Positions 1 to 64,000 of a DNA stretch of 64,000 bases are shown one piece after another. A program made the translations under genes and the position numbers. Where the stretch lies: positions 1,627 through 65,626 of the forward strand of contig JBAQYF010000031.1 of the NCBI GenBank assembly GCA_049299895.1, given 5' to 3'. Under the pieces are notes generated by a model. It was given only the letters and a program-made list of their open reading frames with translations. It had not been told where the DNA came from and did not search any database. This stretch comes from Candidatus Altiarchaeia archaeon (GTDB lineage Archaea > Altiarchaeota > Altiarchaeia > IMC4 > QMZM01). Position 1 is the first letter of the stretch. Each line of letters begins with the position of its first letter.

Positions 1-1
1 G

Positions 2-648
2 GAGCTGTCGCCGGTTTCCGACGAGGAGAAGCCTTATGAGCTACCGAAGGGGTGGGAATGGGTGCGACTGAGTTCGATTTTGCGATTATGCAACTATGGT
101 ACTTCAGAAAAATCTTCCAAGTTGATCGATGGGGTTCCTGTTTTGGCTATGGGGAATATACAAAATGGGGCGATAGAATACGATAATGTGAAATATGTCT
201 CAAAGCATATTGAAGAACTGCCGGGGCGTTATCTCAAGAATGGTGATATCTTGTTCAATAGAACAAACAGCTATGAACTTGTTGGGAAAGCAGGTCTTTT
301 CGATGAACAATATGATCGATACACATTTGCATCCTACTTGATCAGAATACAGTTTTTTACGAAATATACGCTCCCCGATTTCGCTAACTACTATATGATG
401 TCGCAGACGTTCAGACAATAACAGATAGAGCCTCAGATAGTAAAGCAATGTGGACAGGCCAATTTTAATGGTACGAAATTAAAAAATACGTTGTTTCCGC
501 TTCCACCGTTATCCGAGCAGCGCCGCATCGTCGCCAAGGTCGACGAGCTTATGCGGCTCTGCGACGAGCTTGAGGCGCGGGTCAGGGAGGGGGAGAAGTA
601 TGCGGGGCTACTGCTGGATGCTATTTTAAGAGATGCGTTTGATAACTG
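2..648 (+). pseudogene. hsdS: Type I restriction-modification specificity subunit HsdS, 3' part (runs in from upstream of the window), interrupted by an in-frame TAA at 419-421
   Basis: Frame 2 is open from nt 2 (..ELPKGWEWVRLSSI..). It contains a TRD-like region and the conserved HsdS C-terminal motif NFNGTKLKNTLFPLPPLSEQRRIVAKVDELMRLCDELE. Listed ORF 62..421 ends at TAA 419-421; the same frame continues QIEPQIVKQ.. to the TGA at 646-648. Confidence 0.6.
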
Positions 649-667
649 ATTTTCTTACTAAATTTTC

Positions 668-1732
668 TTATTCCCCCAATATTTTTCCTGCTTTCTTGAA
701 TTCAGCGTAATACCTCATTAGAAAATCATGACGATTTTTTATTGAATAATCCTCTGCGCCAGCTTGTGTCAAATTCTTCTGGAACTCTAGAAGAGGGACA
801 AACTCCGGGTCAGGAAGAAATCCTTTCTTTATCTGTTCTTTGAGTTTAATATCTAAATGATTAAAGAGAAAATCATAAAAATTTGAGACTTCTTGTTCTG
901 GTTTATCTCTTTGTTTTAGTTCATCGACGACAAAAAATATGGATAACGCTAGACCTTTACTGTGAATTTTTTCTGCATAATCCCCCAGACTCGTTCCTAA
1001 GATAGCTAGAGTATTCTCAATGCCTTCTTTCTTATCAACTGGAATTGGGTTCTCAGCGTATTCATTAAAAAATTTTTTTAAGTCGTTGAATCTACATCTA
1101 GCAAAGTCTCTGTCTTTTGTATCATACCGTGAAAAATAGTTTATGCATATTTGAGCTAGTAACATTTCATCTCCAAATCTTCTTTTTGGAGATTTAATTA
1201 TTTTGAAAAACTTGGGAAATTCTTCCCCTTTTCTAAAAATAAAATCCCTCATATTCCCGGTCATAGAATTTAATTTCTCTCCTGAATTTAAGGGTTCTCC
1301 CAACTGTAATCTAAAGAATAATAAGTTTAACTCATCGTCATCTTCCAATTCATCAATTATGACGATGCTTAAAGGATACGGCTTAATCTTCGTTTGAAGC
1401 TCAGTTTTTAGTTCAGAGAAATATACCTCTTTTTCTGTTTGTTTAGACTCTTCTCGTAAGTCATGAATCGGCTTGAAACGATATTTGTTCATTAAAAATT
1501 CAGTGATCGCTTCTATTCTTTGTTGTCCGTCAACGACATCGTACCCGTCATCCGATTTATAAAAATAAAGTTTAGGGATATCAAAATCTCTCAGAATTGA
1601 GTCAATTAATGACTTCTTTTTTTCTAAACTCCATATTTTTGGATTTCTTTGGTATTCCTGAAAACTAAATTTCCCCTCTTTGAATAGATTAAAAAGTTTT
1701 TCTATGCTCCAAGATTCGATATGCTGCTTCAT
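668..1732 (-). CDS. DUF262 (ParB/Srx-like NTPase/nuclease fold, GmrSD N-terminal-type) domain protein with no DUF1524/HNH partner domain
   Basis: Hallmark DVVDGQQRIEAI motif near the N-terminus. 354 aa. Start overlaps the upstream SIR2 stop (ATGA). AT-rich. Confidence 0.7.
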   Translation of the reverse strand: MKQHIESWSIEKLFNLFKEGKFSFQEYQRNPKIWSLEKKKSLIDSILRDFDIPKLYFYKSDDGYDVVDGQQRIEAITEFLMNKYRFKPIHDLREESKQTEKEVYFSELKTELQTKIKPYPLSIVIIDELEDDDELNLLFFRLQLGEPLNSGEKLNSMTGNMRDFIFRKGEEFPKFFKIIKSPKRRFGDEMLLAQICINYFSRYDTKDRDFARCRFNDLKKFFNEYAENPIPVDKKEGIENTLAILGTSLGDYAEKIHSKGLALSIFFVVDELKQRDKPEQEVSNFYDFLFNHLDIKLKEQIKKGFLPDPEFVPLLEFQKNLTQAGAEDYSIKNRHDFLMRYYAEFKKAGKILGE

Positions 1733-2931
1733 TATGAATACCCCATAAATTTACTAAAATGAGGGTTATGCGAAGTGATTTCTATTTGTCGTGCTTCAAG
1801 TAATTCCCCTTTCATTTTTAACCAAGCTTCAAATATGTTTTGGGTGTCAGACCAGTAGTTACTTATATCAACATCTTTATTTAATTCATGTAATTTTCTC
1901 AAATCAGCCAAATCATATAGTGTTTCTAAGTTTCTCAAAAATGGATATGATTGCTTTATGTTTTGCCCTACATCATTAAAATCAATTAATTCTATATTAA
2001 ATCCCCTTTTTCCGTTTGCCAACCGTTGGGTTTGAAATAATAATTCTAACAATCCCCAATCATTCCTATTTAGCGAGCAACCAACTATTCTCAATACCTC
2101 GCAATCAATCATTATTTCTCTAGCCCTACCCCAGATCATATTATATGGATATACTTCTTTATTTTTCAATACCCCTGGTGGAATCCAATAAGTATCTGAT
2201 TCGGATAATTCAGTTATTCTATCAACCACAGATATGGGACTTGTTTTTTTCCAATTAAAAGAACCATGTAATTTTAGAAGAGGGGGTATAGCCTGGTCAA
2301 GATTCTGACTTAAAATTTTAATATTGTAATTAACACCCCCATAAACATTTCTGAATGCTAGATCAGTTAAGTCTTCATAATTTAAGGATATCACTCCATT
2401 CAAAGTTTCGTTCACCCCGGGGATTTTGTGATAATCTAACAGTGCTTGAGTTAAATGAGGGTGCAAACGGTTTTCTCCAGAAAAAAGGTTTTGTTTGAAA
2501 TAGTCCTGAAAATAGCTTTTAAGAGTTCTCGCAGCCTTTTTATATTCCGCATCATCAATAGTCTCAAACAAAGTAATGTAGTGTTCTATGTCAATACTTC
2601 GCCCATGCTTGTTCACTGACCTGCTTGAATGAATTTCAAAATATTTTTTAAGATCTTCAGCAGCTTTAGTATAATCATCTTGACCGATATCCTCAAGTAG
2701 TTTTACATAGTATTCTACATCGATTCCCGGTTCACATTCTTCACCACTTGGTTCATCATCGGTATTAACAATTAATTCATTTACGATATTTTTTAAAATA
2801 GGATCATCTCTACTTATTTTTTCAACAATTTTTTCTGTGATAGCGTCCGTGAGAAAACTTGAATCCCAAGAGGTGTAACCCCTTTCAGCCTCAGTTACTC
2901 CAGTACCAAATATATACGTAACCCTTACCAT
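1732..2931 (-). CDS. SIR2-like (SIR2_2 family) putative NADase, defence-associated
   Basis: N-terminal Rossmann motif IFGTGVT, then ISLNYEDLTDL (TTNYDxL-like), then LLKLHGSFNW (the KLHGS motif of defence sirtuins). 1-nt spacer from the upstream MTase. Confidence 0.6.
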   Translation of the reverse strand: MVRVTYIFGTGVTEAERGYTSWDSSFLTDAITEKIVEKISRDDPILKNIVNELIVNTDDEPSGEECEPGIDVEYYVKLLEDIGQDDYTKAAEDLKKYFEIHSSRSVNKHGRSIDIEHYITLFETIDDAEYKKAARTLKSYFQDYFKQNLFSGENRLHPHLTQALLDYHKIPGVNETLNGVISLNYEDLTDLAFRNVYGGVNYNIKILSQNLDQAIPPLLKLHGSFNWKKTSPISVVDRITELSESDTYWIPPGVLKNKEVYPYNMIWGRAREIMIDCEVLRIVGCSLNRNDWGLLELLFQTQRLANGKRGFNIELIDFNDVGQNIKQSYPFLRNLETLYDLADLRKLHELNKDVDISNYWSDTQNIFEAWLKMKGELLEARQIEITSHNPHFSKFMGYS

Positions 2932-2932
2932 C

Positions 2933-4165
2933 TTACTTGTGCCATATGATGATACTTTCTCTTGAAGGTTTTCTTTTATATTTCTTCATTTGTTGTGAAC
3001 TATTCCCTCTGTACCTAGCGATATAAATGTTCTGCGTTGTCAATCCTGCCTGTTCACCGATGTCCGCAAGTATTTCATCAACTGGAACATTAACGCCACA
3101 GAAACGGACATTACTTACCACGAGGGCGATCTTTCCTTTAGCCTTTAGACGTTTTTGCATCTGTGATAATGATAAGTACATGTCCTCGAAATAGCCCTCG
3201 ATCATTTCAGTCACTTTCGAATTGTTTGGGCCTCCTACCTCCACATCAGCTATTATATCACTAATTATTGATGGTTTCTTGTACCCTTTCGGCTCAAATT
3301 GCTTCTTCGCTTCAACGTGGGACCTAAGCGTGTTATACCTTATTTTCTTTAATTGGTCGTTGTTGTCAACGAAGTTAAAGATCATTTCTAGGCCGTAGAT
3401 ACGTGTATAATCGTGTCTGTTTGGGTACGGGGGCGAGGTTATTACAGCGTTGAACTTTCTGTCAGTTGGCAGCTTTCTTGAATCCCCGGTTTTCGCAATT
3501 ATTTTTGCGTTTTTGTACTTCAGAGTATCATAAAATGACTCGTAGTCCTGAATCATTTGAGCGACCTTTGCATTAAACTTAGGATACACCTCATCAGCAT
3601 TGACCTTCCGCTCAGAAATCCTTAAGAACCCTCCTGATTTGACGGTGTTACTAACGGACTCAAGGATGCTTAATAACCCCAGAGTATAAAAATCTCTGAC
3701 GTACGGGTCCCTTATTCTATCGATCTTCTCTTTTAAACTTAGTAGCTCCGTTTTTACATCTTCATTAAATGCCTTCTTGATCAGGTCTATATCAGGGAAT
3801 TCAAGGGAGGTAAACTTTAAGTTGCCATCATCCTCAAAATTCTTCAACTGTATTCGTAATTTTGTGGTGTCGTAGGTCCTGGTTTTTACATTTGATAGAA
3901 AAACAGAAAAGGGTAGGATATCGAAACCACTTGCATTGATTCCTGATTCCTTACAGGATAGCAGGGTTGTTCCTCCCCCACAGAAGCTGTCCAATACCCA
4001 AGAACCTCTCTTTAGGTCAAATTCATCTAACAGTTTTTCTACCAGTTCCTTTGAGTAACTGTGTTTAAATGCATGCCAGTTGTATAAAGGCGTCTCCTTA
4101 TCTCTGGCTGGTGAGATATATTGTCCAAAATCCTCTGTTTTTTCAATTAATTTTGAGTTGAGCAT
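2933..4165 (-). CDS. DNA amino-methyltransferase (N6-adenine or N4-cytosine; alpha-type motif order)
   Basis: Motif I DSFCGGGTT and motif IV ITSPPYPN. Paralogous to the MTase at 47697..48953 (shared YNW.., FC/DPFCGxGTT, TSPPY, C-terminal ..ES[IV][IV]I..K). Confidence 0.75.
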   Translation of the reverse strand: MLNSKLIEKTEDFGQYISPARDKETPLYNWHAFKHSYSKELVEKLLDEFDLKRGSWVLDSFCGGGTTLLSCKESGINASGFDILPFSVFLSNVKTRTYDTTKLRIQLKNFEDDGNLKFTSLEFPDIDLIKKAFNEDVKTELLSLKEKIDRIRDPYVRDFYTLGLLSILESVSNTVKSGGFLRISERKVNADEVYPKFNAKVAQMIQDYESFYDTLKYKNAKIIAKTGDSRKLPTDRKFNAVITSPPYPNRHDYTRIYGLEMIFNFVDNNDQLKKIRYNTLRSHVEAKKQFEPKGYKKPSIISDIIADVEVGGPNNSKVTEMIEGYFEDMYLSLSQMQKRLKAKGKIALVVSNVRFCGVNVPVDEILADIGEQAGLTTQNIYIARYRGNSSQQMKKYKRKPSRESIIIWHK

Positions 4166-4262
4166 GCTGTAAGTAATTTTAATAACCTATTTTAAATACT
4201 CCGAGAGGCTCCTAGAATAGTGAATAAGTAATCCATAGGGTTTGCTGACGGGTACCACTTCC

Positions 4263-5189
4263 TCAGTACCCAATCGCCTTCATCGCCGGTATGCCCCTCG
4301 CTCTTTCCTGTAAATCCTTGAATATCTTCGTCTTCCCGTGGAGGTATTTGCCTTCTTCGATGATCTCTGCTTCCGTCGCTATCTGGTGGAGGTGGTTTTC
4401 GAATTTGGTCTTGAATTGGGCTCCGAGGCCTGTGTTGTATAGTCTTTTGTGTTCGAGCATAAGTTCGTCCGTCGTGGTATAGATCAGTTGCTGCGCTCTT
4501 AATGCAAGCGAGTAATAGGTGTTTGCGATCCGCAGGAACGGTACGATCGACGTCAGCCTTAGATGTTCTATGAAGTATTTTTTGCCGTCTTTCAGGGCGT
4601 ATCCTACGACGTATGTGATCACGTCTTGTTCTTTTTCCTGCTGGATGAGTTTTTCTATTTCTATGTATGCGTTTCCTCGTTCGTATTCTTTTCCTTTGGT
4701 TTTTCTTATGAGGTGCTGTGATTCCAGGAGGTCGAAGTATTTTCTCTGATTGATCCTGAAGTTTGCAGGGTTTGCCGAGTCGTTCTTGTTTATTTTTGTG
4801 AGTATGGAGTATATGGGGTTTAGGTTGGTCTTTACAAGGGATAGTTTAGCTAAGTAGCGGTATGTGGCGTCCAGGACGATCGCTTCGGTGTCAAGGGACA
4901 GCTCATAGCGTTTTTTGTAGGCCTTGGTATACAACTCCATCCGGTCGAACCTGGATTTGGGCTTCAGGCTTCCATCAAAGTTATAGTCGTATGTGCCGAC
5001 GTTGTCGAATTTCACGTATCTTAGGTGTTCTTCTTCGCCGTCAGTGTAATTTTTTATTATCTCGGGAAAGGCTACGCCGAACGCTATCCTGTATGCGTCC
5101 TTCTCCACTCTGCTGTAATCGTTTGCATAGACCTGCGGCCCTATCTTTCTTATTATGTATTCGTCTATGACCCCTTTTGTTAGTTCCAT
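4263..5189 (-). CDS. Hypothetical protein (308 aa), no recognisable domain; coupled to the upstream peptidase
   Basis: Long ORF. Its start is 1 nt from the stop of the upstream C39-like peptidase gene. AT-rich island. Confidence 0.5.
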   Translation of the reverse strand: MELTKGVIDEYIIRKIGPQVYANDYSRVEKDAYRIAFGVAFPEIIKNYTDGEEEHLRYVKFDNVGTYDYNFDGSLKPKSRFDRMELYTKAYKKRYELSLDTEAIVLDATYRYLAKLSLVKTNLNPIYSILTKINKNDSANPANFRINQRKYFDLLESQHLIRKTKGKEYERGNAYIEIEKLIQQEKEQDVITYVVGYALKDGKKYFIEHLRLTSIVPFLRIANTYYSLALRAQQLIYTTTDELMLEHKRLYNTGLGAQFKTKFENHLHQIATEAEIIEEGKYLHGKTKIFKDLQERARGIPAMKAIGY

Positions 5190-5190
5190 T

Positions 5191-5784
5191 TTACAAATAC
5201 GGTGATATTCTTGTTTGCTTCGACTTTTGTGTAAGGCATATCATCCTGCTTTTGGACTTGGACCACGCAGAAAGGAAAGCCTTATAGTCTATTTTTCGCA
5301 TAGCCTTATAATCGTATGTTTTTTTGCTGGCGTTGTCCTCTGGATCCCATATGCAGATTTCTTCTTTGTCCTCATTGTACCCGACGACTACGACGGCATG
5401 ATATCCTATCACGTCTGGGTCTCCTTTGGCCTTTATGCCTTTAGATAGGTAGTATTCTTCTGTGTTGAGGATTACGATCGGATAGCATCCTGACACTATA
5501 GTCTCCAGAAGCTTGTTTTTTGAAACATTTATGTCCTCAGTGACGGCGATAACATGGTTTTCGAGGAGTTTCTGAAGGGAGGACTGTATGTCGTCGAGGC
5601 CTTTAGGCACGTAGGCGTTGTATTTGTCCAGCCGGTCGCTAGTAGCCTCGATGATTTTCCGCAGACTTATTTTATAGTTGAACTGGTTGTCTATTACCGT
5701 TTTTACGCATGCAGGTATACACATCATCGGTTGCTGCTGGTGCGAGGGATTCTTTAACCTGAGGAAGTGCATACGCGGAATCAT
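5191..5784 (-). CDS. Papain-like cysteine peptidase, C39-like domain (standalone)
   Basis: Catalytic-Cys context PMMCIPACVK and His motif GYHAVVVVGYNEDKEEICIWDP, matching the C39 H[YF]VV..G....I.DP pattern. Confidence 0.5.
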   Translation of the reverse strand: MIPRMHFLRLKNPSHQQQPMMCIPACVKTVIDNQFNYKISLRKIIEATSDRLDKYNAYVPKGLDDIQSSLQKLLENHVIAVTEDINVSKNKLLETIVSGCYPIVILNTEEYYLSKGIKAKGDPDVIGYHAVVVVGYNEDKEEICIWDPEDNASKKTYDYKAMRKIDYKAFLSAWSKSKSRMICLTQKSKQTRISPYL

Positions 5785-5934
5785 CTTATACTGCCGGAAT
5801 AGAGTATTTAATGTATATTATTCGAATTATGGGTTAAAGAGGTATATCTACCGATTTCGAAGGGATATACGCTACGAAGCCTAAATACAGTGTAAGAGCC
5901 GCGAAAAATGAATCTATAAGAGGATATAATCAAT

Positions 5935-7950
5935 TCACCTAATCTTCGACCCCGCCAAAACTTCCTTGTCCGGCGTGAGCAGCACCGCCTTTCCTTCTAC
6001 GTCCGCCGCGAGCAGCATGCCTTCGGACTTAACTCCGCGCAGTTCCGCAGGCTTCAGGTTGGCGACAACGGCAACTCTTTTTCCAAGGAGTTCCTCTTTT
6101 GTGTAGTAGTTCCTTATCCCGGCGACTATCTGCCTTAGAGCAGGCTCCCCTACATCGACCTTCAATACATACAACTTATCAGCCTTCGGATGCTCTGTTA
6201 CCTCTTTGATAATGCCTATGCGCAGGTCGGTCTTCTTGAACTCGTCGAATTCCAGGTAATTGATTTCATCCATTTTTGTTTCCTCTTTTTTTCCCGAGCT
6301 CAGGTATTTCTTCCCGAATGCAGCGATATCGGGATCTTCTATCTTCTTGAATAATGCAGATACCTTCCCTATATTGTGTCCTTCCGGGATGGCAAGCTCT
6401 CCCGCATCTTCCCAGCGGCATTGCGATACGTATCCCGGCAGGTTGAGCATCTTCCATATCTTCTCAGCAGTGAACGGCAGGAACGGATATGATAGTATAG
6501 CGAGCGTCCTGCACAGGTTCGCGCACAGGTAGAGCGTCGTTGCGTTCTCGTTCTTCCACGGCTCTTTCTGCTGGAAGTATTCGTTGCCGAAGTGAGCGAT
6601 ACCCATCAGTTCCTTGAGTGCGTCCAGGAACTTGAAATTAGCTATGTGCCTCCCTACTTTCTCGGGCGCTTCCCTGATAGTTTCCTGCATCTTCTCGTCG
6701 AGTGCGTCGAATTCCTTTATCTTCGGGACAACGGAGCCGTTCTTTTCTATGAACGTAAGGCCACGGTTCACATAGTTCCCGTAGGTCCCTATGAGTTCGC
6801 TGTTGGTCTTCAATTGGAAGTCTTTGAGCGAGAAATCAGCGTCCTTCTTTTCGGGGTTTATCGCCATCAGGTAATATCGGATAACGTCGGGATCATAAGC
6901 TGAAAGCGCGTCATGCAGCCACAGCACCCAGTTCCTGCTGGTGGACATCTTCTTTCCTTCCAGCGTCAAATACTCGTTACTGGATATCTGCCAGGGTAAT
7001 GTATAACCGCCGTGGGCCATGAGCATCGCGGGCCATATTATCGCATGGAACGGGATATTGTCTTTCCCGAGGAAGTGCACTATCTTTGTGTCCTCCTGCT
7101 GCCAGTACTTCTTCCATTCTTCCGGTTTTCCGATCTTCTGCGCCCATTCCTTTGTCGCGGAAATGTAACCAATCGGCGCGTCGAACCAGACATAGAGGAC
7201 TTTTCCTTTTGCTCCTTCTACCGGGACGGGAACGCCCCATGATAAGTCTCTTGTGATGGCGCGATCCTCCAGGCCGTCCTTTATCCAGCCTAATGAGAAG
7301 TTCCGGGCATTGTCGGGCCAGTGCCGGTTCTCGTCTATCCACTCATGCAGTTCCGCAGAGAACCCCGAGAGCTTGAAGAACCAGTGCTCCGTCGCCTTCA
7401 TGACCGGCGGATTACGACAGGTGATGCAGTACGACTCCTTTAATTCATGCGGCTCCAGTTGCTTTCCGCAGGCTTCGCATTGATCGCCCCGTTCGTCCTT
7501 GCTCCCACAGTGCGGACATATTCCGCGAACGTAGCGGTCGGGGATGAATCTTTTGCAGCTATTACAATAGGGTCTCTCGACCACTTTCTTGTAGATAAAG
7601 CCCTTTTCCAGGATGTCTTTGAAGAACTGCTGGGAAGTCTCATAATGAATAGGCCTCGTCGTGCGCGAGAAGTTGTCAAAGCTTATCCCAAGATCGGCAA
7701 AGGACTTTTTGATTGCTTCATGATACCGATCGACTATGACCTGCGGCGAAACCCGTTCCTTTTCTGCGGCTACCGCGATAGGCGTTCCGTGCTCGTCCGT
7801 CCCTCCGACGAAGACGACGTCGTTCCCCTTCATGCGATTATACCGGACATACAAGTCCGCAGGGATGTATGCGCCGATGGCGTGGCCTACGTGAAGCGGG
7901 CCGTTTGCATAGGGAAGAGCGGATGTTACGAGGATCCTTTCTTTTGTCAT
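5935..7950 (-). CDS. metG: Methionyl-tRNA synthetase with C-terminal EMAP/Trbp111-like tRNA-binding domain
   Basis: HIGH motif (PYANGPLHVGHA), KMSKS variant (KMSTS), zinc knuckle CPHCGS..CEACG, C-terminal tRNA-binding domain. Likely start at MTKERIL (ORF has a 15-codon N-terminal extension). Confidence 0.9.
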   Translation of the reverse strand: MTKERILVTSALPYANGPLHVGHAIGAYIPADLYVRYNRMKGNDVVFVGGTDEHGTPIAVAAEKERVSPQVIVDRYHEAIKKSFADLGISFDNFSRTTRPIHYETSQQFFKDILEKGFIYKKVVERPYCNSCKRFIPDRYVRGICPHCGSKDERGDQCEACGKQLEPHELKESYCITCRNPPVMKATEHWFFKLSGFSAELHEWIDENRHWPDNARNFSLGWIKDGLEDRAITRDLSWGVPVPVEGAKGKVLYVWFDAPIGYISATKEWAQKIGKPEEWKKYWQQEDTKIVHFLGKDNIPFHAIIWPAMLMAHGGYTLPWQISSNEYLTLEGKKMSTSRNWVLWLHDALSAYDPDVIRYYLMAINPEKKDADFSLKDFQLKTNSELIGTYGNYVNRGLTFIEKNGSVVPKIKEFDALDEKMQETIREAPEKVGRHIANFKFLDALKELMGIAHFGNEYFQQKEPWKNENATTLYLCANLCRTLAILSYPFLPFTAEKIWKMLNLPGYVSQCRWEDAGELAIPEGHNIGKVSALFKKIEDPDIAAFGKKYLSSGKKEETKMDEINYLEFDEFKKTDLRIGIIKEVTEHPKADKLYVLKVDVGEPALRQIVAGIRNYYTKEELLGKRVAVVANLKPAELRGVKSEGMLLAADVEGKAVLLTPDKEVLAGSKIR

Positions 7951-8141
7951 AAGGTATTTATTGGACTTAGACGCAGAAAAAAGCGGAGAATACAATTGAG
8001 AACCGGAGGGCAGGAAGATATGTACATTACACCCCGAGTAAAAAACTGAGTTAAATTTTAAAAAATATCAAACTATAGTTTAATAAAAATTTAAATTATC
8101 TTAAACTCTACTTTATAAATTTCTAAAACCAATTATTTAGT

Positions 8142-9569
8142 ATGGTCGGCGAAAAAACCAGGAGAAAAAAATCCAGAATGCTCAGAGAGGAACCGGGGGA
8201 AGAGCCGAAGGTCGATGGAAAGATCATTAATTTCACCGTCACGCAGGCTGATGACTTGGACGCTGCCCTGCATTTCTACAACCCCTGGTGGACGGGGGAA
8301 ATGCCAAAGTATCTGACAAAAGAATACAAAAGAGATGTATACCAGAAACTGGAAAAATACCTGGGCCTGAACCGCATAGTGATCCTCAAAGGACCCAGGA
8401 GAGTTGGAAAGACAACTCTCATGTATCAGTTGATAGAAAAGCTCGCAAAGGAAATCGACAGCAGGCAGATATTGTATGTCTCATTCGACGACCCGAAACT
8501 GAAAGACTTTGATGCGATACTTGAAAAATACCAGACAACCATACTGCAAAACAGCCTGGAAAGCAAGCAGACCTACTTTTTCCTGGACGAGGTGCAGTAC
8601 CTCAAGGACTGGCAATACCACCTCAAAAAGTACTACGACAGGAACTACCCGATAAAGTTCATAGCCTCGGGTTCGTCCGCGACCATGATAAGACAGGGCA
8701 CCGAATCACTAATGGGAAGAACCGTCGAAGAGACAATTCTCCCCTTCTCGTTCAAGGAATACATGCAGTATAAGCTGAAAAGAGTAGTAGCGATTAAGCC
8801 CGACGCAGATAGCATAGAAATAAAGAAATACGAAAAAGACGCAAAGATACTCTTCGAAGAATACGTACTGAAAGGAGGATTCCCCAACATATTCGACGTA
8901 CGGGAACCGGAACTATGGGAAAAACTGATCAAAGAAGACATAATAGACAAAGTCATATACAAAGACATAGCCACACAGTACGACATAAAGAGACCGGAAA
9001 ACCTGGAAAAACTATTCCTGTACCTGACATCGATCAACGGACAGATCCTCAACGTAAGCAACATTGCGGGCAGCCTGCAAATGAGCGTCGAATACACAAG
9101 CAAATACATACAATACCTGAAAAACAGCTATCTAATACTCGAAGCAGGGAAATACGCTGCGAGCATCGAAAAAACGATCAGATCAAGCCAGAAGGTGTAC
9201 GTGATCGACCCGGGGATCGTAAACTCGCTACTCAGCAAGACAAAGACGGATGAAGCGGGACATACTATCGAATCGGTGATAGCGGTTCACCTGCAAAGGC
9301 AGGGGCTAGAATATTATTACTGGAGAGAATACTACGAAGTGGACTTTGTAATAGAAACGAAAGAAGGACCGCTGCCGATAGAAGTGAAATACGGTAACCA
9401 CCCGACGAAAGAGGATTTGAAAGGGCTAATAAAGTTCATGGATAAATACGACTGCAAGAAGGGACTTGTGGTGACAAAAGACCTCCGGCAGACAATTGAC
9501 GCGGGCGGGAGAAAGGTTGAGTGCGTGCCTGCGTGGCTGTATCTACTCTGGGAAAACGTGAAAAGATAA
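8142..9569 (+). CDS. AAA+ ATPase of the AAA_14/DUF4143 family
   Basis: Walker A GPRRVGKTT, DUF4143-like C-terminus. Paralogous to 53308..54615. Confidence 0.7.
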   Translation: MVGEKTRRKKSRMLREEPGEEPKVDGKIINFTVTQADDLDAALHFYNPWWTGEMPKYLTKEYKRDVYQKLEKYLGLNRIVILKGPRRVGKTTLMYQLIEKLAKEIDSRQILYVSFDDPKLKDFDAILEKYQTTILQNSLESKQTYFFLDEVQYLKDWQYHLKKYYDRNYPIKFIASGSSATMIRQGTESLMGRTVEETILPFSFKEYMQYKLKRVVAIKPDADSIEIKKYEKDAKILFEEYVLKGGFPNIFDVREPELWEKLIKEDIIDKVIYKDIATQYDIKRPENLEKLFLYLTSINGQILNVSNIAGSLQMSVEYTSKYIQYLKNSYLILEAGKYAASIEKTIRSSQKVYVIDPGIVNSLLSKTKTDEAGHTIESVIAVHLQRQGLEYYYWREYYEVDFVIETKEGPLPIEVKYGNHPTKEDLKGLIKFMDKYDCKKGLVVTKDLRQTIDAGGRKVECVPAWLYLLWENVKR

Positions 9570-9575
9570 AAAAAG

Positions 9576-9800
9576 TTACCCCGTCTCCACCTTTTTTATC
9601 TCAGGCACTTCCTTTCTGATCATTGCTTCCACGTAGTTCTTCAGAGTCATCTGGGCCATGGGGCATCCCGCGCATGCGCCTTGCAGCCGGACTTTGGCTA
9701 TGTCTCCTTTGACTTCCAAAAGCTTTATGTCTCCTCCGTCCTGCTGGAGCGCCGGGCGGACCTTCTCTATTACTTTCGCAACTTTTTCTTTTGTGTCCAT
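9576..9800 (-). CDS. NifU-like Fe-S cluster assembly domain protein
   Basis: 74 aa with GACAGCPMAQMTLK (the CxxC NifU C-terminal domain signature). Confidence 0.8.
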   Translation of the reverse strand: MDTKEKVAKVIEKVRPALQQDGGDIKLLEVKGDIAKVRLQGACAGCPMAQMTLKNYVEAMIRKEVPEIKKVETG

Positions 9801-9808
9801 TTTGAGTT

Positions 9809-10660
9809 TTACTGTTTTAGTTCGACGTTTTTATTGTCGCGGGCGATCACGTTGTCATTGTATAGGACTTGCACGGAAATAACATATGTTCCTTCCGCGA
9901 CGCCTGCGCATTTGTTGCACGGGGGGCTTGGGTAATCGAATGAGACGACGTTTGCTCCGGGATTGATCACGACTGCCTGCGTCTGATTCATCCGGTAGTA
10001 GCCTGCGAATATGCCGTAGACGTTCACGTTTACGTCCAGTCTTTTCTGGCTGTTTATCTTGACGGATATTTCCATCTTTTCACCGGAGTGGTACAAAGGC
10101 TTGTTGAGGGAAATGGCCGCTTTCACTTCGCCGTAGCGGGGGGTCTTTATCGCTGCGGCCCCGGAATCGTTCTTCTGCGCGCAGGCTCCATCGACGCATC
10201 CGTAGCCCGATGGACAGTCTATTGTATTATTCTTCAGGAGGAGGTTGCAGTCGATAACTTCACAGGCGTACTCCAGGACTGCAGTTCCATTAACGCATGA
10301 TTCGTTCTTCTCGCTCCAATTGTAGTGGGCAGGGTCTGACACGTCTGTCAGGTAGAGGTTCAGCCTGCCGGATACGGTCCCTTTTTTGTAGGGATCCATG
10401 CCGTCTGAGTCGATGCACTGCTGGATGGTGGGAATGGTACACTGGCGGCTGGTTGTTGTCGTCTGCGTGACCTGGGGTACCCGGGCGGTTGTCGTAGTTG
10501 AGATTGGAAGGGTCGTTGATTCTTCCGTTGACGTGGTTGTCTGGATGGTCGATTCGGCGGCGGTTACAGTAGTCACTGGGGGCTGCTCCTGCTGCACGCA
10601 TTCTGGCAGGCAGGCCGATACTAGGAGGAGAAATAAAAATAAGGCTTTTCCCGTATCCAT
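9809..10660 (-). CDS. Secreted Thr-rich, Cys-rich protein (hypothetical)
   Basis: Signal peptide, long Thr/Ser-rich linker, multiple Cys in the C-terminal domain. Confidence 0.5.
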   Translation of the reverse strand: MDTGKALFLFLLLVSACLPECVQQEQPPVTTVTAAESTIQTTTSTEESTTLPISTTTTARVPQVTQTTTTSRQCTIPTIQQCIDSDGMDPYKKGTVSGRLNLYLTDVSDPAHYNWSEKNESCVNGTAVLEYACEVIDCNLLLKNNTIDCPSGYGCVDGACAQKNDSGAAAIKTPRYGEVKAAISLNKPLYHSGEKMEISVKINSQKRLDVNVNVYGIFAGYYRMNQTQAVVINPGANVVSFDYPSPPCNKCAGVAEGTYVISVQVLYNDNVIARDNKNVELKQ

Positions 10661-10733
10661 CGGTATATGAATCGGATTACGGGATTAAATAGTTCTGCAC
10701 GATGCCTTCAGGGAGTGCAAGGGGCTTTGCCTC

Positions 10734-10994
10734 TCATATAACGCCCTTGAGGAGAATGCCCATATCCAGATAGAATAAAACAGAGCAGATCAGTTTTTCC
10801 TTATCAGCGATCAGTTTTTTGTCCTTCCACAACGCGAGCAGTTCCTCGCGGGACGGGATTCTCACTTTTTCGTATCTTGCGCAGTATGAGTTTTTAAGGC
10901 AGTCGAAGATATAACACTTGCCCCCCGGAAAAATATTTTCTTGGTTTTTCATTGGAAATACCTCGAATACTTTTCTCCGTTTATACTTGTGCAA
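10734..10994 (-). CDS. Small cysteine-containing protein (hypothetical; probable true start at MKNQENIF)
   Basis: FPGGKCYIFDCLKNSYCARYE motif. A paralogue lies at 11188..11337. Confidence 0.4.
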   Translation of the reverse strand: MHKYKRRKVFEVFPMKNQENIFPGGKCYIFDCLKNSYCARYEKVRIPSREELLALWKDKKLIADKEKLICSVLFYLDMGILLKGVI

Positions 10995-11187
10995 GTAGAA
11001 TATAAAAAGGGCGGTGCAATGTACTTTTTCAATAATAAATCATGATAAATATTGTTTATATGTCATGATAGATTATGAAGATTTTGTACCATTAGAATTA
11101 TAGTTTTATATTATAGTTCTAACGAAAAAGCACCTTCTACCCGCAGCACAAATGGCCCCCTGATCATTCCCCAAATGCAGTTATTGC

Positions 11188-11337
11188 TCAGCGGTTCCCG
11201 CAGGGCTTTTTCCATATCGCCCGCAACTCATCGGCACTCGGAGCCCTCACAGGTTCATAGCTTGCGCAAAAGCAGCCGTCTACACGGTCGAAGATATAAC
11301 ATTTGTCTCCCGGGAAATTGTCCGCCAACTCTTTCAT
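11188..11337 (-). CDS. Small cysteine-containing protein, shorter paralogue of 10734..10994 (49 aa, not in the ORF track)
   Basis: My own translation of the minus strand: MKELADNFPGDKCYIFDRVDGCFCASYEPVRAPSADELRAIWKKPCGNR. It shares FPG.KCYIFD...C.C..YE with the neighbour. Confidence 0.35.
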   Translation of the reverse strand: MKELADNFPGDKCYIFDRVDGCFCASYEPVRAPSADELRAIWKKPCGNR

Positions 11338-11421
11338 CGTGATCTGCACTCCTTTTTATATGCCGAAGCCAATATTATATCAGTATTACGAAATTAAAAA
11401 TAGTATTACCGGTGAAAAAAG

Positions 11422-11715
11422 ATGTGGCTGATTACAACATTCGTCGCGGCGATAATCGTCACCGCGATATGGGCGTACGCTCCGAAGAAATACAAGCTGG
11501 ATTTTTTGGCTTTGATGCTCTGGGGGCTTGCAGTGATGATCCTCGTGGATCACGTGTTGGGATATGAAGGAGAGGGACCGATCCTTGAGATGGAGACAGA
11601 AGGGCTGATAACGAATGGAACGGTTCTTGGGATAGCGATGCTGATACCGGTCTTCATCATCTGGGAGGCAGCATTGGTTTTATCGAAAACAAGAGGGGAG
11701 ATAACAGTGAGGTAA
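11422..11715 (+). CDS. Small membrane protein (2-3 TM), tandem paralogue A
   Basis: Hydrophobic. KKYKLDFLALMLWGLAVMILVDHVLG parallels the next gene. Confidence 0.5.
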   Translation: MWLITTFVAAIIVTAIWAYAPKKYKLDFLALMLWGLAVMILVDHVLGYEGEGPILEMETEGLITNGTVLGIAMLIPVFIIWEAALVLSKTRGEITVR

Positions 11716-11720
11716 AAAAA

Positions 11721-12056
11721 ATGGCATGTTTTGCAGCACCAACGGCCGTGGCAGTTGTGACCACGTTGGCAAGGAAAAAAATACCGAAGAAGTACCACAT
11801 AAACTGGCTTAATGCGATGCTCTGGGGAGGGACTGCGGGCCTGGCACTCGAACACGTCGCGCACGGCGAGATAGTACCCTATTTCCCGTTCCTGACTGCG
11901 ATGAAGAGCGCGGAAGACACGGCAGTAATGCTCCAGGAGATATTGACCATAGGCGGGGGAATGCTCGTCGCATGTGTCGTTGTCTGGGCTCTGATGGTTT
12001 ACGTTGCCTGGAAACTGGAAGCGAAGGCAAAAACCCCGGCAGTGCAGGCGGCATAA
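11721..12056 (+). CDS. Small membrane protein, tandem paralogue B
   Basis: KKYHINWLNAMLWGGTAGLALEHVAHG is homologous to the previous gene. Confidence 0.5.
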   Translation: MACFAAPTAVAVVTTLARKKIPKKYHINWLNAMLWGGTAGLALEHVAHGEIVPYFPFLTAMKSAEDTAVMLQEILTIGGGMLVACVVVWALMVYVAWKLEAKAKTPAVQAA

Positions 12057-12161
12057 AACTTTTTTTATGGGGAGTATTATATCTGCCCTCTTTCTCTCTC
12101 GCAGGGAAACGGGGGCAGACTATTTTCTATTCTTTTATTCGGAAAACGCTTAGTTTAATCC

Positions 12162-13400
12162 ATGACCCGTGTAATTAGGCGGATGAGCACATGCGTTATC
12201 ATGTTGTGCATCATGTTATTTTTCTGCGGATGCGCCGGCAACAAAGAGCCGCAAGCCACGTCTACGACCGTCTTTGAATCGCTGCCTGCGACAACGCTGC
12301 CGGCAGAGAACGTTTCTACGGCCTCGTTCGGGGAATATGCGACTTCTTACACCCGTATGGCCTATGCGGCGGACCTTGGGGGAAAGCCCGCGTACATTGT
12401 CACAAAGAGCGACGGGAAAAAGCTTATCTTGTACGATGGCGTAGAGACCGGCAAGGATTACGACCAGGCGCTTATGCCCAGATTGATCGCAGGGAAATTA
12501 TTCTACGCAGGGGTCAGGAACAACAAATACTATGCGGTGTATGACGGGCAGGAGATAGGGAAGGACTATTTTTCTATCTGGTCTCCGGGAGAATACAACG
12601 GAAAGCCGGTCTACATAGCCGAGAAAATAGGAAAGAGCGTCCTCGTCTATGAAGGAAACGAGATCTCCAACGCAAGCTACGACTACGTCTGGTCCTATGC
12701 AGCAATAGACGGGAAGATAGCATATCTCGCATCCAAGGCAGGAGAAACGTACACCGCCTTAAAGATCAATCCACAGACGTCGGAATCACGAAGGGACATT
12801 CCCCCGGAAGGCATCAAATCAGTGATAGTCTACGACGGGAAAGAGATAGGCAGGGAATATGACACCGTCGGGTTCCCGATGGAGATCGATGGAAAACTTG
12901 CATATGTCGCCCTTGTTAACGGCAGGAAATACATGGTCCTGGGAAGCTTTAAGGGGACAGAATACAACGATATAAGCGAGCCCCTGATGTACAACGGAAA
13001 ACCCGCGTACATCGCGGAAAAAGACGGTAAAAGTTTTTTAGTCTACGACGGCAGGGAGATGAAAGCATACGAGAGGATTGATCCCTCCTCGCTGAAGTAC
13101 GTCAACGGAAAACTGTGTTACCGGGCAGCGGATTCGACCGCTAAAAAGGGGAAATACTTTATCGTGTACGACGGAGCCGAGATAGGAAAGGACTATGACA
13201 ACGTGCTCTCGTTTGCCGCGTCCGGAGAAAAACAGGCCTACGTTGCGGACAAAAAGACCGCGCGTTCCGTTGTCTACGCAGGAGGGGACACAGGCAGGGA
13301 GTACGGCGCAATAGACTCCGGGTCTCTTGCATTCTACGGAGGAAAGCTTTCGTTCATCGCCCAGAAGAGCGGCATGTGGTACGTAGTATCGGAGGAATAA
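12162..13400 (+). CDS. Lipoprotein with about 9 tandem ~38-aa repeats (GKPAYIxxKdGKxxLVYDGxEIGKDYD)
   Basis: Signal peptide with lipobox-like FFCGCAG. Periodic repeat visible in the protein. Stop overlaps the nikR start. Confidence 0.6.
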   Translation: MTRVIRRMSTCVIMLCIMLFFCGCAGNKEPQATSTTVFESLPATTLPAENVSTASFGEYATSYTRMAYAADLGGKPAYIVTKSDGKKLILYDGVETGKDYDQALMPRLIAGKLFYAGVRNNKYYAVYDGQEIGKDYFSIWSPGEYNGKPVYIAEKIGKSVLVYEGNEISNASYDYVWSYAAIDGKIAYLASKAGETYTALKINPQTSESRRDIPPEGIKSVIVYDGKEIGREYDTVGFPMEIDGKLAYVALVNGRKYMVLGSFKGTEYNDISEPLMYNGKPAYIAEKDGKSFLVYDGREMKAYERIDPSSLKYVNGKLCYRAADSTAKKGKYFIVYDGAEIGKDYDNVLSFAASGEKQAYVADKKTARSVVYAGGDTGREYGAIDSGSLAFYGGKLSFIAQKSGMWYVVSEE

Positions 13401-13401
13401 C

Positions 13402-13836
13402 ATGAAAGAAGAACCCGTTACAAGGATTGCGATATCCCTTCCCCCGAAGCTCCTGGAAAAATTCGACAAGATGTCGGAGCACATGGGATACACAAACAGG
13501 TCGGAGGCGATAAGGGACGCGGTCAGGAACTATATCCTGAAGAACGAGCTCTCCAGCGAAAAAGGAAAGCGCATCGGGGTCATATCCATAGTCTACGACC
13601 ACGACGTGCGGGGGGTAAACGACGTACTCACAGACCTGCAGCACAGATACCACGACGTCATACAGTCGAGCACGCACCTGCACCTGGATGCGCACAACTG
13701 CATGGAGCTAATCATGGTGAAAGGAGAAGCTAAAAGGATAAATGAAATAAAGAACTTGCTCACCACCGTTTCAGGCGTGACGCACAGCGACCTGCTGATA
13801 ACCGGGATCGCAGGGGAACACGATCACACGCACTGA
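13402..13836 (+). CDS. nikR: Nickel-responsive transcriptional regulator NikR
   Basis: N-terminal ribbon-helix-helix (RIAISLPPKLLEKFD), C-terminal metal-binding domain with HLHLDAHNC (HxH...C nickel site). Confidence 0.85.
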   Translation: MKEEPVTRIAISLPPKLLEKFDKMSEHMGYTNRSEAIRDAVRNYILKNELSSEKGKRIGVISIVYDHDVRGVNDVLTDLQHRYHDVIQSSTHLHLDAHNCMELIMVKGEAKRINEIKNLLTTVSGVTHSDLLITGIAGEHDHTH

Positions 13837-14900
13837 GGACACGTTGCAAGCTCCCGGATGATGTCCTCGAACTCCTTTTTCTCGGAGTCCGGGTCTTGTT
13901 TAGATTCATATCCGTTGCCTATGCGCACATACTTGCAGCCGAAGACATACGTCGGCACGCCGCCTGAGGGGTTGTATTTGTCGAATACCGCCTTCTCTGA
14001 ATCAGGCACTGCATTTTCCGCATCCGGCGTCAATGAATCGTCGAGCGTATCAAACTCCCAGTGCCGGGCGACTATCTTCCCTTCCAAGGCGTATTTTTTG
14101 ACGGTCTCATCAAACGTATCTTTTATCCATTTACAGTGAGGGCACCAGGTAGTGGAAAACATGCGGATCACGGGCATACCGTTCTCCTTGCATACCTCAT
14201 CCCCCGTGTCTTGAAAGGTTCGATTAACGCCCGGCTTGTATGATACGGCCCCAAGGTCATCCGCCTGCCCTGATGGAAGAACGTAATCCGAGTAAGACAC
14301 GTTGTTCGAGTACCTGATTGCTTCCTGCTTGACCGTAACTCCGACGCTCTCCGCGACCACATACAATGGCACGCCCTCTTCGGATATGCAGTATAGATAG
14401 TTCCATGGCACACCCGAGGTATAGCCGGAAAGGTTATAGCACCGGGCATTCAATCCCGCAACTTCCCTGTCATCAAGCTTTATCACGTTCGCAGTGCTTA
14501 TCACATCCTCCATCTTCTGCCGGGATTCCTGGTATGAGTTCGCGGATCCTTCTTCCAGTTCCGAAGTGGAACAGGACCAGACGGATTCGTTCAGGTAGCA
14601 GAGGGTGGAGGTATTGCCCAGGAAATATATGCGGGATTCCTGCATGCCCCCGGCTGAATCCATCCTGCTGTCTATCCGGACATAATTGTCTCCAAGGATG
14701 TAGTAGTCCATCTCCTGGGAATACTCCTCGGCAGGCGACGAGATAATCAGGAGATATGAAGCCGAATACGCCCGGGACTGGTTCCCAAAGGCCGCAAGAA
14801 GCTCTGACCTGGCTGCAGGATCGTTGTCACCAAAGGGCGCGGTGCAGCCTGCGAACATGAGCGCAGAAAGGAAAATTCCCATAAGTAAAAATCTGTTCAT
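13824..14900 (-). CDS. Lipoprotein with C-terminal thioredoxin-fold domain (WCPHCK), N-terminal domain paralogous to 14973..15812
   Basis: Likely start at MNRFLL (signal peptide, lipobox AGCT). CxxC thioredoxin motif. Shares the DYYIxGD..RxD / CxNxxGEWNC-type and YCxSxEGVxLY blocks with the neighbour. Confidence 0.6.
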   Translation of the reverse strand: MNRFLLMGIFLSALMFAGCTAPFGDNDPAARSELLAAFGNQSRAYSASYLLIISSPAEEYSQEMDYYILGDNYVRIDSRMDSAGGMQESRIYFLGNTSTLCYLNESVWSCSTSELEEGSANSYQESRQKMEDVISTANVIKLDDREVAGLNARCYNLSGYTSGVPWNYLYCISEEGVPLYVVAESVGVTVKQEAIRYSNNVSYSDYVLPSGQADDLGAVSYKPGVNRTFQDTGDEVCKENGMPVIRMFSTTWCPHCKWIKDTFDETVKKYALEGKIVARHWEFDTLDDSLTPDAENAVPDSEKAVFDKYNPSGGVPTYVFGCKYVRIGNGYESKQDPDSEKKEFEDIIRELATCPQCV

Positions 14901-14972
14901 ATAGTAAATAATAAAAGAGAGAAATAAAAGAGAAAAAAGGAATAAAACATAGACGCCGATGATCAAGCGCCC

Positions 14973-15812
14973 CTACTCTGCCGACGGCGCATCCGGCCCG
15001 CTGAAAGAAAGGCTCTTCGGCTCTGCGGGAGGCACAAGATCGGAATCGGCAACCGTGTTACTGTAGCTCGTCGCCTCCTGTATCACGTGCATGTTCTCAG
15101 TCGTTGTGTCCGAATACAATAGGACGCCTTCCGGCGACAGGCAGTATATGTTCTCCAATGAGGATATGCCTGCATTCTTTGCTTCCTCGGATGATATCGT
15201 TACGATCATCTTAAAGCATTTGGCGGTTACTCCCGCAATGACCCTGTCGGGCTGCGAGGATATCTCGCTCAGGTCTATGTCATTTTGTATGTCCTCTGAT
15301 TGCTTCTTTGGGTCCTTCGAGGAATCCGCCTGCTGGGGCATCTTTATGCAGTTCCATTCTCCGCCCTGCTTGTTGCACATGATGAAGCTTCCGTCGAGCA
15401 TGTAAAATCTTGATTCTCCGGCACCGGGCATATCCGCAGACAACGTGTCCACACGCATCTTGCTATCGCCCTTTATGTAATATGCCATCTGGGCTTTGTA
15501 CTCAGGCTGCCCTCCGCCGGACAACGTGGTTTCATATGCCACCATGTATTCCTTTGCCGCGTTGCTAAACAGGCCCTTGAGCTGGGATTTTAGGTCCGTC
15601 CCACCGGCGGGCTTGGTATCGGCTGTCTTAATCTCCTGGGTAGTCACTGTTTCTTCTTCGGAGAGTGTTGTCACCGTTCCCCCAGTTTCTTCACTCAATG
15701 TCTCCTGAGTGGAGGAAGACTCTTTAACGTCTTCCTGCTTCGGAGCATTCGTACATCCTGCAACAGTCAACAGTATAACCAGAAAAACCGCGAAAAACAT
15801 CTTTTTCATCAT
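14973..15812 (-). CDS. Secreted lipoprotein, paralogue of the N-terminal domain of 13824..14900
   Basis: Signal peptide/lipobox (TVAGCT). Homologous blocks as described for the neighbour. Confidence 0.55.
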   Translation of the reverse strand: MMKKMFFAVFLVILLTVAGCTNAPKQEDVKESSSTQETLSEETGGTVTTLSEEETVTTQEIKTADTKPAGGTDLKSQLKGLFSNAAKEYMVAYETTLSGGGQPEYKAQMAYYIKGDSKMRVDTLSADMPGAGESRFYMLDGSFIMCNKQGGEWNCIKMPQQADSSKDPKKQSEDIQNDIDLSEISSQPDRVIAGVTAKCFKMIVTISSEEAKNAGISSLENIYCLSPEGVLLYSDTTTENMHVIQEATSYSNTVADSDLVPPAEPKSLSFSGPDAPSAE

Positions 15813-15884
15813 TGTTTCCTCGTAATGGTTTAATAATTTGGTCGCGACAGAATAAAAGAAGGCCCATACAACAGTACCCGCGGC

Positions 15885-16904
15885 CTAACAGACCCGCGGA
15901 ACAGGATCCCCTGCCGGCGCCTCAAGAAGCCGCTCCCCGCCTATCGAGGTCTTCAGGATAACGCGCCCCGTCCCCTTTATTACCTCGCCGAACATGACCG
16001 CATCTCTCCCGTATTTCGTCTTCTTCAGTGCTTTCAGGACCGCCTCCGCATCACCGGGAGCAACGCCGAACACTGCCTTGCCCTCGTTTGCGACGGTCAA
16101 TGGATCGATCCCCAGCATCCCGGAAGCGGCGCGGACGCTTTCGCGAACAGGGATAAGATCCTCGTCCAAAAAGACGTCCACTTTGGCCTTGTGCGCCATC
16201 TCGTTTACGCAGCTTGCAAGTCCCCCACGAGTAGGATCCTTCAAAGCATGCAGGTCGTAACCAATCACTTTTTCCACCATGTGCCACAGAGGCGCGCAGT
16301 CGGATACAAGCGAGGTCTCGAACGCAATACCTTCGCGCCCGGCCAAAACCGCCATCCCATGATCCCCCACGGGTCCGTTTATTATTATCTTGTCCCCTGG
16401 ACGCAGGCCTGCATCGGATACGACCTTCTTTGCAACGCCCAGACCCGCAGTATTGATCAGGATGCCAATATCGCTCTCCACGACCTTTGTATCGCCGGTC
16501 ACGATAGGAACTCCTATCTCCCGGGAAACGGCGTCCATGGACTCAACTATCGTGTGCAGGTCATCTATAGGGAAGCCTGCGCCCACGATGAACGCGGACG
16601 AAATGGCAAGAGGCTTGCCGCCCATCATTGACAAATCATTAATAGTTCCGCACATGGAAAGTTTTCCTATGTCCCCGCCCGGAAAGAAGATCGGCTTAAC
16701 GGTGTACGAATCGGTCGTGAACACCAACTGCTCGCCCTTGAAGGGAATCGTCGCCGCATCGTCCAGTTCCGCAAGGCCGATCCCTCCCGCCACGTTCTTG
16801 TTGGAGATCTTTCCCAGCAGGACGGACAAAAGGCCGTGCATCGCTTCTCCCCCACCTCCGTGCACAAGTTTAACTCTTTGAGTACTATTGAAACTGTTTT
16901 TCAT
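15885..16904 (-). CDS. hypE: Hydrogenase maturation factor HypE
   Basis: VKLVHGGGGEAMHGLL N-terminal motif, AIR-synthase-like fold, C-terminal PVPRVC. True start probably at MKNSFNS (the ORF track begins at an upstream TTG). Confidence 0.85.
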   Translation of the reverse strand: MKNSFNSTQRVKLVHGGGGEAMHGLLSVLLGKISNKNVAGGIGLAELDDAATIPFKGEQLVFTTDSYTVKPIFFPGGDIGKLSMCGTINDLSMMGGKPLAISSAFIVGAGFPIDDLHTIVESMDAVSREIGVPIVTGDTKVVESDIGILINTAGLGVAKKVVSDAGLRPGDKIIINGPVGDHGMAVLAGREGIAFETSLVSDCAPLWHMVEKVIGYDLHALKDPTRGGLASCVNEMAHKAKVDVFLDEDLIPVRESVRAASGMLGIDPLTVANEGKAVFGVAPGDAEAVLKALKKTKYGRDAVMFGEVIKGTGRVILKTSIGGERLLEAPAGDPVPRVC

Positions 16905-16905
16905 T

Positions 16906-17028
16906 TCATTCAGATGCGTACTGAGGGGTTGAAAACCCCTCAAAACTCGTAGTGATGATCAACCTTTCAGAAGGTTGGTGCATAGCCGCCCCGCCGCCAT
17001 GTATCAGCTTAACCCGTTCGCCTTTCAT
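16906..17028 (-). pseudogene. 40-codon duplicate of the hypE 5' end between hypB and hypE (fragment or uORF)
   Basis: Tail of listed ORF 16906..17313: MKGERVKLIHGGGAAMHQPSE.. resembles the HypE N-terminus (VKLVHGGGGEAMHG). Its ATG overlaps the hypB stop (ATGA) and its stop is 1 nt before the hypE ATG. Confidence 0.4.
16923..16941 (-). promoter_or_regulatory. Perfect 8-bp stem hairpin GAGGGGTT-TTC-AACCCCTC at the hypE 5' junction
   Basis: Derived from listed ORF translations (..EGFSTPQ.. / MRGFQPL..). Lies in the transcript just upstream of the hypE start. Confidence 0.35.
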
Positions 17029-17678
17029 TTCCTCTTCTCTTTCTCTTTTATTATCCAGTCCGCGAATACGTCTATACCCTTGTCTTTGCGGATGCTCGTC
17101 ATAAAGACGTTCAATTTGGAATTGATATGCAGGGCGTCTTTTCGCATCTTCTCCGCGTCCGCGCCCACGGCTTCCGCGATGTCTATCTTGTTTATGACCG
17201 CGGCATCGGACGACACGAATATCATCGGGTGCTTCTCCACGGTGTCGTCTCCCTCGGACACGGAAACGATGGTCACGTTCAATTGAGTGCCGAGATCGAA
17301 ATCCACGGGACATATCAGGTTGCCCACGTTCTCAACGAATAGGATATCGACATCCGACAGGTCGAAATGATCGACCGCATGCTCCACAAGATGCGCGTCC
17401 AGATGGCACTCTTTCCCGGTGTTCACGCCGATCACAGGGATCCCGAGTTTCTTCAGGCGGTTCGCGTCAAGGTCGCTTATGATGTCTCCTGCTATCGCCG
17501 CAATCCGGTAGCCCTTGAGCTTTTTATGGAGTACCTCGATCATAGCAGTCTTCCCGGAGCCGATCGCGCCCATGAAATTTATCGCAAGGACTCCGGCTTC
17601 GTCGAATGTCTTCCGGTTGCGCTCTGCGATCTTCTTGTTTATCTCGAAAACGTCCTTACCCATGCCGATCACGTGCAT
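17025..17678 (-). CDS. hypB: Hydrogenase nickel-incorporation GTPase HypB
   Basis: P-loop GAIGSGKT, CH motif (GKECHLDAH), ENVGNLICP. Confidence 0.9.
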   Translation of the reverse strand: MHVIGMGKDVFEINKKIAERNRKTFDEAGVLAINFMGAIGSGKTAMIEVLHKKLKGYRIAAIAGDIISDLDANRLKKLGIPVIGVNTGKECHLDAHLVEHAVDHFDLSDVDILFVENVGNLICPVDFDLGTQLNVTIVSVSEGDDTVEKHPMIFVSSDAAVINKIDIAEAVGADAEKMRKDALHINSKLNVFMTSIRKDKGIDVFADWIIKEKEKRK

Positions 17679-17687
17679 TTTCTTCTC

Positions 17688-18050
17688 TCACTCCGCAGTT
17701 ATCTCTTTTATCATGCATTCCCGCCCCCCGAGGGGTTTGGCTGATTCACCGCATACCGGGCATTTCAGCCTCCGGGTTAGGGAATACATGTCCTTTTTTT
17801 CAGGAATAATCTCGCCCGCATGCTTTTTATCGCACTCGATCTTCAGAGGGAGTATCCTGCAGTCTATCTTCGCACCCTCGGCAGCCGTTCCCTCGATCAG
17901 TATCTCAAGAGCGAATACTAGCTGGTCGACGCTTATCATCGAGAGCTGGCCTATCTCGAGGACGATCTTCGTGACTTTCTTTGCCCCGTGCTTCCCTGCT
18001 TCTGCAAGCACGCTGTCTACTATCCCTGAAGCGACTGAAAACTCGTGCAT
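17688..18050 (-). CDS. hypA: Hydrogenase nickel-insertion protein HypA
   Basis: MHEFSVASGIV N-terminus, C-terminal zinc finger C..C...CPVCG. The ORF track carries an N-terminal extension. Confidence 0.85.
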   Translation of the reverse strand: MHEFSVASGIVDSVLAEAGKHGAKKVTKIVLEIGQLSMISVDQLVFALEILIEGTAAEGAKIDCRILPLKIECDKKHAGEIIPEKKDMYSLTRRLKCPVCGESAKPLGGRECMIKEITAE

Positions 18051-18051
18051 C

Positions 18052-19131
18052 TTATTTTCTGCCGTACTTGTATGAGATGTTGCATGAGCCCTCGCCCGAG
18101 ACCATGCATGGTCCAACGGGACTGTCCGGCGTGCATCTCTTGCCGAACAGCGGGCAGCTTGCCGGGTATGCGATGCCCTTCAATATCTTCCCGCATATGC
18201 ATCCCCCGGGCTCGGGAGATTCTTTTACGTCTATCTGGAATTTTACGCGGGCGTCGTGGTCTTTGTATTCGTCTCTTATAGCAAGGCCCGAACCGGGGAT
18301 CACGGGAAAGCCGCGCCATTTCACGTCGCATGGGACGAATACTTTTTCCAATACGTCGAGCGCCTTCCGGTTACCTTCCTCTTTTACGACCCGCGAGTAT
18401 TCGTTGCGTACGCCGTGATCTTTTTGTTTGATCATCTTTAATAACATGAGTACGCCGTATAGTACGTCGACCGGCTCGAATCCTGCGACCACCTGGGGTA
18501 TCCCGTATTTCCCGCAAAGAGCCCTGTAAGGCGTGATCCCGATTATCGCGGACACGTGTCCCGGGTCTATGAATCCGTCTATCTTCGTATCGCCTTCTGA
18601 CAGGAGATAATCCATCGCCGGAGGGATCGTCCTGTGGCATGAAAGAACGTAAAAGTTCTCGGGGGCAGTCAGTAATTCGACAGCGCTCGAAGGCGCAGTC
18701 GTCTCGAAGCCTATCCCTATGTGGACGACCTCTTTTCCCGGCTTCTCTTTTGCCAGTTTCACCGCGTCGGTTATCGAATATACTATGCGCACGTCCGAGC
18801 CCGCAGCTTTCGCGTCGGCAAGAGTCAATGCGCTCCCGGGAACCTTAAGCATGTCCCCGAAAGAGGTGACGGTCGCGCCCTCCTTTGCAAGGGCAATCGC
18901 CTCGTCTATCTCCCTTGCGGTTGTAACGCATACGGGGCATCCCGGCCCTGAGATTATTTCCACGTCGTCAGGCAGCAGTGAGCGGATGCCTGCTTTTGCG
19001 ATAGCATCCTCGTGGGTTCCGCAGACGTGCATCAGGCGTACAGGGCCCATGCCTTCCGCGGTGGCCCGGATCTTCGCGGTTATTTTTTCCGCTATCCTGC
19101 GGTCCCTGAATCCCGCAAGGCCCTTATTCAT
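18052..19131 (-). CDS. hypD: Hydrogenase maturation factor HypD
   Basis: CGTHE, GPGCPVC and FEPVD-type motifs. Confidence 0.9.
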   Translation of the reverse strand: MNKGLAGFRDRRIAEKITAKIRATAEGMGPVRLMHVCGTHEDAIAKAGIRSLLPDDVEIISGPGCPVCVTTAREIDEAIALAKEGATVTSFGDMLKVPGSALTLADAKAAGSDVRIVYSITDAVKLAKEKPGKEVVHIGIGFETTAPSSAVELLTAPENFYVLSCHRTIPPAMDYLLSEGDTKIDGFIDPGHVSAIIGITPYRALCGKYGIPQVVAGFEPVDVLYGVLMLLKMIKQKDHGVRNEYSRVVKEEGNRKALDVLEKVFVPCDVKWRGFPVIPGSGLAIRDEYKDHDARVKFQIDVKESPEPGGCICGKILKGIAYPASCPLFGKRCTPDSPVGPCMVSGEGSCNISYKYGRK

Positions 19132-19336
19132 CCAGCATCTCCTCCAGTATTTTGAGGGTTTCCAGGGCGTCTTCCTCGCTCATGACCTCGATTGCGTACC
19201 CTGCATGGACTATGACGTATTCTCCGGGTTTTACGTTCACCAGGTCCGTTTTAACGGACCTCTTAACGCCTCCGAAGTCCACGGTCGCTTCCTTTCCCTT
19301 TATTTCCAGGACTTTCCCGGGTATTGCAAGGCACAT
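19124..19336 (-). CDS. hypC: Hydrogenase maturation factor HypC
   Basis: MCLAIP N-terminus, 70 aa. Confidence 0.85.
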   Translation of the reverse strand: MCLAIPGKVLEIKGKEATVDFGGVKRSVKTDLVNVKPGEYVIVHAGYAIEVMSEEDALETLKILEEMLDE

Positions 19337-19356
19337 TTTTATAATTATATAATTCT

Positions 19357-19377
19357 TAATGATTTATCATTATAATT
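19357..19377. promoter_or_regulatory. Shared promoter/operator element TAATGATTTATCATTATAATT in the hypC/hypF divergent intergenic
   Basis: Matches 22469..22489 at 20 of 21 positions. Imperfect palindrome TAATGAT..ATCATTA fused to a TATA-like ATTATAATT, about 17 nt upstream of the probable hypF ATG (19395). Confidence 0.55.
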
Positions 19378-19394
19378 CGTATATTATTGGAATC

Positions 19395-21647
19395 ATGTAC
19401 AAAAAAGCCGTTATCGGGATATCCGGGACCGTGCAGGGAGTGGGCTTTCGGCCGTTCGTCTACCACGCGGCCAGCGCCCTTGGGATAAAAGGGCAGGTCA
19501 GAAACCTCGGAGACGCGGGAGTCGAGATAATCGCCGAGGGACGCACCCCGGCAATAGAAAAGCTCATAGAGAAAATAAAAAAAGAAAGCCCGGGGAACGC
19601 AAGGATAGACAACGTGTCGGTCAGATGGACGACGGATGGACCGGGATACAAAGACTTCAGAATAGTCCCGAGCGGAGGAACCGGCATCGGCGGAAAGGTG
19701 GTCCCGGATTACGGCATCTGCGCTTCCTGCGTAAAAGACATAACTGAAAAAAAGAACAGGAGATATGATTACGCTCTGACGTCCTGCACCGACTGCGGCC
19801 CGCGATTCTCGGTTCTGGGAAATATGCCCCTCGACAGGGGGAACACGTCCTACAAAGCATTCCCGCCCTGCAATCGATGCTCAAAGGAATACTCAGACCC
19901 GGACGACAGGAGATTCTACGCCCAGACCATCGCCTGCCCCGCGTGCGGACCGGAATATTTCCTCCTGGACGGATCAGTAAAAAAAATCGATAAGCCGATA
20001 GAAGCGGCCATTAGGAAACTTATGGAGGGAAGAATCGTTGCCATAAAAGGAATGGGCGGAATGCACCTTGCATGCCTTGCAAAAGACGATTCAGCGGTGG
20101 AGAATCTTAGAAGTAGAAGGCAGCGCCCGCAGCAGCCCTTCGCGGTGATGGCAACGCTCGCGATGGCCCGGAAAATAGGGCATATCTCTAGGTGGGAGGA
20201 AAAACTGCTCAATTCGAAGGAAAGACCAATCGTCGTTCTGAAGAAAGGGGAAGGCTATGACCTGTCGGAACAGGTCGCGCCCGGGCTGGGCAACATAGGC
20301 GTGATGCTCCCATACAGTGGTTTGCATTACATTCTGTTCGATGAGATCAAAGAGCCTCTGGTCATGACGTCTGCCAATGCCCGCGGAGAGCCGATGATAA
20401 AGGACAACGAAGCAATATTAAAAAACAAGGCCGCAGACTACTACCTGCTGCACGACCTTTCCATCAGGAACAGGTGTGACGACTCCGTAATAAAGATAGT
20501 GAACGATAGTCCCGTTTTTATCCGCAGGAGCAGGGGATACGTCCCAAAGCCGGTCGCCCTTGCCAATCCAGGGAACAAAACAGTTCTTGCGTTGGGCGCA
20601 GGGGAGAACGTATCATTCTGCTTATTGAAAGGAAACGATGCCTTCCTCAGCCAGCACATAGGGAACACGGAGAACCTTCGAACAATTGAATATTTGCGGG
20701 AAGCAATAGAAAAATTTCTTGAGATCATACCTGCGAAAATAGATTCCATAGCCTGCGACCTGCACCCCTCTTTCAATACGACGAAACTTGCGGAAGATTT
20801 GAGCAAGAAATACGCCGCCCCGGCAACGCGCGTGCAGCACCACCATGCGCACCTTATGTCCCTCGCAGGGGAACATGGCATCGAAGAAATGATCGGTATC
20901 TGCTGCGACGGAGTGGGGTACGGTCTCGACGGAAAGGCATGGGGGGGCGAAGTATTCTCATTGAAGAACGGATCGATCGACCGCATCGGGCACCTGATAG
21001 AACAGCCCATGCCCGGAGGAGATGCTGCGTCACATTATCCTGCGAGGATGGTTGCAGGCATGTTCTACGATGAATTCCCGCAGGAGGAACTGAAAAAGAT
21101 ACTTTCGGACCTGCATTTCCGGCACGGAAAAAAAGAGATCGGCGTCGTCCTAAAACAGCTCGAAAGAAGGATAAACGTCCAGGAGACCACGTCCACCGGC
21201 CGGGTGCTGGATGCCGCCGCAGCATTGCTCGGGATCTGCCCGTACAGGACATACGAAGGGGAGCCTGCGATGAAACTGGAAGCGGCGGCTTTCGGAGGAA
21301 AGGACCTGCAATTCAATTACGTCGCAGAGAAGAACATACTGGACACAACCGCGCTGCTGATGGACGCACTAGACGCCAAAAAGAAAAAACGCAAAACAAG
21401 GGACATCGCATACTCGCTGGAGACCGCCCTTGCAAGAGGGCTTGCAGACATCGCTTTAAAGGCCGCGGGCAGGGAAAAGATCAACACGATCGGAGTATCG
21501 GGCGGCGTAGCATACAATGACGTATTCGTCAGGACAATTGCAGGATGCGTAAAAGAGAAAGATCTGAGGTTCCTGCAGAACAAAGAAGTCCCGTGCGGAG
21601 ACGGGGGGATCTCGTACGGACAGGCCGCATACGTCTCAAGGATCTGA
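19395..21647 (+). CDS. hypF: Carbamoyltransferase HypF
   Basis: Acylphosphatase domain (VQGVGFRPFV), two Zn-finger CxxC pairs, YrdC and Kae1-like domains. True start likely MYKKAVIG. Confidence 0.9.
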   Translation: MYKKAVIGISGTVQGVGFRPFVYHAASALGIKGQVRNLGDAGVEIIAEGRTPAIEKLIEKIKKESPGNARIDNVSVRWTTDGPGYKDFRIVPSGGTGIGGKVVPDYGICASCVKDITEKKNRRYDYALTSCTDCGPRFSVLGNMPLDRGNTSYKAFPPCNRCSKEYSDPDDRRFYAQTIACPACGPEYFLLDGSVKKIDKPIEAAIRKLMEGRIVAIKGMGGMHLACLAKDDSAVENLRSRRQRPQQPFAVMATLAMARKIGHISRWEEKLLNSKERPIVVLKKGEGYDLSEQVAPGLGNIGVMLPYSGLHYILFDEIKEPLVMTSANARGEPMIKDNEAILKNKAADYYLLHDLSIRNRCDDSVIKIVNDSPVFIRRSRGYVPKPVALANPGNKTVLALGAGENVSFCLLKGNDAFLSQHIGNTENLRTIEYLREAIEKFLEIIPAKIDSIACDLHPSFNTTKLAEDLSKKYAAPATRVQHHHAHLMSLAGEHGIEEMIGICCDGVGYGLDGKAWGGEVFSLKNGSIDRIGHLIEQPMPGGDAASHYPARMVAGMFYDEFPQEELKKILSDLHFRHGKKEIGVVLKQLERRINVQETTSTGRVLDAAAALLGICPYRTYEGEPAMKLEAAAFGGKDLQFNYVAEKNILDTTALLMDALDAKKKKRKTRDIAYSLETALARGLADIALKAAGREKINTIGVSGGVAYNDVFVRTIAGCVKEKDLRFLQNKEVPCGDGGISYGQAAYVSRI

Positions 21648-21697
21648 TTTATATCTTCGTTTTACATATGTATTACTAATTGTAAAACTTAGGTAAT

Positions 21698-21907
21698 ATG
21701 TCATTCGATGCAACGGTCAGGAAGATAGGCAATTCAGTCGGGGTGGTTTTCCCAAAAGAGTATGCTAAGAGCATGAACCTCAAGGTGAATGAAAAAGTGC
21801 GCTTGAACGTGGTCAGGGAAGCGGATTTCTCGGATATCTACGGTTTGCTTAAAGCAAAGAAAAGCGCGCAGAAGTTCAAAGACGAGGCGAGGGCAGGATG
21901 GAAGTAG
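21698..21907 (+). CDS. vapB: AbrB/SpoVT-fold antitoxin (VapB-like)
   Basis: VRKIGNSVGVVFPKE swapped-hairpin motif. 10-nt overlap with the downstream PIN gene. Confidence 0.7.
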   Translation: MSFDATVRKIGNSVGVVFPKEYAKSMNLKVNEKVRLNVVREADFSDIYGLLKAKKSAQKFKDEARAGWK

Positions 21908-22269
21908 GGCCTTATTTCTTTGATACGTACGCGCTGTACTCAATAGCCAATGGAACGCATTCTTACGCACCATACAAGCGTGTTCCCTGCGTAACTTCGG
22001 TCCTGAACCTGATGGAATTGCATTACTGCCTTCTGAAGGATCATGGAAAGGAAACTGCTAACAGATACTTTGACAGGTTCCGATCTTATGCCTGGGACAC
22101 TGACGACGACACGATAAAGCAGGCAATGGAATTCAAGCTCGAAAATAAAAAGAGGAACCTCTCTTATGTCGACTGCGTAGGTTATCTCATGGCCCAAAGA
22201 AACGGCCTGGTCTTTCTGACGGGGGATAAGGAATTCAAAGACATACAGGGAGTAGAATACGTGAAGTAG
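21898..22269 (+). CDS. vapC: PIN-domain toxin (VapC-like)
   Basis: N-terminal YFFDTYAL (first acidic residue), C-terminal DCVGYLMAQRNGLVFLTGDKEF. Confidence 0.7.
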   Translation: MEVGPYFFDTYALYSIANGTHSYAPYKRVPCVTSVLNLMELHYCLLKDHGKETANRYFDRFRSYAWDTDDDTIKQAMEFKLENKKRNLSYVDCVGYLMAQRNGLVFLTGDKEFKDIQGVEYVK

Positions 22270-22468
22270 GATTTCATACGGGCAGGCTGCGTATTACGCC
22301 GGACTGGAGTGATTTTTGAATTTGATTGATGCGGTTTTAGTTTCCTTTGATAACTTTTTCCATTCCATTCATTTATTTTCTAAACTATTTTTTCAGTTCT
22401 CCGGCCGCGCCTTTTTCCTTCTTTAAATTTTTGCCTTCCAGTATATATTCATACAATCAATCTTATCG

Positions 22469-22489
22469 TAATGATTAATCATTATAATT
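22469..22489. promoter_or_regulatory. Shared promoter/operator element TAATGATTAATCATTATAATT (perfect 16-bp palindrome TAATGATTAATCATTA) upstream of hdrA-mvh
   Basis: Verified from the reverse translation of listed ORF 22423..22641. About 15 nt upstream of the hdrA start. Confidence 0.55.
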
Positions 22490-22502
22490 AGCTCAGTTTT
22501 GT

Positions 22503-24644
22503 TTGGTGAAGCAATTGAAAGTATTCCTGTACGACTTCGGCGGGGAGATAAAGTATCCCGATAACCTTGATTTTGGAGAGGACGTAGAGATAATCCGCCT
22601 AAAAGACATATCCACTGACGAGACGCAAAGGGCGGTCGCAAAGGCGCTCAAGACAGACAAAGTGATATTCGTCGGCCCGAGCCACAGGATATCCGAGAGG
22701 TTCTTTTCCGATCCCAACATAAAGTTCGTGAACGCCCGCGAGCAGGTGGCGTGGGTCGGGCACAATCCTGAGAAGATAAGGGACCTGATAGAGGGATCGA
22801 TTGCGAAATTGCGCAACTCGAAGAAGATTGAGAAGAAGCGTTTTCTGATAAAGCACAAGAGCGCACTTGTCATAGGCGCGGGGATTGCCGGCCTTGAGAC
22901 CGCGCGCCAGATAGCGAATTCCGGATACAAAGTATATCTTATTGAGAAGAAACCATTCGTGGGCGGGCTTGTCGCAAGGCTCGACAGGCTGTATCCCGCC
23001 GGGACTCCGAGCTCGCACGTTCTGTATCCGCTCATAAACGAGGTTGTCAGCAACCCCAATGTCGAGGTTCTCACAAACACCCAGATGTTGGACGTCGACG
23101 GCGTGGTGGGAGACTACAAGGTAAAACTGAAGACCAAGGGGAACGTCGTCGAGGGGAAATTGCCGAAGAAATGCGAGGAGGTGTGCCCGGTAGAAGTCGT
23201 GGACAAGATACCAAGAAAGGCTATCTACTACCAGCCTACGTATCCTGAATCGTATGGGATAGATTTCGACGCCTGCACGAAATGCGGGAACTGCGTAAAG
23301 GTATTGCGAGAGCTGTCCCTTGGGGAGACCGAGAAAACGATACACGTGGGCGCGATAGTCGTCGCGACAGGCCTCAAAGGATACGACGCAAAGAGGATAA
23401 GGGAATACGGCTACGGGAAGTACCCAAACGTGTACACGAAGCTCGAATTCGAAAGAAAATTCGCAAACGGCCTGATAAAACCCAAGAGCGTAGTAATCGT
23501 GAACTGCGCAGGTTCAAGGGACAAGAACCACCTGCCGTACTGCTCGCGCGTCTGCTGCATGCTCGGGCTGAAAGCAGCGAAGCTCATAAAGGACACCGCA
23601 CCGGATACCGACGTCTACGTGAATTACATAGACATGCGAAGCTACGGCGTATTCGAAGAATTTTATAACATCGTACGGGAAACCTATGGAGTAAAATTCG
23701 TCCAGGGCCGGCCTTCGGAGATACTCCAGGAAGCGGACGGAAAGCTCGTCGTAAGATGCGAAGACATACTCCTTGGAAAGAACCTGGAGATGAAAGCGGA
23801 TTGTGTCGTCCTCATGACAGGCTTTGTCCCGGACAAGGAGACGTTCGACCAACTGGGCATATACACAGCGGGCGCTTTCCCGATAGAATACGTCAACTCC
23901 ACATACTCAATCGACTCTAATCCAAGGGGAATCTTCATCGCAGGCTCTGCGGGCTATCCCAAGGACGTCGCGGAGATACTCATCAATGCAGCGAACGCGC
24001 CGGGAGGAGTGATAGAGATACTCTCCAAGGACTTCGTCGAGAACAAGACGCCGATAGCTAAGATCGACTCTAAGGTATGCAGCGAGAACAACTGCAGGAT
24101 ATGCGTGACCTCATGCCCGTACGGCGCTGTGCAGGTCAAAGAGGAGATCGTGACAGTGAATGAAGAGGTCTGCATGGGCTGCGGCATATGCACGGCGACA
24201 TGCGCCGCGGGGGCAAACCAGCTTGAAGGATTCGAGGAGAAAGGAATGCTCGCGCAGATAGGCGCAATGACGAAACACGAAGACATAATCGCGTTCATGT
24301 GCAAATGGAGCAGCTACAACGCCGCAGACAAGGCTGGGCAGGAGAGGATGACGTATCCTGAGAATGTGAAGATAATACGGGTGCCGTGCACCGGCCGCGT
24401 CTCTGGACAGATGATACTCAAGGCGTATGAATCGGGAGCAAAAGCCGTGCTCGTCGCGGGCTGTCCGCCGGACGCCTGCCACTATTTCACCGGGAACTTC
24501 AAAGCAAGAAAGAGGATAACTGCATTAAAAGCGATGATAAAGCAGTTCGGCATAAACCCGGACTCTCTTGCCATCGAATGGATAGGAAAGGATGAGTCCA
24601 AGAAATTCACTGACATCGTTACGAAACTGAATGAGGCTAATTAA
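22503..24644 (+). CDS. hdrA: Heterodisulfide reductase subunit A-like flavoprotein fused to a C-terminal MvhD domain
   Basis: FAD site ALVIGAGIAGLETA, several 4Fe-4S ferredoxin Cys motifs, C-terminal MvhD-like domain (DIIAFMCKWSSY...VPCTGRV...AGCPPDACHY). The N-terminal ~120 aa contain no Cys. Confidence 0.8.
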   Translation: MVKQLKVFLYDFGGEIKYPDNLDFGEDVEIIRLKDISTDETQRAVAKALKTDKVIFVGPSHRISERFFSDPNIKFVNAREQVAWVGHNPEKIRDLIEGSIAKLRNSKKIEKKRFLIKHKSALVIGAGIAGLETARQIANSGYKVYLIEKKPFVGGLVARLDRLYPAGTPSSHVLYPLINEVVSNPNVEVLTNTQMLDVDGVVGDYKVKLKTKGNVVEGKLPKKCEEVCPVEVVDKIPRKAIYYQPTYPESYGIDFDACTKCGNCVKVLRELSLGETEKTIHVGAIVVATGLKGYDAKRIREYGYGKYPNVYTKLEFERKFANGLIKPKSVVIVNCAGSRDKNHLPYCSRVCCMLGLKAAKLIKDTAPDTDVYVNYIDMRSYGVFEEFYNIVRETYGVKFVQGRPSEILQEADGKLVVRCEDILLGKNLEMKADCVVLMTGFVPDKETFDQLGIYTAGAFPIEYVNSTYSIDSNPRGIFIAGSAGYPKDVAEILINAANAPGGVIEILSKDFVENKTPIAKIDSKVCSENNCRICVTSCPYGAVQVKEEIVTVNEEVCMGCGICTATCAAGANQLEGFEEKGMLAQIGAMTKHEDIIAFMCKWSSYNAADKAGQERMTYPENVKIIRVPCTGRVSGQMILKAYESGAKAVLVAGCPPDACHYFTGNFKARKRITALKAMIKQFGINPDSLAIEWIGKDESKKFTDIVTKLNEAN

Positions 24645-24647
24645 AAA

Positions 24648-25637
24648 ATGGCAGAAGCAAAAGAAAAGCTCAAAATCGCGATATGCAGGGGAGCTACTTG
24701 CTCGGGATGCGACATAGCGATACTCGACATACACGAGCGGCTCCCGGCGGTCCTGGAGAAGGCAGAGATAGTATATGCCCCCACCCTCATCGACGCGAAG
24801 AACTCGGACGTCGAGAACATGAAAGACGGATCTATAGACGTCTGCTTCTATCACGGCTGCGTGCGCGACTCGGACAACGAGGAGCTCGCGCACCTCCTGC
24901 GAAAGAAGTCCAAGATAATGATAGCCTTCGGCGCATGCGCCTGTTTCGGCGGGATATTCGGCCTCGCGAACGTGACGGACCGGGAGGGCATAATAGAAGA
25001 GGTATACAAGAATACGGCCTCCACCGAGAACCCGGAAGGAACGACACCCCAGACGGAGTACTGGGACAAAAAAGACCACCGGCTCACTCTTCCCGAATTA
25101 TACGACAGCGTCTACGCGCTTAATGACAAAGTCGACGTAGACTACTATGTGCCATTGTGCCCGCCGATAGCAGAGCAGATAATGGCCGCGCTCACGGCGA
25201 TAACTACGTGGAACCTCCCGCCGAAGGGAACTATAATCGCCTCGGAAAAAACGCTGTGCAGCGAATGCACCCGGACGAGATCCGCTGTCAGGAAGATAGC
25301 GAAGATACACAGGCCTCATGAGATAAAGATAGACCAGGAGAAATGCATGCTCGACCAGGGACTGCTATGCATGGGACCTGCTACGAGAGCCGGATGTGGT
25401 ACCATCTGCGTGAAGGCTAACGTGCCGTGCAGGGGATGCAGCGGACCCACGAAGGAGGCATTCGACCAGGGGGCGAACATGCTTGGACTTATAGCCACAA
25501 TCTACGGGATACCCGAGGAATCCCTGACGGAAGAAGACGTAAAGAAGATAATGAAGGAGATAAAGGACCCGCTTGGTACGTTCTACAGATTCACTCTGCC
25601 TAAGTCGATCCTAAAGAGAAAGAGGATGGAAAAATGA
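24648..25637 (+). CDS. mvhG: [NiFe]-hydrogenase small subunit (MvhG/VhuG type)
   Basis: IAICRGATCSGCDIA, GCVRDSD, FGACACFGG cluster motifs. Confidence 0.8.
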   Translation: MAEAKEKLKIAICRGATCSGCDIAILDIHERLPAVLEKAEIVYAPTLIDAKNSDVENMKDGSIDVCFYHGCVRDSDNEELAHLLRKKSKIMIAFGACACFGGIFGLANVTDREGIIEEVYKNTASTENPEGTTPQTEYWDKKDHRLTLPELYDSVYALNDKVDVDYYVPLCPPIAEQIMAALTAITTWNLPPKGTIIASEKTLCSECTRTRSAVRKIAKIHRPHEIKIDQEKCMLDQGLLCMGPATRAGCGTICVKANVPCRGCSGPTKEAFDQGANMLGLIATIYGIPEESLTEEDVKKIMKEIKDPLGTFYRFTLPKSILKRKRMEK

Positions 25638-26113
25638 TGGAGAAGAGAATATTTATGTATAGGGAAGACAATAGTCGATACATATCAATTTTAGATATAT
25701 GCATAGACTTTTATAAGACCAAAGTTACGTACAGATCATCCAAAACTGTGTTGTTATTATCCATCTCAGTTTCGTTTATAATTGCGCTTTTATCACTTTC
25801 GTGTAATAACATTATCGCTAATTTTCCCTTTATGCAGATAGTAATAATGATCACTATGATCATTTTAGGTGGGATTGCCTTTTCAGAAGCGTCTGATTTC
25901 GGAAGAGATTTTAAAACTTTGAGAAAACTACATAGAGCCAAGATTGAACCTGACCAATGGCGGCTAATTGTGATGTTTGATGAAGTAGGAATTAAGGAGG
26001 CAAATACCGAGAGGATATTAACCGTTGAAAATAATGATGGCTCAGGATTAATCGAGGGGGCAATTTTATTACTGCTTTGCTCTCTTTTAAAGAGTAGTCG
26101 ACATACAAAATGA
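25634..26113 (+). CDS. AT-rich hypothetical membrane protein inserted between the hydrogenase small and large subunit genes
   Basis: ATG overlaps the mvhG stop (ATGA). About 30% GC against about 50% flanks. Three predicted TM segments. No homology recognised. Confidence 0.4.
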   Translation: MMEKRIFMYREDNSRYISILDICIDFYKTKVTYRSSKTVLLLSISVSFIIALLSLSCNNIIANFPFMQIVIMITMIILGGIAFSEASDFGRDFKTLRKLHRAKIEPDQWRLIVMFDEVGIKEANTERILTVENNDGSGLIEGAILLLLCSLLKSSRHTK

Positions 26114-26126
26114 ACGACAAAAACGC

Positions 26127-26182
26127 ATCACCATCAACCCAGTCACAAGACTGGAGGGCCACCCAAAGATAGACCATCAACC
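26127..26182 (+). pseudogene. Decayed duplicate of the mvhA 5' coding end (translates ITINPVTRLEGHPKID..)
   Basis: About 75% nt identity to mvhA codons 9-26 (IIINPVTRLEGHAKIDIF). Stops after about 20 codons. Confidence 0.4.
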
Positions 26183-26253
26183 CTTTTGAGTTGGCGAAAC
26201 GGGCCACATACGCTAACGCTAGTGGCCCAGACGAAATAAACCAATAAAAGAAA

Positions 26254-27732
26254 ATGACTCACGAGAAGAAAAAAGAGATAATCATAAACCCTGTTACAAG
26301 GCTCGAAGGCCACGCGAAGATAGACATCTTCCTGAACGATTCGGGGAACGTGGAAGACGCCTATTTCCAGGTCATCGAGCTGCGGGGCTTTGAGAAGTTC
26401 TGCCAGGGCAGGCCTGCGGAAGAGATGCCCAGGATCGCTCCAAGGATATGCGGCGTCTGCCCTAATCCGCATCACATGGCTTCAGGGAAGGCTGTTGACA
26501 TGGTGTTCGGAGTCGAAGCAACGGAGACGGCAAAGAAACTGAGGGAACTGTCGCTCTGCGCGCACTACATGCACAGCCACATAGCGCACTTCTACGCGCT
26601 GGGTGGGCCGGATTTCATAATAGGCCCGGCGGCTGATCCTGCTGAGAGGAATATTGTTGGAGTCATAAACAAAGTGGGTGGAGAGATAGCAGGACAAGTA
26701 ATAACCGCCCGCGCATACGCACAAAGAATACAGCAGATAATAAGCGGAAGGGCGACTCACCCCATAAACAATCTTCCAGGAGGGCTTGCAAAACCCATAA
26801 CTTCAGAAGAGCAGAAGGAAATAGAGAAGATGAGTAAGACCCTTCTGGGCTTTGGCAAATTCACGCTGCAGATATTCGAAGACATCGTCCTCAAGAACAA
26901 GGATTACGTGGACATAATAACAGGAGACATATACCAACACAGGACGTATTATATGGGGACGGTTGACGCGAAGAACAAGGTCACATTCTACGACGGAGAC
27001 ATACGCGTCGTATCTCCCGAAGGAAAGGAGTATGAAAAATTCAGGGGTGAAAAATACCTGGACCACATAGCGGAACACGTGGAGCCCTGGACGTATCTCA
27101 AGTTCCCGTACCTGAAAAAGAACGGCTGGAAGGGCATAGTCGACGGAGCGGACTCTGGAGTATACAGGGTCGCCCCACTCGCCCGGCTGAACGCCGCGGA
27201 CGGGATGGCAACGCCTCTTGCAAACGAGGCATATGATAAGATGTACGAGACCCTCGGGGGAAAGCCCGTGCACGCGACACTCGCCATGCACTGGGCGAGG
27301 GTTATAGAGATAATGTATGCTGCGGAAAGGATAAAAGAACTCATAGAGGACCCGCAGATAACGGATACGGACGTCAGGAACATCCCCACAGACGTCGTCG
27401 GAGAAGGCATCGGACAAGTGGAAGCACCGCGAGGCACTTTATTCCATCATTACAAAACGGACGACGAAGGGATACTCACGAAGATAAACATCGTGGTCGC
27501 GACAGGGAACAACAACGCAGCGATATGCATGTCCGTGAAGCGCGCGGCAGAGAAGCTCATAAAGAACTGGAAAGTAGACGACGGCATACTCAACATGATA
27601 GAGATGGCATTCCGGGCATACGACCCGTGCTTCGCATGCGCGACGCACACGCTGCCGGGGCACATGCCACTTGAGATAAGGATATACGATGCGGAGAAGA
27701 AATTGTACAAGAGGATAACCAGATATGAATAA
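26254..27732 (+). CDS. mvhA: [NiFe]-hydrogenase large subunit (MvhA type)
   Basis: N-terminal RICGVCPNPH and C-terminal DPCFACATH Ni-Fe ligand motifs. Confidence 0.85.
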   Translation: MTHEKKKEIIINPVTRLEGHAKIDIFLNDSGNVEDAYFQVIELRGFEKFCQGRPAEEMPRIAPRICGVCPNPHHMASGKAVDMVFGVEATETAKKLRELSLCAHYMHSHIAHFYALGGPDFIIGPAADPAERNIVGVINKVGGEIAGQVITARAYAQRIQQIISGRATHPINNLPGGLAKPITSEEQKEIEKMSKTLLGFGKFTLQIFEDIVLKNKDYVDIITGDIYQHRTYYMGTVDAKNKVTFYDGDIRVVSPEGKEYEKFRGEKYLDHIAEHVEPWTYLKFPYLKKNGWKGIVDGADSGVYRVAPLARLNAADGMATPLANEAYDKMYETLGGKPVHATLAMHWARVIEIMYAAERIKELIEDPQITDTDVRNIPTDVVGEGIGQVEAPRGTLFHHYKTDDEGILTKINIVVATGNNNAAICMSVKRAAEKLIKNWKVDDGILNMIEMAFRAYDPCFACATHTLPGHMPLEIRIYDAEKKLYKRITRYE

Positions 27733-28183
27733 CAAGACCCTCGTGATGGGCGTAGGGAACCCCATACTCAAAGATGACGGAGTTGGGATCCACGCAGTAA
27801 GGGAACTACAGAAGACAGTTACTGGAGTGGATTTCCTTGAAGAATCGTTGTCGGGGCTGGAACTCATCGAGCAGTTCCGCGGATACGATAGGGTCGTGAT
27901 AATAGACGCAGTGAAGACACAGGGAGGCGTACCTGGAGAGATGTATCATCTGACTCCCGAGGACATGCCGACCCTGCACGGGCTCTCGCCGCACGACGCG
28001 GACTTTCGCAGTGCTATCGAATACGGAAAAAAATTCATGGGAGTAATGCCCTTAATAGAGATATACGGAATAGAAGTAGAGAATGTAACAGAATATGGAG
28101 AAACTCTTACAGCGGAAGTGGAGAGGTCTCTTCCGGGGCTGGTAGAGAAGATTAAGGTCAAACTCGAAGATGGATCTACGTGA
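27725..28183 (+). CDS. Hydrogenase maturation endopeptidase (HycI/FrhD-like)
   Basis: LVMGVGNPILKDDGVGIHAV, VVIIDAV. Immediately follows the large subunit gene. Confidence 0.75.
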   Translation: MNNKTLVMGVGNPILKDDGVGIHAVRELQKTVTGVDFLEESLSGLELIEQFRGYDRVVIIDAVKTQGGVPGEMYHLTPEDMPTLHGLSPHDADFRSAIEYGKKFMGVMPLIEIYGIEVENVTEYGETLTAEVERSLPGLVEKIKVKLEDGST

Positions 28184-28610
28184 GGAACTAAAGCACGAAA
28201 TAGATGCAAAGACATTAAGCTATTGCTTTTCATGCGGCATGTGCACCGGAGGGTGCCCCTCGGCCCGGATGAATGAGAAATACAATCCCAGGAGGATACT
28301 CCACAGGGCGGTGATAGAAGGAAAGATAGAAGACGACGTCTGGCTCTGCACGAACTGTTACACATGCCAGGAACGCTGCCCGACAAAAACGAAAGTAGCG
28401 GACATCATAAGCCTCCTGCGCCGGCTCTATGTTAAAGAAAAAGGGATACCTGAATCAATAAGACCGCTCGTAACGAATTTACAGGCCTGCGGATTCACGG
28501 CGACCATAGGCGAACTCGAGAACAAGAGAAGGGAGAGAATGGGCCTTCCGCCCGTTAAGACGAATGACGAGATAAAGAGGATCATCGAGAAGACAGGAGG
28601 AGGGAAATGA
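28170..28610 (+). CDS. hdrC: Heterodisulfide reductase subunit C-like
   Basis: Two 4Fe-4S motifs, CFSCGMCTGGCP and CTNCYTCQERCP. Confidence 0.75.
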   Translation: MDLREELKHEIDAKTLSYCFSCGMCTGGCPSARMNEKYNPRRILHRAVIEGKIEDDVWLCTNCYTCQERCPTKTKVADIISLLRRLYVKEKGIPESIRPLVTNLQACGFTATIGELENKRRERMGLPPVKTNDEIKRIIEKTGGGK

Positions 28611-29485
28611 AAAACAAATATGCTTATTTCATCGGCTGCACGATACCATTCCGCGCCTCCAACTACGACCTTGCCACAAGGAAGGTTACGGAGTCGCTGG
28701 GAATAGAGCTTGTCGACCTCCCGGATGCGGGATGCTGCGGCCTGTATTTCGAGCTCATAAACGAGATGACGTATCTTTCCATGGCCGCCCGCGTGCTGTC
28801 GATGGCGGAAGAGAAGAAACTCGACCTCCTCGTACTATGCAACGGATGCAACGGCTCATTGTACCGGGCCAACAAGAAGCTGAAGGAGAACCCGGAACTA
28901 AAGGACAAAGTGAACGAAGTCCTGACTGAAGTAGGCCGCGAGTACAGGGGAACTATAGAAGTAAAGCACCTCATCCGTGTGCTGTACGAAGACATCGGGA
29001 TAGAGAAAATAAAAGAAAAGATCGCTAACCCCCTCACGAACGTGAAAGCCGCGGCGCACTACGGCTGCCACCTTTTGAAGCCTTCGGAAGAGATCATGTT
29101 CGACGATCCGAAAAATCCAGTAAGTTTGGACAGGCTAATCGAAGTAACGGGAGCAAAGTCGGTCGACTACTACGACAAGCTGCAGTGCTGCGGAGGATAC
29201 GTGCTGGCAGCGGACGCGAAGACCGCCTATAAGATGACTGGCGAGAAGCTTTCGCACGTCAAAGCGGCCGGTGCCGACATAATGATCACAGGCTGCCCGT
29301 TCTGCAACGTCATGTATGATGCTAACCAGAGGGCTGCGGAGACTGAGACAGGTCAGCAGTACAAGATACCGTGCCTGCATTATCCGCAGCTTCTGGCGCT
29401 TGCGATGGGGGTCGATCCGAAGGAATTGGGCTTCGAACAGAACAGGGTGAGGCCTGATATGAAACTGTTTATCAAATCTCCTTAA
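28607..29485 (+). CDS. hdrB: Heterodisulfide reductase subunit B-like (two CCG domains)
   Basis: GCTIPF, DAGCCGLY, CCGG, GCPFC motifs. Confidence 0.8.
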   Translation: MKNKYAYFIGCTIPFRASNYDLATRKVTESLGIELVDLPDAGCCGLYFELINEMTYLSMAARVLSMAEEKKLDLLVLCNGCNGSLYRANKKLKENPELKDKVNEVLTEVGREYRGTIEVKHLIRVLYEDIGIEKIKEKIANPLTNVKAAAHYGCHLLKPSEEIMFDDPKNPVSLDRLIEVTGAKSVDYYDKLQCCGGYVLAADAKTAYKMTGEKLSHVKAAGADIMITGCPFCNVMYDANQRAAETETGQQYKIPCLHYPQLLALAMGVDPKELGFEQNRVRPDMKLFIKSP

Positions 29486-29498
29486 GCTATAAAAAATA

Positions 29499-30770
29499 TC
29501 AGTTCGGCGCGTGGCCGGCCGGATTAGCCCATGAGTTTATCAGGTCTATCACTTCCCCTATACTCATTTCTCCAGTTACCCACTCGTTGATCCCTGATAA
29601 TACCTCTGACAATTCTACTATTTCACAAGGGGGCGAGTTCCCGGGCATAAGGCATGAGGCAGTTGTCGTGGATGTCGTACTGCTTGTCGAAGTCGTAGTG
29701 ACCATCGTGGTTGTGGATGTCGTACTGCTCGTAGACGTTGTCGTGAGGATCGTAGTAGTGGTTGTAGAAGTGGTTGTCGTAGTAGTGGTTGTGGAAGTAG
29801 TCGTCGTAGTGACGCCTTCTAGTACCAGAACGCCCCCGTCGTTGTCAGTTACTTGTGTTCCCTGCCCGGCATATAGTTTTCCATTATAGGATTCAAGCGC
29901 ATATACAGTCTTGTTGCCGGCGTAGCTTGTCTGCCAGCCAACCCCATTGTAGACTATTATTCCTCCGACACCAAGCCCTGCATACAGCTTTCCGCCAAAG
30001 CTCTTCAATCCATAGACAGTGTGGCTGCTTGGATATGTAGTATACCAGTTTGTCCCGTCGAGGACGAAGATGCCTTGATTCGTTCCCACGTAGAGCTTTC
30101 CGTCATATTCTTCCATGGATTCGACGAACTCAGTACCATTGTGAACTATTTCCCAGGAGGTGCCGTTGAATGCGATCACGTTGTTGTGGGTGAGCCAAAC
30201 AGTTTCTATCCCGGCATAAAGTTTACCATTATACGCCTTTAGTGCATAGACCCTTCCCTCTGGAGAGTAAGCTATAGCCCAATTTGTTCCGTTAAAATAG
30301 ATAATTGCAGGAATTTCAGAGTAACCGGTCAGGCTACCTGAGTACAGCTTCCCATCATACACTTCAAGGGATGCAGACAGAGAGCAACCGGGTACATCAT
30401 AAGTCCAGACTGCGCTTAAATTTTGGCTCCATCCGCTGCCGTTATATGCGAGTATATCGCTGTAAGGATCCCCATAAATTTCAGATGCATAAAGCCTGCC
30501 GTCGTATTCTTTGATAGCCATGATAAGAGAACCTGCAAGGGTCGCATACGACGTCCGCCAGGAGCTGCCGTTAAAGGCGTAGATATTGCTGGTCCGTTTA
30601 CCGTCTTCCTGATACCCGCCGGCATACAGACTCCCCTGATACGCCCCAAGAGAGTAGATGCTGACGTTGCCTTTGTCATATATACGAGTCCATGTGTCCG
30701 CATACCCGCAAAAAGGAAGCACCATCAATAATAAAAGGCCCCCCCCCAGTAGAAGATTTTTAGTTTCCAT
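29499..30770 (-). CDS. Secreted beta-propeller-like repeat protein with a long Thr/Ser-rich linker
   Basis: Signal peptide, about 7 YxGKLYAG..NGTxW repeats, more than 60 aa of Thr/Ser low complexity encoded by degenerate nucleotide repeats at about 29640-29810. Confidence 0.5.
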   Translation of the reverse strand: METKNLLLGGGLLLLMVLPFCGYADTWTRIYDKGNVSIYSLGAYQGSLYAGGYQEDGKRTSNIYAFNGSSWRTSYATLAGSLIMAIKEYDGRLYASEIYGDPYSDILAYNGSGWSQNLSAVWTYDVPGCSLSASLEVYDGKLYSGSLTGYSEIPAIIYFNGTNWAIAYSPEGRVYALKAYNGKLYAGIETVWLTHNNVIAFNGTSWEIVHNGTEFVESMEEYDGKLYVGTNQGIFVLDGTNWYTTYPSSHTVYGLKSFGGKLYAGLGVGGIIVYNGVGWQTSYAGNKTVYALESYNGKLYAGQGTQVTDNDGGVLVLEGVTTTTTSTTTTTTTTSTTTTTILTTTSTSSTTSTTTMVTTTSTSSTTSTTTASCLMPGNSPPCEIVELSEVLSGINEWVTGEMSIGEVIDLINSWANPAGHAPN

Positions 30771-31031
30771 CGTATAGAATATTATAAACTCAGGTAAAAA
30801 AGCATGTAATGCCCTGGCTGATTCAACCTACTACTCTTGAACTCAAAAGAGAGTTCAGTCCAAAGAATCTGGACTTCGGGCAGAACAGGCGACTCCAACA
30901 GGAATCGTACCCCCAGATGCTCTTCGTTTATGGCTTGAGGCCGGATATGAAAATGTTCCTAAGGAAGGTTTGAATATTCTTCTCTTTTTTTACTTTGTTT
31001 CTCTAAGATACGACGCAACGGTGTATCTGCC

Positions 31032-31313
31032 ATGACATACATAATAAAGAGGATAACAGGAGACCGCGAGGCCTTCAAAACCGAGAAGATCAGGCGCTCC
31101 GTGCGCAAGGCTTACATAGACGCCGGAAAATGCCTGGGCGAATGCGAGGAGGAGATCCTGCGCATAGCCGAGGAAGTTATATCCATCGCGAGGAATGAGG
31201 AAGCGATCGAGACGAAAAGAATACGAGACCTCGTGGTGGAGAGACTTGAGAAAGTGCAGCCTGCCGCCGCAGAATCTTGGAAGATGTTCGAGAAGAGATA
31301 TAAGAAAAAGTAA
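31032..31313 (+). CDS. ATP-cone domain protein
   Basis: IKRITGDREAFKTEKIRRSVRKA matches the ATP-cone consensus (DGxxExFdxxKI). Confidence 0.6.
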   Translation: MTYIIKRITGDREAFKTEKIRRSVRKAYIDAGKCLGECEEEILRIAEEVISIARNEEAIETKRIRDLVVERLEKVQPAAAESWKMFEKRYKKK

Positions 31314-31392
31314 AACAAAAAAACATCCTTTCGGCACCGTAACTGGCCTGATGTTGTCTATCAGTTCTCCAGAAGACATTCCGTTTAGATCC

Positions 31393-31761
31393 TTATCTTG
31401 CGTCCCTGTCCTCCTGCCACAGGCCGAATGTATTCCCTTCCGTGTCCATGCATATAGCCAGATATCCCCATCCTGGAACTGGCATCTTGGGTGACAGGAC
31501 CTTTCCTCCTGCGTTTTTTACTTTTTCCATATACTCGTCCACGGAGTCTACGCCTATATAATTGGTTATCCTCTGCTCCGGACTGTCTCTCCTGCCCATT
31601 CCTCCTGCGAGGCCCGGTTTGCCCTGCGCGTCTTTCATCTCTATGAAAAAATAATCCATGCCGGGAACCCCTGAGAACTTCCAGTCAAACAGTGACTCAT
31701 AGAACTTTTTTGCCCGAGCAAGATCGTCTGCCGGCAGGTCGAAGTGTACAAATGAGGCCAT
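31393..31761 (-). CDS. VOC-family (glyoxalase/bleomycin-resistance fold) protein
   Basis: HFDLPADDLARAKKFYESLFDW..GNTFGLWQ. Start taken at MASFVHF. Confidence 0.7.
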   Translation of the reverse strand: MASFVHFDLPADDLARAKKFYESLFDWKFSGVPGMDYFFIEMKDAQGKPGLAGGMGRRDSPEQRITNYIGVDSVDEYMEKVKNAGGKVLSPKMPVPGWGYLAICMDTEGNTFGLWQEDRDAR

Positions 31762-31958
31762 TATGGATTGCCCTGACAGATCTCGTCTATCTTTATCCAT
31801 CGGCAGACTTCTGATTTTCCCTTTTGGCTCACGGGATCGCGTACCTGAAAAGTCATAGCCCCGTCCATCAGGCCGGGAACGTCCACAAGAGTAGGCCGCA
31901 TCCAGCCGTATTTTCGCATGCCCTTCATGCCGTCCAGAACATCATATTTTGTTTCCAT
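31761..31958 (-). CDS. Small hypothetical protein (65 aa) coupled upstream of the VOC gene
   Basis: ORF whose stop abuts the VOC start. No domain recognised. Confidence 0.3.
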   Translation of the reverse strand: METKYDVLDGMKGMRKYGWMRPTLVDVPGLMDGAMTFQVRDPVSQKGKSEVCRWIKIDEICQGNP

Positions 31959-32043
31959 TTAAACCACCCACCTATTTTTCCCCCAAAGAAGCTTTTGGAG
32001 GGTTGTATATTTAGAAAAGGAGAGAATAAAACACGGCCAGACT

Positions 32044-33243
32044 TTAGGTGGCAGGTGTCTTTTTTGGATAAGTTGCATAAAGGAAAACAGCAGTGATCAC
32101 GACCGCAAGGACCGTGCTTGCCATGAAGCCCGCAGCATAGCTTGCCGAAACGATTATCATCCCGGTCAGAAGGGGGCCTGCAGTCTGCCCGATATCCATA
32201 ATGGCTGAAAGCGCGCCCATAGACGCTCCAAGCTCTTTTGTTTTCGCGATGTCGGCGGTGTACGTCGTCGTCGCTATCGTCGAGGTGGAGATCGCAAGCC
32301 CTGCGACCACGCTTATCAGGAGGAAATGGTTCATATCCGCAGCGTACGGAACCGCTGCCATCGCCATCCCCAGTGCAAAGAGGCCGAGTGCTATCTGCTT
32401 TCTCTTGTCCACCTTGTCTGCCGCCTTGCCTAGAAGGGGTTTTGTTGCCGCTATCGTGAATATCTGTATTGAGAATATGATGCCGGTGTCTGCCGCCGAA
32501 AAACCTTTTATCTGGAGGAACAATGGAAGATACGTTTCCAGCGCGCCGTACGCAAAATACGTCGAGAGGTCGACGAGGGCGGTCGCGAATAGTAGCCGGT
32601 CTGAAAAGAACGTGAGAAGGCTTTCCCTAAAGTCGGAAAATGTAATGGCTCCCTGCACACGCCCCGAGTCTTCTTTGTAGAGGAGGATTATGAGGAACAC
32701 TGGAATCGCTGCGGCCGTTGCTATCAGATACACCGTCTGGTAATTGCTGAATCCTGCGAATGCGTAATGTGATATCACGGCGCCGCCTATCAAGGGGGCA
32801 ATGGTCCTTCCAATCAGCGTCGATGAGGAATAGAGGCCTATTTTCTCGCCTTTGGTGGATGAATATTTTTCCGCGAGGATAGCGGATACTACCGGTCCGA
32901 GGATCGCTGTCGCCGCTCCGTGGAAGAATCTTATGGGTATGAGGAGCCAGGGATTTGCTCCGACAAGAAGGTACATTGGCGGCGCGGAGACGAATATGAG
33001 GCCCGCAAATGTCAGGAGTTTTTTTCTTCCTAACCGGTCGGATGCAACGCCTATCGGAAAGCTGAAGACTACTCCTGCGAAAGGGGAGAGCGCGGATATG
33101 AGGCCTATCAATGATGCGTCTGCGCCCAGGTCTTTTGCGTAGAGCGGGAGAACGGGATTCTTGCTTATGGTCGTTGAAAAAATGGCGAATAATCCGATCA
33201 ATGAAAAATAGTATATCAGGTTCTTGTTTGCTTCGCTTGCCAT
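32044..33243 (-). CDS. MFS transporter
   Basis: About 12 predicted TM helices. GxxSDRxGRKK MFS motif (ASDRLGRKK). Confidence 0.8.
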   Translation of the reverse strand: MASEANKNLIYYFSLIGLFAIFSTTISKNPVLPLYAKDLGADASLIGLISALSPFAGVVFSFPIGVASDRLGRKKLLTFAGLIFVSAPPMYLLVGANPWLLIPIRFFHGAATAILGPVVSAILAEKYSSTKGEKIGLYSSSTLIGRTIAPLIGGAVISHYAFAGFSNYQTVYLIATAAAIPVFLIILLYKEDSGRVQGAITFSDFRESLLTFFSDRLLFATALVDLSTYFAYGALETYLPLFLQIKGFSAADTGIIFSIQIFTIAATKPLLGKAADKVDKRKQIALGLFALGMAMAAVPYAADMNHFLLISVVAGLAISTSTIATTTYTADIAKTKELGASMGALSAIMDIGQTAGPLLTGMIIVSASYAAGFMASTVLAVVITAVFLYATYPKKTPAT

Positions 33244-33346
33244 GTTGCTGTGCCCGGATATTAACAGGTCGTTATGACTATAAATCCTTAGAAATAGCCG
33301 GTATTTCTGCTACGGGTCGCAATGCTTGAATCAGGTATTTGTTTTT

Positions 33347-33787
33347 TCACGCAAATTTTACCCTGTCCGAGTGGCCGAAGCCCCGGGAATAGTCCAGGTA
33401 ATCGCATTCGATGGGTTCCAGTTTCACCATGACGGCGTTCTTGTCCTGGGGCATGCTTGCGACCATTGGAAATTTTGCGATCAAAAGGTCTCTTGCCTTC
33501 TTCTGTTCAGAGGGATCGGTCACGATCGATGCCCTTGCCTGCATCTGTACTCCTTTCATGCACGTCCATTCCCTGCTGTCCGGGTCCACGGTATAGGCTA
33601 CATAAGGGTTTTCTGATATGTGTTCCATCTTGCGGCTGCGGCGGTCCGTGGAGAAATATGCTACTGCGCCTTCTGATGCGTATGCGATAGTATGGACGAG
33701 CGGTCTCCATTCGCGGGAAACCGTGGCCAGATTCAGATAATCCATCGAGTTCAGGAACCTTGAAACCTCTGTTTTTAGATCGGACAT
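33347..33787 (-). CDS. Pyridoxamine 5'-phosphate oxidase-like FMN-binding split-barrel protein
   Basis: LATVSREWRPLVHTIAY...YFSTDRRSRK pattern. Confidence 0.7.
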   Translation of the reverse strand: MSDLKTEVSRFLNSMDYLNLATVSREWRPLVHTIAYASEGAVAYFSTDRRSRKMEHISENPYVAYTVDPDSREWTCMKGVQMQARASIVTDPSEQKKARDLLIAKFPMVASMPQDKNAVMVKLEPIECDYLDYSRGFGHSDRVKFA

Positions 33788-33856
33788 GGAATAAACACCT
33801 CCCTGGTTATATTACGGAAAACAGAGGATAAAACACATATTCCAATGTCCAGGGTC

Positions 33857-34198
33857 TTATTTTGCGCCATAGTCGTCCAGCGCCTTCATCACTCTCCCCA
33901 TCTGCATCATGGCAGGGCCTCCGCCCATGAGGACGGCAACGTAGCAGGATTCCATTATCTCTTCTCTGCTCGCACCGGAGTCTATCGCGTTCTTCACGTG
34001 GTAGGCTATGCACCATTTGCATTCCGACGTGACTGACAGGGCAACTGAAATCAATTCTTTTGTTTTCACGTTCAGGGACCCTACTCCTTCCGCCTTTTTC
34101 ATGAACATGCCGAAAGGGGCCATATATGCAGGATATTCTTTTTGCATCTTTCCCATGGAGGCGGAAACTTCCGCCAGTAAATCGTTTGTGTCTTCCAT
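33857..34198 (-). CDS. Carboxymuconolactone decarboxylase/AhpD-like protein
   Basis: KELISVALSVTSECKWCIAYH (CxxxH catalytic motif). Confidence 0.7.
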   Translation of the reverse strand: MEDTNDLLAEVSASMGKMQKEYPAYMAPFGMFMKKAEGVGSLNVKTKELISVALSVTSECKWCIAYHVKNAIDSGASREEIMESCYVAVLMGGGPAMMQMGRVMKALDDYGAK

Positions 34199-34296
34199 GT
34201 TCGATATTAGGGATTCATCGGAGAAAACAACCCTCCGGGCGTCCTAGCCCGGTTTTTTTCGTGTTTTATTGTCCTGAGTTCATAGAATAAGATGAG

Positions 34297-34608
34297 GTGT
34301 TCTACATGCCCAAGTTCGCGAAGCTTTTGGAGAAACTAAGAATGTCCTCTGAGGAGGAGCGGTCGAAGTTTATTTTTGAGAACAAGAATCTTTGCGTGTG
34401 CAGGACCTGCAGGTCGTATACTCCATGCGCCGAGAAGAACAAGGAGGTCTTGTTTTGCCTGGCCGGCGAGAGCCCTACCTGTATAAAAGAGGCAAAGGGA
34501 TGCTATTGCCACCGCTGCCCGTTTAATTTCAAGGCCGGGCTAACGAAGGGTTTTTTCTGCCTGAGGGGATCGGAAGAGGAGCGGAGGAAGAAAAAAACGT
34601 CTCCTTGA
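34297..34608 (+). CDS. Small cysteine-rich protein (about 10 Cys; hypothetical metal-binding)
   Basis: CVCRTCRS..C..C..C.C.RC motifs. Confidence 0.4.
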   Translation: MFYMPKFAKLLEKLRMSSEEERSKFIFENKNLCVCRTCRSYTPCAEKNKEVLFCLAGESPTCIKEAKGCYCHRCPFNFKAGLTKGFFCLRGSEEERRKKKTSP

Positions 34609-34830
34609 TGTAGTCTGGTTTGTTGCATGGGTCTTGCCTTCTTCTTTTTTTGTGGGTCAGATGGCCGGGTAAGCGTCCGACAGCTTGAACCGGCCGTATT
34701 ACTTTAACACGCTCTCAGAATCCTTTACTGCATCGGTCTCTTTCTCCATTGGACGCCTTATTTACTTCCCGGGTATCTTAGAATTTTTTTGGATAAAACA
34801 CGGCCTGCGCTTTTATATGTAGTGCCTAAC

Positions 34831-35466
34831 TTATTTTCTCAGCGTGAAGACCCATTCGCAGAAGCGTTCTTTCAGGTGCTCATCCGGCGGCGCATGCACG
34901 CATCTTATCTCGATTCGTTCGTCGATCTCTTTTGCGAATGCCGAGAAGTCTTTTATGTGCATTTTCTTGCAGGGGAATTCCCCGAGGCCGCTCTTGATCC
35001 TGCCTTCCTGGGGCGGGCAGTGTGCGACCGTCAGGGTGATTTTTCCCGTGTCCTTTTTTATTTCGTATCCGGTTATCCTTGTCCAGGGGTAGTATGACAG
35101 GGCTTTAACTAATCCGTCCAGCCCTTTTTTGTCTATGCCGAATCTGCGTTTTATCTCTCTTGCAGTCTTCGCGGAAAGATGCTCCCAGACTTCTTCGTTC
35201 ATTTCCACGGCGGAGGAGAGGCCGTATTTCTTCTCCACGGAAAGGAACCAGTAGGCATCTACCAGCCGGTATTGCCGCAGCATGAATTCCGCGTATTCAT
35301 CCGTTTCTTTTTTCATTTTTATGGAAATATCCTGGTTCTTCCGGGGAGCCTCCTGCCAGAGTAGAACTGCCAGTTGGTTGAATCCCGGGGTAACCGCTCT
35401 GTTAACCATTGCGGCAGATGCCTGCTTTACGTGTAGGTTTATAAGAGACGAACAGATAAAAGACAT
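34831..35466 (-). CDS. Hypothetical protein (start uncertain)
   Basis: Long ORF, no domain recognised. Confidence 0.4.
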   Translation of the reverse strand: MSFICSSLINLHVKQASAAMVNRAVTPGFNQLAVLLWQEAPRKNQDISIKMKKETDEYAEFMLRQYRLVDAYWFLSVEKKYGLSSAVEMNEEVWEHLSAKTAREIKRRFGIDKKGLDGLVKALSYYPWTRITGYEIKKDTGKITLTVAHCPPQEGRIKSGLGEFPCKKMHIKDFSAFAKEIDERIEIRCVHAPPDEHLKERFCEWVFTLRK

Positions 35467-35677
35467 GCTTACGTTATTTTAGTCTGGCATATGTCCAATA
35501 CAACAAAAAAAAAAGTTCAGCACATGAATGTAGTATGAACCGGCCAATAGTGCCTACTGTCGTGTGCCCGCCGGGTACGTGCGCTGTTAGCGCATATTCG
35601 GCACATACGCCTTCTTTCGAGCGGGAGCATTTGATTTTTCCCCTTACGCGGCATAAATAGATAAATAAATAGATGAC

Positions 35678-36658
35678 ATGGATCCTTTACTTGGCGTGTT
35701 TCTTGCGGCCCTGTTCGGACTGCTTCCCATGGCGGCATTTGCGTTAATGCTGACCCGGCTGGACGTCTATAAGAAGGAGCCGCCTCTTTTATTCGTCACG
35801 GTCTTCCTCTGGGGTTTTTTAGTGGCCTCAGTATCTGCTTTTTCCATAAACACGTTATTCGGGCTGAGCGTCTTTTTGATAACCGGAAATCGGGGAATAT
35901 CCGACGCCACTACAACGGTCTTCGTCGGGCCGTTTGTCGAGGAGTGTGTAAAGGGCCTTGCCCTGCTTCTTTTATTCCTGTATTCCCGCAGGCATTTCAA
36001 CACTCCTTTGGACGGGATAATATACGGGAGCCTCGTCGGTTTCGGCTTCGCCGCCGCAGAGAACATGTTATATATCTTCAGGGGGTTCACGAGGTCCGGC
36101 GTAACGGGCCTGCTGACAGTAGCGCTTGTCCGTACCGTGCTCATCCCTTTTCTCCATGCGACCCTGACAAGCCTGACTGGCATGGGATTATCGGTCGCCA
36201 GGCTCTCGAAAGGCATTAAAAGGTACACGACGCCTGTAGCGGGATTCGCCGCCGCCGTCGGACTACATTCCCTGCATAATTTTCTAACGGTAACAATGAT
36301 ACCTGCCTTGCAGGTGGCAGGCTTTTTCATCGACTGGATGGGAGTTGCCATGGTTATATCCCTTGTAGGCCATCTCGTAAGGAGCGAGACACGCATAATG
36401 CGTAAATACCTTTTGGAGGAAGTAACCAGGGGCAATATCCGCCTGGACCAGTATATCAACACAGTGTCCGTTTACAGGAGGAACGCAACCTGCTGGACCT
36501 GTCTGAACGCAAAAAGAAGGTCGGATCTGAAAGAGTTATACAAGATTTCAGGAGAACTGGCATTCCTGAAGCACGAACAAGAGAAAACCAACGTTAATAA
36601 ATCTTTGGATATCTCCGCCTTGAGAACTGGACTGAGGGAGGTTTCAGGCAGGCTTTGA
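35678..36658 (+). CDS. PrsW-family intramembrane metalloprotease
   Basis: Polytopic membrane protein with EECVKGLALL (EExxK), GFGFAAAEN (FxxxE) and HSLHN (HxxxN) motifs. Confidence 0.7.
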   Translation: MDPLLGVFLAALFGLLPMAAFALMLTRLDVYKKEPPLLFVTVFLWGFLVASVSAFSINTLFGLSVFLITGNRGISDATTTVFVGPFVEECVKGLALLLLFLYSRRHFNTPLDGIIYGSLVGFGFAAAENMLYIFRGFTRSGVTGLLTVALVRTVLIPFLHATLTSLTGMGLSVARLSKGIKRYTTPVAGFAAAVGLHSLHNFLTVTMIPALQVAGFFIDWMGVAMVISLVGHLVRSETRIMRKYLLEEVTRGNIRLDQYINTVSVYRRNATCWTCLNAKRRSDLKELYKISGELAFLKHEQEKTNVNKSLDISALRTGLREVSGRL

Positions 36659-36756
36659 ATTCCGCCTAAAAGCCCGTTCTCCAATAAGTTTTTTAAGGTA
36701 ATCGCTTAAACTATATAACATATGTTTATATTTAGTCCCCTGGATTAGTCCTGCCC

Positions 36757-37158
36757 ATGAAAACAATTGTTTTGATAGTCGACGACAACAAAGACATCCT
36801 TTTCGCAGTAAAGGAGTCCCTGGAGTCGAACCCGTCCTACAGCGTGGAATGCGCCGGAAGCGGAAAAGAATGCCTGGAAAAGATGAAGTCCTGCAAGCCG
36901 GATATCATACTGATGGATATAATGATGCCGGAAATGGACGGCTTTGAAGTTGTGGCCAAGATCAAATCAGACGAACAGACCAAGGACATACCTGTGGTAT
37001 TCCTCACCGCCAAGACCGACAAACTCAGCAAAGGCATAGGGAAAGCCATGTCAGTAGACTACATAGAGAAACCCTTTGACCCTGCGGACCTGAAGGGAAG
37101 GATAGAGAAAATAATCAAGAGGAGGCATATGTATGAAAATAGCGGTCCTGGCGGTTGA
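36757..37158 (+). CDS. Single-domain response regulator (CheY-like receiver)
   Basis: LIVDDNKD, phospho-acceptor D in ILMDIMMPEMDG, conserved T and K. Confidence 0.8.
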   Translation: MKTIVLIVDDNKDILFAVKESLESNPSYSVECAGSGKECLEKMKSCKPDIILMDIMMPEMDGFEVVAKIKSDEQTKDIPVVFLTAKTDKLSKGIGKAMSVDYIEKPFDPADLKGRIEKIIKRRHMYENSGPGG

Positions 37159-37516
37159 CGACAGCAAGGACGTCCTGTTTTCTATTAAAGAGTCCCTGGA
37201 ATCAGACAACAATTTTTCCGTGTCCTGCGCGGAAAGCGGAAAAGAGTGCCTGAACAGATTGAAGCGCTGCAAGCCGGACGTCATACTAATGGATATAATG
37301 ATGCCGGAAATGGACGGCTGGGAAGTTGTCGCAAGGATCAAGGAGAACAAAGACCTGGCCAAAATACCCTTGATATACCTGACAGGCAAAACAGACAGCC
37401 TCTCAAGGGAATTAGGCTCCCTGTCATCCGAGGATTACATTGACAAACCGTTCGATCCCGCGGATCTGCGGGCCAGGATCTTTTTGGCAGTAACAAAAAA
37501 GGAAGTGAACAAATAG
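37133..37516 (+). CDS. Single-domain response regulator, recent tandem duplicate of the previous gene
   Basis: Long stretches of nucleotide identity to 36757..37158 (for example CAAGCCGGA..ATGGATATAATGATGCCGGAAATGGACGGCT). Confidence 0.8.
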   Translation: MKIAVLAVDDSKDVLFSIKESLESDNNFSVSCAESGKECLNRLKRCKPDVILMDIMMPEMDGWEVVARIKENKDLAKIPLIYLTGKTDSLSRELGSLSSEDYIDKPFDPADLRARIFLAVTKKEVNK

Positions 37517-37538
37517 GCCAGTATTCTCCGGGGTTTTT

Positions 37539-40500
37539 ATGGACATCAGAAGCAAGACCTTCGCAGTCTTGGCATTGGTTTTTTTATGCATAATGGGGGC
37601 AGTCTATTTCTCTGCCGAAAACCTGCTTTTCAAGGGCTTCGAATCCGTTGAAATAAGCGACATGCAGGTGAATACTTACCGCGTGTACTCGGTCCTTTCC
37701 AGCAAATACTCCGCATTGGAGGTAATGACCGGGGATTGGGCCACGTCGAATGAGGCATATGAGTTTTTAGAGAACAGGGACGCCGGATACATAAAAGAGA
37801 ACCTTGACGACAAGGTCTTTGAAACAAACAGGATAAACCTCATTTTGTTCTACAACGCCTCCGGAAGCATATTATGGGGCAAGGCGTATGATTACAAGAA
37901 GTACGAGGAGCTGCCTATCCCCGACAGCCTGTTGTACATGCAGCCAAACGACCCCCTGATAAAACTCGACGCCAAAGACGCGAACACGGGAATATTAGTC
38001 ACTTCAAGCGGCCCCATGTACATATCCTCAAAACCCGTATTGACCGTGAAAGGCGAAGGGCCCCCTGATGGAACCCTCATAATCGGCCGCTTCCTCGACG
38101 CAGAAGAACGAGGCGACATATCCTGGATAACAGGGCTCCCGGTTTCTATTTACGCCGTATGGGACAAGGACCTCCCCCCGGATTACAAGGATGCCAGAAC
38201 GCATATTTCAGATGAGAGCCCAGTGTACGTTCGCCTGACCGGGAACGCATCCTTGAACGGATACGGAGTGATAAAGGACGTTTACGGAAAAGCAGCCATG
38301 ATATACCGGACGGAAAGCCCGAGAACTGTTTATCCTGTCGGCAAGGCCACCACAAGAGACCTCCTCGTGCTGGTGCTATTATCCAGCGTATTCTCCTGGC
38401 TGGTCATGCTGTTCTTCTTTGACCGAACAGTCCTCTTCAGGCTGTCCAAGATCGTCGGGGGCGTCATGAAAATAGGGGAAACAGGCAACCTCGAAACAAG
38501 GATCTCAGACAAAGGGAAAGATGAATTAAACGACCTTGCAGGGGCTATCAACACGATGCTTTCAAGGATAAACGATTCGGAAAAGGCGTTGAAAACATCA
38601 GAAGAGAAATATCACAGCCTCGTGGACAACATAAACGACGTCATATACGCGCTGGACAAGAAAGGATATTTTATTTATGTCAGCCCGACAGTAGAACGGC
38701 TCTTTGGATATAAAACAGAACAAATCATCGGAATCCATTTCTCAAGATTTATCTACCCGGAGGACTTGCATGACCTGATGGCAAGCTTTGAAAAGGTTCT
38801 CGCAGGAAAACTGGAGCCATACGAGTTTCGGATGACAGATATATCGGGTTCTATCCATTATATACGCAGCTCCAGCAGAGCCATAATAGAGAAAGACAAT
38901 GTGAGAGGCATATCCGGGATACTGACCGATGTCACCGAACGCAAGAAAGCCGAGGCCTCGCTCAAACAGAGCGAGGAAAAATATCACAGCCTCGTGGACA
39001 ACATAAACGACGTCATATACACGCTGAACGAAAAAGGAAAATTTACTTACGTCAGCCCGGCCGTTAAAAGAGCTTTGAAATACGAACCCAGGGAGATCAT
39101 CGGCAAGAGCTTTTCAGACATTGCGCATCCTGACGACCTGCAGGGGATGATAGACAACCTCCAGAGGACTCTGTTAGGGGAATTCGAACCCTATGAGTTC
39201 AGGGTAATAGACGGGGCCGGGGCCACGCGTTATCTGCGAAGCAGCGGCAAGGCCTTATTCGAGCGAGGCGTAGTCAAGGGGATCACCGGGATATTTACCG
39301 ACGTCACAGCCAGAAGAAAAGCAGAAAACGAACTACTTGAAACGACAAATTACCTGGAGAGTCTGATAAATTCAGCCAACGCACCCATCATCGTCTGGGA
39401 CCAGGGCTACCGGATAACGAGATTCAACCGCGCCTTTGAGTATCTCACGGGATATACCGCCGGCGAAGTCATAGGAAAGGATCTGAGCCTTCTATTCCCA
39501 AAAGAGAAGGAGGAAGAATCCATGTATAAGATCGCGAGGACCCTGAAAGAAGAGCGCTGGGAATCTGTGGAGATATCCATCCAGTGCAAGAACGGCGAGA
39601 TGCGCCTCGCGCTTTGGAATTCCGCCCACATTTATGACAAAGACGGAAAGACCCTGAGGGCAACTATCGCCCAGGGAGTCGATATCACAGAACGCAAGTA
39701 TACGGAAAAACGGCTCAGCCAGGAATTGAATAAGTTCAAGGTTCTCTATGACCTGGCTTTGAACATGTCGGAAAAGACATTGGAAGAGAACCTGAGATTT
39801 ATCGTGGAAAAAAGCCGCGAGATCCTGTCTACCGATACCGCATATATCGGACTATGCGACGACGAATACGGGGAAGTGCACATGCATACCGTTTCAGGCA
39901 TCAGGACCGAGTCTTTCAAACAGATGAAAGTCCCGTACGGAAAGGAGTTGGGCGGCCTGGTAATGCAGACGCGCAGAGGCTACATAGTAGACGACTATTT
40001 CAAGGACAAAAAGATATCGCACCCGGTCAACGGGATAATATCCGATGAAGGGCTTCTTTCAGGCATGGCGGTACCAATACAGGCCGGCCCTACGAACCTG
40101 GGAGTGCTGTATGTATTCAACCGCGAAAAGACCGGATTCACAGGCGAGGACCTTGCAACCCTCACGCTGCTCGGAAACCTCGCAGCCGTGGAGATAACCA
40201 ATAAGCGATCGCAGCAGGCTTTGCAGGATTCGAAGCAGCGTCTGGCGGACATAATAGACTTCCTCCCGGATGCAATGTTCGTAATAGACGGGAACGGAAG
40301 GGTCATAGCCTGGAACAAAGCGATAGAGGAACTCACAGGGCTCAAGGCGGACGATATCGTCGGCAGAGGGGATTATGATTATGCCCTCCCGTTCTACGGC
40401 AAGAAAAGGCCGCTCTTGATTGATCTAATCGGCAGGCCCGGGGATGAGATAAAAGCCCTTGGATACGCCGAAGTAGAGCGGGCCGGGGACACATTATTCG

Positions 40501-42206
40501 CCGAGTCCCGCTCTAATATTCTCAATCCGGGGAAAGGAGAAGAAACAGTCCTCTGGCTTAAAGCATCTCCCTTGTTTGATCGCACGGGCCGCCGCGTCGG
40601 CTCTATCGAATCCATGAGGGACGTTACGGAAAGAGAGAAAGCGGAGAACGCCCTGCAGGAATCGGAAAGCAGGCTTATGGACATAATAGACTTCCTGCCC
40701 GACGCGACATTCGTAATAGACGGGAACGGGAGGGTCATTGCCTGGAACAAGGCAATAGAGAAGATGACGGGCGTGAAAGCTGCGGATATACTGGGTAAAG
40801 GGGATTATGAGTATGCCCTGCCGTTCTACGAAGAGAGGAATCCCATCCTTGCAGACCTGGTGCTGAAGCCCGACGCATCGAAGAAAGAGATAAGATACGG
40901 AACCATGCATAGGGCGGGTAATGTCCTTATCGAGGAATCATATGTAAAGAAACTCGGCATGTATCTTTCTTCCGTGGCCGTGGCATTGTATGATTCGGAA
41001 GGAAACATCACGGGAGCTATCGAATCCATAAGGGATATAACGGAACGCAATCTCATGGAAGAAGCACTCTCGGAATCCGAGCAGAAGTTCAGAACGCTTT
41101 TCAATTCGGCAAGCGACACAATATTCATATATGATCTGGAAGGAAAATTCATAGAAGTGAATGACGCGGCATGCGATAAGCTGGGTTTTACAAGAGAGCA
41201 GATCCTCAGGATGTCCTCCAGCGAAATAGAGGCTCCCGAATACGGCGAACTCATGCATCAGAGGATAAATGAGGTCCTGGAAAAGGGCCGCATAATATTC
41301 GAAAGCGGCCATGTGCGAAGAGACGGGAGGCTTATACCGGTAGAAATAAACAGCAGGGCAATAGAGTATTCAGGAAAGAAAGCGGTTCTCAGCATAGCAA
41401 GAGACATAACCGAGAGGAAAAAGGCAGAAGAAAAACTGAAAGAATATTCATTAAACCTGGAGAGAATGGTTGAAGAGCGCACAAAAGATCTGGAGGAAGA
41501 AAAGAACCGGGTGCAGGAACTGCTTAACTTCAAGACGCAATTCATGAACCAGCTAAGCCACGACCTCAGAACTCCGCTGACTCCGATGATGGCCCTGATG
41601 CCGCTCCTTGAACCGCACATAACGAACGAAAGAGACAAAGAAAGATTCCATGTCATAAATAACAACATCCAGTACATGAGGAATCTTGTTGTAAGCATTC
41701 TTGACATAGCCAGAATGGACGCAGGAAGATTCACCCTCAACAAGACAAAAATAAATCTTTATAAGATGGTGGAAAATATAATATCAGACACAATGGTAGT
41801 CTTCGAAAAATCCAATATCACATCAATAAACAGGGTACCGGAAAACATATATGTGTACGCGGATGAACTCCACATAAAAGAGGTTTTCGAGAACCTGATA
41901 AGTAACTCCATAAGATACAGCCCGGCAGGAGGGACCATAACCCTTGCCGCAGCAGAAAGAGAAAACGCGGTGGAGATATCAGTCACAGACACGGGAATAG
42001 GAATGGAAAAAACCCAGATAAGCGGGCTATTCACAGAGTTCTTTAAAGCAGACACATCAAGGCACGACCCATACTCAACAGGCCTCGGACTGTCAATATG
42101 CAAGAGAATAGTCGAGAAACACGGAGGCAGGATAAACGCTTCAAGCAATGGAATAAACAAGGGCATGACCATATCATTCACGCTTCCAAAAGAAAAAACA
42201 GAATAG
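37539..42206 (+). CDS. Multi-domain sensor histidine kinase (TM plus extracytoplasmic sensor, at least 6 PAS, GAF, HisKA, HATPase_c)
   Basis: N-terminal TM helix, repeated PAS blocks (two pairs near-identical at nt level), GAF region, H-box SHDLRTPL, G-boxes DTGIGM / GLGLSIC. Confidence 0.85.
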   Translation: MDIRSKTFAVLALVFLCIMGAVYFSAENLLFKGFESVEISDMQVNTYRVYSVLSSKYSALEVMTGDWATSNEAYEFLENRDAGYIKENLDDKVFETNRINLILFYNASGSILWGKAYDYKKYEELPIPDSLLYMQPNDPLIKLDAKDANTGILVTSSGPMYISSKPVLTVKGEGPPDGTLIIGRFLDAEERGDISWITGLPVSIYAVWDKDLPPDYKDARTHISDESPVYVRLTGNASLNGYGVIKDVYGKAAMIYRTESPRTVYPVGKATTRDLLVLVLLSSVFSWLVMLFFFDRTVLFRLSKIVGGVMKIGETGNLETRISDKGKDELNDLAGAINTMLSRINDSEKALKTSEEKYHSLVDNINDVIYALDKKGYFIYVSPTVERLFGYKTEQIIGIHFSRFIYPEDLHDLMASFEKVLAGKLEPYEFRMTDISGSIHYIRSSSRAIIEKDNVRGISGILTDVTERKKAEASLKQSEEKYHSLVDNINDVIYTLNEKGKFTYVSPAVKRALKYEPREIIGKSFSDIAHPDDLQGMIDNLQRTLLGEFEPYEFRVIDGAGATRYLRSSGKALFERGVVKGITGIFTDVTARRKAENELLETTNYLESLINSANAPIIVWDQGYRITRFNRAFEYLTGYTAGEVIGKDLSLLFPKEKEEESMYKIARTLKEERWESVEISIQCKNGEMRLALWNSAHIYDKDGKTLRATIAQGVDITERKYTEKRLSQELNKFKVLYDLALNMSEKTLEENLRFIVEKSREILSTDTAYIGLCDDEYGEVHMHTVSGIRTESFKQMKVPYGKELGGLVMQTRRGYIVDDYFKDKKISHPVNGIISDEGLLSGMAVPIQAGPTNLGVLYVFNREKTGFTGEDLATLTLLGNLAAVEITNKRSQQALQDSKQRLADIIDFLPDAMFVIDGNGRVIAWNKAIEELTGLKADDIVGRGDYDYALPFYGKKRPLLIDLIGRPGDEIKALGYAEVERAGDTLFAESRSNILNPGKGEETVLWLKASPLFDRTGRRVGSIESMRDVTEREKAENALQESESRLMDIIDFLPDATFVIDGNGRVIAWNKAIEKMTGVKAADILGKGDYEYALPFYEERNPILADLVLKPDASKKEIRYGTMHRAGNVLIEESYVKKLGMYLSSVAVALYDSEGNITGAIESIRDITERNLMEEALSESEQKFRTLFNSASDTIFIYDLEGKFIEVNDAACDKLGFTREQILRMSSSEIEAPEYGELMHQRINEVLEKGRIIFESGHVRRDGRLIPVEINSRAIEYSGKKAVLSIARDITERKKAEEKLKEYSLNLERMVEERTKDLEEEKNRVQELLNFKTQFMNQLSHDLRTPLTPMMALMPLLEPHITNERDKERFHVINNNIQYMRNLVVSILDIARMDAGRFTLNKTKINLYKMVENIISDTMVVFEKSNITSINRVPENIYVYADELHIKEVFENLISNSIRYSPAGGTITLAAAERENAVEISVTDTGIGMEKTQISGLFTEFFKADTSRHDPYSTGLGLSICKRIVEKHGGRINASSNGINKGMTISFTLPKEKTE

Positions 42207-42657
42207 AAAAAAACAACAACTACGCCTTAAAGAACATATGCTGCGCACCCCAATAGGCACACACCAAATATGAGGCTCGCAGGGCATCCTTGCATGTTTC
42301 TAATAACGGAATATGGGACACATTGGACCGATTCGCTTCCAGAACCTACGGCTGCCCGCAGTTGGGATCCTATCCGATAGACCAACCGGGATCCCAAATC
42401 CGTTATCCAAATGCACACACATAAACGCATACCCCGGCAAAAAGAACGCGAACATCGACAATGAGAAGGACTATTAATAATCCTTTCGGCCTAAACCGAA
42501 AGAAAACGGCAGGGTTTATATAAGCCGGCAGAGCATACAATAACATGAGGAACAACGGATTCGTGCTGGCCTATTCCCTGCTTACATCGGGGCTGCTCCT
42601 GGTGGTAGTGATCGGCTACATGTTCAGGGACTTGTTAAGAGGGATCGGAATCTAAGA

Positions 42658-42972
42658 TCATTTCACAACTGCGCCTTTCCAGGAGCGCATGCCTCCCGCC
42701 ATGATCTTCACGTTGAAGCCTTTTTCTCCCAGGAGTTTAGCCGCAACCTTCGCCCTGCCGCCCGAAAGGCAGATGGCAACGATGCTCTTATCTTTCTTCA
42801 GCTCTTTTATGCGGTTATGCAGGTCTGACAGGGGAACGTTGACAGCGCCGGGTATGTGCCCCAGCGCGTATTCGTCCTCCTCCCGGACATCCAGTAAAAG
42901 GCATTCTTTTTGATACTCGGATAGTTTTTCCGAGACTCTTGCAGGATCAACGTCCGCATCAATGCTTGTCAT
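42658..42972 (-). CDS. Single-domain rhodanese-like sulfurtransferase
   Basis: Active-site loop AICLSGGRA. Confidence 0.75.
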   Translation of the reverse strand: MTSIDADVDPARVSEKLSEYQKECLLLDVREEDEYALGHIPGAVNVPLSDLHNRIKELKKDKSIVAICLSGGRAKVAAKLLGEKGFNVKIMAGGMRSWKGAVVK

Positions 42973-42980
42973 TTTTACAG

Positions 42981-44243
42981 TTATACGCCGCTCACGGTAG
43001 TGCTTCCCTCGGGTATCACCAGGACGCTTGCTTCTTTTCCGTGTTTTTTCAGTGTCTGCTGCAGCGCCTCGTCAACGGATTTCGCGTACTTGAATCTGTA
43101 TAGGCCCTCGACTTCATCCCTGGGCATCGCAGTTACAAGGTATATGTCCGCCTTCTCGATAGCCAGAAGGTTGTAGTAGGCCTTGTGCCCGCCGATGTTA
43201 AACTCCCGGTCAAGCTCTTTTCTCATCTCTTCCTTGGTCTTGTATTTCTTCATCCAGGCCTCATAGTTCTTGTTTCCGGGACCCTCCGGGCACTCGGCGA
43301 GCAGGATGACCGATCCTCCGTCTTTCACCACGGCAAGGGCTAGATGGAGCGCCTTGTAGGCCTGGTATAGGTCGATGTCATGGGGGGATCCGTTGGCCGA
43401 CGATATCACGATATCTGCTTTCTCTTTTGCCTTTGCCATGTAGATCTTCTCCACGAGGGCCGCGCCTTTCTTCAGGACTATGTCGAAGTCGCCGGCATAC
43501 GCGCCCACTATCCCTTTTTCGTCCTGGACGACGTTTATGGTATAATCGACTTTTGCGAACCTTGCAGCTTCGGTCATGTTCTCGTACATCGGGTTCCCGT
43601 CCAGCTTTGCGGGCCTGGCGTTCGGGTCGAAGAAATTACGTTTATAGTTGTCCTGTATGGTGTCATAGCGCACTATTCCCGGGAGGATGCTTTTACGTCC
43701 TCCGCCGTAGCCTGCGAAGTAGTGTATCTCCACGTCGCCTGTGAGGATCTTTATGTCCGCATCGTAGAACGCTTTTTTGAGCATGACTTTCGTCCCTCTC
43801 CCGGTCGTCCCGATGTCCACGTAATCCGTTCCCCAGGAGTCGTTGCTTATGTATCTTATCCTCGACGCGATCTCTTTTCCGAGGAGCTTTTCCGCTTCGT
43901 CCTTCGAGGTCGTCCTGTGGCTCCCGGTAGCAAATATTATCAGGATGTTCTCGTCTTTCACGCCCGCGGAATACAATTCCTCAAGCAGGGGCGGAAGGAT
44001 CCTGTCCGTGGGACAGGGCCTCGTATGATCGTCTACGGCGATCGCAACGACGTCCTTTTTCTTTTTTGCCTTTAGGATCTCGGAAAGAGTCTTTGTCCCC
44101 TGGGGATTCCTGAGCGCGTTCTTTATCAGGCTTTCAGGGTCTTCTTTAGCAGTATATTCGGCGGGCCTGAGTATTCCTGCAAGATTCTTCTCGGGTACGT
44201 TAACGGTTGTTCCTTTTTTTCCGTATGGCAGATGTATATTCAT
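42981..44243 (-). CDS. LarA-like (lactate racemase family, DUF2088) nickel-pincer-cofactor enzyme homologue
   Basis: 420 aa with the LarA N-terminal domain pattern (..VAIAVDDHTRP.., ..GSHR.., ..HYFAGYGGG..). Confidence 0.6.
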   Translation of the reverse strand: MNIHLPYGKKGTTVNVPEKNLAGILRPAEYTAKEDPESLIKNALRNPQGTKTLSEILKAKKKKDVVAIAVDDHTRPCPTDRILPPLLEELYSAGVKDENILIIFATGSHRTTSKDEAEKLLGKEIASRIRYISNDSWGTDYVDIGTTGRGTKVMLKKAFYDADIKILTGDVEIHYFAGYGGGRKSILPGIVRYDTIQDNYKRNFFDPNARPAKLDGNPMYENMTEAARFAKVDYTINVVQDEKGIVGAYAGDFDIVLKKGAALVEKIYMAKAKEKADIVISSANGSPHDIDLYQAYKALHLALAVVKDGGSVILLAECPEGPGNKNYEAWMKKYKTKEEMRKELDREFNIGGHKAYYNLLAIEKADIYLVTAMPRDEVEGLYRFKYAKSVDEALQQTLKKHGKEASVLVIPEGSTTVSGV

Positions 44244-44497
44244 TTTGCTTGCGTTTTATGCTACAAACGATATTTATTAAAGAGCGGGGCAATAAATTTC
44301 AGGATGGACACGATCCTTACACGCCGGAGCATCGGGAAATACGGGAAAAAGCAGGTTTCCGGCGTAATCGTAAGGGACCTCCTTAAAGCTGCAATGGCTG
44401 CGCCTTCCGCCTGAAACGAGCGGACGCGGGAATTCGTTATCATACGGAAGACCGCTTCGATGAGGCCAGGATACGTTATAATAAATGGTGAGATATA

Positions 44498-45052
44498 ATG
44501 AAAGCAGTTGGTTTCATAGGTAGTCCGAGGAAGGGCGGGAGCACTGAGATACTCGTAAATGAGATACTGGCGGGCGCATCGGAAAAAGGGGCGCAGATCG
44601 CAGTTTATAATGTCACGGAACTGAACATCAAAGGCTGCAAGGCATGTTACAGCTGCCGTGACCGCATAGGCTGCATCTTAAAGGACGACATGCAGAAGCT
44701 TTATGAGGAGATAAACAAAGCGAGTGCAGTAGTATTCGGATCCCCTATATACATGTGGCAGATGAGCGGGCAGATGAAGTTATTCATCGACCGGCTGCTG
44801 CCGTTCCAGAACCCCGGGTCCCCGCTGAAAAAAGGGAAAAGAAAAGACCTGATCCTGGCATTCACCCAGGGACAAACCGACAGCGCGCTCTTTATGCCTT
44901 ACTATGAATCGACAGGGGAGATGCTTGAAGTCCTTGGATTCAACATTAAAGGGCTTATCGTCGCACCCGGCGTGGACGAAAAAGGGGGCGTCCTGAAGCA
45001 GAAAGACACCCTGAAGAAGGCAAGGATGATGGGCAGGGACCTTTTTAATTAA
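44498..45052 (+). CDS. Flavodoxin-like NADPH-dependent FMN reductase / iron-sulfur-flavoprotein-like
   Basis: GSPRKGGST FMN-binding loop, CKACYSC, FGSPIYMW. Confidence 0.7.
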   Translation: MKAVGFIGSPRKGGSTEILVNEILAGASEKGAQIAVYNVTELNIKGCKACYSCRDRIGCILKDDMQKLYEEINKASAVVFGSPIYMWQMSGQMKLFIDRLLPFQNPGSPLKKGKRKDLILAFTQGQTDSALFMPYYESTGEMLEVLGFNIKGLIVAPGVDEKGGVLKQKDTLKKARMMGRDLFN

Positions 45053-45293
45053 AATGCTCATACTGTTTCTTTAGTCTTGGCTTCGGCTGCTTTTCTATTA
45101 TCGAATTATGCTGGGGGCATAGACCCGTTCCTGGAAGAGACAAGGCCATATATCTGTGATCGATACGGAAGGATCCGAGAGCGATGATCTGTGCCCTGAC
45201 AGGGATAGTGCATGAGGGGTATTCCGTGGACGAAGCTTGGGGGGATGAGAAGTTTATATACTCTTATCCAGCATTATATAATGGCATATCAAA

Positions 45294-46130
45294 ATGGTCA
45301 ACCTGGACAGGAGATGCCCCAGCGGCATAATAGGCTTGGACGAGTTAATCGAGGGCGGATTCCCTAGGCAGAGAAGCATTCTTTTATCGGGAACGTGCGG
45401 GAGCGGGAAGACTACATTCGCCGTGCAATTCCTATACAAGGGGATAACAGATTATAATGAACCCGGGATACTCATATCCTTAGAGCAGGACCCAAGAGAA
45501 CTGAAGGAGGATATGGCGGCTTTCGGTTTCGACCTCCAGAAGGAGGAAGACCAGGGACGGCTTATAATAATAGATGCAAGCCTTGCGAGAGCAGGCACAA
45601 GCAGGATGGACGCCTCCATAACCTCTTCGCGCATGTTCTCAGAGCAGCCCTTCGGAAGCAGGTCTTTGATGCCGGACGAATTCAACATAGACAGGATACT
45701 GGACTTAGTCGTTGAAGACGCACGCAAGATAGGCGCAAAAAGGGTGGCTTTAGACAGCCTGCCTGCACTCGAGTTCCTGATGGGAAACCAGAGCGAGACA
45801 GAGATGAGACACTCCATAAGGCAACTCCTGATATCGATCAATTACCGGCTTAAGAGCGCAGGACTTACAACCATGCTCATAACAGAGATACCCGAGGAAG
45901 GTCCGAGGATCAGTTCCGCCCACGGGGTGGAAAGTTACATTGCCGACGGCGCAATAAACATGTACTACACCACCATGGGAATGGAATCGGGAAGAAACAT
46001 GATAATCAGAAAAATGAGAGGAACCGCCCACTCGGAAGACGTGCACCCGCTGGCATTTAAAAAGGGTATGGGGATATATGTAATGAAGTCCGCAGATACC
46101 TTCCAGGAACTGGAGAAACGACCGTTCTAG
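45294..46130 (+). CDS. KaiC-like single-domain RecA-superfamily ATPase, paralogue A
   Basis: GIIGLDELIEGGFPRQRSILLSGTCGSGKTTFAVQFLYKG (Walker A). KaiC/RadA-like fold. Confidence 0.75.
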   Translation: MVNLDRRCPSGIIGLDELIEGGFPRQRSILLSGTCGSGKTTFAVQFLYKGITDYNEPGILISLEQDPRELKEDMAAFGFDLQKEEDQGRLIIIDASLARAGTSRMDASITSSRMFSEQPFGSRSLMPDEFNIDRILDLVVEDARKIGAKRVALDSLPALEFLMGNQSETEMRHSIRQLLISINYRLKSAGLTTMLITEIPEEGPRISSAHGVESYIADGAINMYYTTMGMESGRNMIIRKMRGTAHSEDVHPLAFKKGMGIYVMKSADTFQELEKRPF

Positions 46131-46159
46131 GCAAAAGAGGTACGGATCATAAGGTTGAC

Positions 46160-46981
46160 ATGAATAAACGGTGCCCAACCGGCATTCCAGGTTTGGATAA
46201 CCTCCTTGAAGGAGGGTTTCCCAGACAGCGTAGCATACTTCTTTCAGGTTCTTCCGGCAGCGGGAAAACCACGTTCGCAGTGCAATTTCTGTATAAGGGC
46301 ATAACGGAGTATAACGAACCGGGCATACTCATATGCCTCGAACAGGACCCAAAAGAGCTCAAACAGGACATGCTCGACTACGGCTTCGACCTGCAGAAAG
46401 CAGAATTAGACGGAAAACTCATAATAATAGACGCAAGCCTCTCAAGGGTGGGAACAGAAATAAAAAGCTCTGGTTCCAACATATGCTCAAGCAGCTTCAA
46501 AGACCGACCGGAAGGCAGCATGTCTCTTCTCCCGGACGAATTCAACATAGAAAAGATACTGGACATAGTAATCGAAGACGCAGCGAAGATCAATGCAAAA
46601 AGAGTGGCTCTGGACAGCCTGCCGGCGTTGGAATTCCTCCTGGGGAACAGGAACGAGACAGAGATGAAGCACGCGGTGAGGCAGTTGTTAATATCCATAA
46701 ACTTCCGGCTGAAGAACGCAGGATTAACGACGCTCCTCATAACGGAAATACCCGAAGACGGGGGCCCGAGGATGGGCTCTGCCCACGGGGTGGAAAGCTA
46801 TGTCGCAGACGGCGCAATAAACATGTACTACACCACCATGGGAATGGAATCAGGAAGAAACATGATAATCAGAAAAATGAGAGGAACAGCCCACTCGGAA
46901 GACGTGCACCCGCTCTCATTCAAAAGAGGCGTCGGCATACAGATAATGGAACCTGCGGACGTTTCCAGAAGACCGTTCTAA
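46160..46981 (+). CDS. KaiC-like single-domain ATPase, paralogue B
   Basis: GIPGLDNLLEGGFPRQRSILLSGSSGSGKTTFAVQFLYKG. The 3' ~140 nt are nearly identical to paralogue A. Confidence 0.75.
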   Translation: MNKRCPTGIPGLDNLLEGGFPRQRSILLSGSSGSGKTTFAVQFLYKGITEYNEPGILICLEQDPKELKQDMLDYGFDLQKAELDGKLIIIDASLSRVGTEIKSSGSNICSSSFKDRPEGSMSLLPDEFNIEKILDIVIEDAAKINAKRVALDSLPALEFLLGNRNETEMKHAVRQLLISINFRLKNAGLTTLLITEIPEDGGPRMGSAHGVESYVADGAINMYYTTMGMESGRNMIIRKMRGTAHSEDVHPLSFKRGVGIQIMEPADVSRRPF

Positions 46982-47115
46982 ACAAGCCCGGCATCAGAAC
47001 AAAACCACGACAGGATAAACACACAGGGGGACTATTTAAGCCCTGCGCGCCGCATGACGAAAATAGCTCATAGCACGCCTTGCAAGGCCCGTAAAAAAAA
47101 AGATATTGAAAGAAA

Positions 47116-47697
47116 TCAGCGATTCATCCTGGAAGAAATATCATAAACCCTTAAGCCAAGATTTTTTACAGTCGCAACCCCTGTCTCATCCATCAGCGCA
47201 TCCCCGGGGTTCCGTCCAATCGCGATCCCTCCGAAATGCGCAGTCTTTTTGTCCGCGACGACGATCATCTCGTGTATCATCATCCAGTTCTGTATGTCGC
47301 GTATGACGTTCTCCTGTCCGCCGTTCCGGGAGCCGCCGATGGCTATTGCTCCGCCGACTTTCCCGGACAGCCGGAAATTGTTTCTGCGCAGGGGCATGGT
47401 TCTGTCAAACAACGTCTTCAGTTGACCGGATACCGAGCCGAAGTATGTAGGCGAGCCTATGATGATCGCGTCTGCCGCCGCCATCGCGTCGAGTATTTGC
47501 CGTACATCGTCTTCCTTCGGGCAAGGCGCTTTTCCCCCGGAGCATGCGTCGCAGTTGTCGCAGAACAGGATATTCTTTCCAGATAGGGATATCAATTCAG
47601 TCTCTGCGCCCTTCCCGTCACATACTTTAAGCGCTTCTTTTACTAGCTGCTCTGTGTTGCCGTTCCTTCGGGGCGACCCTGCTATTCCGAGGATTTT
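47116..47697 (-). CDS. Flavodoxin-like FMN reductase / Isf-like flavoprotein
   Basis: MKILGIAGSPRRNGNT, CDNCDAC, IGSPTYFG. Its ATG overlaps the stop of the upstream MTase. Confidence 0.7.
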   Translation of the reverse strand, partial: KILGIAGSPRRNGNTEQLVKEALKVCDGKGAETELISLSGKNILFCDNCDACSGGKAPCPKEDDVRQILDAMAAADAIIIGSPTYFGSVSGQLKTLFDRTMPLRRNNFRLSGKVGGAIAIGGSRNGGQENVIRDIQNWMMIHEMIVVADKKTAHFGGIAIGRNPGDALMDETGVATVKNLGLRVYDISSRMNR

Positions 47698-48953
47698 CAT
47701 TTTTTGAGTATCACAACGCTTTCCCTCACAGGCCTTTCTTTGCGTATGCCTCCTACGTCGCACCACCTGGCTTTCGCGACGAGTATTTTTTCCGCTGTGA
47801 AACCTGCCTGTTCTCCGAGTTCCGCAAGGATCAAGTCAACATCTACCGTAAGGTCCGGGAGGCACGTGTTCCCGACGACGTAGCAGGCGTATCCGCCTAC
47901 TTTCATCTTTGGGTAGAGGTTTTCCAGGTGTATGTACATGTCTTCGAAATATCCTGTCAGGACTTCGGGGAACCTGCTTGACGTGATCGTTACCTCTTTT
48001 ACTTTTTCAAGTGTTTCTTTGAGTTTTTCAGACTTTATGCCTCCTTCTTTTTTGTATTCCGCACCCACGTGAGAGCGCAGGGACCTTTTGCGCAGATCTA
48101 TCAGTTCTTTTGTCCCGGACAGCAGGAGCGAGAGTTCCAGGCCGTACAGTTTTGTGTAATCGATGTAATTCAGGTATGGAGGAGACGTTATGCATGCTCC
48201 GACGCTGTCGTTTTCCAGCGGGAGGTCTCTTGCGTCTCCGATATGCGCTTCGGCAAAAATTCCTGTCGGCTGCGCGTTCTTCAGGTCTTTGTACATCCGT
48301 TTAAGCCGGTTCTTCAGTAGGTATCTTACGGGAGGAAGATGCCTTTTCTGCACTATCCTTATCACCCCGCCGTCTTTCTTTGTGTTGCTTGCTTCCGAGA
48401 CTATCGAGAGCAAACCGAGCATGAGGAAGTTACGCATCCTGTCGTCTTCTACGTCGAGTATTTTTTCCCGGAAGAATAGTATGTCGTTTCTCGCGTAGCG
48501 GGAGAATGCTTTACGCATGTCTATGAAGCCGGGATCCGCCCATTTGGTCGACGGCGTTCCGAATTTGAGTGCCGTGATATCCCGTATCTTCTGCGAGAGC
48601 GCGTCCAGGTCGTATCCTTCCTGGAGCTTTGTGTTCGCGACGAACACCCCTATAGGCAGTATGTCAAATCCTATCGCAGAATAGCCCGTCTGCTTTGCTG
48701 CTAGAAGCGTTGTGCCCGTACCGCAGAAGGGGTCGAGGACTAATGCGCCAGCGGGCACCTCCAGTTCTTTTAAGAGGTCTGTTACCAGGGTCTTTGAGAA
48801 TCCTTCCTTGTAATAGAACCAGTTGTATACGGGTTCCGTCTTGTTTTCCGCGAATGTTACCAGTTCTTCGTATTCAGGCTTCTTCTCAAGGAGTCCCGCG
48901 TATTTCCCTGCATGGGGTATCGACAATTCGAACAGGTCTTCAGCTCTTCTCAT
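47697..48953 (-). CDS. DNA amino-methyltransferase, paralogue of 2933..4165
   Basis: DPFCGTGTT (motif I), ITSPPYLN (motif IV), shared N- and C-terminal blocks with the first MTase. Confidence 0.75.
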   Translation of the reverse strand: MRRAEDLFELSIPHAGKYAGLLEKKPEYEELVTFAENKTEPVYNWFYYKEGFSKTLVTDLLKELEVPAGALVLDPFCGTGTTLLAAKQTGYSAIGFDILPIGVFVANTKLQEGYDLDALSQKIRDITALKFGTPSTKWADPGFIDMRKAFSRYARNDILFFREKILDVEDDRMRNFLMLGLLSIVSEASNTKKDGGVIRIVQKRHLPPVRYLLKNRLKRMYKDLKNAQPTGIFAEAHIGDARDLPLENDSVGACITSPPYLNYIDYTKLYGLELSLLLSGTKELIDLRKRSLRSHVGAEYKKEGGIKSEKLKETLEKVKEVTITSSRFPEVLTGYFEDMYIHLENLYPKMKVGGYACYVVGNTCLPDLTVDVDLILAELGEQAGFTAEKILVAKARWCDVGGIRKERPVRESVVILKK

Positions 48954-49485
48954 CTTTGCACAAGCTCTCTATATAGTCGTTTAATTCTATTATCCGTTTT
49001 ACCGCAGGGTGTCCTGCCCCAAGGCGGCTCTCGAATTTTTTCACGGTCTCTTCTATCGGTACGATACGATCGCCCTCTGTGAGATTGTCCGCATGGGCTA
49101 TCACTTTTTCTTCGAGGGACATTGGCAGATAGTCTTTTACCGGGAGTCCCAGTATCTCTGCTTCTTTCCGGTCTATCCCTGCGCCGATGTGCCGCTCGCA
49201 GACGCGCGCAATATCCGGGGAAATCTGCTCCATTATTTTTGCGCCCTCTATGCCGTGCTTTATCCCGTGGGTGCGGCATCTTCCGATGTCGTGCAAAAGG
49301 GCTGCGGTCTCCACAAAATCTACATCGATAACGACGCCTTTGGCCTTGATGGATTCTGCGATGCTTTTAGCATGCCTTGAAACGGCGCAGACGTGCTTCA
49401 TAAGGGATTCGTCGCATCCCTCTTTTTTTAGCAGAGAAATAGCCTGGTTCTTATCTACGGATCTTGTTGAGCTTTTTGATTTCAA
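48940..49485 (-). CDS. HD-domain phosphohydrolase
   Basis: LLHDIGR...HG....GA...HIGAG..IAHADNL. Confidence 0.7.
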   Translation of the reverse strand: MKSKSSTRSVDKNQAISLLKKEGCDESLMKHVCAVSRHAKSIAESIKAKGVVIDVDFVETAALLHDIGRCRTHGIKHGIEGAKIMEQISPDIARVCERHIGAGIDRKEAEILGLPVKDYLPMSLEEKVIAHADNLTEGDRIVPIEETVKKFESRLGAGHPAVKRIIELNDYIESLCKDEKS

Positions 49486-49942
49486 TCTCGAGCTTTTTTA
49501 TGATCTTGTCGTTGTCGGATTCTACGAATGCCTCGCTGCAGGACGGGCACATGAAGTTTGTCTCCATCGCTTCGCCGAGAGTCACGCGGTTGCATGCGCA
49601 GTTGAACGTGACGCCTTCTTTTTCCAGGTCGAGCTGCTTTTGCAGGTCGTTTAGTTTGCCGCTTATATGCGACTGGACGAATTCGTCTATGCGGTCCTCC
49701 CTTCTCTTCCAGAGATAGGTGTACCAGCCGGTCTTTTTGTTCTTGCTCCTCTCGTATTCCACGAGGTTCTTTATGTGCAGGTCATTTAAGAGCGTACGGA
49801 CGACTGTCGCCTTCAGGTTCAGTTCCGCGGCTATGTCCTCGTCATGCTTGGGCTTAGAAAGAGTTCCTATGACGGTCACATGTCCTTCACTCAAAGTCTC
49901 AGAAAGAATATCAGTTAGTAGAGAATTTTCGGCAACCATCAT
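49451..49942 (-). CDS. tfe: Transcription factor E (TFE alpha, TFIIE-alpha homologue)
   Basis: Winged-helix N-terminal domain followed by Zn-ribbon CACN...CPSC. Archaeal marker. The ORF track has an N-terminal extension; start taken at MMVAEN. Confidence 0.7.
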   Translation of the reverse strand: MMVAENSLLTDILSETLSEGHVTVIGTLSKPKHDEDIAAELNLKATVVRTLLNDLHIKNLVEYERSKNKKTGWYTYLWKRREDRIDEFVQSHISGKLNDLQKQLDLEKEGVTFNCACNRVTLGEAMETNFMCPSCSEAFVESDNDKIIKKLEIEIKKLNKIRR

Positions 49943-49983
49943 ATAACTATACGAATTACACAAATAAATATGCATTCTGGACA

Positions 49984-52167
49984 CTATTCTGCCGAACCAT
50001 TCTTGGTTTCTTGTGTTTTGTCCTTCTCATCTGACTCTTTTTCGTTCTTCTTTCCGGGGGCATATCCCATAGGTATGGCTTTTCCTCCGGCCGCATTTTT
50101 CTGTTCCCCCGCATCGTTTTCCGGGGAGGATTTGCCGACAGCAGGTTCGGATGAAACGGTCTTTTCAATGGGGGATTCAGGAGATCCGGTTATGTTTTCA
50201 ACTACATCCGCGCCCAGTGGGATAGCACCCGACCGGTAGGACGTTTGTTTCTCAGTCTCTGCGGAGTCTAAAGGCTCTCTTTCATCGGATACTGTACTTG
50301 AAGCTGCGAATTCGTCCATGGTTTCTTCCCTGCCGACAGCCGTTGAAACCCCGCCTAAATAATCTTTTTGCGTTTCGTCCTTTGGCCCCTTTTTGGACTT
50401 AGACGGTTTGTGATCCTTCATCTGCTTTATGCCGAATCCGATTAATAGTACAAGTACTAGTCCCGCCAGCCCGAGGATCAATGGAGATTGTCCCTTGCTG
50501 TCTACTGAAGAAGGCTCTGTTGTTGAGGGCACATCCTCCGGAAGGGTTGTATCCTCTTCTTGAACGGTTGTGGTCGATGACGTGGTCTCTTCGCTTTTTC
50601 CCATCTCCTCCAGGAATTCCTCGCATCTGGTAACTCCTTCGGAATCGCCCGCCTCAATGTATAAGTCTTTAGCCTTTAGGAGTAACTCTTTTGCTTCCGC
50701 GTATCTGCCCAGGTAATATTCGCTTCGCGCCTTCTTGTAGAAGGATAGCCCGGTATCTTTTCGCACATCCTTTACGCTGGAGTTTATCGTAAGGAACAAT
50801 GAATCGCACGCAGTCAGTCCCTCGGAATCGGAAAGCTGCGAATAAATGTCTTTTGCATACGTTAAGTTGACCAGTGCCCCGGAGTATTTTCCGGCCGCAT
50901 AATTGTCCCTTGCCTCCTGATAATATGCTGCCGCAAGCTGCGCTTTTATGAATCGCTCGTTGGTCTCGTAGACAGTTATGTCTTTCCCTGAGGACATGAC
51001 ATAGTCGGCATACTTATTTTCCCCCAGATCGGTTACGATGATCCTCTCTATCGGCGCCGAGAGCACGTAGGACCATTTAAGCTTCCCTGCGCCGTTAAGA
51101 ACGTATATGTTCTGCGTAGTTGCAAGCACCACTTCTTTTCCTGCGTCTATGTCCAGGTTCAGGGAATAAACGCTCCTCAGGTTACGCGACGGGCTCCGGT
51201 ACTGCCACAGCATGATGCCATCCAGGTCCAGGAGATACGCTCCCTCGACTGATGGACTGGTAAACCAGACTAGGAATTCGTTAGCCTTTCCCCCGGATAT
51301 CTTGTCGGAGAAGACATCAGTTATAGTATAAGTGTTGTCAAGAGACTTGAACAATGAAACGGTAGTTCCGTCCAGGGCCCACAGGGAAATATCCGTTGAA
51401 CCGGAGACCATGACCTTTCCTGCCGCCTTCTGCAGGTAGATGGAATGAACATACCACAGGATATTATTGGTCCGGTAAGAAACCGCCAGAGTCCGGTTCG
51501 GAAGGAATACCAGGACGCTCCCGTTCTCGTAGCGATTCTCAGTATAGTTGCGTAGGTAAGTCTGATTCCCGGTATCAGGATTCGTCCCGGTCGAAATCTT
51601 TTCGATATAATCGATATTCGATCCGCCCGACGCGACCAGAAGCTCGGGGATGCCGTCTCCGTTGAGGTCTTCAGCCCTGATATCCCGCACCCAGTCGCCC
51701 ACCTCAAGCCACTTGACGGGCTCTTTTGCCCCGTACTCGATCATGTAAACGTCCCCCAGGCTGCGGGTGACCATGTAGACTATCTCGGGCTTCTCATGGA
51801 TGTTGTTCCTGTCAGAGAAATCAAAGCGCTCAACCGACAGGTTCCAAGTCTTCATATAGCCTGCGCCGAGAAGTATCTCGCCTGCGCCGTCTCTGTCTAT
51901 ATCGGCAACGTATATCACGGAAACAGTATAATTGATCGGGTAGGTACGTATCTGCCGTCCCCCGGCGTTGAACACATATACCTTGAGGGAATCTGCGGCA
52001 ATTATCTCGGAAACATTGTCTCCGTCAAGATCGCCAACTCCAAGGGCCGTTATCCCGTCATCCACAGACGCAGCCCACTTGGAGGAAAGCTGCTCTACCG
52101 CAGCGTACGCAGACCCGGCAGTACATATGAGCACACACAAAATGAATACGGCGTTATTTGTAGACAT
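49984..52167 (-). CDS. Large cell-surface protein (FG-GAP/VCBS-like beta-propeller repeats, TPR-like segment, Ser/Thr-rich stalk, C-terminal TM anchor)
   Basis: Signal peptide, repeated D.DGDG..E(I/L)(I/L) motifs, TM helix PLILGLAGLVLVLLIGF near the C-terminus with a charged tail. Confidence 0.55.
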   Translation of the reverse strand: MSTNNAVFILCVLICTAGSAYAAVEQLSSKWAASVDDGITALGVGDLDGDNVSEIIAADSLKVYVFNAGGRQIRTYPINYTVSVIYVADIDRDGAGEILLGAGYMKTWNLSVERFDFSDRNNIHEKPEIVYMVTRSLGDVYMIEYGAKEPVKWLEVGDWVRDIRAEDLNGDGIPELLVASGGSNIDYIEKISTGTNPDTGNQTYLRNYTENRYENGSVLVFLPNRTLAVSYRTNNILWYVHSIYLQKAAGKVMVSGSTDISLWALDGTTVSLFKSLDNTYTITDVFSDKISGGKANEFLVWFTSPSVEGAYLLDLDGIMLWQYRSPSRNLRSVYSLNLDIDAGKEVVLATTQNIYVLNGAGKLKWSYVLSAPIERIIVTDLGENKYADYVMSSGKDITVYETNERFIKAQLAAAYYQEARDNYAAGKYSGALVNLTYAKDIYSQLSDSEGLTACDSLFLTINSSVKDVRKDTGLSFYKKARSEYYLGRYAEAKELLLKAKDLYIEAGDSEGVTRCEEFLEEMGKSEETTSSTTTVQEEDTTLPEDVPSTTEPSSVDSKGQSPLILGLAGLVLVLLIGFGIKQMKDHKPSKSKKGPKDETQKDYLGGVSTAVGREETMDEFAASSTVSDEREPLDSAETEKQTSYRSGAIPLGADVVENITGSPESPIEKTVSSEPAVGKSSPENDAGEQKNAAGGKAIPMGYAPGKKNEKESDEKDKTQETKNGSAE

Positions 52168-52223
52168 AATAATTAATAAGTTAAATTATTATATATAGAT
52201 TCACCTTTTACACATATATTAGA

Positions 52224-52892
52224 ATGAATAGAATGGAAAAAACACCCCAAAACGCGCTCTGGATAGAATTAAAGAACGTGGTAGGAGCAATAAAAAGCAT
52301 CAGCACCGTCATCGCTGACCACGAGGGGAACATAACCCACATAGAACAGATAGGCCAAAAAGAGAACGCCTACCTCTACCTGGAAATAGAAGGAGCCCAG
52401 AATTTTCCAAAGCTCGTAAAAGACATGCAAAAACTCGCCGTCGCAGTGAGCGTTACCACCGTCCCGACATTCGGGAACGTATACGGAAAACGGGTGATCG
52501 TGATCGGCGGAGGAGCGCAAATAGCGGAAGTCGCCAAGGGAGCGATATCGGAAGCCGACCGCCACAACCTCAGGGGAGAGAAAATATCTGTCGACACCAT
52601 CCCGCTCGTAGGCGAAAAAGAGATATCCGAAGCGGTACGCGCAGTCGCAAGGCTGCCTAGGGCGAAAATAATCATACTGGCCGGAGCCATCATGGGAGGA
52701 GAGATAACGGAAGCCGTAAAGGAAGTGCAGGAACACGGAATACCCGTCGTGTCTTTGAACATGGCAGGATCAGTGCCAGACGTCGCAGACCTTGTCGTGA
52801 CGGATCCGATACAGGCAGGAGTGATGTCGGTAATGCACATTGCGGATACGGCGAAATTCAGGATAGAGAAGCAGAAGGGGCATAGGTACTAG
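52224..52892 (+). CDS. Hypothetical protein with N-terminal ACT-like domain (archaeal DUF5612-like)
   Basis: ORF only. Weak recollection of the archaeal ACT-domain family. Confidence 0.45.
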   Translation: MNRMEKTPQNALWIELKNVVGAIKSISTVIADHEGNITHIEQIGQKENAYLYLEIEGAQNFPKLVKDMQKLAVAVSVTTVPTFGNVYGKRVIVIGGGAQIAEVAKGAISEADRHNLRGEKISVDTIPLVGEKEISEAVRAVARLPRAKIIILAGAIMGGEITEAVKEVQEHGIPVVSLNMAGSVPDVADLVVTDPIQAGVMSVMHIADTAKFRIEKQKGHRY

Positions 52893-53303
52893 ATGAAAGA
52901 TACTAAGGATGTTGCAGTAGAATTTGTCTTGGATTATGAAAAGAAACAGGGACGGATCGCTCGAGACGTGCAATCAGACCAGAAATGCAAAGGTTACGAC
53001 GTTCTTAGCCATTCAAATGAGGGAAAGATTGCCCGGACAATAGAGGTGAAAGGAACACGTTCGGGGAATATTCCTGATTTCTATGCTACGGAAATTGAAA
53101 ATGGAAAGCTAGTTGCTTCGCATCTTTATGTGGTTTCCGTCAAAGAAAATTCTGATGAAATAGATAGATTTTTTATTATTGAAAGATCTGAAATAAGACC
53201 TGAAGATTTCAGTAAGGAAAAACCCCGTTACCGAATAAAGTTCAGAAAATTAGACTCAGGAAATATTGACAAATATGAGATGAAGCGATCAAATTTTATA
53301 TGA
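52893..53303 (+). CDS. Small DUF3883-like (restriction-endonuclease-fold) domain protein
   Basis: KGYDVLSHSNEGKIARTIEVKGT resembles the DUF3883 core (GYD...IEVK). AT-rich gene immediately after the previous stop. Confidence 0.45.
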   Translation: MKDTKDVAVEFVLDYEKKQGRIARDVQSDQKCKGYDVLSHSNEGKIARTIEVKGTRSGNIPDFYATEIENGKLVASHLYVVSVKENSDEIDRFFIIERSEIRPEDFSKEKPRYRIKFRKLDSGNIDKYEMKRSNFI

Positions 53304-53307
53304 TCAA

Positions 53308-54615
53308 TTACATTTCCTCCATCAGCCACTTCCACATGGGAACCATTTTCACCTTCTTCCCCGCGTGCTCCTCTACTCCTTCCTCGTCCCACGTTATTAT
53401 CATGAGTTCATCGCATCTCAGGTCCTTTGACGCCGCTATCAGCCCTTTGATCTCCCGTTTTTTCGTCTTTTCGTCTGAGAGGTTGTGGCATACTTGTATG
53501 ATCTCCGTTACTTTCGTCCCTTTCTTTGTTATGAAATCCGTCTCGTTTCCTGCGTAGTCTTTCCAGTAGTATAGCTCTGTGCCTGCTTCTCCTTTGCGTC
53601 TCATCAGTTCTATTGCGGCGATGTTCTCCATCAGTCTACCGGTGTTTTCAGTGCTCGTTATTCCGATCGCTTTTATCAGGCCAGTGTCTATCGCGTATGT
53701 TTTCCTGGGCATGCGTATCTGTTCTTTGATCTTGTAGGAAAAGTTTGGCAGCTGTATCACGAGGTATGATTCTTCGGCGTATGCCGCGTAATTCTTTATG
53801 GTGTGCTTGCTCTTTATTTCAAAGACGTTCTTTATCTTTTTGTAGGTTAGCGGGCTTGCGTAGTTCGATACCATATAGGTCACTATCTCGCGCAGAGTGT
53901 TTGTATTTCTTATTTTGTGCCTGCCTACGATGTCTTTGCTTACTATGGAGTCGTAGAGGTCTCTTAGGTATCTTGCGGGGTCGGGGAAGAGGTATGCTTC
54001 CGGGAAGCCTCCTTTTTCCATGTATTCCTTTAGTTCGTTTTTGGATTTTCCAAGGTCTTCTGCGATTTGGGGGCGTTCTTTCTGATCGGTTTTCCGGTAT
54101 TGCAGGAATTCAGCGTAGGAGAAGGGAAAAAGCTCTAAGGAGACGTGTCTTCCAGTTAAGTGCGTTGCCAGCTCTTTTCCGAGGAGTTTTGCATTGCTTC
54201 CAGTGACCAGTATCTTTAGTCCCTGCCTTTGCAGGCGGTTTACGAATAATTCCCAGCCGGGAACGTTTTGTGCTTCGTCCAGGAGCAGGTGCTCAAAGTC
54301 TCCATATACTTCGTACAACAGTTCTAGAATAGTGTCCAGATCGCCCGTTGAGACGCCGTAAAAACGCTCGTCGTCAAAGTTGACATATGCATACTTTTTG
54401 TCTCTCAGAAGCTGGAGGCATAGAGTGGATTTGCCGCATCGTCTGACCCCAAGTACGACGATTATAAGACCTGATTTCAGCAGCTGCTCACCTGTTACAT
54501 AGGCTTCCCTTTGTATGTAGTCCCTGTTTTGGTATTTCTTTTCTATTTCTGCTTTCTGCGCCAGGAGGACTGAACGGGCAGTGTTTCTATCCATTAAGTT
54601 ATATATAGAATGCAA
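53308..54615 (-). CDS. AAA+ ATPase of the AAA_14/DUF4143 family (paralogue of 8142..9569)
   Basis: Walker A GVRRCGKST, Walker B LLLDEAQ. Confidence 0.7.
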   Translation of the reverse strand: MHSIYNLMDRNTARSVLLAQKAEIEKKYQNRDYIQREAYVTGEQLLKSGLIIVVLGVRRCGKSTLCLQLLRDKKYAYVNFDDERFYGVSTGDLDTILELLYEVYGDFEHLLLDEAQNVPGWELFVNRLQRQGLKILVTGSNAKLLGKELATHLTGRHVSLELFPFSYAEFLQYRKTDQKERPQIAEDLGKSKNELKEYMEKGGFPEAYLFPDPARYLRDLYDSIVSKDIVGRHKIRNTNTLREIVTYMVSNYASPLTYKKIKNVFEIKSKHTIKNYAAYAEESYLVIQLPNFSYKIKEQIRMPRKTYAIDTGLIKAIGITSTENTGRLMENIAAIELMRRKGEAGTELYYWKDYAGNETDFITKKGTKVTEIIQVCHNLSDEKTKKREIKGLIAASKDLRCDELMIITWDEEGVEEHAGKKVKMVPMWKWLMEEM

Positions 54616-54825
54616 AACATATAAATTAGAGCATTATACTGCACTAATTCGGCCAAATTAGTGCACTATACTGCACTATTTTAGAAAGGTCTTAAAAAAG
54701 CATACCCAGCAACCCCTATTTTTTTGGATTTTAATCATCTAACGGCAGTGGTACCCTTGGGTACCACCCGGGGAGGGTCAGGTCCCAGGGAATGCAGGGC
54801 AGTGCCTGCAAATACCAAAAACTGG

Positions 54826-54845
54826 GGAGGGGCGGTAGCCCCTCC
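54826..54845 (-). terminator. Hairpin GGAGGGGC-GGTA-GCCCCTCC followed on the minus strand by a T5 tract, 3' of gene 54855..55160
   Basis: Perfect 8-bp GC-rich stem plus a T-run immediately downstream of the minus-strand stop codon. Confidence 0.4.
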
Positions 54846-54854
54846 GCGGTTTGG

Positions 54855-55160
54855 TTAGAAAAACTCGTTCAGCGGCTTTGCCGGCAGCTTCGTATAGCTT
54901 CTGCCTGCTTCGATCTTTGTTGAGTCCACAAGTTTTTTCATCAGCTTGTTGTTCTCTTTCTGCAGTTCCATCAGTGGGTGCATGTCTATCCTTGCGGGGA
55001 CGGACGTTTTGGTCTCCATTAGCGCAGTCAGCTTGTCCATCTTTCTGTTCTGCTCCCTTACGGCTTCTATGTGGCTCTTTAACAGCTTGTTTGTCTCTTT
55101 CTGCGCTTCGAGGATCTTGTTTAGGGCGTTTTTTTCGCCGTTTTCGGTTTTTTGAGGCAT
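54855..55160 (-). CDS. Small coiled-coil hypothetical protein
   Basis: ORF with heptad-like Lys/Glu/Leu-rich sequence. Confidence 0.4.
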   Translation of the reverse strand: MPQKTENGEKNALNKILEAQKETNKLLKSHIEAVREQNRKMDKLTALMETKTSVPARIDMHPLMELQKENNKLMKKLVDSTKIEAGRSYTKLPAKPLNEFF

Positions 55161-55257
55161 TTTTGCGGTCTTATAAGCCTGTAAGTCGCTTATATATTAT
55201 TCGGTTATTATTATAGATGCGTATAAGAAAACACATTCTTTTTTGGAGGATTCTAAG

Positions 55258-56091
55258 ATGAAGGTTCCGTTTGTTAAGATGCATGGGGCAGGAAACGATT
55301 TCATCGTTATAGACGAATACTCAGGGCAGCTTATCGCAGAGAGGGATAAGCCTGCATTCATCGCCAAGTATTGCAGGAGACATTTTGGCGTGGGAGCCGA
55401 CGGAGTCATATTCGTGCAGAAGTCAACGTCAGCCGATGCGAGGTTTGTGTTCTATAATCCTGACGGAAGCCGCGCGGAGATGTGCGGAAACGGCATACGC
55501 TGCTTTGCCAAATATGTCTACGACAAGGGCATTGTCAAAAAGCAGAACATGAGCGTAGACACGACCGCAGGAGTAAAGAACGTGGAGGTCTTCTTATCGG
55601 ACGGCAAGGTCTCCTCGGCCAAAGTGGACATGGGCGTTCCGGGGATAGAATTCACGGCAAAAGAAGTGGAAGTATCAGGCCTCATCAACAGAGTCACTTC
55701 GATCAACATGGGCAACCCTCATGCCATCGTCTTCGTCGACGACGTGGACGAAGTGGACGTTGTCGCTGTGGGTAGAAGGCTTCGCAATCAGAATGAACTT
55801 TTTCCAAGGGGAACGAATGTTCATTTCGTCCAGAAAACAAAAGACAATGAATTCTGCATCAGGACCTATGAGCGGGGCGTTGAAGACGAAACACTTGCCT
55901 GCGGTACGGGCATCTGCGCTTCAGCGGTAGCCGGGGTCCTGGACGAGTTAGCGGACGGTTCCAGGCCTATCGTCTTCCATGCCCGGGGGGGCAAATTGAT
56001 AATCGATTTAAAGAACGATTTTGCGAACACAAAGAGGGTATATATGACAGGCCCCGCAGAGGAAGTATTCAGCGGCGAACTGGATGTATAA
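55258..56091 (+). CDS. dapF: Diaminopimelate epimerase
   Basis: MHGAGNDFIVID, catalytic CGNGIRC and ACGTG motifs. Confidence 0.85.
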   Translation: MKVPFVKMHGAGNDFIVIDEYSGQLIAERDKPAFIAKYCRRHFGVGADGVIFVQKSTSADARFVFYNPDGSRAEMCGNGIRCFAKYVYDKGIVKKQNMSVDTTAGVKNVEVFLSDGKVSSAKVDMGVPGIEFTAKEVEVSGLINRVTSINMGNPHAIVFVDDVDEVDVVAVGRRLRNQNELFPRGTNVHFVQKTKDNEFCIRTYERGVEDETLACGTGICASAVAGVLDELADGSRPIVFHARGGKLIIDLKNDFANTKRVYMTGPAEEVFSGELDV

Positions 56092-56101
56092 GAGGGATAG
56101 G

Positions 56102-56902
56102 TCACTCATTTACCGCGTAATTTCTCATGCGCCCGATTTCTTCTATCTCCGAATCGATGACGTCTCCGTCTTTTATCGGCCCAACCCCTTCGGGTGTCCC
56201 CGATGCTATGACGTCTCCCGGCATCAGGGTCATGTATCCGGATACATAGGACACTATTTGCGCAGGCTTCAATAACATGTCCCCTGTGTTAGACTTCTGC
56301 TTCGTCTTCCCGTTGACCTTCAGTTCCAGGAATAGGTTCCCGGGATCCTTGATATATTCCTTTGGCACGATGCACGGACCGATCGGCGCGAACGTATCCA
56401 TTCCCTTGCATATGTCCCATGGGTCGCCTTTTTTCCTGGCTTCCCATTGCAAGTCTCTTGCGGTTATGTCCAGTATCATCGTGTATCCCGCGATGTAGTC
56501 CTGCGCCTCCTCCGGGCCTATGTGTTTTCCTTTTTTTCCGATGACTATTCCAAGTTCTATCTCGTGCTCGACCTGGGACGAGATATCCGGGAGTTTTATC
56601 GCTTCGTTTGGCCCTATCACGGATGTCGAAGGCTTTAGGAATATTATGGGCTTGTTGTCTGCGGATTTTAGTTCCTTGTTGTGTTCGGCGTAGTTCCATC
56701 CGAGGCCGATTATTTTCGGGGGAATCAGTGGAGAAGATAGTTTAATCCGAGCGCCCGGTGTTATCTCTTTTTTCCCGGAGGAATCAAAGCCCGATGCGAT
56801 GCATTCGATCATGCCCCGGTATGGTAGAATGTAGGTCTTTTTCCCGGATACGCAGCCTACATGCGCCTTTCCTTCATAAAGAAAGGAAATGAAGGAAATC
56901 AT
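56102..56902 (-). CDS. Fumarylacetoacetate hydrolase (FAH) family protein
   Basis: GLGWNYAEH...EHEIELGIVIGKKG...GDVIASGTPEGVG. ATG overlaps the ilvC stop (ATGA). Confidence 0.75.
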   Translation of the reverse strand: MISFISFLYEGKAHVGCVSGKKTYILPYRGMIECIASGFDSSGKKEITPGARIKLSSPLIPPKIIGLGWNYAEHNKELKSADNKPIIFLKPSTSVIGPNEAIKLPDISSQVEHEIELGIVIGKKGKHIGPEEAQDYIAGYTMILDITARDLQWEARKKGDPWDICKGMDTFAPIGPCIVPKEYIKDPGNLFLELKVNGKTKQKSNTGDMLLKPAQIVSYVSGYMTLMPGDVIASGTPEGVGPIKDGDVIDSEIEEIGRMRNYAVNE

Positions 56903-57882
56903 TTCTTCGCAAACATCCTGCGTAGTTCGGCTCCGACTTTCTCTATCTGGAGCTCTGATTCGTCGTGCCTCATCTTGTTCAGATTGGGCATGCCGTTCTT
57001 GCATTCCGCCATCCATTCATCCGCGAATTTGCCGCTCTGTATCTCTTTTAGGATAACCGACATGTTCTTTTTCACATGGTCGTCTACTATCCTTTTCCCC
57101 CGGGTCCTGCCGCCGAATTCAGCGGTGTTGGATACGCATCTCCACATGTATTCCAGGCCCCCGTTCTGTATGAGGTCGGTTATCAGTTTCATCTCGTGGA
57201 GGGTCTCAAAGTATGCTATCTCCGGCTTGTATCCTGCGTCGACGAGCGTCTGGAACGACGCTTTTATGAGTTCCGTTGCTCCCCCGCAGAGGTCTACCTG
57301 CTCGCCGAACAGGTCGGTCTCCGTTTCCTCGGTGAACGTAGTCTCAAGGACGCCCGCCCTTGTCGCTCCAAGAGCTTTCGATAATGCAAGCGCCATTTCA
57401 CGGGCCTTCCCGGTGTAGTTCTGTTCGATAGCAATCAGTGCAGGCGTCCCGAATCCTTCAAGGTATGTTTCCCTGACGCGTAAACCGGGCCCTTTTGGCG
57501 CGATCATTATAACGTCTATGTTTTCCGGCGGCACTATCTGCTTGAATCTTATGTTGAATCCGTGGGAGAACGAGAGGGCGTTCCCTTCGTCAAGATTTTT
57601 TTGTATGCTGTCCTTGTATGTCTGACCCTGTATCTCGTCTGGTATTAGTATGTGGACTATGTCTGCCTGTTTTGCGGCCTTGTCTATGGACATTACGTTG
57701 AACCCTGCTTCCGCCGCAGCATCGAAGCTTTTGCCCCTGCGCGCGCCGATTAACACGTCCAGGCCGGAATCCCTCATGTTCTGAGCCTGCGCTGCTCCCT
57801 GGTTACCGAATCCGATGACCGCTATGGTCTTTTCTTCCAGGACGCCTAGGTCGGCGTCTTTGTCGTAGTACATTTTTGCCAT
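56899..57882 (-). CDS. ilvC: Ketol-acid reductoisomerase
   Basis: IAVIGFGNQGAAQAQNMRDSG Rossmann N-terminus, class I KARI length. Confidence 0.9.
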   Translation of the reverse strand: MAKMYYDKDADLGVLEEKTIAVIGFGNQGAAQAQNMRDSGLDVLIGARRGKSFDAAAEAGFNVMSIDKAAKQADIVHILIPDEIQGQTYKDSIQKNLDEGNALSFSHGFNIRFKQIVPPENIDVIMIAPKGPGLRVRETYLEGFGTPALIAIEQNYTGKAREMALALSKALGATRAGVLETTFTEETETDLFGEQVDLCGGATELIKASFQTLVDAGYKPEIAYFETLHEMKLITDLIQNGGLEYMWRCVSNTAEFGGRTRGKRIVDDHVKKNMSVILKEIQSGKFADEWMAECKNGMPNLNKMRHDESELQIEKVGAELRRMFAKK

Positions 57883-57956
57883 TTTAAGAAAAACACTTGA
57901 ATGTTTGCAATATGTATTGGGGCAGAAAAGAAATAAATCAAAATATGCAGGTTAAA

Positions 57957-58075
57957 GCGGCAGGGCCCCGTCGGGGGGTGGTATAACAGGACCCTGCCGC
58001 CATAATCCAAATGAACACCAATAAAAGGGAAGCGGCATGGGCATCGTTCGGGGGGTGAACAGACACCCATGCCGC
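57957..58075 (+). repeat. Two tandem ~44-nt hairpin elements (10-bp stem GCGGCAnGGG.../...CCCnTGCCGC, loops sharing TCGGGGGGTG), the second followed by GTTTTCT
   Basis: Verified against listed ORF 57846..58070 translation. Intergenic between the Cys-rich protein gene and the ilvC start. Confidence 0.45.
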
Positions 58076-58094
58076 GTTTTCTAAAATGATTGAA

Positions 58095-58541
58095 TTAACA
58101 CCCTCCCTTGTACAGGCACGACCAGCATGTCCCCCTTCCAAGGACCGTAGGCGTGAACCTGCAATAAGGCGCTATGCTAGCGCACTCTTCCCCGGTGCAG
58201 GCTATGTGCAGGCCGCTTATGCTGTTGCAGTCATCGCATGTTTTGTAGGGTTGATTTGCATTGGCTGCGATGCATTTAGATAGGTAGCACAGGGTATCCG
58301 CCGGGCACTGCGTTCTTACGGTCGTGCATTTGTTGTTGGTTCCGCATGAGGCTTTTATCACGTATAATGGATTGCCGCGATCGCAGCTGTCATAGGTCGA
58401 ACCCCCGCCGGTGTCAGTGCATGCTCCCGATTCGGTCGGCGCCCCGGAATATGGAGCATCGGAAACCTGCTCAGACGCTGCCGGATTAGCCAACAGTATC
58501 GAGAACACCAGAACTAACAAAAAGATTATTTGTTTTCTCAT
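58095..58541 (-). CDS. Secreted cysteine-rich small protein (hypothetical)
   Basis: Signal peptide. About 20 Cys in 148 aa. Confidence 0.5.
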   Translation of the reverse strand: MRKQIIFLLVLVFSILLANPAASEQVSDAPYSGAPTESGACTDTGGGSTYDSCDRGNPLYVIKASCGTNNKCTTVRTQCPADTLCYLSKCIAANANQPYKTCDDCNSISGLHIACTGEECASIAPYCRFTPTVLGRGTCWSCLYKGGC

Positions 58542-58712
58542 AATTAGAGGATATATTATTTCTTAAGTAAGAATTATAGAATTTCTGCTTAATATACTAA
58601 TAAAATAACATCACAAGTTAGACAATTTTTTGATTAGGAATAGAAAAATTGGGTTCCAGCAGAAAAAGGGCGCATAACAAAAAGAAAAAAATCAACGGAT
58701 AATACATATATA

Positions 58713-58970
58713 TTATATAGTCATCTTCAGAGCCATTCTGACCGCAAGAAGCAGACCTATTATGGATCCTGCCAGGAGACCAGTCATCGTACCGACGTTC
58801 CCATAAGGCTTCCCCAGGAGGTAACCGACGATTATCGGGACGATTATGTAAACAGCGACTTCTATACCTGATACCGCCCCCTTGTAGAATATCTCCCCCG
58901 GGAGTATCTTCCTTTTGGGATTAAGATATTTTTCTATCAGCGCCTTTTTATGATTTTTTGCGCCTGTCAT
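58713..58970 (-). CDS. Small two-TM membrane protein (AtpZ/AtpI-like?), translationally coupled to tyrA
   Basis: Start MTGAKNHKK overlaps the tyrA stop (ATGA). Two hydrophobic helices rich in G/I/L. Confidence 0.35.
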   Translation of the reverse strand: MTGAKNHKKALIEKYLNPKRKILPGEIFYKGAVSGIEVAVYIIVPIIVGYLLGKPYGNVGTMTGLLAGSIIGLLLAVRMALKMTI

Positions 58971-60310
58971 CTCGAATGCCCCCCGATACCATCGAAGAAT
59001 TTTTTGATGTTCTCCTCGGTTGCTTTCACGCAGGAGTCCACTAGAGTAAAACTGAAGCATACGCTCTTTTTCCCGGCGCCCGCCTGTTTCCCGCGATAGA
59101 CGTCCTTAATGCAGGCAGAAACGATGCCGTCATTCAAATGCTTTAACAGAGACACCAAATAAGCCTCGTCTGTCTCATCGGACAGCACGATAGAATAGTC
59201 CCGTTCAACGGTCCCGTAAAACTCTCTTTTGAATAATGCCTTTTCTTCTTCGTCCAATACCTGCAGGTTGGATATCTTGAGAGTAGACTTCTTCCCCCCG
59301 GATTCAAGCACCACCGTATCAGGGGTCACGGATCGAACGATCCCAATGTGCCGCGTCCCCGAGTATATGTGACGCAGGCATATCTCTTTTCCTACTGATT
59401 TTTTGAGATAATCCAGTTCGGAGATAAGGGAATGGATCGCCTTATCGCTTCTCCCCATAGCCCGTTCCACGTCGTCGAAATTGCCCGCCGCATCCTTCAT
59501 GATACGGATAAAGCGCGCCTCATCCTTCTTCTTCACGGCGTCCGCTAGTTCCCCCGCAGTCTCAAGGAAAACCCTGTGCACCTTCGATACCTGGGGATTC
59601 TGCATCTGTATGGAAGCATACAACTCGGGATTCTGCCCCACTATGCGGCCGATCATGTCCAGCATGAGGTCGTATATCGGCGAGGAGTATTTGCGGGATT
59701 CCTTTATGTCGAAGTCAAGTTTTTCCAGGGTCTTTCCAACGGATATGTAATTAAAGTGGGTGAGCCCCTGGACGACGGCCATGATGTGATCATGCTCTTT
59801 TGGCGTGGAGTCGTATACCCTGGCCTTATGCTCCCCGAGGAATTCCCGGATAAAAGAGGTCCATCTCTTTCCCCTGACGGGCGTGAGAACAAACACCTGT
59901 CCTTCGAGGCCTCCTACGCGGTGCCCGAATACCGGATGAGTGCCAAGAACCTCGGCATCCCTGGGAGCGTATTTCTCCATGTACTCGCAGGGCTTCTCTT
60001 TGACGCTCGTAAGATCCATCAATAAAGAACCTGCCATCACATGAGGCGCAACCTCTTTTATCACGTCGAGAGTCGCATTGATCGGAACAGAAATGATCAC
60101 GATGTCTGCGTCTTTTGCAGCGAGCGCATTATCCTTTACGTATCCTGCGCCGATCTTTCTTGCAGTCTCCCGGCCTGGGATCTCATTCGGCCCGCTTATG
60201 GTTACGGGAAATCCTTCGACCGCGAAAAGCGAAGCAAAGAACCTGCCCATGCCCCCGTACCCGCCTATAATCGCTATCCTGGGTTTCTGCCCTGCAGCCG
60301 TTTTAGCCAT
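58967..60310 (-). CDS. tyrA: Prephenate dehydrogenase with a ~170-aa C-terminal extra domain
   Basis: [11 protein letters not shown] Rossmann, [22 protein letters not shown]. Start taken at MAKTAAGQ. Confidence 0.8.
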
Positions 60311-60416
60311 TTCCAGAGAAACAGTAATAATAGGCGCTTTGAATAATATATCACCAATAATGTTGAAGCGGGCGTTTTCAGGATTTATACCGTGCAGCAA
60401 AATAATTATCTGCCAG

Positions 60417-62015
60417 ATGGAAAAGAAAACAGCTATAATAATAGGCGCGGGACCCGCAGGACTGACAGCCGCCTATGAATTGCTTGAGAAAACGGATATC
60501 AAACCCATAATCTACGAAGCAAGCGACTCGATAGGAGGGATATCCCGCACCATAAACTACAAGGGCAACCGCATGGACATCGGCGGACACCGCTTCTTCT
60601 CCAAATCCGACAGGGTGATGGACTGGTGGAAGAACGTGCTCTTTCTCCAGGGGGAGCCCTCGAAAGACGAACTCATCCTGGACAAAAAATACCCCGGGCA
60701 AAAGCACAACCTGAAAACAGTCCCCGGCGGCCCGGACCCGGAGAAAACAGACAATGTAATGCTCATAAGAAAGCGCATTTCAAGGATCTTCTTCCTGAGA
60801 AAATTCTTCGACTACCCGGTCTCGCTCAACGCAAACACATTCAAGAACCTGGGCATCGTCCGCATAATAAAGATAGGGATAAGCTACGTCTGGATACGCG
60901 TATTCCCGATAAAAAAAGAAAAGTCCCTGGAAGACTTCTTCATGAACAGGTTCGGAAAAGAGCTGTATGAGACGTTCTTCAAGGATTACACCGAAAAAGT
61001 GTGGGGCGTCCCATGCAGCAAAATAGACCCGGACTGGGGGGCGCAGAGGGTAAAAGGCGTCTCCATTTCCAAAACCATCGAGCATGCGCTAAAAAAACAA
61101 TTCAAAAAAGACGAATCAATATCGCAGAAGAACGTAGAGACCAGCCTGATAGAACAGTTCATGTACCCCAAATACGGCCCGGGACAGATGTGGGAAACGG
61201 TCGCGGACAAGTTGAGAGCAAAAGGCGCAAAGATCCATATGGATCACGAGGCGATAGGGCTGATAAACGAAGGCAACAGGATAAGCGGCGTGAGAGTGCT
61301 GGACAAAAAAACAGGACAGATAACAGTCAACAGCGCAGACTATGTCTTTTCCACCATGCCGGTCAAAGAGCTGATAGCAGACCTGGAGAACGGAGCGCCC
61401 GAGGAAGTAAAGAAGATATCCGACGGACTGGTATACAGGGACTTCATAACCGTCGGGATCCTGCTCAAAAAATTAGCGATACGAAACGAGACGGATCAGC
61501 ACACCGTAGGGAACATCGTCCCGGACAACTGGATATACATACAGGAAAGGGACGTCTCGATAGGCCGCCTGCAGATATTCAACAACTGGAGCCCCTACAT
61601 GGTAGCGGACCTGGAGAACACCGTATGGATGGGCCTGGAATATTTCTGCAGCGCCAAAGATTCCTTATGGAACAAGAGCGACGAGGAATTCAAAAAATTC
61701 GCAGCGGACGAACTGGAAAAGATAAGCATCATCCGCAAAGAAGACATACTGGACTCGACCATAGTGCGCGTCCCGAAGACGTATCCTGCGTATTTCGGAA
61801 CGTATCACAGGTTCGACATGATCAAAAAGTACGTTGACACCTATGAGAACCTGTTCCTCATCGGAAGGAACGGCATGCACCGCTACAACAACCAGGACCA
61901 CTCCATGCTCACCGCGATGCTCGCTGTCGAGAACATCGCAAAAGGGATCACATCGAAGGACAACATCTGGGCAGTGAACACCGAAGAGGAATACCACGAG
62001 GGGAAAGGCAATTAA
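60417..62015 (+). CDS. FAD/NAD(P)-binding oxidoreductase (amine-oxidase/UDP-galactopyranose-mutase-like)
   Basis: [22 protein letters not shown] dinucleotide-binding motif, GGHRFF. The ORF-track N-terminal extension overlaps tyrA antisense and was discarded. Confidence 0.75.
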
Positions 62016-62059
62016 CGAAAAAGACGTGATTTATCTCTCTCTTACCTAATTCTAAGATA

Positions 62060-63475
62060 ATGGCCTCAGACAAAAAAAGCGTCCGCGAATCAGTAATAGC
62101 CGGCTCCTGGTATCCCGGCAAAAAAGAGGATTTGGCAAAGCTCATAGATTCATTTCTCGGGAACGCCGACAACGCCGGTCTCGGAGACGTAAAGGCATTG
62201 ATCGCACCCCATGCCGGCTACGCATACTCCGGGCAGGTTGCGGCCCACGCCTACAAGCAGATAGCCGGAAAAGAATACAAAAAAGTGATGATACTTGCCC
62301 CCAGCCATCACGTAGGCTTCAGGGGCGCATCCATCCCGGATTATACCTATTTTGAAACGCCCCTGGGGGAGATAAAAGTATCCAGCGCCGCAGGATCACT
62401 GAAAAAAGAGTCAAAACTCATACAGTCCATAGACCTGATTGAGGAAAAGGAGCATTCTTTGGAGATACAGCTTCCGTTCCTGCAGAAAGTCCTCGGCTCA
62501 GGGTTCGAGTTGATCCCGATGGTAGTAGGCGACCTCTCCGAGAAAGACAGAACGGACCTTGCCGAGTTGTTAACAAAGCATCTGGACGATGAAACGCTCC
62601 TTGTCGTAAGCACCGATCTCTCCCACTATTATCCGTATGACACCGCCGCGTTAATGGATACAGAATGCACCGATGCCATAACCGACCTGGATATCGAAGC
62701 CGCGGAAGGCTGCGAGATGTGCGGCATGAACCCGGTACTTGTCCTGCTGGAGATAGCAAAGAAACTGAACTGGAACGCGCATCTGTTGAAATACGCGAAC
62801 TCGGGAGATGCGACAGGCGATACCTCCGGGGTTGTTGGCTACGCTGCTATCGCATTCTACTCCGGGAAAAAGGAGGGGAATAAGGGAAATAAAAAAGGTG
62901 CTGCCGGCGACTTGAACAACGCGGAAAAAAAATATCTCCTCGGCCTGGCAAGGGAAACGATAGAAAACTATGTCAAATCAGGCGAAGTAACTGAACCGCA
63001 TACCGACGACCGGAAATTGAAAGAGACGCGCGGAGCCTTCGTAACGCTGGAAAAGAAAGGCCAACTGAGGGGATGCATCGGCCACATAGTGCCGGTACAA
63101 CCGCTGTTCCTTGACGTAAGGGACAACGCCATAAGCGCCGCAACCGAGGATCCGAGGTTCCGGCAGGTGGTGGAAGAAGAGCTCGACAAAATAGAGATAG
63201 AGATATCGGTCCTGACGTTCCCGGAAGAGATCAAGACAAAAAGCGCCAAGGAGACATTGGAAGCAATCAAGCCAGGGATCGACGGTATAATCCTCGAATA
63301 TAAAGGCAGAGGTGCTACATATTTGCCGCAGGTATGGGAGCAGCTGCCCGGAAAAGAGGAATTCCTGGACAGCCTGTGCATGAAGGCGGGACTATCCCCC
63401 GGCGACTGGAAGCAAAAGGATGCGAAGATCTCGCGCTACCAGGTGCAGGCATTCAAGGAATCAGATCTGCCGTAA
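62060..63475 (+). CDS. MEMO1-like (AmmeMemoRadiSam system protein B) fused to a C-terminal AMMECR1 domain
   Basis: N-terminal LIAPHAGYAYSG..ILAPSHH..VVSTDLSHY (Memo). C-terminal RGAFVTLEK..LRGCIGHIVP (AMMECR1). Confidence 0.75.
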   Translation: MASDKKSVRESVIAGSWYPGKKEDLAKLIDSFLGNADNAGLGDVKALIAPHAGYAYSGQVAAHAYKQIAGKEYKKVMILAPSHHVGFRGASIPDYTYFETPLGEIKVSSAAGSLKKESKLIQSIDLIEEKEHSLEIQLPFLQKVLGSGFELIPMVVGDLSEKDRTDLAELLTKHLDDETLLVVSTDLSHYYPYDTAALMDTECTDAITDLDIEAAEGCEMCGMNPVLVLLEIAKKLNWNAHLLKYANSGDATGDTSGVVGYAAIAFYSGKKEGNKGNKKGAAGDLNNAEKKYLLGLARETIENYVKSGEVTEPHTDDRKLKETRGAFVTLEKKGQLRGCIGHIVPVQPLFLDVRDNAISAATEDPRFRQVVEEELDKIEIEISVLTFPEEIKTKSAKETLEAIKPGIDGIILEYKGRGATYLPQVWEQLPGKEEFLDSLCMKAGLSPGDWKQKDAKISRYQVQAFKESDLP

Positions 63476-63484
63476 ATAAAGGAG

Positions 63485-64000
63485 TTAAAGATTATACTTC
63501 ACCGACGGGTGGACGGCATTCAGGTTGTAAGAAAAGACGAGGCCATTTGATTCTTCCATTACCTCATATCCTACTTCTCCCCGCTTCTTTGCCCCAGGAG
63601 CAATCTCCCCGTCCCTAAAACAATTTTCCAGAGCGCCCATGATCGCTATACTGGGCTTGGAATTGTGACCTGCCGAATCGGATATTTCACTGTTTAGCAT
63701 CGTGTTGATCACCTGGACCTGGCCGGGGTCGGTATTTTCAAAAGACACGTCCACTATCAGAAACTTCTTCCCTTTAGAGGCAGTTATGGCAAGGAACTTG
63801 CTGCCTTTCTCGTCTATGACGCTTGCGTATCTGACAGAGTGAACGGTGATCTTCATACCGTCTACGCTCGCCGATTCCCCTACCGAGAATTTCTTGGTCT
63901 GGTTCTTATCTTCTGCGCGGGTTGATTCAGTGGTGCAGCAGCTCAGGAAGAGAGCAAAAAACATCAATACCGCCAGGCAATAGATAGAGAGATTTTTCAT
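63485..64000 (-). CDS. DUF4352-like secreted lipoprotein
   Basis: Signal peptide with lipobox LSCCT, beta-rich domain (KITVHSV...FLIVDVSFENT). Confidence 0.6.
   Translation of the reverse strand: MKNLSIYCLAVLMFFALFLSCCTTESTRAEDKNQTKKFSVGESASVDGMKITVHSVRYASVIDEKGSKFLAITASKGKKFLIVDVSFENTDPGQVQVINTMLNSEISDSAGHNSKPSIAIMGALENCFRDGEIAPGAKKRGEVGYEVMEESNGLVFSYNLNAVHPSVKYNL

What the first reader, a model, noticed from the sequence alone, without database searches (positions are those of the whole stretch)
25634..26254. AT-rich foreign ORF wedged between hydrogenase small and large subunit genes, flanked by a decayed duplicate of the mvhA 5' end
mvhG and mvhA are normally adjacent. Here a 159-codon, roughly 30% GC ORF encoding a 3-TM protein starts on the mvhG stop (ATGA). 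Downstream, at 26127-26182, is a roughly 75% identical copy of mvhA codons 9-26 (ITINPVTRLEGHPKID versus IIINPVTRLEGHAKIDIF) that terminates quickly. The true mvhA begins at 26254. This looks like the scar of an insertion with target duplication, or of a partial duplication, inside a conserved operon. The inserted gene could be a selfish element, or it could be a domesticated membrane anchor for the hydrogenase.
Basis: seen in the sequence. Interest (0 to 1): 0.65.

Follow-up and report, generated by a model that had tools for sequence, protein, structure and literature searches.

The report
Foreign membrane-protein cassette splitting hydrogenase genes
A small AT-rich piece of foreign DNA carrying one unknown membrane-protein gene sits between the two hydrogenase subunit genes of an uncultured archaeon, and comparison with relatives shows it is a rare movable cassette that lodges at the ends of housekeeping genes and leaves duplicated gene ends behind.

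Summary
A 159-codon ORF (25634-26113) with GC 0.34, against 0.49 for the window, starts on the mvhG stop. It is followed by a 56-66 nt copy of the mvhA 5' end, a 77-nt hairpin-bearing spacer, and the intact mvhA (26254).

Five close Altiarchaeia relatives (MvhA 77-90% identical) have mvhG and mvhA overlapping or abutting, with no insert. The same structure occurs in three independent assemblies, so it is not an assembly artefact.

ORF159 belongs to a rare, unannotated family of small membrane proteins, about 11 clusters among 5.8 billion proteins. Family members lie in DNA 15-20 GC points below their surroundings:
- at the mvhG|mvhA junction (four alleles, 30-94% identical);
- directly after polB (three loci);
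- beside IleRS (one locus).

Two loci show clear direct repeats of the target gene end: 25 nt in L034 and about 100 nt in L033.

ORF159 is 94% identical between two lineages whose mvhG genes are 77% identical (dS 0.115 against 1.14). It therefore moved horizontally.

The mvhA fragment differs from the real gene mostly at synonymous sites, so it comes from another functional allele rather than from decay in place.

Function and mobilising enzyme are unknown. A hydrogenase-specific membrane anchor is unlikely.

The parts
22503..24644 (+). hdrA fused to mvhD (FlpD domain), the first gene of the operon that carries the insert
   Evidence: Pfam FlpD 1e-41, Pyr_redox_2 and Fer4 domains
24648..25637 (+). 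mvhG, [NiFe] hydrogenase small subunit. Its TGA stop overlaps the ORF159 ATG.
   Evidence: Pfam Oxidored_q6 2.5e-24; sequence
25634..26113 (+). ORF159: an AT-rich gene for a small membrane protein of a rare unannotated family (conserved N-terminal 'FxY.xD...Y...L..CI.FYK', two TM helices, 'AKIEPxxWxLxV' beta-hairpin, C-terminal hydrophobic helix). The family alignment favours the first ATG over the ATG at 25655 used by gene callers.
26111..26176 (+). Pseudo-mvhA 5' end (start codon to codon 22 of a different, 'ITINP'-type allele). Its ATG overlaps the ORF159 stop. A -1 frameshift in the A-run 26120-26124 is inferred.
26130..26183 (+). Two 11-nt direct repeats ACCATCAACCC (26130-26140, 26173-26183). 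The second marks the end of mvhA homology. One repeat and the sequence between them are missing in the otherwise 99.95% identical contig L028.
26177..26253 (+). 77-nt spacer of unknown origin with a GC-rich hairpin (GGGCCAC-N14-GTGGCCC, 26201-26228). It is 100% identical in L031 although the flanking genes there have dS 0.28-0.41.
26254..27732 (+). Intact mvhA ([NiFe] hydrogenase large subunit), 90% identical in protein to its closest insert-free relative
27725..29485 (+). hycI maturation protease, hdrC and hdrB: the rest of the operon downstream of the insert
   Evidence: Pfam HycI, Fer4_8, CCG

Best explanation
ORF159 is the cargo of a small AT-rich cassette (about 0.5-0.6 kb) that entered a roughly 52%-GC Altiarchaeia genome at the translationally coupled mvhG/mvhA junction.

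The cassette belongs to a rare family of islets. Each carries a homologous small membrane-protein gene and lodges at the end of a conserved housekeeping gene: the mvhA 5' end, the polB 3' end, or beside IleRS. Insertion duplicates the target gene end, as integrative elements with att-type sites do.

The cassette encodes no recombinase and I found no promoter signal (inferred). It is probably transcribed by read-through from hdrA-mvhG and translated by coupling through the ATGA overlap. It spreads between lineages either through a recombinase acting in trans or through homologous recombination in the conserved flanks.

In the window lineage the site has been hit or rearranged at least twice:
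- the ORF159 cassette sits between mvhG and an older, foreign-allele mvhA 5' end that is now a pseudo-fragment;
- a second segment (the 77-nt hairpin spacer plus a fresh mvhA 5' end) restores an intact mvhA.

Shown: insertion polymorphism, foreign composition, family membership, recurrent gene-end locations, direct repeats of the target in L034 and L033, horizontal movement, and the foreign-allele origin of the fragment.

Inferred: the integration mechanism, the mode of expression, and the protein's role. I think the protein is most likely an accessory membrane function of a mobile element, such as exclusion, immunity or defence, rather than a hydrogenase subunit.
For: 1. Empty sites. mvhG and mvhA overlap or abut in L001 (MvhA 89%), L029 (90%), P0005's contig (86%), L030 (83%) and L002 (77%).

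2. Composition. ORF159 has GC 0.342 against 0.489+-0.051. P0127 has 0.358 against 0.52, P0126 0.31 against 0.52, P0131 0.33 against 0.45, P0128 0.33 against 0.48, and P0125 about 0.25 against 0.40.

3. Family. A profile search of 1.84e9 representative proteins gave 7 hits. A word-index search added 3 more. Cross-BLAST E-values range from 1e-8 to 1e-35, with shared motifs.

4. Recurrent gene-end sites.
- mvhG|mvhA: window/L027/L028, L026, L031, L034/L035.
- Directly after polB: L033, L036/L037, L038.
- Beside IleRS: L040.

5. Target repeats.
- L034: 25 nt, 24/25 identical, spanning the mvhG end and mvhA codons 1-6.
- L033: the polB 3' end occurs three times (88 nt at 88%, plus a 33-nt continuation, plus a 29-nt remnant), bounding two tandem AT-rich genes.

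6. Horizontal movement. Between the window and L026, ORF159 is 94.0% identical (dS 0.115) while the adjacent mvhG is 76.9% identical (dS 1.14). Fisher p = 5e-18.

7. Cassette swap. L031 has near-identical flanks (92.9% and 94.6%) and an identical spacer, but an ORF only 34% identical in protein.

8. Fragment from another allele. 8 synonymous against 2 non-synonymous differences, P = 6e-4 under neutral decay.

9. Local mosaicism. The window is clearly closest to L029 in hycI (85 against 68), hdrC (88 against 80) and the hdrA 5' half (87 against 82). It is equidistant from L029, L001 and L030 (78-82) in mvhG and mvhA.

10. The other low-GC genes in the window are defence-type genes: GmrSD_N, SIR2_2, a DNA methylase and NOV_C.
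Against: - No recombinase, transposase, terminal inverted repeat or known att motif was found in or next to any cassette. I did not screen the whole window for integrases.
- No homologue was found in IMG/VR viral contigs, GenBank phages or PLSDB plasmids, so a mobile-element source is not demonstrated.
- In this window the short junction repeats around ORF159 itself (J1/J2/J3, sharing only AAAATGA plus purine runs) are not significant (p 0.3-0.5).
- The one significant repeat flanks the spacer, not the ORF.
- Repeat lengths differ between loci (25, about 66, about 100 nt), which does not fit a fixed-stagger transposase.
- dN/dS of 0.46 between the two ORF159 alleles gives only marginal evidence of purifying selection (11 synonymous against 19 non-synonymous changes).
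- Four alleles at one junction, with ATGA coupling on both sides in L034, could also fit an old resident gene.
Confidence: 0.7

Rival explanations
1. ORFx is a genuine, old accessory subunit of the Mvh-Hdr complex in this clade, for example a membrane tether. It would be inherited at the mvhG|mvhA junction, evolving fast, repeatedly lost, and exchanged between lineages by homologous recombination.
For: - Four alleles (ORF159, its 88% variant, P0123, P0127) sit at exactly the same junction in the same orientation.
- In L034 ATGA overlaps occur on both sides, which would keep operon translation coupled.
- The reading frame is preserved across 6% nucleotide divergence, including an in-frame 6-nt indel, with dN/dS 0.46.
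- The predicted fold is confident (pLDDT 79) and conserved motifs are shared.
Against: - The five nearest relatives lack it and keep intact, coupled mvhG-mvhA.
- Homologues sit after polB and beside IleRS with no hydrogenase nearby.
- GC3 remains 0.35 against 0.57, which is not expected of a long-term resident.
- dS is ten times lower than that of the neighbouring gene.
- The L034 copy is flanked by a near-perfect 25-nt repeat typical of a recent insertion.
- In the window lineage the coupling to mvhA is already broken.
Confidence: 0.12
2. This is a local tandem duplication of the mvhA 5' end that decayed in place. ORF159 would be an unrelated or spurious reading frame in the decayed DNA.
For: Two copies of the mvhA 5' end lie 151 nt apart in direct orientation. 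The 11-nt microhomology at the break, and the L028 deletion between its two copies, show that slippage-type events occur here.
Against: - Differences between the copies are 8 synonymous to 2 non-synonymous, whereas the true copy has barely changed since its split from L029 (97.9%). P = 6e-4 under neutral decay.
- The fragment carries ITINP, as in the L001, L030 and L034 alleles, not the resident IIINP.
- ORF159 has real homologues elsewhere.
- The ORF is not derived from mvh sequence: blastn finds no similarity.
Confidence: 0.04
3. ORFx is the att-proximal 'moron'-like gene (superinfection exclusion or lysogenic conversion) of an AT-rich integrating virus or plasmid of Altiarchaeia. The cassettes seen would be what is left after the rest of the element was deleted. 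This is a more specific version of the best explanation.
For: - ORFx is always the gene next to the target gene end, while the cargo beyond it varies: ParE/DUF2683 in L036, a 302-aa gene plus NERD in L038, a 197-aa gene in L033, nothing at the mvh site.
- A GC-rich hairpin follows the ORF in both the window and L026 (z -3.1 and -3.6).
- Alleles diverge strongly between hosts that are 93-95% identical.
- P0124 lies in a contig that is AT-rich throughout (GC 0.32) with only unknown genes.
Against: - No hit in IMG/VR, GenBank phages, PLSDB or PHROGs.
- No integrase or capsid gene is seen in any locus.
- The L034 cassette is exactly one gene bounded by repeats, which calls for repeated, very precise reduction.
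Confidence: 0.25
4. The structure is an assembly or binning chimera: AT-rich reads from another organism were mis-joined into the hydrogenase operon.
For: The source is a MAG, and the GC drop is abrupt.
Against: - The same junctions occur in three independent assemblies from different sources (NCBI MAG, Logan SRR28062479, ENA ERZ27247824).
- A natural deletion variant and two diverged alleles occur in further samples.
Confidence: 0.01

Closest known systems
Integrative genetic elements or genomic islets that target gene ends through tyrosine-recombinase att sites (for example SSV-type or pTN3-type archaeal integrated elements, and bacterial islands in tRNA or protein-gene 3' ends). Basis: my own knowledge.
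   Same: - Foreign base composition.
- Insertion at the very end of a conserved gene.
- A direct repeat of the gene end on both sides, with the displaced copy left as a pseudo-fragment of a different allele (L033 polB; window mvhA).
- Tandem accretion at one site.
- Presence/absence polymorphism among close relatives.
   Different: - The cassettes are tiny (0.5-2 kb) and encode no integrase.
- The targets are protein-gene ends inside or beside operons rather than tRNA genes.
- At the mvh site the target is a 5' end and an inter-cistronic junction.
- Repeat length varies (25 to about 100 nt).
- No att consensus or circular form is known.
Prophage 'morons' / lysogenic-conversion genes (Hendrix and colleagues). 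Basis: my own knowledge.
   Same: A single extra gene of deviant GC, followed by a hairpin, wedged between conserved genes. Such genes often encode small membrane proteins and vary between otherwise similar genomes.
   Different: The host context here is a chromosomal energy-metabolism operon, not a prophage. No phage homologue was found. No own promoter is evident, and the ORF overlaps the upstream stop codon.
Free-standing homing endonuclease genes with 'intronless homing' between conserved genes (T4 seg/mob genes). Basis: my own knowledge.
   Same: - Optional single gene located exactly between two conserved genes.
- The insert is more similar across lineages than its flanks.
- Flanking sequence appears to be co-converted, giving a mosaic mvhG/mvhA and a foreign-allele mvhA fragment.
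   Different: The protein is a predicted membrane protein with no GIY-YIG, HNH, LAGLIDADG or other nuclease signature. Homing does not create target duplications.
Homology-facilitated illegitimate recombination during uptake of foreign DNA (de Vries and Wackernagel). Basis: my own knowledge.
   Same: - One side is anchored in conserved sequence (mvhG 3' end).
- The other join is illegitimate, with microhomology (the 11-nt ACCATCAACCC at the break).
- The outcome is an insertion plus a partial duplicate of the target from the donor allele.
   Different: It is a one-off repair outcome. It does not explain why the same gene family recurs at gene ends in several loci with clean direct repeats (L034, L033).
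MvhAGD-HdrABC electron-bifurcating complex of methanogens and Archaeoglobus-type Mvh:Hdl operons. Basis: my own knowledge.
   Same: The host operon has the expected genes: an hdrA-mvhD fusion, mvhG, mvhA, hycI, hdrC and hdrB.
   Different: To my knowledge the known complexes are soluble and have no membrane subunit encoded between mvhG and mvhA. ORF159 matches no hydrogenase-associated family.

Membership tests
Integrative element with att-type target duplication | Presence/absence polymorphism at a precise site among close relatives | tested here: met
   Five relatives have empty sites. Four alleles are filled at the same junction.
Integrative element with att-type target duplication | Direct repeats of the target sequence flanking the inserted DNA | tested here: inconclusive
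   Clear in L034 (25 nt, 24/25) and L033 (88 nt at 88%, plus more). In the window the significant repeat (56 nt, 77%) flanks only the spacer. The repeats around ORF159 itself are not significant.
Integrative element with att-type target duplication | A cognate integrase or recombinase, encoded on the element or in trans | not tested
   No cassette encodes one (single ORF; Pfam on the neighbours). I did not screen the whole window or genome for integrases.
Integrative element with att-type target duplication | Foreign composition relative to the host | tested here: met
   GC z = -2.9 and GC3 z = -2.1 in the window. The same 15-20 point deficit occurs in five other loci.
Transposon / IS / MITE | Transposase gene or terminal inverted repeats, multiple copies, and a short fixed-length target-site duplication | tested here: not met
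   There are no inverted terminal repeats and no second copy in the 64-kb window. No transposase domain was found. Repeat lengths vary from 25 to about 100 nt.
Free-standing homing endonuclease gene | A nuclease domain (LAGLIDADG, GIY-YIG, HNH, PD-(D/E)xK and similar) | tested here: not met
   No Pfam, NCBIfam or PHROG nuclease hit. The AF2 model is a transmembrane helical hairpin plus a small beta-sheet.
Mvh/Hdr hydrogenase subunit (membrane anchor) | Conserved co-occurrence with mvhAG across the clade | tested here: not met
   It is absent from the five closest relatives. Homologues lie next to polB and IleRS.
Mvh/Hdr hydrogenase subunit (membrane anchor) | Physical association with the complex, or a requirement for activity | not testable with these tools
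   This needs proteomics or genetics in an uncultured lineage.
Known protein families (Pfam, NCBIfam, PHROGs, PADLOC, PDB) | A significant profile or fold match | tested here: not met

The most novel reading that the evidence does not exclude
The ORFx cassettes could be a previously unrecognised kind of minimal archaeal mobile unit. It would be a promoter-less, single-gene 'junction parasite' that a trans-acting, still unidentified recombinase inserts precisely at the start or end of highly expressed housekeeping genes (mvhA, polB, IleRS).

Insertion would duplicate the coding end, including the start codon and ATGA overlap. The host gene would stay intact and the cargo would inherit the operon's transcription and translational coupling.

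The fully conserved 77-nt hairpin spacer would then be part of the element: its recombination site or an expression signal for the displaced downstream gene.
Probability: 0.2. Interest if true: 0.75.

Novelty: new variant of a known kind. Interest (0 to 1): 0.52.

Why it matters
Altiarchaeia are uncultured subsurface archaea, and little has been described about their mobile elements.

This locus gives a concrete case, replicated across samples, of foreign DNA inserted into the core energy-conserving Mvh-Hdr operon without destroying it.

It defines a new small membrane-protein family that travels on AT-rich islets.

It shows that gene ends (mvhA 5', polB 3') act as recurrent integration sites with allele swapping between populations.

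It also has a practical use for annotation. The duplicated mvhA start and the ORF's overlapping start codon are easily mis-called: public gene calls begin ORF159 seven codons late.

If the cassette proves to be mobilised by a dedicated recombinase, it would add a new minimal element type. If the protein proves to bind the hydrogenase, it would be a new way of tethering a normally soluble complex.

Tried and rejected
1. Campbell-type integration of a circle carrying mvhG 3' and mvhA 5' homology. This predicts that the 77-nt spacer is a decayed mvhG 3' end. Local alignment against four mvhG 3' ends was not better than shuffles (p 0.04-0.7). Rejected.

2. The first 16 nt of ORF159 (ATGATGGAGAAGAGAA) as a remnant of the original mvhA start. 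It looks attractive by eye (10/12 matches to L001) and is true for P0127 in L034. In the window the J1/J2/J3 similarities are not significant (p 0.3-0.5). Family members elsewhere also start M-x-K/E. Left open.

3. The spacer as an archaeal promoter for a leaderless mvhA. A/T-rich boxes lie only about 7 and 17 nt upstream of the ATG, not about 26. Not supported. The sigma-70/terminator scan was uninformative.

4. A known RNA in the region. Rfam at E<=1 gave nothing.

5. More copies.
- JGI metagenome scans by protein pattern and by the hairpin found only L031.
- The viral-contig scan found nothing.
- Phage and plasmid tblastn found nothing.
- The insert has no other copy in the window or in the 25 genome loci.

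7. The right flank of the L026 allele. The contig ends 22 nt after the stop, in a hairpin. Whether that lineage has a pseudo-mvhA fragment could not be determined.

8. A sharp recombination breakpoint in sliding-window identity. Only a regional loss of the window-L029 sister relationship across mvhG and mvhA was seen. No precise breakpoint was found.


Full report
**1. What is in the window**

The region is a typical Mvh-Hdr operon on the + strand:
- an hdrA-mvhD fusion (22503-24644);
- mvhG (24648-25637);
- mvhA (26254-27732);
- hycI, hdrC and hdrB (27725-29485).

Between mvhG and mvhA lie 616 nt that contain four features.
- (a) ORF159 (25634-26113). Its ATG overlaps the mvhG TGA.
- (b) An mvhA-like fragment (26111-26176). 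Its ATG overlaps the ORF159 TGA.
- (c) Two 11-nt repeats ACCATCAACCC (26130, 26173). The second marks the point where mvhA homology stops.
- (d) A 77-nt spacer (26177-26253) with a GC-rich hairpin at 26201-26228.

The fragment matches the true mvhA 5' end at 77% over 56 nt, blastn E 2.7e-5.

ORF159 has GC 0.342 and GC3 0.35. The 61 window ORFs average 0.489+-0.051 and 0.574+-0.104, giving z -2.9 and -2.1.

The frame is very unlikely to be open by chance (P about 2e-6).

**2. It is not an artefact**

Contig L027 (Logan) is 100% identical to the window over 6.6 kb.

L028 (ENA) is 99.95% identical but lacks the stretch between the two 11-nt repeats. This is a natural deletion that removes most of the pseudo-fragment and shows the fragment is dispensable.

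The window's MvhA is annotated in NCBI as coming from a Candidatus Altiarchaeia MAG.

**3. Relatives show an insertion**

Five close relatives have mvhG and mvhA overlapping (ATGA or 14 nt) or separated by one base, with nothing between them:

| Relative | MvhA identity to window |
|---|---|
| L029 | 90% |
| L001 (Altiarchaeales nzgw1) | 89% |
| P0005's contig | 86% |
| L030 | 83% |
| L002 (ex4484_96) | 77% |

**4. The ORF is a real gene of a rare family**

Direct search found only the window's own protein and an 88% variant.

A profile search of 1.84 billion representatives found P0123-P0128 (E 3e-10 to 9e-4). A second profile search added P0129-P0131.

Reciprocal tblastn links all members. 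They share three features:
- an N-terminal motif (L/I)xFEYKxDxxxYxxxLDxCIxYYK;
- two hydrophobic helices;
- a motif LYLAKIEPExWxLxV.

AlphaFold2 with this alignment gives pLDDT 79. The model has a short N-terminal strand, a long transmembrane helical hairpin, a beta-hairpin that pairs with the N-terminal strand, and, in ORF159 and P0123, a C-terminal hydrophobic helix.

The alignment shows that the conserved N-terminal strand starts at residue 5-6. The real start is therefore the ATG on the mvhG stop, not the ATG at 25655 used by public gene calls.

**5. Where the family lives**

| Site | Loci | Allele |
|---|---|---|
| mvhG\|mvhA junction | window, L027, L028 | ORF159 |
| mvhG\|mvhA junction | L026 | 88% variant |
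| mvhG\|mvhA junction | L031 | P0123 (34% aa identity) |
| mvhG\|mvhA junction | L034, L035 | P0127 (about 30%) |
| Directly downstream of polB | L033 | P0126 |
| Directly downstream of polB | L036, L037 | P0131 |
| Directly downstream of polB | L038 | P0128 |
| Between the L21e operon and the IleRS 3' end | L040 | P0125 |
| A contig AT-rich throughout, with unknown genes | L032 | P0124 |

In every mixed-composition locus the ORF is 15-20 GC points below its neighbours.

The polB-linked copies head small AT-rich islets with variable further cargo: ParE/DUF2683, a NERD-domain gene, or unknown genes.

**6. Target repeats**

In L034 the cassette is flanked by GA(A/G)GAAAAATGACAGAAAAGAAAAA, 24 of 25 identical. 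This is the last codons of mvhG plus the first six codons of mvhA.

P0127 consequently begins MTEKKK, exactly like MvhA. ATGA overlaps exist on both sides of the cassette.

In L033 the polB 3' end occurs three times:
- in the functional gene;
- as a 29-nt remnant directly after ORFx;
- as an 88-nt copy at 88% identity, plus a 33-nt continuation, after the next AT-rich gene.

The distal copy still encodes an almost intact PolB C-terminus. This is the pattern left by successive integrations at a gene-end attachment site.

The window resembles it. It has an ORF cassette, then a displaced mvhA 5' end, then a short second segment (the spacer), then the functional mvhA.

**7. Horizontal movement and cassette swapping**

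Comparison of the window with L026:

| Gene | Nucleotide identity | dS |
|---|---|---|
| mvhG | 76.9% | 1.14 |
| ORF159 | 94.0% | 0.115 |

Fisher's test on the nucleotide differences gives p = 5e-18. The L026 mvhG is actually closest to L001, which lacks the insert. The ORF therefore moved between lineages long after they split.

L031 comes from a population whose flanks differ from the window at dS 0.28-0.41 (92.9% and 94.6% nucleotide identity). It carries a different ORF allele (49% nucleotide, 34% amino-acid identity) and a differently decayed pseudo-mvhA (MDNEKKKQITINP, then a frameshift).

Yet a tract running from the end of the fragment, through the spacer, into the first codons of mvhA is 100% identical. 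For 88 neutral sites P is below 1e-11. This tract is either recently shared element DNA or is under strong constraint.

**8. Origin of the pseudo-mvhA fragment**

Over the 48 in-frame nucleotides the fragment is 77-83% identical to every sampled allele. It has 7-10 synonymous differences and only 1-2 amino-acid changes from each.

It encodes ITINP, as in L001, L030 and L034. The resident gene encodes IIINP, as in L029.

The resident copy is 97.9% identical to L029 over the same stretch. If the fragment had decayed in place after a local duplication, about three quarters of the changes should alter the protein. Observing at most 2 of 10 has P = 6e-4.

The fragment therefore evolved as part of a working mvhA in another lineage. 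It arrived with a cassette, or it is the displaced original end of a recombinant locus.

Local mosaicism agrees with this. The window is clearly sister to L029 in hycI (85 against 68%), hdrC (88 against 80%) and the hdrA 5' half (87 against 82%). It is equidistant from L029, L001 and L030 (78-82%) in mvhG and mvhA.

**9. How it probably works**

Shown: an AT-rich single-gene cassette has been inserted at the coupled mvhG/mvhA junction. It is optional, it moves between lineages, and its relatives sit at other gene ends with target repeats.

Inferred:
- The cassette encodes no recombinase and I found no promoter signal.
- It is expressed from the operon transcript by translational coupling through the ATGA overlap. 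A GAGGA lies about 10 nt upstream of the ATG.
- It is moved either by a recombinase acting in trans on gene-end att-like sequences or by homologous recombination through the conserved mvhG 3' and mvhA 5' flanks. The microhomology at 26173 would be the scar of one illegitimate join.

The protein is a small membrane protein. Several observations point to a mobile-element accessory function, such as exclusion, immunity, defence or toxin-like activity, rather than a hydrogenase anchor:
- the gene travels with TA and nuclease genes;
- it diverges strongly between near-identical hosts;
- it is only weakly constrained (dN/dS 0.46);
- in this genome low GC otherwise marks defence genes: GmrSD_N, SIR2_2, a methylase and NOV_C.

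This last step is speculation.

How mvhA is expressed behind the hairpin, without an obvious ribosome-binding site, is unexplained.

**10. Comparison with known systems**

In anatomy the closest parallel is integration of genetic elements at gene ends with att duplication and tandem accretion. The deviant-GC single gene followed by a hairpin recalls phage 'morons'. The optional gene between conserved genes, with flank co-conversion, recalls free-standing homing endonuclease genes.

Membership in any of these is not established:
- no integrase is known for the cassette;
- no phage homologue was found;
- no nuclease domain is present.

Transposon or MITE membership is contradicted: no inverted repeats, a single copy, and variable repeat length.

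**11. Verdict**

The finding is a real and well-supported insertion.
- the fragment is of foreign-allele origin rather than decayed in place;
- the architecture is nested or tandem rather than a simple target-site duplication around the ORF;
- a hydrogenase anchor role is unlikely.

It is a new variant of a known kind (a gene-end integrative islet) carrying a new protein family. It is moderately interesting. It would become more so if a dedicated mobilisation mechanism or a hydrogenase interaction were demonstrated.

Noticed in passing
window 668-4165 (- strand): An AT-rich island (GC 0.33-0.40) holds three co-directional genes with GmrSD_N, SIR2_2 and N6/N4 DNA methylase domains. It looks like a horizontally acquired defence island.
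   Followed up: partly
window 52893-53303 (+): A 136-aa low-GC ORF (GC 0.365) has a NOV_C domain. It is another compositionally foreign gene.
   Followed up: no
window 29499-30770 (-): A 423-aa protein has repeated 'YNG/YDGKLYAG' units and a long Thr/Ser-rich linker (TTTTSTTTTTTTT...). It has no Pfam hit and sits directly downstream of hdrB on the opposite strand. It is probably a secreted or surface repeat protein.
   Followed up: no
window 21898-22269 (+): A PIN-domain (toxin-like) gene lies just upstream of the hdrA-mvhD gene, in a lower-GC stretch (GC 0.36-0.46 between 22000 and 22600).
   Followed up: no
L028 4032-4042 against window 26130-26183: A natural deletion between the two 11-nt repeats ACCATCAACCC removes most of the pseudo-mvhA fragment in an otherwise 99.95% identical contig. 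The second repeat sits exactly where mvhA homology ends. This suggests microhomology-mediated joining or templated filler at the original rearrangement.
   Followed up: partly
window 26160-26272 against L031 835-945: A tract of about 110 nt (end of the fragment, the spacer, and the first mvhA codons) is 100% identical between two populations whose flanking coding DNA has dS 0.28-0.41. No explanation is established; it may be shared element DNA, gene conversion or constraint.
   Followed up: partly
L033 3861-5297: The polB 3' end is present three times, bounding two tandem AT-rich genes (ORFx P0126 and a 197-aa gene with GC 0.26). The distal copy still encodes a near-intact PolB C-terminus with a 6-nt deletion.
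   Followed up: partly
window 22503-29485 against L029, L001 and L030: Relatedness is mosaic along the operon. hycI is 85% identical to L029 but 68% to L001 and L030. mvhG and mvhA are 78-82% identical to all three. This indicates recombination between lineages within the operon.
   Followed up: partly
L026 1495-1520: In the 88% ORF159 variant the sequence directly after the stop is a perfect GC hairpin (CCGCCC-TAAA-GGGCGG) instead of the pseudo-mvhA fragment. The contig ends there, so that lineage's right junction is unknown.
   Followed up: no
L034 4001-4270: P0127 has a 90-residue lysine/glutamate-rich N-terminal extension that starts in the duplicated mvhA start codon (MTEKKK). It appears to be former cassette 5' sequence read in frame, so the protein is expressed as a fusion to the copied MvhA N-terminus.
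   Followed up: no

What the first reader, a model, noticed from the sequence alone, without database searches (positions are those of the whole stretch)
57957..58075. Two tandem hairpin elements with a conserved G-rich loop upstream of ilvC
GCGGCAGGGCC..loop..GGACCCTGCCGC and GCGGCATGGG..loop..CCCATGCCGC are both about 44 nt. Both loops contain TCGGGGGGTG, and the second is followed by GTTTTCT. The spurious GC-rich ORF 57846..58070 arises from them. Possible identities are a plus-strand terminator pair or small RNA antisense to the ilvC 5' end, a minus-strand leader/attenuator for ilvC, or a miniature repeat element.
Basis: seen in the sequence. Interest (0 to 1): 0.5.

Follow-up and report, generated by a model that had tools for sequence, protein, structure and literature searches.

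The report
Twin RNA hairpins ending an inserted orphan gene
Two very stable, related stem-loops sit at the tail of a small strain-specific gene insertion just upstream of ilvC in an uncultured Altiarchaeota archaeon; they most likely form the structured 3' end of that inserted gene's transcript rather than a regulator of ilvC, and nothing like them was found anywhere else.

Summary
Two 44-nt hairpins (57957-58000, 58032-58075) share the 10-mer TCGGGGGGTG. Read on the minus strand, they are the two most stable local folds in the 64-kb window. Five G-U pairs, and an RNA-specific gain of about 4-6 kcal/mol per hairpin, point to minus-strand RNA, the same direction as the flanking genes. The loops then read CACCCCCCGA. 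The two copies are tandem paralogues: a 14-bp stem is 100% paired, with four double and two wobble substitutions.

The organism is an Altiarchaeota/Altiarchaeia MAG. In 8 related lineages the small ORF before ilvC is followed by only 47-77 nt. Here, 754 bp flanked by a 16-nt direct repeat has been inserted. The insert carries an orphan 148-aa Cys-rich, secreted-looking ORF, followed by the hairpins. A conserved T-rich block that precedes ilvC in relatives lies downstream of the hairpins, so they are not an ilvC leader.

No other copy turned up in the window, relatives' loci, 241 M metagenome records, viral contigs or Rfam.

Best reading (about 0.45): structured 3' UTR, terminator-insulator or stabiliser hairpins of the inserted gene. 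The function of the conserved C-rich loop is unknown. Interest is low to moderate.

The parts
58032..58075 (-). Hairpin H2 (first in transcript order): 14-bp lower stem, 1-nt bulge, 4-bp upper stem, 7-nt loop ACCCCCC. It begins 19 nt after the stop codon of the orphan ORF.
   Evidence: RNA MFE -30.0 kcal/mol, z -6.8; second most stable 48-nt fold in the window.
57957..58000 (-). Hairpin H1 (second in transcript order): 16-bp stem including three U-G pairs, 12-nt loop AUACCACCCCCC.
   Evidence: RNA MFE -31.2 kcal/mol, z -5.7; most stable 48-nt fold in the window.
58048..58057 (-). Conserved loop motif CACCCCCCGA in H2 (TCGGGGGGTG on the plus strand).
   Evidence: exact 10-mer, found only in the two hairpins.
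57971..57980 (-). Conserved loop motif CACCCCCCGA in H1. It is shifted 2 nt relative to H2 within the apical region.
58001..58031 (-). 31-nt spacer between the hairpins. It carries a U4 tract (58026-58023) 5 nt after H2.
   Evidence: Sequence.
57926..57941 (-). Right copy of the 16-nt direct repeat (TTGATTTATTTCTTTT on the minus strand). It is part of the T-rich block preceding ilvC in the closer relatives, and carries two U4 tracts (57943-57940, 57929-57926).
   Evidence: D2, 94% identity, spacing 754; GATTTATTT invariant in the four aligned loci and present in 7 relatives' loci representing 4 lineages.
58680..58695 (-). Left copy of the direct repeat (TTGATTTTTTTCTTTT). It lies directly after the stop of the small membrane ORF and marks the left edge of the insertion.
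58095..58541 (-). Orphan ORF of 148 aa with a signal-peptide-like N-terminus and about 15 Cys. It is the gene whose 3' UTR the hairpins would form.
   Evidence: No Pfam hit. The only database hit is itself ('hypothetical protein WAX07_10500 [Candidatus Altiarchaeia archaeon]'; 1 hit in 1.84e9 representatives).
56899..57882 (-). ilvC (ketol-acid reductoisomerase), the downstream gene. Its ATG is 74 nt after H1.
   Evidence: closest hit P0001 92% identity; named relatives 67-75% are annotated as ketol-acid reductoisomerase of Candidatus Altiarchaeota/Altiarchaeales.
58713..58970 (-). Small conserved membrane ORF (72-85 aa in relatives) that ends the tyrA operon. In relatives it is followed within 47-77 nt by ilvC.

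Best explanation
The two elements are paralogous RNA stem-loops, a tandemly duplicated unit of about 75 nt, read on the minus strand in the same direction as the flanking genes. They form the 3' terminal part of a 754-bp insertion specific to this strain. The insertion carries an orphan, probably secreted, Cys-rich protein gene and has landed between the tyrA/small-ORF operon and ilvC.

The hairpins start 19 nt after the orphan gene's stop codon. Each is followed by U4 tracts, the archaeal termination signal.

Most likely they are the structured 3' UTR of the orphan gene's mRNA, with two roles:
- Together with the U tracts they define and protect the transcript's 3' end against 3'-to-5' decay.
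- They insulate the adjacent ilvC promoter region from read-through out of the newly inserted gene.

What is shown: the structures, the strand, the paralogy with structure-preserving substitutions, the insertion, and the position relative to the stop codon and the conserved T-rich block.

What is inferred: transcription, 3'-end formation and stabilisation.

The identical single-stranded loop motif CACCCCCCGA in both copies implies an additional sequence-specific partner, either a protein such as a KH-domain factor or a G-rich RNA. That partner is not identified.
For: Strand:
- RNA MFE on minus versus plus is -31.2 vs -25.6 for H1 and -30.0 vs -26.1 for H2.
- With DNA parameters the strands differ by only about 1 kcal/mol, so the asymmetry comes from G-U pairs.
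- All five G-U pairs are on the minus strand.

Selection on structure:
- In the gap-free alignment of the two copies, all 14 lower-stem pairs stay paired in both.
- 8 pairs are invariant, 4 are changed on both sides and 2 are changed by wobble. Sliding the partner by 1-3 columns drops pairing to 36-50%.
- Flanks and apical positions outside the 10-mer have diverged: 36 of 75 identical over the whole unit.

Position:
- The orphan ORF's stop is at 58095-58097 and H2 starts at 58075. U4 tracts lie at 58026-58023, 57943-57940 and 57929-57926.
- Archaeal terminators are U4 tracts, more efficient when there are two or more (PMC8716108).

Not an ilvC element:
- The ilvC upstream region was read in five lineages (L001, L081/L082, L085, L126-L128, L129), and gene spacing is known for three more (P0004, P0005, P0009). 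All eight have a 47-77-nt gap there and no hairpins.
- The conserved GATTTATTT block lies downstream of the hairpins.

The insertion is flanked by a 16-nt direct repeat.

The hairpins are exceptional: ranks 1 and 2 of all 48-nt folds in the window. A smaller GC hairpin followed by T5 also sits downstream of another gene, at 54845-54826 on the minus strand, so hairpin-plus-T-run gene ends occur in this genome.
Against: - There are no expression data. Transcription, 3' ends and even translation of the orphan ORF are unverified.
- Archaeal termination does not need hairpins (PMC8716108), and most genes in this window have none. A plain terminator role therefore does not explain two 14-18-bp stems.
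- It also does not explain why a 10-nt loop sequence is identical while the stems diverged.
- The simple hairpin-plus-T-tract terminator scan did not list either hairpin.
- There are only two sequences, and one identical second assembly (L086). The covariation statistics are therefore weak: 35 of 500 shuffles reach the observed values.
- Five of five G-U pairs on one strand gives p of about 0.06 two-sided.
Confidence: 0.45

Rival explanations
1. A regulatory small RNA, either an independent gene or processed from the orphan gene's 3' UTR. Its two exposed C-rich loops (CACCCCCCGA) would act as seed regions, pairing with G-rich stretches such as Shine-Dalgarno-like GGGGG/GGAGG sequences in target mRNAs. 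This would resemble the C-rich-loop sRNAs of Firmicutes.
For: - The same 10-mer is single-stranded in both hairpins although the stems have diverged. That is the pattern expected for a seed.
- The element is a compact two-hairpin module of about 120 nt followed by U tracts.
- An 8-nt complement, UCGGGGGG, lies 14 nt upstream of the small ORF's start codon about 0.9 kb upstream, at 58986 on the minus strand.
Against: - There is no recognisable promoter between the stop codon and H2, only 19 nt.
- The element is not conserved in any relative.
- The 8-mer complement occurs about as often as chance predicts, 2 extra hits in 128 kb. The nearby one is simply the Gly-Gly codons of tyrA.
- A strain-specific sRNA tied to an orphan insertion would have no conserved targets.
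Confidence: 0.15
2. A DNA-level element: the end of a mobile cassette, or a miniature palindromic repeat (MITE/REP-like, or a recombination site in the style of attC or IS200/IS605 subterminal hairpins). It would have carried, or arrived with, the orphan gene.
For: - The hairpins form the 3' edge of a 754-bp insertion flanked by a 16-nt direct repeat.
- A different relative (L083/L084) has an unrelated ~135-nt insert made of perfect palindromes at exactly the same intergenic site.
- Ca. Altiarchaeum hamiconexum is reported to have the highest MITE density among archaea, 146 per Mb (PMC11602168).
Against: - Only two adjacent copies exist. A covariance model finds nothing else in 64 kb or in 10 related loci.
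- The pattern scan of 241 M metagenome records gave only chance hits, at most 16.7 bits against 62-64 for the true copies. Viral contigs gave 0 hits.
- No dispersed repeat families occur in the window.
- No GTAG/CGTC tag, no terminal inverted repeats at the insertion ends, and no transposase or integrase next to it.
- attC core sites are in the wrong order.
- The copies are only about 64% identical, with wobble-type changes favouring one RNA strand. That is not expected for a DNA recognition site.
Confidence: 0.15
3. No function: a decaying tandem duplication of a palindrome created during the insertion event, for example by template switching, and retained because it is harmless.
For: It is strain-specific, lies next to an orphan ORF, has no homologues anywhere, and there are too few sequences for a real covariation test.
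Against: The units have diverged to about 48% identity overall, yet all 14 stem pairs are kept in both copies and the loop 10-mer is identical. Neutral decay should have broken pairs and altered the loop.
Confidence: 0.15
4. A leader or attenuator controlling ilvC, read on the minus strand. This was one of the first reader's options.
For: - Same strand as ilvC and 74 nt upstream of it.
- A 12-nt stretch just 5' of H2 (CAUUUUAGAAAA, 58088-58077) is complementary to the ilvC start region UUUCUUAAAAUG (57891-57880) (I2).
Against: - Absent from every related ilvC locus examined. The conserved T-rich block lies between the hairpins and ilvC.
- The long-range pairing is AT-rich, is not in the MFE or centroid fold, and is of a kind expected by chance.
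- There is no leader peptide rich in branched-chain codons.
Confidence: 0.05
5. A plus-strand terminator pair or an antisense RNA. This was another of the first reader's options.
For: GTTTTCT follows H2 on the plus strand, and the hairpins still fold on the plus strand at -25.6 and -26.1 kcal/mol.
Against: - Plus-strand folds are 4-6 kcal/mol weaker, with A-C mismatches.
- No co-directional plus-strand gene ends nearby.
- The T-run is only 4 nt.
Confidence: 0.03

Closest known systems
Archaeal U-tract terminators / structured mRNA 3' ends (aCPSF1/FttA-dependent termination; PMC8716108)
   Same: Located just after a stop codon, co-directional with the gene, and followed by one U4 tract and then two more.
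   Different: Known archaeal terminators generally lack upstream hairpins. Here there are two unusually long (14-18 bp) GC-rich stems with a conserved loop sequence.
Bacterial REP/BIME elements acting as 3' mRNA stabilisers and read-through attenuators (PMC3733652)
   Same: GC-rich imperfect palindromes with G-T(U) pairs, located just downstream of coding regions, occurring in tandem, and probably transcribed and acting as RNA hairpins.
   Different: No GTAG/CGTC tag, both copies in the same orientation, only two copies found, no RAYT gene seen, stems longer than typical REPs (6-9 bp), and the host is an archaeon.
C-rich-loop regulatory sRNAs of Firmicutes (RsaE/RoxS type; recalled from my own knowledge, not checked here)
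   Same: Two hairpins exposing a C-run in the loops.
   Different: No evidence of an independent transcript, no conservation and no identified targets. The resemblance is of motif only.
Integron attC sites (archaeal integrons, PMC9668308)
   Same: An imperfect palindrome directly downstream of a short, promoter-proximal orphan ORF that looks like an inserted cassette.
   Different: No 5'-RYYYAAC...GTTRRRY-3' core pair in the required order, no extrahelical bases or unpaired central spacer, no array and no intI. The stems are fully paired.

Membership tests
Any Rfam family | Score at or above the family's gathering threshold | tested here: not met
   0 hits in the whole window at gathering thresholds. 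In E-value mode over 57850-58750, the only hit on the hairpins is a meaningless mir-4524 match at 16.3 bits against a gathering score of 68.
Bacterial-type intrinsic terminator | GC-rich stem with a 3-8 nt loop, immediately followed by at least 5 T in 8 nt | tested here: not met
   The consensus scan over 48000-64000 lists 24 sites, but neither hairpin on either strand. The tails are UUCCCUUUUAUU (H2) and UUUAACCUGC (H1), and the apical regions are 16 nt.
Archaeal U-tract terminator | One or more U4 tracts at the transcript 3' end downstream of the stop codon (PMC8716108) | tested here: met
   U4 at 58026-58023 after H2, and U4 at 57943-57940 and 57929-57926 after H1. This shows the sequence only; actual 3' ends are not testable with these tools.
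REP/BIME (RAYT-mobilised palindromes) | Terminal GTAG or CGTC tag | tested here: not met
   The flanks are AAAGC|GGC...GCC|GCCAT and GGAAGC|GGC...GCC|GCGTT. There is no GTAG/CGTC or its complement at either end (definition from PMC3733652).
REP/BIME and MITEs | Many dispersed copies per genome | tested here: inconclusive
   No further copy in the 64-kb window, in 10 related loci, in metagenome or viral scans, and no dispersed repeats in the window. The rest of this MAG (contig 160,990 bp and others) could not be searched.
MITE | Terminal inverted repeats flanked by a short target-site duplication | tested here: not met
   Each hairpin is itself an inverted repeat, but no matching duplicated bases flank either one. 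The 754-bp insert has a 16-nt direct repeat but no terminal inverted repeats.
Integron attC | 5'-R'' (RYYYAAC) ... R' (GTTRRRY)-3' pairing at the base, extrahelical bases, and an array or intI nearby | tested here: not met
   The only near-matches are GTTAATT (58099-58093) and CTTTAAC (57955-57949). They occur in the order R'-like then R''-like on both strands, which is the reverse of attC. The stems have no extrahelical bases. No integrase was found among the neighbours scanned.
CRISPR mini-array | Near-identical repeats, usually three or more, of 25-40 nt with unique spacers | tested here: not met
   Two 44-nt units share only 28 of 52 aligned columns, and no further repeats are present.
ilv leader/attenuator | Conserved upstream of the regulated gene in relatives, and lying inside its 5' UTR | tested here: not met
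   Absent in every relative examined. The hairpins lie upstream of the conserved T-rich block.
M. mazei sRNA154 (initial lead from memory) | Methanosarcina-specific sRNA located between MM3337 and MM3338, with an NrpR operator | tested here: not met
   The organism is Altiarchaeota, not Methanosarcina, and the locus context differs (PMC3177094).

The most novel reading that the evidence does not exclude
The pair is a lineage-specific regulatory RNA module in Altiarchaeota. Its two C-rich apical loops are a sequence-specific ligand: either a seed for G-rich mRNA sites, or a binding site for a KH-domain termination/processing factor such as aNusA or aCPSF1. It would have been acquired together with an orphan secreted-protein gene as a self-contained, self-terminating cassette. 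That would be a new kind of hairpin-dependent 3'-end or insulator signal in archaea, where termination is thought to need only U tracts.
Probability: 0.12. Interest if true: 0.6.

Novelty: new member of a known kind. Interest (0 to 1): 0.3.

Why it matters
If the hairpins really shape the 3' end of the inserted gene, this would be a clear natural example of how a newly acquired gene is insulated from an essential neighbour, ilvC, in an archaeon. It would also be an example of hairpin-assisted 3'-end formation in a domain where hairpins are considered dispensable for termination. The conserved C-rich loop would then mark an unknown RNA-protein or RNA-RNA contact in an uncultured phylum with no RNA biology described. 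If the hairpins are only a decaying palindrome, the finding is ordinary. The main practical point is that this is not an ilvC regulator, and that the 74-aa and 67-aa ORFs across it are spurious.

Tried and rejected
- **sRNA154 of Methanosarcina mazei** (my first idea, from memory): wrong organism and wrong locus.
- **Known RNA families:** none in Rfam, in either gathering or E-value mode. No tRNA or tmRNA.
- **Orthologous conservation and covariation:** impossible. The element is absent from all relatives reached through ilvC homologues. The only other assembly with it, Logan SRR28062479 (L086), is 100% identical.
- **Other copies:** the pattern GCGGCAN{8,18}CACCCCCCGAN{4,14}TGCCGC gave 39 hits in metagenome contigs. 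All but one are in contigs of 0.53-0.73 G+C (the exception, L103, is 0.41), all fold weakly (-10 to -22 kcal/mol), and none scores above 16.7 bits with the covariance model, so they are chance matches. Viral contigs gave 0 hits. The covariance model R1 run with filters off on the window and on 10 Altiarchaeota loci found nothing beyond the two copies.
- **Phage similarity of the whole insert:** none.
- **Homologues of the orphan ORF, to look for hairpins downstream of them:** none in 5.8e9 or 1.84e9 proteins.
- **attC, REP, MITE and CRISPR readings:** defining features not met (see the membership tests).
- **Long-range pairing of the H2 5' flank with the ilvC start codon:** not part of the predicted fold.
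- **Extending into the rest of the contig via end-of-window proteins:** the proteins are not on record.
- **Supplementary MITE catalogue of PMC11602168:** not held.

Full report
**1. What is there**

There are two 44-nt inverted-repeat units, 57957-58000 (H1) and 58032-58075 (H2), separated by 31 nt. Both contain TCGGGGGGTG, and that 10-mer occurs nowhere else in the window. GTTTTCT follows H2. The 74-aa ORF 57846..58070 and a 67-aa ORF 57938..58141, both on the minus strand, run across the hairpins and are artefacts of them.

The structures are far beyond chance:
- As minus-strand RNA, H1 folds at -31.2 kcal/mol (z -5.7) and H2 at -30.0 kcal/mol (z -6.8).
- Among all 48-nt windows of the 64 kb on both strands, they rank first and second.

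**2. Strand**

The minus strand folds better by 5.6 kcal/mol (H1) and 3.9 kcal/mol (H2) as RNA. As single-stranded DNA the difference is only about 1 kcal/mol. The reason is that five stem positions are G-U on the minus strand and would be A-C on the plus strand. The minus strand is also the coding strand of both neighbours. On that strand the stems are 14+4 bp (H2) and 16 bp (H1), and the shared motif reads CACCCCCCGA, exposed in a 7-nt or 12-nt loop.

**3. The two copies are paralogues under structural constraint**

A gap-free alignment puts a 14-bp lower stem in register in both copies. Of those 14 pairs:
- 8 are invariant;
- 4 differ on both sides (U-A/G-C, G-C/U-G, G-U/C-G, C-G/G-C);
- 2 differ by wobble;
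- every cell is a standard pair.

Sliding the 3' partner by 1-3 columns drops pairing to 36-50%. Over the whole 75-nt tandem unit only 36 of 75 positions are identical. The stems kept pairing, and the loop 10-mer stayed identical (though shifted 2 nt), while the rest diverged. With only two sequences the shuffle control is weak: 35 of 500 shuffles reach the observed values.

**4. Organism and context**

ilvC (56899-57882, minus) has its closest named relatives in Candidatus Altiarchaeota/Altiarchaeales. The neighbouring orphan protein is recorded in NCBI as a hypothetical protein of a Candidatus Altiarchaeia MAG, on a 160,990-bp contig.

On the minus strand the order is:
- tyrA (prephenate dehydrogenase, 60400..58967);
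- a small membrane ORF (to 58713);
- an AT-rich stretch;
- a 148-aa ORF (58541..58095) with a signal-peptide-like start and about 15 cysteines;
- 19 nt;
- H2, then 31 nt, then H1;
- 74 nt;
- ilvC.

**5. Comparison with relatives**

Nine related lineages were reached through ilvC homologues: L001, L081/82 (92% ilvC identity), L083/84 (82%), L085 (80%), L126-128, L129, L130, L131-136, and the P0005 contigs. In eight of them the ORF upstream of ilvC (the small ORF, or tyrA itself in L001 and L131-L136) is followed by ilvC after only 47-77 nt.

A T-rich block, (ATCC)GATTTATTT..., lies 54-66 nt upstream of the ilvC ATG in the window and in L081/82, L083, L085 and L126-128. It is not evident in L001 or L129. 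It is either the U-tract terminator of the upstream operon, a TATA-like promoter element for ilvC, or both. In the window this block lies downstream of the hairpins (57943-57925).

A second copy of its core, TTGATTTTTTTCTTTT, sits directly after the small ORF (58695-58680). The two copies are 94% identical and 754 bp apart. They bracket exactly the material that relatives lack. The orphan ORF plus the hairpins is therefore a 754-bp insertion specific to this lineage. The hairpins are its 3' end, not part of an ancestral ilvC leader.

One relative (L083/L084) has an unrelated ~135-nt insert of perfect palindromes at the same site (z -8.5). This intergenic spot has accepted structured insertions twice.

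**6. Search for other copies and known families**

- Rfam: nothing.
- A covariance model of the two copies finds only themselves, at 62.7 and 64.5 bits, in the window with filters off. It finds nothing in 10 Altiarchaeota loci.
- An exact-pattern scan of the metagenome collection gave 39 hits. Nearly all are in high-GC contigs, all have weak folds, and the best covariance-model score is 16.7 bits, so they are chance.
- Viral contigs: none. Phage genomes: none.
- The orphan protein has no homologue in 5.8e9 clustered proteins or 1.84e9 representatives.
- A second assembly of the same strain (Logan SRR28062479) is identical across the region.
- No dispersed non-coding repeat family is visible in the window.

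**7. Interpretation**

The hairpins lie immediately after a stop codon, run co-directionally with it, and are followed by U4 tracts: one after H2 and two after H1. U4 tracts are the established archaeal termination signal, recognised by aCPSF1 and more efficient with two or more tracts. Hairpins are not normally required (PMC8716108).

The best-supported reading is that the pair forms the structured 3' end of the inserted gene's mRNA. It would aid or mark termination, protect against 3'-to-5' decay, and shield the ilvC promoter region from read-through. This is inferred from position and anatomy only.

That reading does not explain the identical C-rich loop. The loop suggests a sequence-specific partner. 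Archaeal NusA and aCPSF1 carry KH domains that bind single-stranded RNA (PMC7289017, PMC8716108). From my own knowledge, KH domains of poly(C)-binding proteins prefer C-runs. This link is speculative.

Rivals:
- A trans-acting C-loop sRNA.
- The end of a mobile cassette or a palindromic repeat. The prior for this is raised by the very high MITE density reported for Ca. Altiarchaeum hamiconexum (PMC11602168), but no extra copies, tags, terminal inverted repeats or recombinase were found.
- A functionless decaying palindrome.

**8. Verdict**

It belongs to a strain-specific orphan-gene insertion and not to ilvC regulation. It is probably an ordinary kind of element, a 3'-end hairpin pair, in an unusual host. 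The one unexplained feature is the conserved C-rich loop. Interest is 0.3.

Noticed in passing
window 54738-54860 (+): A ~120-nt highly structured non-coding segment, with closing stem UCUAAC/GUUAGA and three internal hairpins including GGGGAGGGGC-GGUA-GCCCCUCC. MFE is -67.5 kcal/mol (z -4.8) on the plus strand against -57.5 on the minus strand. It contains the third most stable 48-nt fold in the window and has no Rfam match. It lies in a stretch that the 92% relative L081 lacks, next to an AAA_14/DUF4143 ATPase gene (53308..54615). Candidate unannotated ncRNA.
   Followed up: partly
window 54622-54683: A 62-nt AT-rich near-perfect palindrome made of two 31-nt arms with no spacer (84% complementary), which also reads as a 27-nt direct repeat. 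It lies between the ATPase gene start and the structured segment. Possible operator or mobile-element end.
   Followed up: no
window 58095-58541 (-): A 148-aa ORF with a classical signal-peptide-like N-terminus and about 15 cysteines. It has no homologue at all in 1.84e9 protein representatives and no Pfam hit. It is a true orphan, inserted between tyrA and ilvC.
   Followed up: partly
L083 3800-3940 (and identical L084 547-687): In a relative with 82% ilvC identity, the same intergenic site carries a different ~135-nt insert built from two perfect palindromes (13-nt arms TTACAAAATCGGC and ACTCCGGCCCGAA, the second enclosing two inner hairpins). MFE is -71.7 kcal/mol, z -8.5. It looks like a miniature palindromic element, and the site seems to be an insertion hot spot.
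   Followed up: partly
window 58077-58088 and 57880-57891: A 12-nt complementarity (11 of 12 with one G-U) between the sequence just 5' of H2 (CAUUUUAGAAAA) and the ilvC start-codon region (UUUCUUAAAAUG). It is AT-rich, is not in the predicted MFE, and is probably chance.
   Followed up: partly
window 19354-19377 and 22466-22489: A 24-nt AT-rich palindromic motif (TCKTAATGATTWATCATTATAATT) occurs twice, 3.1 kb apart, at 92% identity. Both copies are next to gene starts. Possible shared operator or promoter element.
   Followed up: no
window 58525-58584: A 30-nt tandem direct repeat (70% identity) spans the orphan ORF's start codon and its AT-rich upstream region.
   Followed up: no
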